From a candidate division FCPU426 bacterium (GTDB taxonomy: Bacteria; Oederibacteriota; JAAXVQ01; JAUVAV01), in contig DAOWGI010000093.1 in assembly GCA_030637655.1 (NCBI GenBank), positions 1 through 27,272 on the forward strand: 27,272 bases of DNA. The letters are read 5' to 3'. Positions 1-27,272 of the stretch are shown here, piece by piece (position 1 is the stretch's first letter; the number at the start of each line of letters is the position of its first letter). The notes beneath the pieces were generated by a model, which had not been told where the DNA came from, made no database searches, and saw nothing but the letters and a program-made list of their open reading frames with translations. The translations under genes and the position numbers were made by a program.

Positions 1-1465
1 AGCAGGCCTGCCGGGAAGGTGAAATTTCCCCGCTGAAATATGGGGTTTACCTGTGCCAATACGGCAAGCGGATAAAACTGGAGCTTAGCTCTTATCCCAA
101 CCTATTATTATATGTATCCAAACGCCGCAATGTAATTCCCCGGAAGGTGGACTTGGAACAGGTTTATACAGAAAGCGAACAACTGGATCAGGCTATCAGA
201 GAGTGGTTGTATACCAGTGACGCGCAGCGGCAGTTGGATCAATTGGAAGAGCGGCTGGATATTATGGAGAAACTGCTGAATATTTCAGCTACCCCGGAAG
301 AGTTGCAAGCGTACCGGGAAAATCCAAAAGCCTTTCAGGTAAAGCAGGTAATGGATTTTATCCGGGAATATAATGAATTGAGTGAACTTACGCTGGATAC
401 GGAGATTTATACTCTGGACGGTTATTTACAGCAGGTCAGGAGATTTTACCAAATGGCGGATGAGCGGAGCACGGTGTTTGTGGAAAATACCGTAAACCGG
501 ATGAAAGAGTATAACACCAAACTGGCGGTATTGGTTACCGGCGGGTTCCATACTGACCATGTGCTCAAGGAAATGCAGGCGCGCAACATCAGTTATCTTT
601 CACTCTGTCCGCGCATAACGCAGGAAGACCTGGTAAATCCGTATTTTGCCTTGATTCGCAACCGCCAGACGCCCCTGGAAAAACTCCTGGCTAAGAATCA
701 GAATATATTAAAATTGGCGCCGACAGCGCTGCAGGTTGCGCATGCCGATCGTAATGCCATGGTGACAGAGGCGGCAATGAATGCGCTGCCAAAGGCCCAG
801 AGAGCAATTCTCGATTGGGAGATTCTGCAGAATATAAGTATAACTATAGCGGGGCTGAAAGAAAAAGGCATAACAGGAAAAGAAAAATTAGAAGCCAAAT
901 TTAGGGCTATGGTTGAACATTATTTTTATAAGAATAAATTTAATCCTAATTGGGAAGATACTATTGAATCAAAGTATACTTTACTCATTTCCATCGAGCA
1001 GTTAGTAGAAAAAACGCGAATATGGCTGGGGTTCCAGCCCAAAGATGGAACTTTGGCGCAGGGCCTGGAATTGGCGCCGGCGACGATAACAGAAGACGAG
1101 AAGAAGATGATGATTTTTAGTGCTTCCGGGGCTGAGAAAATGAACGTGCAAATACTAGCCCTGAAGAAAAAGGAAGAACAGGGAATTACATTTCCTTCGA
1201 TCTTAACAAAGCTTTTTGCCGGCATGCAGGCTATTCTGGCGCGGGCGCAAGAAGGATGGGAGGGCCTTACTGGTTCACAGAAGGCAGGCCTGGCTCTTTT
1301 TGTAGGTGTGATTGCCATAAGACTGGTGGGTCCGCATGTTTCGCCCGGCATCATCAATGAAGCGAGCCAATGGGCAGCAGGGCAAGAGACTGTTTTTGCA
1401 AACTATGATAATGTATTAGCAGTAGTGTATGGTCTAAATATGATTCCCAAAAATAATAAGCAAGA
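1..1465 (+). repeat. Direct repeat copy A: shared N-terminal module
   Basis: 1-720 aligns without gaps to 16553-17272 (offset 16552) with about 25 mismatches by manual count. Patchier similarity with indels continues to about 1465 (GLNMIPKNNKQEL). Confidence 0.97.
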
Positions 1466-4400
1466 GTTATTAGATATAGTAAAAACCTATATCAACAAAG
1501 GGGAAGAAGCCACGCTGGAAAGTATCCAAAAGATTGTGAAACAGACACCTTGGGATAAACAAATAGACTTACTGGATTCTCTTATTACAGGCCATAACAA
1601 GTGCAAAAATAAAAATAGAAAAAGTGAACTGGCAGAAATTATAAATTCTATTTGGAACAACTTTCCAGAAGAAGTTAAAGCTATAGATGTTTTACTTACT
1701 CAAAGCAGTAATGAAACAACAAAAATACAGATGGCGATGCTTCATGACGATGAGCTTCTTCAGCAAGCAAAAGTACAGATAGCGATAAAACTATTCAAAC
1801 TGCGTCAGGCAGATAAGCTTCTTTTGCCAGCACTAGAATATTTTAACGAAAATGCTCTTAAGAGTGATGAATGGGTGGAAGCTTTTCCTCTGTTGCTCGA
1901 GCTTTTTGAGCAGGATTCAATTACGGGAGAGACGCGCAAAGAAGTTACAAAAGCAATGGCTGCATGCCGGGATGACAGCGCAATACAGCCAATGATAGAC
2001 CGCTATGTCAAGTATGGAGGGAAAATCAATATTATCTGCATAAAAGGTCTTATTAAGATGGACCACGATCTGCTGCTGGATTACTTAGACCCAATTATTG
2101 CGGGAAATGATCAAACTAAAAGGGATGGTTTGCTTGACATAATTAAGTGGGTTTTCGGAAACGGGAATGAAGACATACTGGACAGTATTAGACATAGTGT
2201 GCGCAGTAAGACTTCCGAAGAGCAAATAGAATTAATGGATGTTTTTATTAAAGTCCATAATGAGATCAGTAAGACGAAAAGCGCAGAAGAATTAAAAATA
2301 ATTATTAGCGATATTTGGGAGGAAAAAGTAAAAAAACCTTTGAAGTTAAAGATGGCGATAAAATTACTCAAACTGCGTAATGCTGAAGAGCTTCTTACGG
2401 AGGCAGTAGATTATTTTAAGGACAGCGCCAAGCCTGGAAAACTGGACGAAATTCTTGGAGAATTGCTTAAATTTATTATGAGAGATGAAATTCCTGTGAA
2501 TATTCGGAAAAAAGCTGTACAGGCTGTTGATAAAGCTAATAGTACCAGCGAAAAAAACAACAATAATGGAAAAGCAATAGTGCCGCTTCTAAAATTTTAT
2601 ATCGATGAAAACGAAAAAAGCAAAGACGCAGGCAAAGACGGAAACCCTGAATTTATCTTTGATACATTAATTAATCAGCCCCTTTCGCCTGAATACTTAC
2701 CTATTTGTATCGATGGATACAATCGAACTAAAAAATCTGGCTTGCTTGATATAATTAGTTTGTTTCAGAAAAAGCTTGAAGATATGGACCCGGAAGCGCG
2801 AATGCCTGAATTAGTGGAATTTTTTAAATTAGATGATTCAGAGCTTCGCGCTTCGGCAATAAAGTCCTTTATAGATTTAGGTTTGAAACAGCTAGGTGTT
2901 TTGGAAGATGATGACCTCAAGCATAACGGAGAATTTTTAGCTGCATTCACGGCCATACTGGCAATGGCATTTGAGAAAATGCCAACCCAAATCCAAATAG
3001 AGGAAGAAGAGAGTGCTTGGATTAAGGAGCTGGCAGATCAATTTGCGACTGAATTTGCAATAACACTAACAGATGAAGAACGTAGAGTTGCTTTTTTAGT
3101 AGCTCTGGCAACAATAAATCCAGAAGCGGCAATAGCTCAAATTCAACAAGCGTCTGAGGACGTGCGCCGACAGATCAAAATTATTCTGGGCCAATCGCAA
3201 TTAATCAAAAAAATGGATTTAGAACTTATAACCGAGCTTGAGCAGGCTTGTGGAGAAAAAGCAGCTGTCCTGCGAAGTCCTGCCTCGCTGGCTTTTTGGA
3301 TAACGCTTTGGAGGAATCCATTCGATATCCCGGCGGCAGTGAAAGCCGGTGAAAAGTATTTGGGGGTTGAAATTTCGGTTTTGGCTCTGGCAGGAATTGT
3401 TGGAGTGGTTTTAGTGGTTTTGAGCCGGCCTCTATGGTTTTACGGCATAGCCGGAGCTTTCGGCCTGTTTGCCGTTGCCCATCAGGTATTGAAGTGGAGA
3501 GTATATCGCGCCCGGGGACAACTTGAACCAGCTGATTATTGGAAGGATTTTGCAAAACAGATAGGCGTTTTTAGTTTATACCTTATTCCTGCCTTGTATA
3601 CTCTGTTAGGTCTATATTTAGTACCAGAAAACCAGCAATTAAATTTAGTTCTATTTTTTTTAATTGGTCTATTAGCTGGGATTGTTATCCCTATAGCCGG
3701 TTTTAGAAATTACCATTACGACATGAGCATATTTGGGAAATTTACTTTGTCGGAGATTAAGTTCGATTTTGATATGAGCGCAGAAAGTGCCAGGCAAGTG
3801 GATAGAGAAGACGGCGTGCTTTCTCAGTTTATAACCAAGGACACGCCATTTACCTTTATTCTGGGAGAAGGTGAAGCAAAGAAGGAACTGCCGGGCCGGC
3901 TCTATGAAATTGAAGGAAGAACCTATGTCCTATACGGCGACCGCTGGGTGGATTTCGGCCAGGTGGACTCTGATTCCAATCCCTACAAGAAAATTTTTGC
4001 TTCCAGCAGAATTCCGCTTTCAGGCATTGTTGACGGCGAATTATTGTTGGGCAATCCGCGGCTGCGGGATTTTTTGGGAATTGAGCAGCTTACAGTTAAA
4101 CAGGCAACCAGGCCGCTTCCTGTTGGCGCTGAGGCTGTCACTGAACTGAGAGCTTTTTTTGAAAATAAGTATTTGGATGAACATAGCCAGGCTGCGATAA
4201 CCACCATCCAGAGAGTACGCCGGCTGGCAGGATTCAAAGAACTGGATAATAAAATCCTGCTGGACTATCTGGATGCCCTGATAATCGTTTCGCATGCGGA
4301 GGTCTCAGCCTACCGGGAATTTGTGCAAGGGGTTGCTAATCTGGAAATTCTGGATGGAATAAAAGCAAATTTACGCCAATTAAAGTTTGACCGCAGGCTG

Positions 4401-7400
4401 CTTAAAATACTTAACGAGATTGTTTTTTTTGTAAGCAAACGCAAATTAGGCTTTCCCAAACCGTTAATAGATTTGCTCTCAGAAAAACCAAGTTGGCGGA
4501 AATTGATCAAAACCGCTGCCGATGGTTTCGGAGTAGTGGTGGATAAAAACGGGAAATTCAGCGAGAAGGATCTGGTCAATAACGCGAACTGGGTGGAAGA
4601 ATGCAAGAAAGACCAATTATTGGAGACGATGAAAACAGAAGCAAAACAAATAGGTGTTTCACTGGATGATTATTTAAAGATGTTTGATTATGATCTGGAA
4701 ATAGGCATAGCCGGGTCGGCATCTAGATTACTTGAAAACCATTTCCGTGTTAATAAAATGCAAGGCTACAACATTCGTGTAAAAAAAGGCATGGAAAAGA
4801 AAGCTGTTAAATTTTTTGTTGATCAAGGGTTTAATTACTTTAAACTCTGGCGCCAGGGAGATTATGCGTATATCGGGATTACTCACTATGTTTTGGCAAG
4901 TTATCCTAAAAAGGCCATAATCATTGCCGGAATGGAGACTATGGACCCCTCTGAAGAGTGGCTGGGCGAGATCAAGGGCTATAAAATTTTTACGCAGCGT
5001 ATAGTGCAGGAAATGAATATGGACGGCACTTTGAAAAAGAAATTAGCCCTAGGCGGCCATGGCGATGTGACCGGCCGTATGCTGGAAGCTAAAAATGAAA
5101 TCGCACGTATGTTAAGACAAGGCAAAAACTGGGTACGCCAACAAGGGGATGATGTAGGCAATTATATTAATCATATTTTAATGACGCATGATATTAAATT
5201 AGGTTATACCCCCATGTCTATTTTGACTACCCGGCAAAATATCAATTTGGAGTGCGAAGAAAGCCTGGGAAAAATCCAGGCCCAACTGGACAAAGGAAAG
5301 ACTGTTACAATACAAGGCCGGAAAGTAACAGGGATTAATAAATATCAAATAGAGTTTGAACAAGGGGCTGCGATTGATATTAAAGCTAAGGTGAAAAAAT
5401 TAGAAAATGAACTAAATGAAATAGAGAATATGCAAGAACAAGCCGCCAAATTAACCGGGCCGGCGCAGAGGGATAAATGGATTGAGTTTATGCAATACTA
5501 TGAACAGATAGTATATAATCCTGTTAATAAACTGGTTTTTAAGTCCGGAGGCGATGAAGTAAAACTGATTAATATTATCATAGGTAAAGGCGGGGAATTA
5601 CTGGAAATCAGCGGGAAAAATAGCTTTGTAGAAGAAAGCACTTTACCGGACACCCTTACTATGCGGCATAGTGAAAATGACGAAATAAAGATACCCAAGG
5701 ATGTTTTTCTTGCCACTATTCCCAGAAATTTTAATACCAATTGTTTTAGCCTGGATCCTCTGGCAGTGGCAGCCAATCGTGATAAGGATATAAAAAAAAT
5801 CTATCTTGCATTTTTAAAATTTGCGCATGACAACCGGAATGATATCGAAGCAGTTTTACATGCGCGCAGAAATGCTGAATTAAAAGCTGCCGATATAATA
5901 GACCATATTTTGGACAAGGAATGGCAGGCCCGCTGTCTGTTGATTGAACGTTTTTCCATGACGGCATATCCCTTGCCGGTTGAGGAAAAAGAAGATCCCA
6001 AAGGCAAAAAATATTTAAGAATTAACAGCATGGCACAAGATGTCAGCCGTTTTGAGGCGGAAATGGTGCTTAGTGGTATTACTGCGCAAGACTTGAATTT
6101 GAATGCTATTGAAGCGGCAGTGAAAGAAATAGCAGCGGCAGAGAATGAAGCCGAAAAAGCTAAAATTAAAAATGAATACTTTAAAAAAGCAGACGGCCGG
6201 CTATTTTTGGAAACGGCCAAGGTTTTAAGGGACTTAAACATACCAATCAATAAAATAATCGATGTTCCAAAAGAAGATTTCTCGCAGGCCAAGAAATCAG
6301 AGGATTGGGCCAAGGCAGTGGAATTGATGAATAAAAAATTAATAGAGCAAAGCTATGAGCCGTTTTTTGAAATTAATCCTATTACGAAAATGCAAGGCAC
6401 TAATCAGGGCCAATGGCTGGCCGGTATGTTTAAACATGGAGTGATGGGCTCGAATACAGCGCGCAAATTAAGGGAAATGGCAACCCTGATTGCAGAGCAT
6501 GGAGAAACCCTGTCAAACCAAAAGATAGACCATATTCTGAACAAAATGTATGAATTTCTCGGGGATTACGAATCTTACGAACGTCAAAGCAAACCAATAA
6601 CGCATGCAGGCTTGGCCGAGGGCTTAGATCTGTTAAGAGAGATAGGGATTCAACTTGCCACTAAGTATGACACGTTATTCAACCCGGAAGAGGCAGAATC
6701 TATTAAGCTGGAAATAATAAATGCTATAGGGGATATTACTGCCAGGTGTGAACAGGAAGGAGAATTAAGATGGAAAGATTTTGATAAAATAACTAAAAAG
6801 ATACACAAATTTCTTGATGGGCAGGGCGCAATAAAATCCGACCAGAAACTATTTCCCCAAAATTCCAGAACTAAATATATACAATTGGTTGAGTTTAAGA
6901 AGATCCTTATAAAACTGGCATTTAAGGGCAAGAGTGGTTATGGGACACTTAACCTGTGGAGTACTTGGTGTGAAAAATACGGAGAATCCTTGACCATTGA
7001 CCAGATGATTAAACTTCTGGAAATTGCCCAAAGCAGGGAGAAACAGCCAAAACTCGTGAAGCTGATTCTGGGTATAACAGGAATAAACGCCTTATGGCGT
7101 TTTGGCAGACTGGCCCTGATCCGGGCCCAGCAACTGGCTATGCGGCTGAGCCCGGGAATCAATGCGGTATTCAGACGCAACCTTCCGGACGATACACTTT
7201 CCCTGGCCGCAAAAGCGCATGCTGTGCTGGCCACAGGAAAGGAAATCACAGTATTGGATTTTGCTTTACGAATGGGTGTTTCTGAGGAAAATGCGCGCCA
7301 GGCCCTGGAGTATCTGGCTTCTCTGAAAGCGGAAAAAACCAGGCTTAAGGGTATTGATAAAAAAATTGTAATAGACGGCCGTACTGTCTACTATCTGCTG

Positions 7401-10400
7401 GAAGTAAAGCCCGCTGACATGAAAAAAGCGAGCATAGTCATCATGGCAGGCGGGAGTGAGGAAAAACTCTGGCCCCTGAACACGGATCAAATGCCCCGGC
7501 AATTCCGCAAATTTGGCAAAGACCACAAAAACATGCTGCAAAAGCAAATAGATAATGCTTTGGCAGCATGTTTCACTCTGGATCGCATCTTTATCACCAC
7601 CAAACGCCAGTATAAAAAACTGGTCTATGAATTCCTGCCACCAGGATTCCCCCGAGAAAATATTATTTGGGAACCGTCCATACGCCAAAGTATTGCTGCA
7701 GTGGCACTAAGTCTTAAATTCCTCGAAAAAAGACATGGACCGGATCATACGGCAATTTTTATGCCCGCGGACCGCGTTATTAGCGGAAAAGAAGCAATTA
7801 ATTCCGCTCTGAAATCCGCGGTTAAGGGCGCGCAAAATGGCGATAATACCGTGCTGCTTGGCGTGGAAGCCAAAAAACCGGAGACGCGCTTTGGATATAT
7901 TAAACACGGCCCCGAGACTAAACTGGGAGCTGAGATAAAAGATATTCCGGGATTTGTGGAAAAACCGGAGGACGAACAGGCTGAAAAAATCATTGAAACC
8001 GGCGATTATGATGTTAATACATCTATTTTCGCTATGAAAGTGGACACCGGATTACGCACTCTTTATCAAATCTCATCCGGGCTTTCAAGAGTGGCGGAGG
8101 AAATTGGTGAAGCATTGGAAAAAGCTGAGGATGTAGAGGAACTCTTCAAGGAGATACCGGTTAAAGTAGCTGCCACCTTAAACCAGGCCTTTGCTGAGGC
8201 TGTTATTACCAATCCGGATTCACACGTTCGTTTAATGACAACCAAAGGCGAATTCGATTGGAGCGCTGAGCTTTCCTGGGCTGATATGTCGGAAGAAACT
8301 GATGATAAAGGAAATCAGGAGCTGGGCGAAGGGCAGGTTGATCGGGAAAACATCCAAAATACAGTTGTCTATTCCGGAGCGGGCAAGCAGGTAATTGTGA
8401 AAGGCCTGAATGATTTGGTAGTGATAGTGGAGGATGATGTAGTCCTGGTCATGCCTAAATCACAAGCCACAGAGATAGAGCAGCAGGTGGAAAAGCTAAG
8501 AGCGGATCCGCAAACTAGCTGGGCAGTTATTGGTGAAAAACGTGCTAAAGACGTGAGTGGATCTCAGAAACATGAGACTGATAAGCAAGGCAATGAATTA
8601 ACCGGTTTGGTTAGGGTTGATGAGGAAACCCGTAATTGTATGGTCAAATGCGATAGCAGCCTGGCAGTGCTTTTGGGTGTGGAAGGTATAGCAGTGACGC
8701 AGCAGGGTGATCAGGTAGTGGTTGAAGCAAAAGTGCCAGGCACCAAAGTTCCGGCTTCAATCGGAGTTTTCGCGCAAACAGCGGGAATATTGACTATATT
8801 TGGCATGATGGGCGGGATTGCGTATCTAGCCATTGCCGGCAACTTAGCTGCTCTCTCTTGGCTGGGATGGGCGCAGCTTGCCGGCGGAGCCTTGCTCTTC
8901 CTCTCCAGTTGGGGCTATGCGGACTTAGGCCCCAGCGGACCTGTAAGTTGGACCTGGCCGAAAAGAGCGGCGCCTTACATTAAGCCATTGGGAGCGGCCC
9001 TGGCAATAACAGGTCTTATGCTGGCGGCATTTGTGCATATTACGCCTACCGCAGCCGCGGGTTTGGGATTGTTTGGAATAATTGGATTAGTAATACTGGA
9101 ATTATTCCTCTACTGGCCGCAAAAAAAGCCTCTGGCAAATTATCTGGGATGGGCGGCATACTTTTTGGGAATAGCGGCGTTTATCTTAGGATATGGTTAT
9201 GGCGAGCTCGGGCCGTCCGGATATGTCAGTTGGGAACCGTCGCCGCAATTGCAAGAGATTTTTCAGCCTCTGAATCTGGCCTCTTTTATCGGGAGCTTCT
9301 TATTCAGCGCCCTATCTTTCCTGCTAAACATCCGACAGCGTCAGGCAGAACGCGGCAGTCTTGCGGACAGCAAACATTCAGTGCAAGCAGAAAACCTCTC
9401 GGATCTGAAAAAAAGAGTCAAGCGCTCGCAGGGACCTTCTGAAGTGTTGATCATTACCAATGGCGGAGATGATGTTATTGCCCAAAAGCGGTTCAGCAGT
9501 CGGATTAGAGAACTCTTCCGGCGTGATGGCAAAACCACTGTCATGGCTCATCCGGAAGTGGTCCGGCGCGGACAGTTTTTGGGACTGCTGGACGCGATCC
9601 GGAATTGGGTTAAAAAGTATGGTCCGCTGAATAAGGATGGTGTGTCCGTGGGTATCATGATGCCAGGCAAAGGCACGCGCATGAGTCCTTTTACCCAGCG
9701 CGCACATGGTATTAAGCCCTTCATTCGCATGCTGATTCGGACCAATAAAAAGGGCTCCTGGCTCACTGCTGCGGGAGCGTCCTTGTATACCTGGACCCTG
9801 GTCGCGTATCATTTGAAACGTATGGGTTTCAGGGGCATGGCCTGGAAATGGGGCGATGAACCTCAGATTGCGGCCATGCGCATGGCCGCAATGAATTTAG
9901 ATCTGAACGAGGCAGATGCTGTGCGTTTTGGCGCAGAGACAATTATTACGGATGATTTAGCAGAGAACAAAGAGTGGTTGCATATGGATCCCAAGACAGG
10001 TGAGTTTAAACAGGTGCGCCGCAGGAGCCGGAAAGATTTGCTGGAGCGATTGGGATTACAAGATACAGCAGATGCCAAAGCTTTTATACACATCGGCTCA
10101 CCAGCCTTGTCCTATACCTTCCTGGAAGCTGCGGATAAAGTATTCGGTGACTTAACAGAAGGCTCGGTTGATGTAGATGGCTATGTGTTTGAGGCCTTGA
10201 CCCAGGATTATGCCACCTGGAAGATGGAAACTGCCAAAGATCCGGACCTGCAAAAACTTGTTGAAAATCACCCGGATTTCTGTCTCCGCGTGCAAGCTAT
10301 GAAATATAGAATCAATTTACAAAAAATGGCCAATAAAAAACCGGAGCTGTTAGAAAATATTGCAATTCAAAGCTTTTTAGCTGCGGAGAATTGGCAACAA

Positions 10401-13400
10401 ATGTTTGACTCAGAGTTATTTAAAGCAGCGGCGAAATATATGATAGCTGAAATGATAGAAGCACACGGACTAAAAAGTATAGTTAAAACTTTCTCTATAA
10501 CCGGCGGATTGCAACAAGCCCTGGATTTGAAATTTAACCGTCCCTTAAACATTCAGGTGGTTGATTTTGGTGAAGGTCATTACTGGGGTGATATTGGCCA
10601 GCTTGCAAAAGCGAGAAAGGCCTTGTGGGCAGTAAATGACCGCGAGAGCAAAGATGGCGAATTTGCCCGCCAATTGGCATGTATTGACCATGTCAAACCT
10701 GACAAATGGGGCAATATTGTGGTGGGTGACTCGTTGGTACCTCAAGACGGTAGTGTGCGCAACAGTGTGATCATTGATACTAAAATATACGGCAAAGCAA
10801 ATATTAATGGCGCAGTTATTGTTGACAGTCAATTGGGCAACGCAACTATTAAAGAAGGTTCTGTGGTTTGTAAATCCACGGTAAAGAACCTGTATATGGA
10901 GAAAAATGCTTATTCGTATAGTTCTATTGGTAACCGTGTGACTATCAAAGCAGATTTTGTACATACCTCCATACCCAAAGATCCGGAAAACCTTAGTGAA
11001 GGTCTGGAAGACTGGTTTGCCGACAGCCGGGTGGATGTGGGTGCGGATAAATATTACAAGAAAAAGCACTGGGGCAATTCCATGTCCACGGAAGAAAAAT
11101 TTGCCCAGATGCGGCAGCGCGATGCCATGCCGGATGCAATTGAGGAACAGATTGATAAGCAGTATCGGGCCGGTTTGATCGCGGATATGAGTTCAAAATC
11201 CCCAAAAGATCATGAAAGCTTTGAGTTGAGTTACTTAGTTGCTTTCCTTATTAGCTCTTTCTCAGCAATAGTGTTTCTCTTAATAGCAGTGGATTACGCG
11301 GATAGCGTGTGGATAATGTCTTTAGGTTCCTTGGGTTTTGTCCTAAGCTTGCTGCATGGGATTTATTCGTTAGTGAAGATGATATATTATGAGAATATTA
11401 GTGACATGCTGTTGGACCAGCGCCAGGAAAGTAAATTTATAACCCCGCTGCAGAAATATAAAAAGTATGAGTTGAGACGCCAAGATTTTGCAAGGGGAGT
11501 AATGTCAAAAGTCTCGCAAGAAGGAAAAATCCAAATCGCGGAGAATGTGAAATATTTGCCGCGTTGGTTACAGTATACGGAATACGCGCACGTTATTTTG
11601 CAGCAAAAATATCCCTGGTCCCGGGGAATCCTGGCACATGCCCTGGAACTGCCGCTAGGTCTGTTTATAATGTGGAGGGATAGGGAAATCAGCAGTGTGA
11701 AAACCTTATCAGATGAAGAATTGAAAGCATTGCGTGAAACCAAACCCATATTTGGACGAGTGAATATTGATGTGGTTAAAGAAAGCGAGATTAAAGCTCC
11801 TGCAAAATTAGAAGCTATATTTGATTCTGTGACTGCTGTTTTACAAAACAACGCTCTGGTTATGCACGGATACAATGGCAGACCGCAAAAGACGGAATTT
11901 GAAGGGCAAATGTCGAATGATGGACAATATAAATATGTGGCTGGTTTGAGTAATATTGCAGTTGCCAAATGGTTTGCTGATGAGATGGGAAAAGAAGCAA
12001 AAAGCATAGAGCCGATAAAAAATAGAAGAAAAGGCGCCAAAGCTCAATGGCTGATAAAAGGTTTTCAGGGCAGAAATGTAAATGTAATTATGCTCCAGCC
12101 GGAAGACACGCCGGAACACCGGAGAGCGAATGCAAAACTTATCTCCGAAGCTAAAGCAGGTGATTTGATTTTCCGTGAAAACACAAGATTTGATAAGAGA
12201 GAAGAGGCTAAAACATTTAAAAAGACGGTTAAGGTCCGGGAATTGAAAGAACTTGTAGGTTTTGCGCGTGAACTAACACAGCTTGATGGAGTGCTTTTGT
12301 ATGAGATGGGAGTATTTTTTGACACAGCTTCCGCGCACCGGGTGAATGCGACGAATGTGGGAGCGGCTGAACTGTTTCCAGTTGTTGGCAGTCGTCATAT
12401 AGCTGATTTCCTGGCAGCAACAGCAAAAATCAGGGCCAAGATGAAAGCAGTGCACGATAAGGGCGGACAAAATGTCATCATTGCCGCCGGCACCAAGGAA
12501 GACAAGATAGAACTAGCCACGGATGCGATTGGGAACATTGCCTTTGAGGGAGATATAATCCGATTTGGAGGAAGCATTGTAGCCGCGTTTTTAGCTGAAG
12601 CAGGCCATAAAACCGGAAATAATAAAGTATCGGATGAGGCAATAGCGGCAGTTAGACGGTTTAAAGCAAAAGCGGCAGAATATGGAGTGAACTATGAAGT
12701 GCCGCTTGATCTGCTGGTGGTAAAAGATACAGAGAATGATCCAACCCAGAGCATCAAAAATGCCAGTGCGGACGATCTCGTTAAAGTAAAGGATGGGAAT
12801 ATTCCCAAAGGATATGTATTGGTCAATCTGGGGCCGGATGAAATCCAGAAGATGTTGACTGAATTGGATGAAGCTGACGGCATGATCGCTTTTGGGCCTA
12901 TGGGACCTTTTGATTTAAATCCGAAATTTGCTGCCAAACCCAGTATAGTGATAATGCAGAAATTTGCCAAACAAGCTAAGGCCGGCAAAGTAGCAGTCGC
13001 AGTAGGCGCAGACACATCAAGTCTCATTGAGATGGCCGGAGTTGAGGATCTATTTGTTCAACAATCAGCCGGCGGAGCCTTTATTTCCCAGACAGTGACC
13101 GAGGTTTTAATACCCGGTATCAATGCTATCAAAACCTCGCAGGAAAAATTTGCCGCCAGGTTTGCCTTGTGGAAAATTTTGAGCGTGGTGTTAGGAATGC
13201 TATTATTAGTTCCCGGTATCATCATAATTATAAACAGCAGCTTGGTCGTCCTGCCGGTTGCAGGCGTGGCCGTGGCCGCAGGCTTGGTCTTGCTCGCCCT
13301 GCCGTTGATTTTGCCTTGGATTAATCAACGCTTTATTCAGGTGGAAATGCAGAAAAAAAAGGTGCCAGACACCCAATCTCCGGAAAGCTCGGCAGCCGGA

Positions 13401-15698
13401 TCTGCAGAAAAGCCAGCCGCCAAAGTTTCCACAGAAGAATCACCGGACAAGACTGCGATGGAAGAGGCGGAGGAGAAAGACCCGGTTCTTCAGGAAATGG
13501 AGCGCATGAAACAAATACTCCCGCCCTGGTACAACCAACCACTCAGGAATCTGCGCTGGGATGTTCGGGTTTTACATTATATTCTGCGAGGGATAATGTT
13601 TGCCGGAAGTTCGCTGAGAGGCGGTGACAATCTATATAGGCGAGTGGTGCGCATAGTGCCGGTTTTAGTTTCAGTTGTGCTCTGGGTTTTTAGTAAAAAG
13701 TTCGAGCACGAAGATATTGATCTGGAAAATCTTAACGAGGTTCAGAAAGCGCGCTTAAAGGCGTTTAAAATCTTGCATGGCCTCTCATATGGGGAACTGC
13801 CGACTGAAGAAAGATTAAAACAGATTGACTTCAAGCCGTTGTCTGGGAAGGGCGGCTATATAGAACGGGCGTTGAAGGGAATGTTGTTTGGCGCCTATGA
13901 GGAAAATGGCAAAGAGGCGAATGATGCAACTGAAACCCAATTCTTTATGTTTGAAGATTTGACTAAAAGTATTGTAAGTAATGAACCCAAAAAAGCAGAC
14001 AGCCGGATTAATCATTTTATCTGGCAGGGAAAAATATTCTTTGCCGGTGTTATCGCGGAATATCTGGCGGATGAAGGTTATGCCGGACAACGCATGGACG
14101 GGGTGAGAGAAGCACTGGGCCGGAGCCGTACTTTCCGGCGAAAAGCCGAAAAACCTCGACCCACAGTTGCCACTCTGAGTGGGGGAGTTTTGGCGAATAA
14201 GTATTATCGGCAAAAACATAAAAAGCCTGTGGGCATTAGTCCGGTGGAAATTGCAATTTTGTTGAATATCTACAGTTCTGAAGTAACAAAACATTTGACG
14301 ACAGGAAGAATTTCAGTAGATGAAAGTTTGAAAGAGGTTAAGGTAGAGTTAGAGAAAGTCATGGCTGCCGGAGCACAGCCCAATTTGGCGACTGTGAGGA
14401 AGGTGCTGGAAGAATTGCCTGAGAATAGGGTTGAGCAAGGGAGCGCGGCTTGGCGGCTACGGGCACTGGCAATTGCAAGTCAAGGGCTGACAGGCAAGGA
14501 GCAGGAGATTGTAGCTAATGGGATTATCACAGAGGTAATTCTGGGAGACCGGTCTGTTAGCATTGGGCTGTCGTCGCGGGATGTGGCCGACACGTCCGGA
14601 ATAGAAGCTGAAGAGGTGAAATTGTTGGACACAGCGGATATGTCTGGAATATATGCACAGCAATTACAGGAAGTGCAAGCCATGATAAATGCGTTGCAAA
14701 AGGATACAGTAAAGGCAGGGAAAGCTAAGGGTCTGATTGAGCGTTTGGAGATGGTGCGGAGAATGTTGAAAAGTTCGGAAAAGGATGCCGGAAAGAAGAT
14801 TTTGGCTGAATTGGCGCGCTTGACCAGTGTGGAACAGCCGCAATTGTTTGAAATCGGGGAACGTGTTACCCGGGAGTACGCAGCAGTGGTGAGCGGCGCG
14901 GTTGAGACTGTAGAAATAAAAGGTATGGTCATGGCCAACCGGATGGTATATGAGGTCTCGATGCCTGTGGCAGACAAAGAGGAAGACAGAATAGAGAAGA
15001 TGGAACTTGAGGATTTGCTGGCTGAAAAACTGCCTGAACAAGTGAGAGCCCGGCAGTACCGTGGTGAGCGGAAAGAGAAACTGAAACCAGAGAAAAGAGC
15101 GGTACTGTTTCCGGTTATGTTAGCGCTTATGCGAGTGAGGTTATTTATAATACCCACGCGATGGATGCAAAAAAGCATTTTGAAAAACGCCGGCTGGAGA
15201 TACCTGCAGAAAAAAGTGCGGGCATTACCTGAATCTGATCTGAAGAAACTATTGAAAGGCTATGAAAGTCCAATAGGCCAGGCGTATCTGGAATATTCCC
15301 AAAATCCGGACAGTCGCCGGCTGGAGCGGGAAGGGTTTGTAAATTCCATGCTGCAGGTATTGAAAGCCCAGAGAAAGGAAATTGAGCGCCTGAACGCTAT
15401 GAAAGAGGATACCAAAGAGCTGGAAACTGCGCATGTGCAGTCCATGGATACTTTCATTCAGTTGGCATCGCAACTGCAGGTACTCAATGGCGAACGCATA
15501 GGTGTATGGGTAGGCAGTTGGCATGAGGAAATTTCCAAAAGAGAAATCTGGACGCCAGGTGTGCTGTTAGAGCCGTTCGGCGCTGGAGCCTTGGGTAAGT
15601 ATCAGGATCTGCTAAGAAAGATCGGACACGTGAAATTCGATGATGACAGCATGGAGAAACGGCGGCGTCAGTGGATCCGGTTTGAGGGAATGGCGTAA
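3..15698 (+). CDS. Giant multidomain membrane protein 1 (5'-partial, >5,200 aa; about 5,460 aa if its start matches gene 2)
   Basis: ORF track gives 147..15698, but the frame is already open from base 3 (CAG GCC TGC CGG GAA...). Bases 1-146 match gene 2 coding sequence from 16553, so the GTG at 147 is internal and the true start is upstream of the window. Ends ...RQWIRFEGMA-TAA. Contains several recognisable enzyme folds and hydrophobic bundles. Confidence 0.95.
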   Translation, partial: QACREGEISPLKYGVYLCQYGKRIKLELSSYPNLLLYVSKRRNVIPRKVDLEQVYTESEQLDQAIREWLYTSDAQRQLDQLEERLDIMEKLLNISATPEELQAYRENPKAFQVKQVMDFIREYNELSELTLDTEIYTLDGYLQQVRRFYQMADERSTVFVENTVNRMKEYNTKLAVLVTGGFHTDHVLKEMQARNISYLSLCPRITQEDLVNPYFALIRNRQTPLEKLLAKNQNILKLAPTALQVAHADRNAMVTEAAMNALPKAQRAILDWEILQNISITIAGLKEKGITGKEKLEAKFRAMVEHYFYKNKFNPNWEDTIESKYTLLISIEQLVEKTRIWLGFQPKDGTLAQGLELAPATITEDEKKMMIFSASGAEKMNVQILALKKKEEQGITFPSILTKLFAGMQAILARAQEGWEGLTGSQKAGLALFVGVIAIRLVGPHVSPGIINEASQWAAGQETVFANYDNVLAVVYGLNMIPKNNKQELLDIVKTYINKGEEATLESIQKIVKQTPWDKQIDLLDSLITGHNKCKNKNRKSELAEIINSIWNNFPEEVKAIDVLLTQSSNETTKIQMAMLHDDELLQQAKVQIAIKLFKLRQADKLLLPALEYFNENALKSDEWVEAFPLLLELFEQDSITGETRKEVTKAMAACRDDSAIQPMIDRYVKYGGKINIICIKGLIKMDHDLLLDYLDPIIAGNDQTKRDGLLDIIKWVFGNGNEDILDSIRHSVRSKTSEEQIELMDVFIKVHNEISKTKSAEELKIIISDIWEEKVKKPLKLKMAIKLLKLRNAEELLTEAVDYFKDSAKPGKLDEILGELLKFIMRDEIPVNIRKKAVQAVDKANSTSEKNNNNGKAIVPLLKFYIDENEKSKDAGKDGNPEFIFDTLINQPLSPEYLPICIDGYNRTKKSGLLDIISLFQKKLEDMDPEARMPELVEFFKLDDSELRASAIKSFIDLGLKQLGVLEDDDLKHNGEFLAAFTAILAMAFEKMPTQIQIEEEESAWIKELADQFATEFAITLTDEERRVAFLVALATINPEAAIAQIQQASEDVRRQIKIILGQSQLIKKMDLELITELEQACGEKAAVLRSPASLAFWITLWRNPFDIPAAVKAGEKYLGVEISVLALAGIVGVVLVVLSRPLWFYGIAGAFGLFAVAHQVLKWRVYRARGQLEPADYWKDFAKQIGVFSLYLIPALYTLLGLYLVPENQQLNLVLFFLIGLLAGIVIPIAGFRNYHYDMSIFGKFTLSEIKFDFDMSAESARQVDREDGVLSQFITKDTPFTFILGEGEAKKELPGRLYEIEGRTYVLYGDRWVDFGQVDSDSNPYKKIFASSRIPLSGIVDGELLLGNPRLRDFLGIEQLTVKQATRPLPVGAEAVTELRAFFENKYLDEHSQAAITTIQRVRRLAGFKELDNKILLDYLDALIIVSHAEVSAYREFVQGVANLEILDGIKANLRQLKFDRRLLKILNEIVFFVSKRKLGFPKPLIDLLSEKPSWRKLIKTAADGFGVVVDKNGKFSEKDLVNNANWVEECKKDQLLETMKTEAKQIGVSLDDYLKMFDYDLEIGIAGSASRLLENHFRVNKMQGYNIRVKKGMEKKAVKFFVDQGFNYFKLWRQGDYAYIGITHYVLASYPKKAIIIAGMETMDPSEEWLGEIKGYKIFTQRIVQEMNMDGTLKKKLALGGHGDVTGRMLEAKNEIARMLRQGKNWVRQQGDDVGNYINHILMTHDIKLGYTPMSILTTRQNINLECEESLGKIQAQLDKGKTVTIQGRKVTGINKYQIEFEQGAAIDIKAKVKKLENELNEIENMQEQAAKLTGPAQRDKWIEFMQYYEQIVYNPVNKLVFKSGGDEVKLINIIIGKGGELLEISGKNSFVEESTLPDTLTMRHSENDEIKIPKDVFLATIPRNFNTNCFSLDPLAVAANRDKDIKKIYLAFLKFAHDNRNDIEAVLHARRNAELKAADIIDHILDKEWQARCLLIERFSMTAYPLPVEEKEDPKGKKYLRINSMAQDVSRFEAEMVLSGITAQDLNLNAIEAAVKEIAAAENEAEKAKIKNEYFKKADGRLFLETAKVLRDLNIPINKIIDVPKEDFSQAKKSEDWAKAVELMNKKLIEQSYEPFFEINPITKMQGTNQGQWLAGMFKHGVMGSNTARKLREMATLIAEHGETLSNQKIDHILNKMYEFLGDYESYERQSKPITHAGLAEGLDLLREIGIQLATKYDTLFNPEEAESIKLEIINAIGDITARCEQEGELRWKDFDKITKKIHKFLDGQGAIKSDQKLFPQNSRTKYIQLVEFKKILIKLAFKGKSGYGTLNLWSTWCEKYGESLTIDQMIKLLEIAQSREKQPKLVKLILGITGINALWRFGRLALIRAQQLAMRLSPGINAVFRRNLPDDTLSLAAKAHAVLATGKEITVLDFALRMGVSEENARQALEYLASLKAEKTRLKGIDKKIVIDGRTVYYLLEVKPADMKKASIVIMAGGSEEKLWPLNTDQMPRQFRKFGKDHKNMLQKQIDNALAACFTLDRIFITTKRQYKKLVYEFLPPGFPRENIIWEPSIRQSIAAVALSLKFLEKRHGPDHTAIFMPADRVISGKEAINSALKSAVKGAQNGDNTVLLGVEAKKPETRFGYIKHGPETKLGAEIKDIPGFVEKPEDEQAEKIIETGDYDVNTSIFAMKVDTGLRTLYQISSGLSRVAEEIGEALEKAEDVEELFKEIPVKVAATLNQAFAEAVITNPDSHVRLMTTKGEFDWSAELSWADMSEETDDKGNQELGEGQVDRENIQNTVVYSGAGKQVIVKGLNDLVVIVEDDVVLVMPKSQATEIEQQVEKLRADPQTSWAVIGEKRAKDVSGSQKHETDKQGNELTGLVRVDEETRNCMVKCDSSLAVLLGVEGIAVTQQGDQVVVEAKVPGTKVPASIGVFAQTAGILTIFGMMGGIAYLAIAGNLAALSWLGWAQLAGGALLFLSSWGYADLGPSGPVSWTWPKRAAPYIKPLGAALAITGLMLAAFVHITPTAAAGLGLFGIIGLVILELFLYWPQKKPLANYLGWAAYFLGIAAFILGYGYGELGPSGYVSWEPSPQLQEIFQPLNLASFIGSFLFSALSFLLNIRQRQAERGSLADSKHSVQAENLSDLKKRVKRSQGPSEVLIITNGGDDVIAQKRFSSRIRELFRRDGKTTVMAHPEVVRRGQFLGLLDAIRNWVKKYGPLNKDGVSVGIMMPGKGTRMSPFTQRAHGIKPFIRMLIRTNKKGSWLTAAGASLYTWTLVAYHLKRMGFRGMAWKWGDEPQIAAMRMAAMNLDLNEADAVRFGAETIITDDLAENKEWLHMDPKTGEFKQVRRRSRKDLLERLGLQDTADAKAFIHIGSPALSYTFLEAADKVFGDLTEGSVDVDGYVFEALTQDYATWKMETAKDPDLQKLVENHPDFCLRVQAMKYRINLQKMANKKPELLENIAIQSFLAAENWQQMFDSELFKAAAKYMIAEMIEAHGLKSIVKTFSITGGLQQALDLKFNRPLNIQVVDFGEGHYWGDIGQLAKARKALWAVNDRESKDGEFARQLACIDHVKPDKWGNIVVGDSLVPQDGSVRNSVIIDTKIYGKANINGAVIVDSQLGNATIKEGSVVCKSTVKNLYMEKNAYSYSSIGNRVTIKADFVHTSIPKDPENLSEGLEDWFADSRVDVGADKYYKKKHWGNSMSTEEKFAQMRQRDAMPDAIEEQIDKQYRAGLIADMSSKSPKDHESFELSYLVAFLISSFSAIVFLLIAVDYADSVWIMSLGSLGFVLSLLHGIYSLVKMIYYENISDMLLDQRQESKFITPLQKYKKYELRRQDFARGVMSKVSQEGKIQIAENVKYLPRWLQYTEYAHVILQQKYPWSRGILAHALELPLGLFIMWRDREISSVKTLSDEELKALRETKPIFGRVNIDVVKESEIKAPAKLEAIFDSVTAVLQNNALVMHGYNGRPQKTEFEGQMSNDGQYKYVAGLSNIAVAKWFADEMGKEAKSIEPIKNRRKGAKAQWLIKGFQGRNVNVIMLQPEDTPEHRRANAKLISEAKAGDLIFRENTRFDKREEAKTFKKTVKVRELKELVGFARELTQLDGVLLYEMGVFFDTASAHRVNATNVGAAELFPVVGSRHIADFLAATAKIRAKMKAVHDKGGQNVIIAAGTKEDKIELATDAIGNIAFEGDIIRFGGSIVAAFLAEAGHKTGNNKVSDEAIAAVRRFKAKAAEYGVNYEVPLDLLVVKDTENDPTQSIKNASADDLVKVKDGNIPKGYVLVNLGPDEIQKMLTELDEADGMIAFGPMGPFDLNPKFAAKPSIVIMQKFAKQAKAGKVAVAVGADTSSLIEMAGVEDLFVQQSAGGAFISQTVTEVLIPGINAIKTSQEKFAARFALWKILSVVLGMLLLVPGIIIIINSSLVVLPVAGVAVAAGLVLLALPLILPWINQRFIQVEMQKKKVPDTQSPESSAAGSAEKPAAKVSTEESPDKTAMEEAEEKDPVLQEMERMKQILPPWYNQPLRNLRWDVRVLHYILRGIMFAGSSLRGGDNLYRRVVRIVPVLVSVVLWVFSKKFEHEDIDLENLNEVQKARLKAFKILHGLSYGELPTEERLKQIDFKPLSGKGGYIERALKGMLFGAYEENGKEANDATETQFFMFEDLTKSIVSNEPKKADSRINHFIWQGKIFFAGVIAEYLADEGYAGQRMDGVREALGRSRTFRRKAEKPRPTVATLSGGVLANKYYRQKHKKPVGISPVEIAILLNIYSSEVTKHLTTGRISVDESLKEVKVELEKVMAAGAQPNLATVRKVLEELPENRVEQGSAAWRLRALAIASQGLTGKEQEIVANGIITEVILGDRSVSIGLSSRDVADTSGIEAEEVKLLDTADMSGIYAQQLQEVQAMINALQKDTVKAGKAKGLIERLEMVRRMLKSSEKDAGKKILAELARLTSVEQPQLFEIGERVTREYAAVVSGAVETVEIKGMVMANRMVYEVSMPVADKEEDRIEKMELEDLLAEKLPEQVRARQYRGERKEKLKPEKRAVLFPVMLALMRVRLFIIPTRWMQKSILKNAGWRYLQKKVRALPESDLKKLLKGYESPIGQAYLEYSQNPDSRRLEREGFVNSMLQVLKAQRKEIERLNAMKEDTKELETAHVQSMDTFIQLASQLQVLNGERIGVWVGSWHEEISKREIWTPGVLLEPFGAGALGKYQDLLRKIGHVKFDDDSMEKRRRQWIRFEGMA
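1464..3250 (+). repeat. Alpha-helical, HEAT-like region with an internal repeat of about 200-220 aa
   Basis: Units begin ELLDIV (1464), GLLDII (2127) and GLLDII (2739). IAIKLFKLRQADKLLLPALEYF matches MAIKLLKLRNAEELLTEAVDYF. HEAT-like segments DDSAIQPMI and DDSELRASAIKSFIDLG. Confidence 0.7.
4680..6320 (+). other. UDP-sugar pyrophosphorylase (UDPGP/UAP/USP family)-like domain in protein 1
   Basis: Ordered motifs AGSASRL (4710; cf. AGGxGTRL), FTQ...GGHGD (5052; cf. PxGHGD), QGDDV (cf. NxDNL), KSGG, VEES, FNTN (5730), INSMAQD and FSQAK (6279; cf. FSPVK), with large insertions. Confidence 0.7.
7203..7400 (+). other. Possible winged helix-turn-helix domain in protein 1
   Basis: ITVLDFALRMGVSEENARQALEYL followed by beta-hairpin-like KKIVIDGRTVYYL. 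Confidence 0.45.
7430..8735 (+). other. Mannose-1-phosphate guanylyltransferase (ManC-type GMP)-like domain, degenerate, with duplicated C-terminal beta-helix segment
   Basis: VIMAGGSEEKLWPL..PRQF, EPSIRQS, PADRVI, PETRFGYI, FVEKP, FDWSAELSW, GLNDLVVIVEDDVVLVMPK. A second GN...NCMV..LAVLLGVEGIAV unit follows at about 8580-8735. Confidence 0.9.
8760..9330 (+). repeat. Transmembrane bundle (about 6 helices) with a duplicated loop motif
   Basis: WGYADLGPSGPVSW (8910-8951) and YGYGELGPSGYVSW (9192-9233), each between hydrophobic helices. Confidence 0.8.
9430..11000 (+). other. Sugar-1-phosphate nucleotidyltransferase-like domain (GT-A fold) plus left-handed beta-helix; specificity unknown
   Basis: GIMMPGKGTRMSPFT (9663), GIKPFI, WGDEP, YWGDIG (10581; cf. 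GlgC YWRDVG), then hexapeptide-like repeats GSVRNSVIIDTKIYGKANINGAVIVDSQLGNATIKEGSVV. Confidence 0.75.
11700..13133 (+). other. Phosphoglycerate kinase-like domain, full length, divergent
   Basis: Colinear PGK motifs: RVNID, NGRP, GDLIFRENTRF..EE, AHR..A...G, AGTKEDKI, FGGS, VPLD, IPKG..LVNLGP, FGPMGPFD, VGADT, SAGGA, IPGINAI. Confidence 0.88.
13479..15698 (+). other. Shared C-terminal module of unknown function (protein 1 copy)
   Basis: EMERMKQILP..PLRNLR..VRVLHYILRGIMFA aligns with protein 2 EMLRLQRILP..PIRGLR..VRIMQYLVRSILFA. Further colinear matches continue to about 14275. Confidence 0.8.
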
Positions 15699-15726
15699 TC
15701 CGGGTTTGAAAGTGCTGTAACCACTA

Positions 15727-15756
15727 GGAGTGTGAGCAATTGGTCGTTCATACTCC
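15727..15756 (+). other. Intergenic RNA stem-loop
   Basis: GGAGTGTGAGC (15727-15737) pairs with GTTCATACTCC (15746-15756): 11 bp including two G-U pairs, 8-nt loop, no following U tract. Confidence 0.5.
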
Positions 15757-15844
15757 AGAGCAATTGAGAATAGAACAAAAGGGCAATAGAAAAAGCTCAA
15801 TTACGGTCTATTGTTCAATTGTTCAGGTTAGAGTACATAACTTT

Positions 15845-15849
15845 AGGAG
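15845..15849 (+). promoter_or_regulatory. Probable Shine-Dalgarno site for gene 2
   Basis: AGGAG 12 nt upstream of ATG 15862; the spacing is on the long side. Confidence 0.5.
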
Positions 15850-15861
15850 TAAGATTGCCCC

Positions 15862-16017
15862 ATGAGTATTTTCAGCTTATTCCAAACCAGAAAGATTTCT
15901 TCTTTGGAAAAGACGCCGCTGATGGATTGGTGGCAAAAACCACAACAAAGGATGATCACCAGAGTGATTACACTCTTGGTGACACTCACCTTTGTGTTCC
16001 CATACTTAACCTGGGCA
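15862..16017 (+). other. Sec-type signal peptide or N-terminal anchor of protein 2
   Basis: Basic residues, then RVITLLVTLTFVFPYLTWA|FE: a hydrophobic core ending in T-W-A. Confidence 0.7.
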
Positions 16018-19000
16018 TTTGAAGCTCATGCTTACCCGGCTTCAACAACTTCTATTCTTTTCCATCAGCAAATAGTCGAAATCCCGGATAAATACGCCGC
16101 TACTTTAAACACCTTCCAGGGTGGAGAAGACCGGCTGGTTGTTCATGTTCAGGATTTGCATTGTAACTTTGAGGTGCAAACCAACATTGCCCATATTATT
16201 GATTATGTGGCGAGTAAGCATAATCTGAAGTTAGTGGCCATTGAAGGAGCTTCGCTGCCAATTAATGTTACCCATATTTCAACTTTTCCCAATGCTGAAG
16301 TAAGGCAGGAGACTGGGAAATATTTTATGCGTCTGGGCAAGATGGGCGGGGCTGAGTATTACGCGTCCGCGGGAAAACACCCGGTCTGGCTGGATGGAGT
16401 CGAGGACCCCAAGCTCTATGCTGCGAGCCGGGAAATGGTAACGAGTTTTTTAAATGACGAGAGCCAGGGATATGTCTGTGATTTGCGGGACATGCTGGAT
16501 GAGCTTAAAGCAGAGATTTATAATCCAGAACTGCTCAGACTGGACGCCAAAAAGCAGGCCTGCCGGGAAGGTGAAATTTCCCCGCTGAAATATGGGGTTT
16601 ACCTGTGCCGGTACGGCAAGCGGATAAAACTGGAGCTTAGCTCTTATCCCAACCTATTATTATATGTATCCAAACGCCGCAATGTAATTCCCCGGAAGGT
16701 GGAGCTGGAACAGGTTTATACAGAAAGCGAACAATTGGATCAGGCTATCAGAGAGTGTTTGTATACCAGTGACGCGCAGCGGCAGTTGGATCAATTGGAA
16801 GAGCGGCTGGATATTATGGAGAAACTGCTGAATATTTCAGCTACCCCCAAAGAGTTGCAAGCGTACCGGGAAAATCCAAAAGCCTTTCAGGTAAAGCAGG
16901 TAATGGATTTTATCCGGCAATATAATGAATTGAGTGAACTTACGCTGGATACTGATATTTACAGTCTGGACAGTTATTTACAGCAGGTCAGGAGATTTTA
17001 CCAAATGGCGGATGAGCGGAGTACGGTGTTTGTGGAAAATACCGTAAACCGGATGAAAGAGTATAACACCAAACTGGCTGTATTGGTGACCGGCGGATTT
17101 CATACTGACCATGTGCTCAAGGAAATGCAGGCGCGCAACATCAGTTATCTTTCACTCTGTCCGCGCATAACGCAGGAAGACCTGGTAAATCCGTATTTTG
17201 CCTTGATCCGGGACCGCAAGACGCCACTGGAAAAACTTCTGGCTAAGAATCAGAATATATTAAAATTGGCGCCGGGCGCACCCCAGGTTTTGCATGCCGA
17301 TCGCAATGCCATACTGACAGAGATGAATCCAGACCAGAAAGTAAGCAGCCATTGGAAGATTATGCTGAATATAGGTCTGGCTATAGCAGAGCTGCTGAAA
17401 CAGTCCATCAGAGGAAGTGAAGAATTAGAACCCAGGTTTGAGACTATGGTTAATGCTTATCCTTATAAGGCTGAACTTTCTCCTGAATGGGAAACTATGG
17501 CAAAATCAAAATATACTTCAGTCATTTCCATCAAATGGTTATTAGAAAAAACGCGAATATGGCTGAGGTTCCAGCTCAAAGGTGGAAATTCGGCGCAGGG
17601 CCGGGCATTGGCGCCGGTGGCGGAAATAGAAAAAGGTGAGATGGCGGTTCTTGATGAAAAAGAGGCTAAGGCAGCGACCGAGCAAATACTAGCCATGAAT
17701 AGAAAGGAAAAACAGGGAATTACATTTGTTTCAATCTTGGCAAAGCTTTTTGACGGCATGCAGGCGCTTCTGGCGCGGGCGCGAGAAGGATGGACGGGCC
17801 TTACTGATGGACAGAAAGCAGTGCTGGTTTTTTCTTTAGGTGTGATTGCCATAAGCTTGGTGGGTTCGCAGGTTTCGCCTGGCAGCATCAATGAAGCGAG
17901 CCAATTGGCAGCAGGGCAAGAGACTGAATTTGCAAACTATAATAACGTATTAGCGGCAGTGTGTGGTCTGAATATGATTCCCCGAAAAAATAAAAAGCCA
18001 GAGTTATCGCAGAAAAGCTCGGTAGCGGGATTTATCAAAGACAAGCTCTTGAGTTTGGGTATTGTCTGGAAGGTGGGCAGTAGCCTAAGAAATATAGGCC
18101 GCAGAATCACGTTTGGCACATTATTTATTCTTGCTGCAGTAGTTATATTTGTAGTGAATTGGGGGCCTACCAAGCCGGTAACCCAAGTTACCACTGTAAG
18201 TACTGCTGAAAAGCAACCCCTGGTTATTAGCGGCAAAGACTTTTTGGAAGGCAGTCCGGTTTTTGCCATTGTGGGAAAAGCTCTGAACGATGAAACCTTC
18301 TATATGGGCCTGCAGCCTGAAACCATGCGGCCCTTTTACGGTTTGACCATCCTGCATAAAATCAAATTGGATATTAACAAACACCAACGCTTGAAAATCG
18401 CGTTGGACATTACAGAAATCAGTGATAATACCATGTGGTCCCTGCCTTTGTCCTTTACAGGCGACAATGGTGTTTATTTTGTGCAAGATGCTTACTTTAA
18501 ATTCCAGGATGACACGGACAAAAAAGGCAAACTGGTCTATGAAATCAGTATTCAAGAATTGTTTGATGCCTTAGGTATTGTTGCCACGCAGGAAGCCGCG
18601 ATTGAAGTGCGGTTTGCCGTGGTTTCGAAAAGCACGGACACTAAATTTACCAGTCAAACGCAGCCGCGCCTGTTACTAAATATGGATAATTGCAATATCA
18701 CCTTGGAACCGTATCCTAAAGGAGCAGAAAGGAATTTTGAAGTTTTTGAAAAACCGGCTGAAGGTGCTTATAAAGACCATGTACGTAAGCGGTTCGGATC
18801 AGTCGCAGAAGCGGGGCAGATTAAAAAACAGCTGCGCCAATATATGCCGGAAAATCTGATTGCCGTATGGGCGGGAATGAACCAAAACGGAAAAGCCATT
18901 AATCTCAACAATCACAACCGCAACACCCTGATCACGCATCCTGAATATGGCAAGATTAAAGATATTGCTTCAACCAATTATCCGTGGTTTCAGGATTTTG

Positions 19001-22000
19001 AATCCTATGATCCGGTGATACGTAAATATACGATAGCCATGTTGGAGTCAGCCGGGATTAATGCCATAGTGCTTGAGTACTGTGCTGGTATGGATCAGCG
19101 GGATATGTTTCTGCCTGCGTTTATTAATGCGCTCAATCAATCGGATAGATCCTTTGCGCTTTCTTTGGACACACGGGTGAGTCTGCGAAGCACGGATGTA
19201 TTAAAATCCCATTTGAAATTTTTATTGGATACCTATGCCACACAAAAATCAGCTTTGCAAATAAACGGTTTGGCACTCGTTTTTCTACATAACCTGGATT
19301 TGATGGAATTTACCGACGACGACATCAAGCGCGTGGTTGAAGAACTGGAAGCAGAAGGATATGTATTTATTTTAGCTGGAGATAAAACCGGCGCCCAGTG
19401 GATGGGCGCTAATAAATTAAGCCTGGGTTTTGGCAATTATAACAATCAAATGGCTGATATTGTTAAAAAGTACGGAGCTGATCCGGCACAATGGCAGAGC
19501 GCAAGTGTTGCCAATATTGATCCAAACCAACCCGATAGCCTGGGAATTACTTTGGTTTATCCAGGATATGATAATCGCTTTGTCGGCGGAGCGGACACCT
19601 ATGAACTGACCAAAGGGGAACCTAAATTATTCCCGGTTTGGAAGCAAACCCATAAGTTGCAAACACCGGATAGTGATTTATTGGCTCAGACAGTGACCCG
19701 CGCCATGCAGAAAAAACAAAATCAGTTTATGCTTATTTCATCCCTGGACGGAAATCAAACCGGCACGGAATTATTTCCTTCTCTGCAAAAAGGCTGTGAC
19801 CGCATTTTGGAAATTGCGCGTTTAAGCGCTGCCAAAAATGGTCATCGCAGTAATCTTACGGAAATTATTCGAATTGCTGAGCAGGCGGTGCATGACATTC
19901 ATCAGCGCAGAGGGGAAAGCGTACCGCAAGCTATCTTAACTTCCATACAAAAGGCCTACCGCACAGCCAGCCGGCGCCAACCAGAGATTGATAAACTGGT
20001 AAAATCCCAGGAAAGCTCGGCGTTTGGATTTATCAAGGCCATGCTCTTGAGTTTGGGTGGTGCCCTGATTACATTCGGAATCAATGTATTGACCGATGGA
20101 TATGAGGGCCTTCTGCAAGCAGGAGTATGGGGTCTGTTGGTTTTTTTCGCCTACAGCGCAGTCAAATGGGCCGCCATTAAAGTGGCGCAAAAGAACCGGG
20201 CCAAGGCGATGGCAGACGAGGGGAAGGCTGCACGTCCTCCAACCCTGATTCCTGCTTTGCAAGGTTACAAGACCTTCAAAGCCGATGCTGATCAAGAACG
20301 CCGCGGTGTGCTTGATACTGTGACCCCGGAAGGGGATAGTGCCATCGAAGAAACCGTTGCCTACCTGCCCGCTTACTTCCAGTACACCACAGCAGCCCAT
20401 GTGTGGTTACACCAAAAATTACATCTGCCTGAATTCTTTGCTTACTTGCTTGAACCCATTGTGGGCAGTCTTTGGATGGCGGGCAGTAGCCTGAGAAATA
20501 GGGCCAAAAGAGTTACGGTTGGTACAGTCTTTTTAAGTGGGATTTTTATTTTGTTGCTATTCATGGCACCGGAACAATGGAATGAGGCTTGCCGTGCGAC
20601 TTATGGAAAACAAGCAAAGGCTAATCAAACGCAGCATAACCAGGTGGAAAGAATAGTTCGAGGATATCCGCGCGTATTTAACAGCCTGAATGATGTGTTG
20701 GCAACAGGTAAAGAGAAGCGGGACCTTGATACGTATAAACAGCAATCAGAAGCTGATGATAAGCTGGCGGATATTCTCCGGATTATAAACGTTCAAGACC
20801 TTATGTCCAAAGCGCAGGTAGGAACCACGATATTTGCTGTTTTGGAAAATGAGGGTTCGGTTTTTTCGTTTTTAAAAGGCAGGAGCTTAATAAATCTTCT
20901 GAAGTTTCTTATTTCTGCCAACAAATTATATTGGAATATTTATACTGGCGTTGAAAAAATCAAACTCTATGCGACCCCGGCCCAATTGCAGGCAGCCAAA
21001 GAATTGGATCTGCCGATTAATTCCTATGATATCCCCTGGCAAAAGAAGGTTCTGATACTTCCGAAGATACTGGCTAAAAAACACGCGCGCAACACAGCGG
21101 TCAATATCGCTCCTTATGACTGGGCTAATTATTTCAGCTTAAAAGCAAGCGGCCAAACCTTGGAGCAGGATCACTCAGCCATGCTGGCTCATTTGAAAAA
21201 ACAAGAAGCAGATCAGGATATCCGGGACAATGTAATGGAGCACCTGGAGCTGGCAGCTAAAAATAATCTTACTATTCTTTTTGAAACCACAGTGGCGAGG
21301 GAATCATTTGTTCCGCTTAAAAAACTCAGCAAAAGCAGGCATGAATATGTCCGGGATCAGATTCGCTATGTAAAAGCCTTGCGCAAAGCCTGGCTGAAAA
21401 AACATCCGGATAAAAAACCGCCGATTGGTATTGTGCTGGATCCCTGGCACTTGACCGGAGATATGCTGGGACCGAAAATTAAAACCTGGCTGAAACAAGG
21501 CCGGTCCAGACAGGATATCCGGGAGAAGGAACTACTGCCGCTGTTAATAAAATTTTGTGATGAATGCGACGGCCTGATTGCTCACATTGATATTGGCAAT
21601 GCCGCGCCCTGGGAGATCAAGTTCTTGCCCGAAGAGCTGCAGCGCGGAAGGGTTATGAGTCCTGACAGTCTGGTGCCGAATCTGGCCGTAATCCAGTATC
21701 TCATGAGGACCAATCCGGATATTGTGAATAATATTACTCTGGACGGGTCACCCCAAGCGCCGTTGATGTCCACCCGGGCAGGAAAGTTTACTTTAGGCGC
21801 GATATTTGCGGCCTTGGCAGCCTTTTTTGTTATGCTAATCAAGGCTTTCAAGAGACGTTTAGGATCTGCCGGAAACGATGGGTTTACATTAGTAGAAGTG
21901 GCGTTTGCTGTGACTGGGGTGGCAATTGTTGTGCTGGGAGTGGTGCAACCAGCGGTTTTTAGCTTCGCCGGATTGATGGCTGCGGTGAGTGTGGCCATGA

Positions 22001-25000
22001 TTGCAGTACCGCTTATCCTGGCGATTTTCGTTCAAATGAATAAAGGTTCACGAATTTCTTTTAGTAAAAGTGTGAAAGTAGGGACGCAAGTTGCATTGAT
22101 CATTTGTATGTTCATTGTGCCGTCGTTTTGGACACGGTTGTATGCTCAGGTTGGAGTAGATAAGAAAATTGAACAAGTGATTGTTGATCCAAAGCGAATT
22201 ATAAATATAACCGACCTGTTTGAGAATTCAAGGAGTACAGGCGGAAAAATATACCGCCAGGGCGATAAAGTGATGATTATGGGCCATGAGTGGTGTACTC
22301 TTCCTTTTGGTTCTATTAGGAGTGGACCAATTAAAATAGATTTTGATAGTCCGCGTACTATAATTAAATTAAATATCGAAACTGTGACTAATGGATGGTA
22401 TTTTATTATTCATTCACCTAATCTGCCTGTAGCTCCAGGTGGTAAATATATAAAGATATGGAATGATAACAGTCGAAAAGGTATTCAGATATATGATTTG
22501 AAAAAATTACAACGCTTTGGCTTAACCGGGGAGCAAGAAGTACAGTTTGAAATAGGTGTTACCACGTATGGTCGGGAAAAAGTAGATAACAATACCAAGG
22601 TTGTATTGAATGTTAGTTCAGTATTGCAGGAGCCTTCCAAAGCTACAAAACGTATTAAACAAAGAAAAACAGAAATAACAAAAACAGTAAGGTTGAGTTT
22701 AGCAGATTTATTCAAAAATTCTAATAAAACGGGAGTGTTTTTAACTCAACAAGGTAATCAATTAATCATTAAGGGAGATGAGTGGTGTTTTAATACCTTT
22801 GGTTCTATCAGGAGCAAACCTATTAAGATAGATTTCAATAGCTCGCCCGGGATTCGATTAAACATTCTGGATGTGACCCATGAATGGTATTTGATTGTCC
22901 ATTCTCCTGATTTGGCCGATTTTGTAAAAATCTGGCCAGATAATAGCAGGACAGGGACCCTGACCTATGATTTGACACAATTGGGTTTGGAAGGCACAAA
23001 GGAAATTACATTGGAGTTTGGTGTAAGTTCTTATAATACACCAGGTCATAAGAAAGTTAATGAACAAAATACAGTAGTTGTCATTGACGCACAGACACAA
23101 TTGACCGGAGTTGTTCCAACCGGTTATATTGGTACTGAAAAGCAAGCAAAGTCAAAGACTGAGCTGACTCAATATTTCACTAAATCAGGTCTACATAAAT
23201 CCTTAAAAGGCGGGCTTAAAAGCACTGTTCAGGCGGCCTTGGTAAGAGATCAAATATTTAAGTATGCTCGGATAGAAGGAAATAAAATCTATATTCATGC
23301 TGTGAATTGGTGGGAGAGACCTGGTAAAGGCGCTGATCATTGGAGTTGGTATGGTCACTATCCCAAAATAGATTCCACTGACATTGCGTCAGTCTATCAT
23401 CCTCTTCTTGGTCTCTATGATTCTTCAGATGAGGAGTATATGGAATGGGTGATTGAGGTTCTCATGGACATGGGTGTGGATGGAATGAATGTTGATTATT
23501 ATGCCGGGACCAGAGAGCATGATAAATGGCTGGCAAAACTATTCGAAGTTGTGGAAAAAGTGAATAAAAAAAATCCCTTGGGAAGAAAATTTGAGCTGGC
23601 AGTTATGTATGAGACCAAAATAATCAGAGAGAATTATGGTTTTGCGGATAGAGGCGTGCTGAAAGAGCATATTAAGCGTGTTCTGAACACCTATGCCTTA
23701 AGTCCTGCCTATCAGCGAGTAGCTGGTGTGCCGGTAATATATGTTTTTGGCATGGCTACAACTGGTTTCCAGGGGGAAGATTACAGACAGATTGCACTGG
23801 AATTGGAAAAAGAAGGATATATCTATCTTCTCGTGGGCGATAAAACCTATGAATCACAGTATTTAGGGGATAAAGCCGCAGCTGCAGTTCATCAATGGAT
23901 TGACATGTGGGGATTGATGAATATGCCGGAGGTTGCAAAACTAAGCCGGGATGTAACTAAATTAGAGGCTCGTCACCATGCTCTTTTGCGCACAGCCAGG
24001 GAAATGAAGCGTGTGGATATTATGGGAATTGCAGCCGTGTATAATGAATTTACTGACAAGAAACTTGGCGGCGGAGATTGGGGCCGGGGAGTGCATAGGT
24101 TCCTGGATTCCCGGGGTGGTGATTATTTTGAGCAAGGCGATGTTTTTAAAGAAACTATGAAATACGCGATTGAAAATCAGGATTGGCTGCTGTGGACATT
24201 ACTGATTACCTGGGATGACTGGCACGAAGGCACTCAGATGGAACCTTCACTTGAAAAGGGGTTTAGTAAATTTTTCGGAATTATGGAATTTGCAGCCGGA
24301 TACAAAGGTTTTAAGGCTGACCCACGTGCGGTTATCAAGCGTACTGAAAAGTATGCGCATGAAATATATGGTGAGAAGCTTCCACCACAAGTGAATAAAA
24401 TTATTAAAGATGCATTACACTACGCGTCCCAGGTAGACAGGAAGATTGAACAAAAGTATAGGAACTATTTGAAAAGACAAGCAGGCATCGAGGCAGCCAA
24501 AAAAAGGCATGATGCTGAAGCCAGGGAAAAATTGAAAGCGCATCCTTTCCGCGCAGCCTGGGGTTTTATTTTCGGCGCAATTAGCGGGGTTTTATCCTTA
24601 GTTTTGATCGGATTAAGTATTTATCTGGGTACAGGTCTGGATAATTCTCTTCTTGTTTTAGCTGGTATAGCAGTAAGTACTTTATTCGGGCTCTATTTTG
24701 CAATGGCAACTCTTGGCTTTGTAAGGACAGGCAGAGCTGTATACAAGGTTATGTATCAAAGCTTGCACCAAGACAATCCTGGAGCCGGCCGGTGGACTAT
24801 TGCCTGGAAAGCATTCACTGGCGCGATTGCCTGGTCTAATGGTATTTTAGGCAATGAAAAAGCCTTCAGAATATTGCAGAAGGAATATCCTAAAGAAGCG
24901 GATCGAGTTTTCTATCATGAGCAGTTTAAAAACCATTTTATCGGCATGCTGGTTATGTTCCCGTTTGTGCAGAATTATCTGGAACGCAAAGTTGTTCAGG

Positions 25001-27270
25001 CATTCCTGAAGGCGCCAGGTCCCCTGCAGGTGGAATCTAAGATTCAGTCGTATGTGTGGGGCCAACCGGCCAAAGATTCTTTTATTATCCGGTTCTTGAA
25101 CCGGGCTTTAAATAAGAAACAAATGGATATAAATATTGCAGAGCTGTGGTTTGGAGCGCACAAAAAGAATCCGGGTGTAGTACGAATTGCCGGACTGCCA
25201 ATGGCGCTGGACCGTTTTGCCAAAGCAGTTGGCGAGCCTTTATTAGGCAAAGGCCGGATGGAAATCGGACAGTTGTTCAAGATTTTAGATGCCAAAGAGC
25301 CCTTTTCAATGCAGATGCATGAGCGCTTCAAACCGGATTCCAAGAATGAGAGTTGGATGGTGGTTATTGACCGGGATAGGTTAAAGCAGGAGGATAAGGA
25401 TCAGACCATTGCCGAGATTCATCTGGGTTTCCGACCAATAGCAGAAATTGATGATAAAATCCTGCCAAAATTCCGAAAAGAATATGAAGCCCTACACACC
25501 AAAGCAGCCAAGATAGTGTACTTTAAGACCCAGTATGCCAATGTCCTGAAAAAGGGCAGAACAGATAAAGAAGGCAAAGAGATCAAGGCTTTCAGCAACA
25601 AACTGGAACTTCGCTGGGAAAACGGGGTGGTGGAAGCATATTTTAACGGCAAGAAGCAATCAGCAGAGATAAAGAAAAAGCTGGGTCTGGACGATGACAT
25701 GCTGGTAATGAACGTGCCGGGCGCGACGGTTCACGCTACTTCATACGGGTTAATTTATGAGGTGCAGGAAACTTGCGACAAGACGCTGCGCTTGTATGAC
25801 CAGGGCCGGAATGATCCCAACCGGCCGCTGCATATCGAAGAAGCGCTGGAAAAACTTGATTTTACGCCTCGGCCGCTTAGTGACTATCTGGTAAAACCGG
25901 TTGAGTTGAATGAAAGGACAAGGAATCTGATTCGCACACCGTTATATTCAATGGATCAAATATCATTGGAAACACAGCCGTCTTTGGATAAGGATACGGG
26001 TGATGATTCCGCAGTTGTCAAGGTGGATGGCTACCAAATGCTGATGGTGAAAGACGGTGAGGGACAGCTGTGCTATTCTGAACCGGACGGCACTGAGCGG
26101 GAAATCCAGTTGCGCCGCGGTGATACTCTAATTGTACCGGCGTTTATGAATAGTTATACGCTTTTCTCGAAAAGCAGGTTGACAGTACTCAAAGCCTATG
26201 AAGCATCGGCTCAGGAGATCACAGAGGCGCAGGGGCTGCGCGGCGGCAAGAGTTTATGGGAAGAAGACGGGTTCTTTGAAGCACCGGGAGTAGAGAAGGA
26301 GGAGGGACCTGAAAGCGCGATTAAAGCGGAAATGCTCCGCCTGCAGAGGATTCTGCCGAAGCCGTTAAATGTTCCGATCAGGGGGCTGCGGGAATTGCCT
26401 GTGAGAATCATGCAATATCTGGTGCGCTCGATTCTGTTTGCCAATGATCGGAGCACCGGCGGACATCCGAACCTGGGCTTGCCGCTCCAGGCTGCGGCTG
26501 GAATCGTGCTGGCCGGGATATTCCTGCTGCAAAGCACAGTAGCTGTTTTTGCCTGCCTGCCTGGAACAGAACCAGTAGGCACTATTTCTAATACGCCGCG
26601 TGTAGAAGCCTTCAAGCGAAGCACACTGATCGCAGACGATGTAATGGCCGGACGGTTTAACATAAAAGGGACGGAGTTTGTCGGGTTATCAGCCAGAGGA
26701 AACTTCTTTACTCGTCTCTGGAAGGGCGAAGCGCTGGGCGCGTGTATTGAAAGAACTGAGCGCGCGGATCATAGCAGCCGGGTACAGTATTTTGTTCCTA
26801 ATAGCCTGTGCGTGGTGCTGAAAAAAGATATTGATCCTGAGGCAGGATTAAGCGAGCGGCTGGTCTATTACACGAAGGCTTTTTTATTAAGCAGCATTGC
26901 GGAGTATCAAAACAGAAAAAACCTAATGAAGAGCCGCTGGGACCCAGTGGCTGAGGCCTTTGGCAAGCGTGGTTATGCCGTCGTAGAATTGGAGAAAAAA
27001 GCACCTGAGCAAAAAGCGCTGGCCCGCGGAGAAATGACTCCTGCGCAGTGGCAGGAAGTTAAGCGCAAGCAAGAGGCGGTCTCTTCGACCGAATTCATGA
27101 GTCTGGTAAATGGCTATCTTCAGGAAGCAGCAGCTGCTTTAAAGCAAAGAGAAAGCATGGAAAGTCAGGCTGAAGAGCTGGCAGCCAAATTGAATCTGCA
27201 GGATATGCTGAATGCCATGCCAGAGCTAAAGGGATGGGAACATGATATTAAAAAAGTGATGTTAGCCATT
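15862..27270 (+). CDS. Giant multidomain membrane protein 2 (3'-partial, at least 3,803 codons), paralog of protein 1
   Basis: Manual translation of frame +1: in-frame TAA at 15850, ATG at 15862 (MSIFSLFQTRK...), no stop through 27270. AGGAG at 15845-15849. Alternative starts ATG 15922 and 15952. Shares N- and C-terminal modules with gene 1. Confidence 0.93.
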   Translation, partial: MSIFSLFQTRKISSLEKTPLMDWWQKPQQRMITRVITLLVTLTFVFPYLTWAFEAHAYPASTTSILFHQQIVEIPDKYAATLNTFQGGEDRLVVHVQDLHCNFEVQTNIAHIIDYVASKHNLKLVAIEGASLPINVTHISTFPNAEVRQETGKYFMRLGKMGGAEYYASAGKHPVWLDGVEDPKLYAASREMVTSFLNDESQGYVCDLRDMLDELKAEIYNPELLRLDAKKQACREGEISPLKYGVYLCRYGKRIKLELSSYPNLLLYVSKRRNVIPRKVELEQVYTESEQLDQAIRECLYTSDAQRQLDQLEERLDIMEKLLNISATPKELQAYRENPKAFQVKQVMDFIRQYNELSELTLDTDIYSLDSYLQQVRRFYQMADERSTVFVENTVNRMKEYNTKLAVLVTGGFHTDHVLKEMQARNISYLSLCPRITQEDLVNPYFALIRDRKTPLEKLLAKNQNILKLAPGAPQVLHADRNAILTEMNPDQKVSSHWKIMLNIGLAIAELLKQSIRGSEELEPRFETMVNAYPYKAELSPEWETMAKSKYTSVISIKWLLEKTRIWLRFQLKGGNSAQGRALAPVAEIEKGEMAVLDEKEAKAATEQILAMNRKEKQGITFVSILAKLFDGMQALLARAREGWTGLTDGQKAVLVFSLGVIAISLVGSQVSPGSINEASQLAAGQETEFANYNNVLAAVCGLNMIPRKNKKPELSQKSSVAGFIKDKLLSLGIVWKVGSSLRNIGRRITFGTLFILAAVVIFVVNWGPTKPVTQVTTVSTAEKQPLVISGKDFLEGSPVFAIVGKALNDETFYMGLQPETMRPFYGLTILHKIKLDINKHQRLKIALDITEISDNTMWSLPLSFTGDNGVYFVQDAYFKFQDDTDKKGKLVYEISIQELFDALGIVATQEAAIEVRFAVVSKSTDTKFTSQTQPRLLLNMDNCNITLEPYPKGAERNFEVFEKPAEGAYKDHVRKRFGSVAEAGQIKKQLRQYMPENLIAVWAGMNQNGKAINLNNHNRNTLITHPEYGKIKDIASTNYPWFQDFESYDPVIRKYTIAMLESAGINAIVLEYCAGMDQRDMFLPAFINALNQSDRSFALSLDTRVSLRSTDVLKSHLKFLLDTYATQKSALQINGLALVFLHNLDLMEFTDDDIKRVVEELEAEGYVFILAGDKTGAQWMGANKLSLGFGNYNNQMADIVKKYGADPAQWQSASVANIDPNQPDSLGITLVYPGYDNRFVGGADTYELTKGEPKLFPVWKQTHKLQTPDSDLLAQTVTRAMQKKQNQFMLISSLDGNQTGTELFPSLQKGCDRILEIARLSAAKNGHRSNLTEIIRIAEQAVHDIHQRRGESVPQAILTSIQKAYRTASRRQPEIDKLVKSQESSAFGFIKAMLLSLGGALITFGINVLTDGYEGLLQAGVWGLLVFFAYSAVKWAAIKVAQKNRAKAMADEGKAARPPTLIPALQGYKTFKADADQERRGVLDTVTPEGDSAIEETVAYLPAYFQYTTAAHVWLHQKLHLPEFFAYLLEPIVGSLWMAGSSLRNRAKRVTVGTVFLSGIFILLLFMAPEQWNEACRATYGKQAKANQTQHNQVERIVRGYPRVFNSLNDVLATGKEKRDLDTYKQQSEADDKLADILRIINVQDLMSKAQVGTTIFAVLENEGSVFSFLKGRSLINLLKFLISANKLYWNIYTGVEKIKLYATPAQLQAAKELDLPINSYDIPWQKKVLILPKILAKKHARNTAVNIAPYDWANYFSLKASGQTLEQDHSAMLAHLKKQEADQDIRDNVMEHLELAAKNNLTILFETTVARESFVPLKKLSKSRHEYVRDQIRYVKALRKAWLKKHPDKKPPIGIVLDPWHLTGDMLGPKIKTWLKQGRSRQDIREKELLPLLIKFCDECDGLIAHIDIGNAAPWEIKFLPEELQRGRVMSPDSLVPNLAVIQYLMRTNPDIVNNITLDGSPQAPLMSTRAGKFTLGAIFAALAAFFVMLIKAFKRRLGSAGNDGFTLVEVAFAVTGVAIVVLGVVQPAVFSFAGLMAAVSVAMIAVPLILAIFVQMNKGSRISFSKSVKVGTQVALIICMFIVPSFWTRLYAQVGVDKKIEQVIVDPKRIINITDLFENSRSTGGKIYRQGDKVMIMGHEWCTLPFGSIRSGPIKIDFDSPRTIIKLNIETVTNGWYFIIHSPNLPVAPGGKYIKIWNDNSRKGIQIYDLKKLQRFGLTGEQEVQFEIGVTTYGREKVDNNTKVVLNVSSVLQEPSKATKRIKQRKTEITKTVRLSLADLFKNSNKTGVFLTQQGNQLIIKGDEWCFNTFGSIRSKPIKIDFNSSPGIRLNILDVTHEWYLIVHSPDLADFVKIWPDNSRTGTLTYDLTQLGLEGTKEITLEFGVSSYNTPGHKKVNEQNTVVVIDAQTQLTGVVPTGYIGTEKQAKSKTELTQYFTKSGLHKSLKGGLKSTVQAALVRDQIFKYARIEGNKIYIHAVNWWERPGKGADHWSWYGHYPKIDSTDIASVYHPLLGLYDSSDEEYMEWVIEVLMDMGVDGMNVDYYAGTREHDKWLAKLFEVVEKVNKKNPLGRKFELAVMYETKIIRENYGFADRGVLKEHIKRVLNTYALSPAYQRVAGVPVIYVFGMATTGFQGEDYRQIALELEKEGYIYLLVGDKTYESQYLGDKAAAAVHQWIDMWGLMNMPEVAKLSRDVTKLEARHHALLRTAREMKRVDIMGIAAVYNEFTDKKLGGGDWGRGVHRFLDSRGGDYFEQGDVFKETMKYAIENQDWLLWTLLITWDDWHEGTQMEPSLEKGFSKFFGIMEFAAGYKGFKADPRAVIKRTEKYAHEIYGEKLPPQVNKIIKDALHYASQVDRKIEQKYRNYLKRQAGIEAAKKRHDAEAREKLKAHPFRAAWGFIFGAISGVLSLVLIGLSIYLGTGLDNSLLVLAGIAVSTLFGLYFAMATLGFVRTGRAVYKVMYQSLHQDNPGAGRWTIAWKAFTGAIAWSNGILGNEKAFRILQKEYPKEADRVFYHEQFKNHFIGMLVMFPFVQNYLERKVVQAFLKAPGPLQVESKIQSYVWGQPAKDSFIIRFLNRALNKKQMDINIAELWFGAHKKNPGVVRIAGLPMALDRFAKAVGEPLLGKGRMEIGQLFKILDAKEPFSMQMHERFKPDSKNESWMVVIDRDRLKQEDKDQTIAEIHLGFRPIAEIDDKILPKFRKEYEALHTKAAKIVYFKTQYANVLKKGRTDKEGKEIKAFSNKLELRWENGVVEAYFNGKKQSAEIKKKLGLDDDMLVMNVPGATVHATSYGLIYEVQETCDKTLRLYDQGRNDPNRPLHIEEALEKLDFTPRPLSDYLVKPVELNERTRNLIRTPLYSMDQISLETQPSLDKDTGDDSAVVKVDGYQMLMVKDGEGQLCYSEPDGTEREIQLRRGDTLIVPAFMNSYTLFSKSRLTVLKAYEASAQEITEAQGLRGGKSLWEEDGFFEAPGVEKEEGPESAIKAEMLRLQRILPKPLNVPIRGLRELPVRIMQYLVRSILFANDRSTGGHPNLGLPLQAAAGIVLAGIFLLQSTVAVFACLPGTEPVGTISNTPRVEAFKRSTLIADDVMAGRFNIKGTEFVGLSARGNFFTRLWKGEALGACIERTERADHSSRVQYFVPNSLCVVLKKDIDPEAGLSERLVYYTKAFLLSSIAEYQNRKNLMKSRWDPVAEAFGKRGYAVVELEKKAPEQKALARGEMTPAQWQEVKRKQEAVSSTEFMSLVNGYLQEAAAALKQRESMESQAEELAAKLNLQDMLNAMPELKGWEHDIKKVMLAI
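16130..17230 (+). other. Conserved N-terminal domain, possibly EreA/ChaN/TraB-Tiki-like fold
   Basis: VVHVQDLH, LVAIEGA, LDGVED, ERS..FVEN, LAVLVTGGFH: the H...E...R...GxxH arrangement typical of that superfamily. Confidence 0.55.
16553..18005 (+). repeat. Direct repeat copy B: shared N-terminal module
   Basis: Counterpart of 1-1465. Similarity ends at GLNMIPRKNKKPEL. Confidence 0.97.
18220..18700 (+). other. Beta-sandwich, CBM-like domain 1 in protein 2
   Basis: IKLDIN..LKIALDITEI...W...YFKFQDDTDKKGKLVYEI..LG...IEVRFAV is a distant match to the two tandem domains at 22198-23100, and sits directly before a glycosidase domain. Confidence 0.55.
18850..19830 (+). other. GH99/GH71-like glycosidase domain 1, catalytic motif degenerate
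   Basis: DIASTNYPWFQDFESYDP, AGINAIVLEY, VYPGYDNR, ISSLDGNQTGTELFPS. Homologous to domain 2 (ELEAEGYVFILAGDKT vs ELEKEGYIYLLVGDKT). Confidence 0.8.
20820..21750 (+). other. Xylose-isomerase-like / AP-endonuclease-2 TIM-barrel domain, divergent
   Basis: LAAKNNLTILFE (E at 21283), IGIVLDPWH (21439-21450), IAHIDIGN (21583), ITLD (21742) follow the family's E...DxxH...HxxD...E order, with substitutions. Confidence 0.55.
21880..21945 (+). other. Internal type IV prepilin-like cleavage/methylation motif
   Basis: KRRLGSAGNDG|FTLVEVAFAVTGVAIVVLGVV: G-1, F+1, E+5, hydrophobic helix, preceded by basic residues. Confidence 0.6.
22198..23100 (+). repeat. Two tandem beta-sandwich, CBM-like domains (about 140 aa each)
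   Basis: GHEWCTLPFGSIRSGPIKIDFDS..WYFIIHSP..IKIWNDNSRKG..YDL vs GDEWCFNTFGSIRSKPIKIDFNS..WYLIVHSP..VKIWPDNSRTG..YDL (units about 22198-22620 and 22690-23100). Confidence 0.85.
23281..24310 (+). other. GH99/GH71-like glycosidase domain 2, catalytic motif largely intact
   Basis: KIYIHAVNWW, DHW, DIASVYHPLLGLYDSSD, GVDGMNVDYY, VMYE, PVIYVFG, LITWDDWHEGTQMEPS (cf. GH99 ITSFNEWHEGTQIEP). Confidence 0.88.
25020..26200 (+). other. Type I phosphomannose isomerase (ManA-like) domain in protein 2
   Basis: IQSYVWG, AELWFGAH, LFKILDAKEPFSMQMH, KNESW, VPGATVHA, YEVQETCDKTLRLYD..R.LHIEEAL, LRRGDTLIVPA. The Zn ligands Q, H, E, H are all present. Confidence 0.92.
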
Positions 27271-27272
27271 GC
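26320..27272 (+). other. Shared C-terminal module (protein 2 copy, cut off by the window end)
   Basis: Colinear with protein 1 from 13479: RVEAFK/RLKAFK, FVGLSARG/FKPLSGKG, KGEALGA/KGMLFGA, IAEYQ/IAEYL, DPVAEAFG/DGVREALG, VSSTEF/ISPVEI. Confidence 0.8.

Follow-up and report, generated by a model that had tools for sequence, protein, structure and literature searches.

The window analyzed here, a bacterial contig of 27,272 nucleotides, contains a giant frame (ORF2) whose product carries, about 2,000 residues into the protein, two short sequences resembling N-terminal targeting signals: a prepilin-like motif (GFTLVE) and, shortly after it, a signal-peptide-like segment. Both were found at the positions named in the original prediction (Table 1), which proposed that membrane peptidases cut the giant protein into separate products, one of which might be associated with a pilus or with type II secretion, or else that the two sequences are fossils of captured genes. 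The question is whether either sequence marks a processing site.

Table 1. Features of ORF2 at and around the two internal sequences (positions in the window; residues in ORF2)
Feature	Position	Strand	Residues and basis
ORF2, giant modular membrane protein	15862..27270	+	3803 aa seen, 3′ end open
Upstream domain, no known family	20884..21777	+	~1675-1972, approximate limits; recurs in giant frames of relatives
Membrane helix 1	21787..21840	+	F1976-I1993; hydropathy scan
In-frame ATG (M1991)	21832..21834	+	17 codons before F2008; nearest to the motif
Short basic loop, KAFKRRLGSAGNDG	21841..21882	+	K1994-G2007; putatively cytoplasmic; 'leader' if read as a prepilin
Prepilin-like motif	21880..21897	+	G2007-F-T-L-V-E2012; PF07963 and TIGR02532, both below cut-off
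Membrane helix 2, motif-bearing	21883..21945	+	F2008-V2028, then a Q-P turn; hydropathy scan
Membrane helix 3	21952..22032	+	A2031-V2057; hydropathy scan
Helix 4, internal signal-peptide-like segment	22039..22146	+	N2060-A2095; collinear with the signal peptides of homologues
Beta-jelly-roll (CBM-like) copy 1	22207..22626	+	~2116-2255; predicted structure, fold matches, homologues
Beta-jelly-roll (CBM-like) copy 2	22699..23028	+	~2280-2389; internal repeat, predicted structure
GH99-like module core	23371..23751	+	2504-2630, best Pfam stretch

The start of ORF2 has AGGAG as its ribosome-binding site, a signal-like segment lies at the N-terminus, and the Pfam modules of the protein are a phosphomannose isomerase and two GH99-like modules. 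The CBM-CBM-GH99 context described for the region downstream of the signal-like segment was confirmed: two beta-sandwich domains were modelled (AlphaFold2, alignment A1, pLDDT ~80), their Foldseek matches were jelly-roll/CBM-like, the two copies form an internal repeat with 43% identity, and a Glyco_hydro_99 (PF16317) match follows. This match reached 50.7 bits with the whole ORF2 protein and 41.1 bits with the second GH99-like module alone (cut-off 33), spanning only profile positions 50-162 of 341, and the first GH99-like module stayed under the cut-off (21.1 bits). A weak PDB sequence match of the GH99-like module was an endo-alpha-mannosidase (E 1.5e-4). The upstream domain gave no match in Pfam and PDB sequence searches.

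Nucleotides 21787-22146 encode a four-helix membrane linker leading from the upstream domain to the two jelly rolls and the GH99-like module, and the modules on both sides of it would lie outside the cytoplasmic membrane. The sidedness of the basic loop was derived from the positive-inside rule (the short loops of the linker have four K/R each) and from the secretion of the downstream domain in 9/9 homologues. G2007 would lie at the cytoplasmic face, the side needed by a prepilin peptidase and the one expected for the Gly in the original prediction; these are hand rules, however, and the positive-inside rule applied over the whole protein yields conflicts elsewhere. Except for P0004, a fragment of the same gene, the linker had no homologue among 1.84 billion representatives, and no paralogue was found in the genome. 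The sequence was identical in four metagenome runs, all from one study, an identity that says nothing about selection.

In KSVKVGTQVALIICMFIVPSFWTRLYA↓QV, the signal-like segment has A2095 (nt 22144-22146) as its last residue and is made up of a basic n-region with four K/R, a 15-residue uncharged core and a c-region TRLYA. Together with both jelly-roll copies it aligns collinearly with six full-length, stand-alone secreted proteins of 325-375 aa (P0008-P0013), which show the same order of signal-like segment, copy 1, linker and copy 2 and share 21-26% identity with the ORF2 unit. Unlike these proteins, the ORF2 unit lies within a giant frame, with a GH99-like domain after it. No Pfam family was found for the stand-alone jelly-roll homologues, and 9/9 of them start with 2-9 K/R followed by an uncharged run of 9-23 residues. 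The collinearity of helix 4 with the signal peptides at the N-termini of these nine secreted homologues makes it probable that this export signal was retained when a secreted module was captured; for this second segment, which is located exactly where the homologues carry their signal peptide, the proposal of captured genes was supported. Elsewhere, a unit of a signal peptide and two jelly rolls occurs as a stand-alone secreted protein; helix 4 would be the Sec signal peptide retained from such a unit, or its functional equivalent, and would act as an internal start-transfer (export) signal, moving the downstream module across the membrane. It resembles Sec signal peptides and start-transfer sequences in its n-region, core and small residue at -1 and in immediately preceding a domain whose stand-alone homologues are secreted, but it differs from them in starting at residue 2060 with three helices before it, in having L at -3 and in a cleavage site that is putative.

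Signal peptidase I might also cut after A2095, giving a membrane product from the N-terminal part and a C-terminal one that begins at Q2096 and would stay anchored by later helices. This would add a cleavage step and is compatible with the explanation favored below, although we regard the cut as rather unlikely. The resemblance to a signal peptidase I substrate was upheld as far as the basic n-region, the core length (within the range of the homologues) and A at -1 are concerned; the residues at -3 and +1 of the putative site A2095↓Q2096 are L and Q, and the Y-A of ORF2 aligns with the F-A at the end of the P0008, P0011, P0012 and P0013 signal peptides. Cleaved signal peptides are described, in the accessible part of the source, as having a shorter hydrophobic region than uncleaved signal anchors (PMC2120157), and on that description a short region such as this one would favor cleavage. 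The site rule, however, is non-specific: a permissive -3/-1 site is present in 112/138 similarly oriented hydrophobic cores of the giant frames, and in its stricter form ([AVS]x[AGS]) 73/138 cores pass whereas helix 4 fails, having L at -3 where the homologues have G or S. Judged in this way, the peptidase-I-like site of helix 4 is no more than chance. In addition, helix 3 tethers the segment on its N-terminal side. A bacterial precedent for a cleaved internal signal is the cytochrome b/c1 polyprotein of Bradyrhizobium.

The strict (PROSITE-type) prepilin pattern has Gly at -1, a hydrophobic residue at +1 and Glu at +5 and continues with a hydrophobic stretch. The ORF2 site matches it exactly (G-1, F+1, T+2, E+5), with a basic loop before it and a 16-residue hydrophobic tail; F2008-TLVEV and a 21-residue hydrophobic helix follow G2007, and mean hydropathy is 2.68 over the 15 residues after the motif. 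What had been called a close match to the pilin motif is thus exact by pattern, but both profile scores remained below their curated cut-offs: with a 37-aa piece, PF07963 (N_methyl) gave 12.9 bits (cut-off 21.2) and TIGR02532 gave 13.7 bits (cut-off 16.3). The PF07963 match extends beyond the six-residue core, covering profile positions 5-26 of 27. With a 120-aa piece the prepilin profiles gave no match at E up to 10, with the whole ORF2 protein none at E up to 1, and in the whole-genome profile scans the motif site was absent among the matches listed. The low score is weak evidence here, because the pilin-like genes of this genome fall short of the cut-off too (16.5, 15.5 and 12.5 bits).

Within the 47 frames of at least 1500 aa in this genome (153,583 aa, ~612 helices), the strict pattern with a hydrophobic tail occurs at this one site. 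Local shuffles expect 0.02-0.03 sites in the giant frames, so that the motif is unusual within this set; they expect ~0.2 in all frames of at least 200 aa, and the motif appears marginally beyond chance. Giant frames of five related genomes (G001, G002, G004, G006 and G014; 30-51% identity) also contain the upstream domain, and there the junctions after it consist of one or two plain helices and have no motif. The strict pattern was found in 0/11 related loci (12,539 aa), and the single relaxed-pattern match in them lies in a soluble context. Among the ~150 PF07963 matches listed (41 relatives; 33 weaker ones outside), none falls in a frame longer than 1517 aa. The order-level matches to the DNA pattern that were examined (eight others and contig C120 of G000) likewise have a soluble context, except L019, an N-terminal pilin. 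Conservation of the motif in homologues, which the original prediction had made a check, was not observed: the 11 related loci and the junctions after the upstream domain do not have it, and the linker has no close orthologues.

These data suggest that (i) GFTLVE is fairly likely to be a chance look-alike of a prepilin signal, and (ii) its place at the start of helix 2 would be a one-off resemblance to a class III signal, with no processing there. The giant protein would, on this favored explanation, be delivered neither to a pilus nor to a type II secretion system. The proposed cutting by a prepilin peptidase, with a product for one of these machineries, was not supported: the motif is sub-threshold, is missing at the junctions of relatives and is followed by two further helices, and the taxonomic family has a short A24 peptidase only.

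Alternatively, the motif may be a fossil, the captured N-terminal helix of a pilin- or pseudopilin-like gene that now serves as a plain membrane helix. Helix 4 next door shows that N-terminal targeting sequences can persist internally, the extent of the PF07963 match is consistent with such an origin, and the in-frame ATG would yield a leader as long as that of a prepilin. This ATG, however, belongs to helix 1 and lacks a ribosome-binding site, and no pilin or pseudopilin domain comes after the motif helix: helices 3 and 4 come next, within 65 residues of the motif, and the next folded domains are the jelly rolls. The linker has no homologue by which the origin could be traced, and pilin genes are few in the lineage (1-3 weak matches per genome of the taxonomic family, among the matches listed). 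A fossil of this kind is improbable.

We consider it highly improbable that a short A24 (TadV/CpaA-like) peptidase cuts G2007↓F2008 as a lineage-specific internal class III signal, parting the N-terminal two thirds of the protein from the GH99 portion. The site has the features of class III prepilin signals, the substrates of A24 peptidases of the PilD/TadV type: Gly, Phe and Glu at -1, +1 and +5, a basic stretch before and a hydrophobic helix after, at what would be the cytoplasmic face. Its rarity by the shuffles also speaks for this cut, and since the junction has no close orthologues a lineage-specific site is conceivable. The anticipated peptidase gene was found in part. The genome has a single A24 peptidase, a 172-aa ORF (completeness of G000, 91.55%), and Peptidase_A24 is present in 10/11 genomes of the taxonomic family in frames of 170-198 aa, but A24_N_bact, the methyltransferase-associated N-terminal domain, was detected in 0/11 of these genomes, two of them 100% complete, so that no bifunctional peptidase/N-methyltransferase was found. 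A native pilin-like gene on contig C41 encodes G↓FTYLEW, so that sites of this kind may be acceptable to the one short A24 peptidase. A preprint on giant genes, in its accessible part, treats the cleavage of giant multi-helix proteins as an open question (10.1101/2023.11.21.568195). Against the cut, the profile scores are sub-threshold and vanish once flanks are included, relatives lack the motif after the upstream domain, and the site is the sole one in ~612 helices. Unlike class III signals, it is internal and not conserved: it begins at residue 2007, behind 2006 residues and a membrane helix that directly precedes its basic loop, instead of a short free leader. Because two more helices come after the motif in place of a pilin domain, the product would not be extractable like a pilin. 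In the literature search, which included the giant-gene preprints in their accessible parts, no description of a prepilin-peptidase site at an internal position was found.

An internal start at M1991, by which part of the giant frame would be translated separately as an ordinary prepilin-type protein, was rejected and can scarcely be credited: the ATG is in frame and a 17-residue basic leader would result, but there is no Shine-Dalgarno sequence upstream of it, in contrast to the AGGAG at the true ORF2 start, promoter-like sites are not in excess (6 found vs. 4.7 expected), and the product would keep three helices and more than 1800 residues.

The architecture of the window recalls the archaeovorin-type proteins of Omnitrophota, which, in the accessible part of the preprint, have many helices between modules and sugar-metabolism enzyme domains, a length of at least 30,000 aa and a SecA-DEAD-like domain (10.1101/2023.11.21.568195). 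As far as that part of the source allows comparison, the window shares very long frames with ~21-22 helices per frame between modules, and sugar-metabolism enzyme and carbohydrate-active domains (PGK, NTP_transferase/ManC, PMI and GH99-like). It differs in the length of its two frames (at least 5231 and at least 3803 aa, both incomplete) and in lineage, a protein of a relative in the taxonomic family being labelled candidate division FCPU426. By Pfam, no SecA-DEAD, C39 or S8 domain was found in the window.

We would give very little credence to the combined proposal that an A24 peptidase cuts G2007↓F2008 and signal peptidase I cuts A2095↓Q2096, dissecting a giant precursor at targeting signals that it had retained. 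If both cuts were true, GFTLVE would be the first class III signal at an internal position, and ORF2 would provide a direct answer to whether giant multi-helix bacterial proteins are polyproteins.

The two tandem giant frames ORF1 and ORF2 fill the whole 27,272-nt contig (C115 of G000, the genome of this bacterium), and a hydropathy scan placed ∼21–22 membrane helices between the modules of each. In ORF1, Pfam recognized a phosphoglycerate kinase as well as a nucleotidyl transferase carrying a ManC beta-helix; in ORF2, its matches were a type I phosphomannose isomerase and a pair of GH99-like modules, which scored 21.1 and 41.1 bits (cut-off 33). The mannose-1-phosphate guanylyltransferase-like, phosphoglycerate kinase and phosphomannose isomerase domains (window 3714–8777, 11364–13148 and 24724–26481), which are users of cytoplasmic substrates, thus share giant membrane proteins with GH99-like modules. 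Judged by domain content, the fused enzymes and the GH99-like modules would give ORF1 and ORF2 a mannose theme. Both frames are like the many-helix ‘Archaeovorin’ type of Omnitrophota, as described in the available text of that work (10.1101/2023.11.21.568195). Four cold-seep metagenome runs of one study contain the DNA of the window, and no RNA run was among those listed. In G000, 47 open frames of ≥1500 aa (e.g. on contigs C73, C20, C8 and C115) sum to 153,583 aa, ∼14% of the 3.28-Mb genome, with ∼612 predicted membrane helices; the longest has 12,216 aa, and frames of relatives reach 13,678 aa.

Positions of the frames, the prepilin-like core and the A24 peptidase gene
Feature	Position	Length	Remarks
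ORF1	window 3..15698	5231 aa	5′ end open
ORF2	window 15862..27270	3803 aa	3′ end open; AGGAG ribosome-binding site precedes start
Six-residue prepilin-like core	window nt 21880-21897		
A24 peptidase ORF	G000:C32, 1477..1995 of locus L001	172 aa	

The part of ORF1 that opens the contig (window 1–1470) is a paralogue of ORF2 residues 232–712 (window 16553–18007), with 86.7% nucleotide and 76% amino-acid identity. Since both the contig and P0004, an independent database fragment, start at this repeat, there is probably an assembly break there, and the N-terminus of ORF1 is probably of the same kind as that of ORF2. The start of ORF2 (window 15862–16030) is signal-like, with basic residues, a hydrophobic core and A-H-A before Y-P, and as a peptidase I site it is superior to the internal A2095. 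Two junction motifs recur by eye at ORF2 ∼738–770, 1540–1570 and 2890–2955, at ORF1 ∼4530–4567 and in loci L005–L007 of related genomes: ‘GSSLRN..R’ directly precedes a single helix and ‘HPFRA.WG.I’ a helix hairpin. The hairpin units at ORF2 1347–1519 and ORF1 3702–3869 share 30% identity.

In the linker of ORF2, the sequences are as first described: the prepilin-like motif reads K1994-AFKRRLGSAGND-G2007 followed by F2008-TLVEV and a hydrophobic helix of 21 residues, and the signal-peptide-like segment reads KSVKVGTQVALIICMFIVPSFWTRLYA, with A2095 (nt 22144–22146) as its last residue before QV. Together with F1976–I1993 and A2031–V2057, they form four consecutive helices in the hydropathy scan, followed by two beta-sandwich domains and a GH99-like domain. 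AlphaFold2 (alignment A1) gave a pLDDT of ∼80 in both beta-sandwich domains and <50 in the helices, so that the model is uninformative on helix packing. Foldseek returned jelly-roll/CBM-like matches, among them a tandem CBM22 (E 6.8e-5); TM-scores of the two-domain model were low. On these predicted folds, the label ‘CBM-CBM-GH99’ is reasonable at fold level. For the 136-aa linker, tblastn found no paralogue in G000, giving compositional matches only. A search of 1.84 billion representative proteins yielded no homologue of the linker apart from P0004, which is part of the same protein (residues 231–3600, 100% identity). Word-index searches returned P0004 and P0003, a partial protein of a relative without the linker, and nothing else. 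The contigs of four DNA runs (one study) are identical across the motif site and therefore hold no variation to read there. Promoters and terminators are not enriched around the site, and an internal translation start at M1991, which has no ribosome-binding site, was ruled out.

The best-supported positive result of the analysis is that helix 4 (N2060–A2095) occupies the place of a signal peptide. A profile-free search yielded nine homologues of the jelly-roll domain, all of which begin with 2–9 K/R and then a 9–23-residue uncharged run; the internal segment of ORF2 has four K/R and a 15-residue run. Six of the nine, of 325–375 aa, consist of a signal peptide and two domain copies and nothing else. 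N2060–K2400 aligns end to end with these six proteins, and …LYA/Q of the window shares an alignment column with their …FA/. Because helix 4 lies at the signal peptide position of the unit, it most likely exports the module, as read from this alignment. The segment is a real topogenic element, and its origin by capture is probable; the suggestion in the original prediction that such segments are fossils of captured genes fits helix 4, which is collinear with the homologue signal peptides. Proteins P0005–P0013 form a secreted family with 2–4 copies of an unnamed jelly-roll domain without a Pfam family; in P0006 and P0007, its two long members, DUF6259 is present in addition.

One bacterial polyprotein, Bradyrhizobium cytochrome b/c1 (fbcH), is cleaved at a signal peptide inside the chain. 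In ORF2, the end of helix 4 offers one plausible candidate for cutting by signal peptidase I. The proposed site conforms to the permissive −3/−1 rule, but among comparable cores of the giant frames so do 112 of 138, which makes the agreement non-specific; 73 of the 138 conform to a stricter form, and the A2095 site does not. Cleavage by signal peptidase I at helix 4 may occur but is less likely than not.

There are four K/R in each of the short loops K1994–G2007 and Q2058–K2072 and none in the Q-P turn. From these K/R-rich loops and the secreted stand-alone jelly-roll homologues, we infer that G2007 is at the cytoplasmic face, the side that a prepilin peptidase needs, so the motif does not fall for facing the wrong side. 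Applied by hand to the whole protein, the positive-inside rule gave conflicts at the hairpins near 1387–1436 and 2896–2954, and the local topology alone was therefore used. Topology predictions for such giant proteins are called unreliable in the available text of the Archaeovorin preprint (10.1101/2023.11.21.568195).

G2007-FTLVE is an exact match to the strict, PROSITE-type prepilin pattern. A 37-aa piece with the motif scored 12.9 bits with PF07963 (cut-off 21.2) and 13.7 bits with TIGR02532 (cut-off 16.3); no profile match at the motif was reported when the query was the whole protein or a piece of 120 aa, and the site is absent from the matches listed in whole-genome profile scans. The pilin-like genes of G000 itself are likewise sub-threshold (16.5, 15.5 and 12.5 bits). 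In six-frame ORFs of ≥80 aa of G000 the strict pattern occurs seven times, twice with a hydrophobic tail: at G2007 and in a small ORF on contig C29 (7705–7737, minus strand; a 104-aa frame with G-VTLIEL and a hydrophobic helix). In the 47 giant frames the strict pattern occurs once, at G2007, and the relaxed pattern 11 times, with a hydrophobic tail solely at G2007. By shuffling with local composition preserved, 0.02–0.03 strict sites are expected across the giant frames; for all frames of ≥200 aa, the expectation is ∼0.2. The motif is unusual among giant frames and unremarkable per genome, and is expectable somewhere when many windows are scanned.

The domain upstream of the linker (∼residues 1675–1972), which has no Pfam or PDB sequence match, also occurs at 30–51% identity in five related genomes, again within giant frames. 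It is followed by one helix in G001 and G004 and by two in G002, G006 and G014, and by the motif in none. In 11 related loci (12,539 aa) the strict pattern was not found and the relaxed pattern once, in soluble sequence. Among the PF07963 matches listed for 41 relatives, which are all but 33 weaker ones, none is in a frame longer than 1517 aa. A degenerate DNA pattern for the motif matched 36 of 41 genomes, mainly at pilin genes; the same-order matches (eight others fetched) and one on contig C120 of G000 are chance matches in soluble context, except locus L019, a true N-terminal pilin. The motif is therefore not conserved in homologues, as far as these domain-junction relatives, which are not true orthologues of the junction, allow a test. 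The helix count after the upstream domain tracks the next module (loci L003–L007), with a single helix where a HAD-type or helical part of cytoplasmic appearance comes next (G004, G001) and two before a further copy of the upstream domain (G002, G006). Since the count varies with the next module, the helices appear to set module sidedness.

A prepilin peptidase gene is present in G000, but as a single short A24 ORF. Peptidase_A24 was found in 10 of 11 genomes of the taxonomic family, every frame being 170–198 aa, and A24_N_bact in none of the 11, two of them 100% complete. The family genomes examined have at most one short A24 peptidase each, and their pilin-type matches, among those listed, are very few and weak relative to other families of the phylum. 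Short A24 enzymes (TadV/CpaA type) cleave without N-methylating, so N-methyl-Phe is unexpected. Elsewhere in G000 there are a Tad-like cluster and, apart from it, two T2SSE-type ATPases; the window contig has none of these.

These data suggest that (i) the GFTLVE motif is probably a chance look-alike; (ii) descent of the motif from a captured pilin gene, the other half of the fossil proposal, is unlikely; and (iii) a genuine prepilin-peptidase site, which a cytoplasmic G2007 would suit, is very improbable, and the claim of cutting there most likely wrong, given sub-threshold profiles, no conservation, a short A24 peptidase and extra helices. Extraction of pilins and pseudopilins from the membrane relies on one N-terminal helix. 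Were F2008 the first residue of a product, three membrane helices would precede its first folded domain, and in place of a free short leader stand 2006 residues ending in a membrane helix; a pilin-like fate is therefore unlikely.

Reports of a prepilin-peptidase site or substrate of the internal kind were not found in a literature search at the level of search listings. Cleavage into products is named as an open question in the Archaeovorin work (10.1101/2023.11.21.568195), and topology statistics on giant proteins of this sort appear in a later preprint (10.64898/2026.06.07.730766); in their available text, both leave open whether one chain or cut products result, and ‘prepilin’ does not occur in the main text of either. 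If real, the internal prepilin-peptidase site would be a concrete, testable cleavage point in a giant protein; the evidence is against it. One membrane helix of the giant protein is traceable to a secreted module that exists on its own, namely to its signal peptide. Accordingly, some at least of the numerous helices of giant proteins would be targeting signals kept from captured genes, and would now fix the sidedness of modules.
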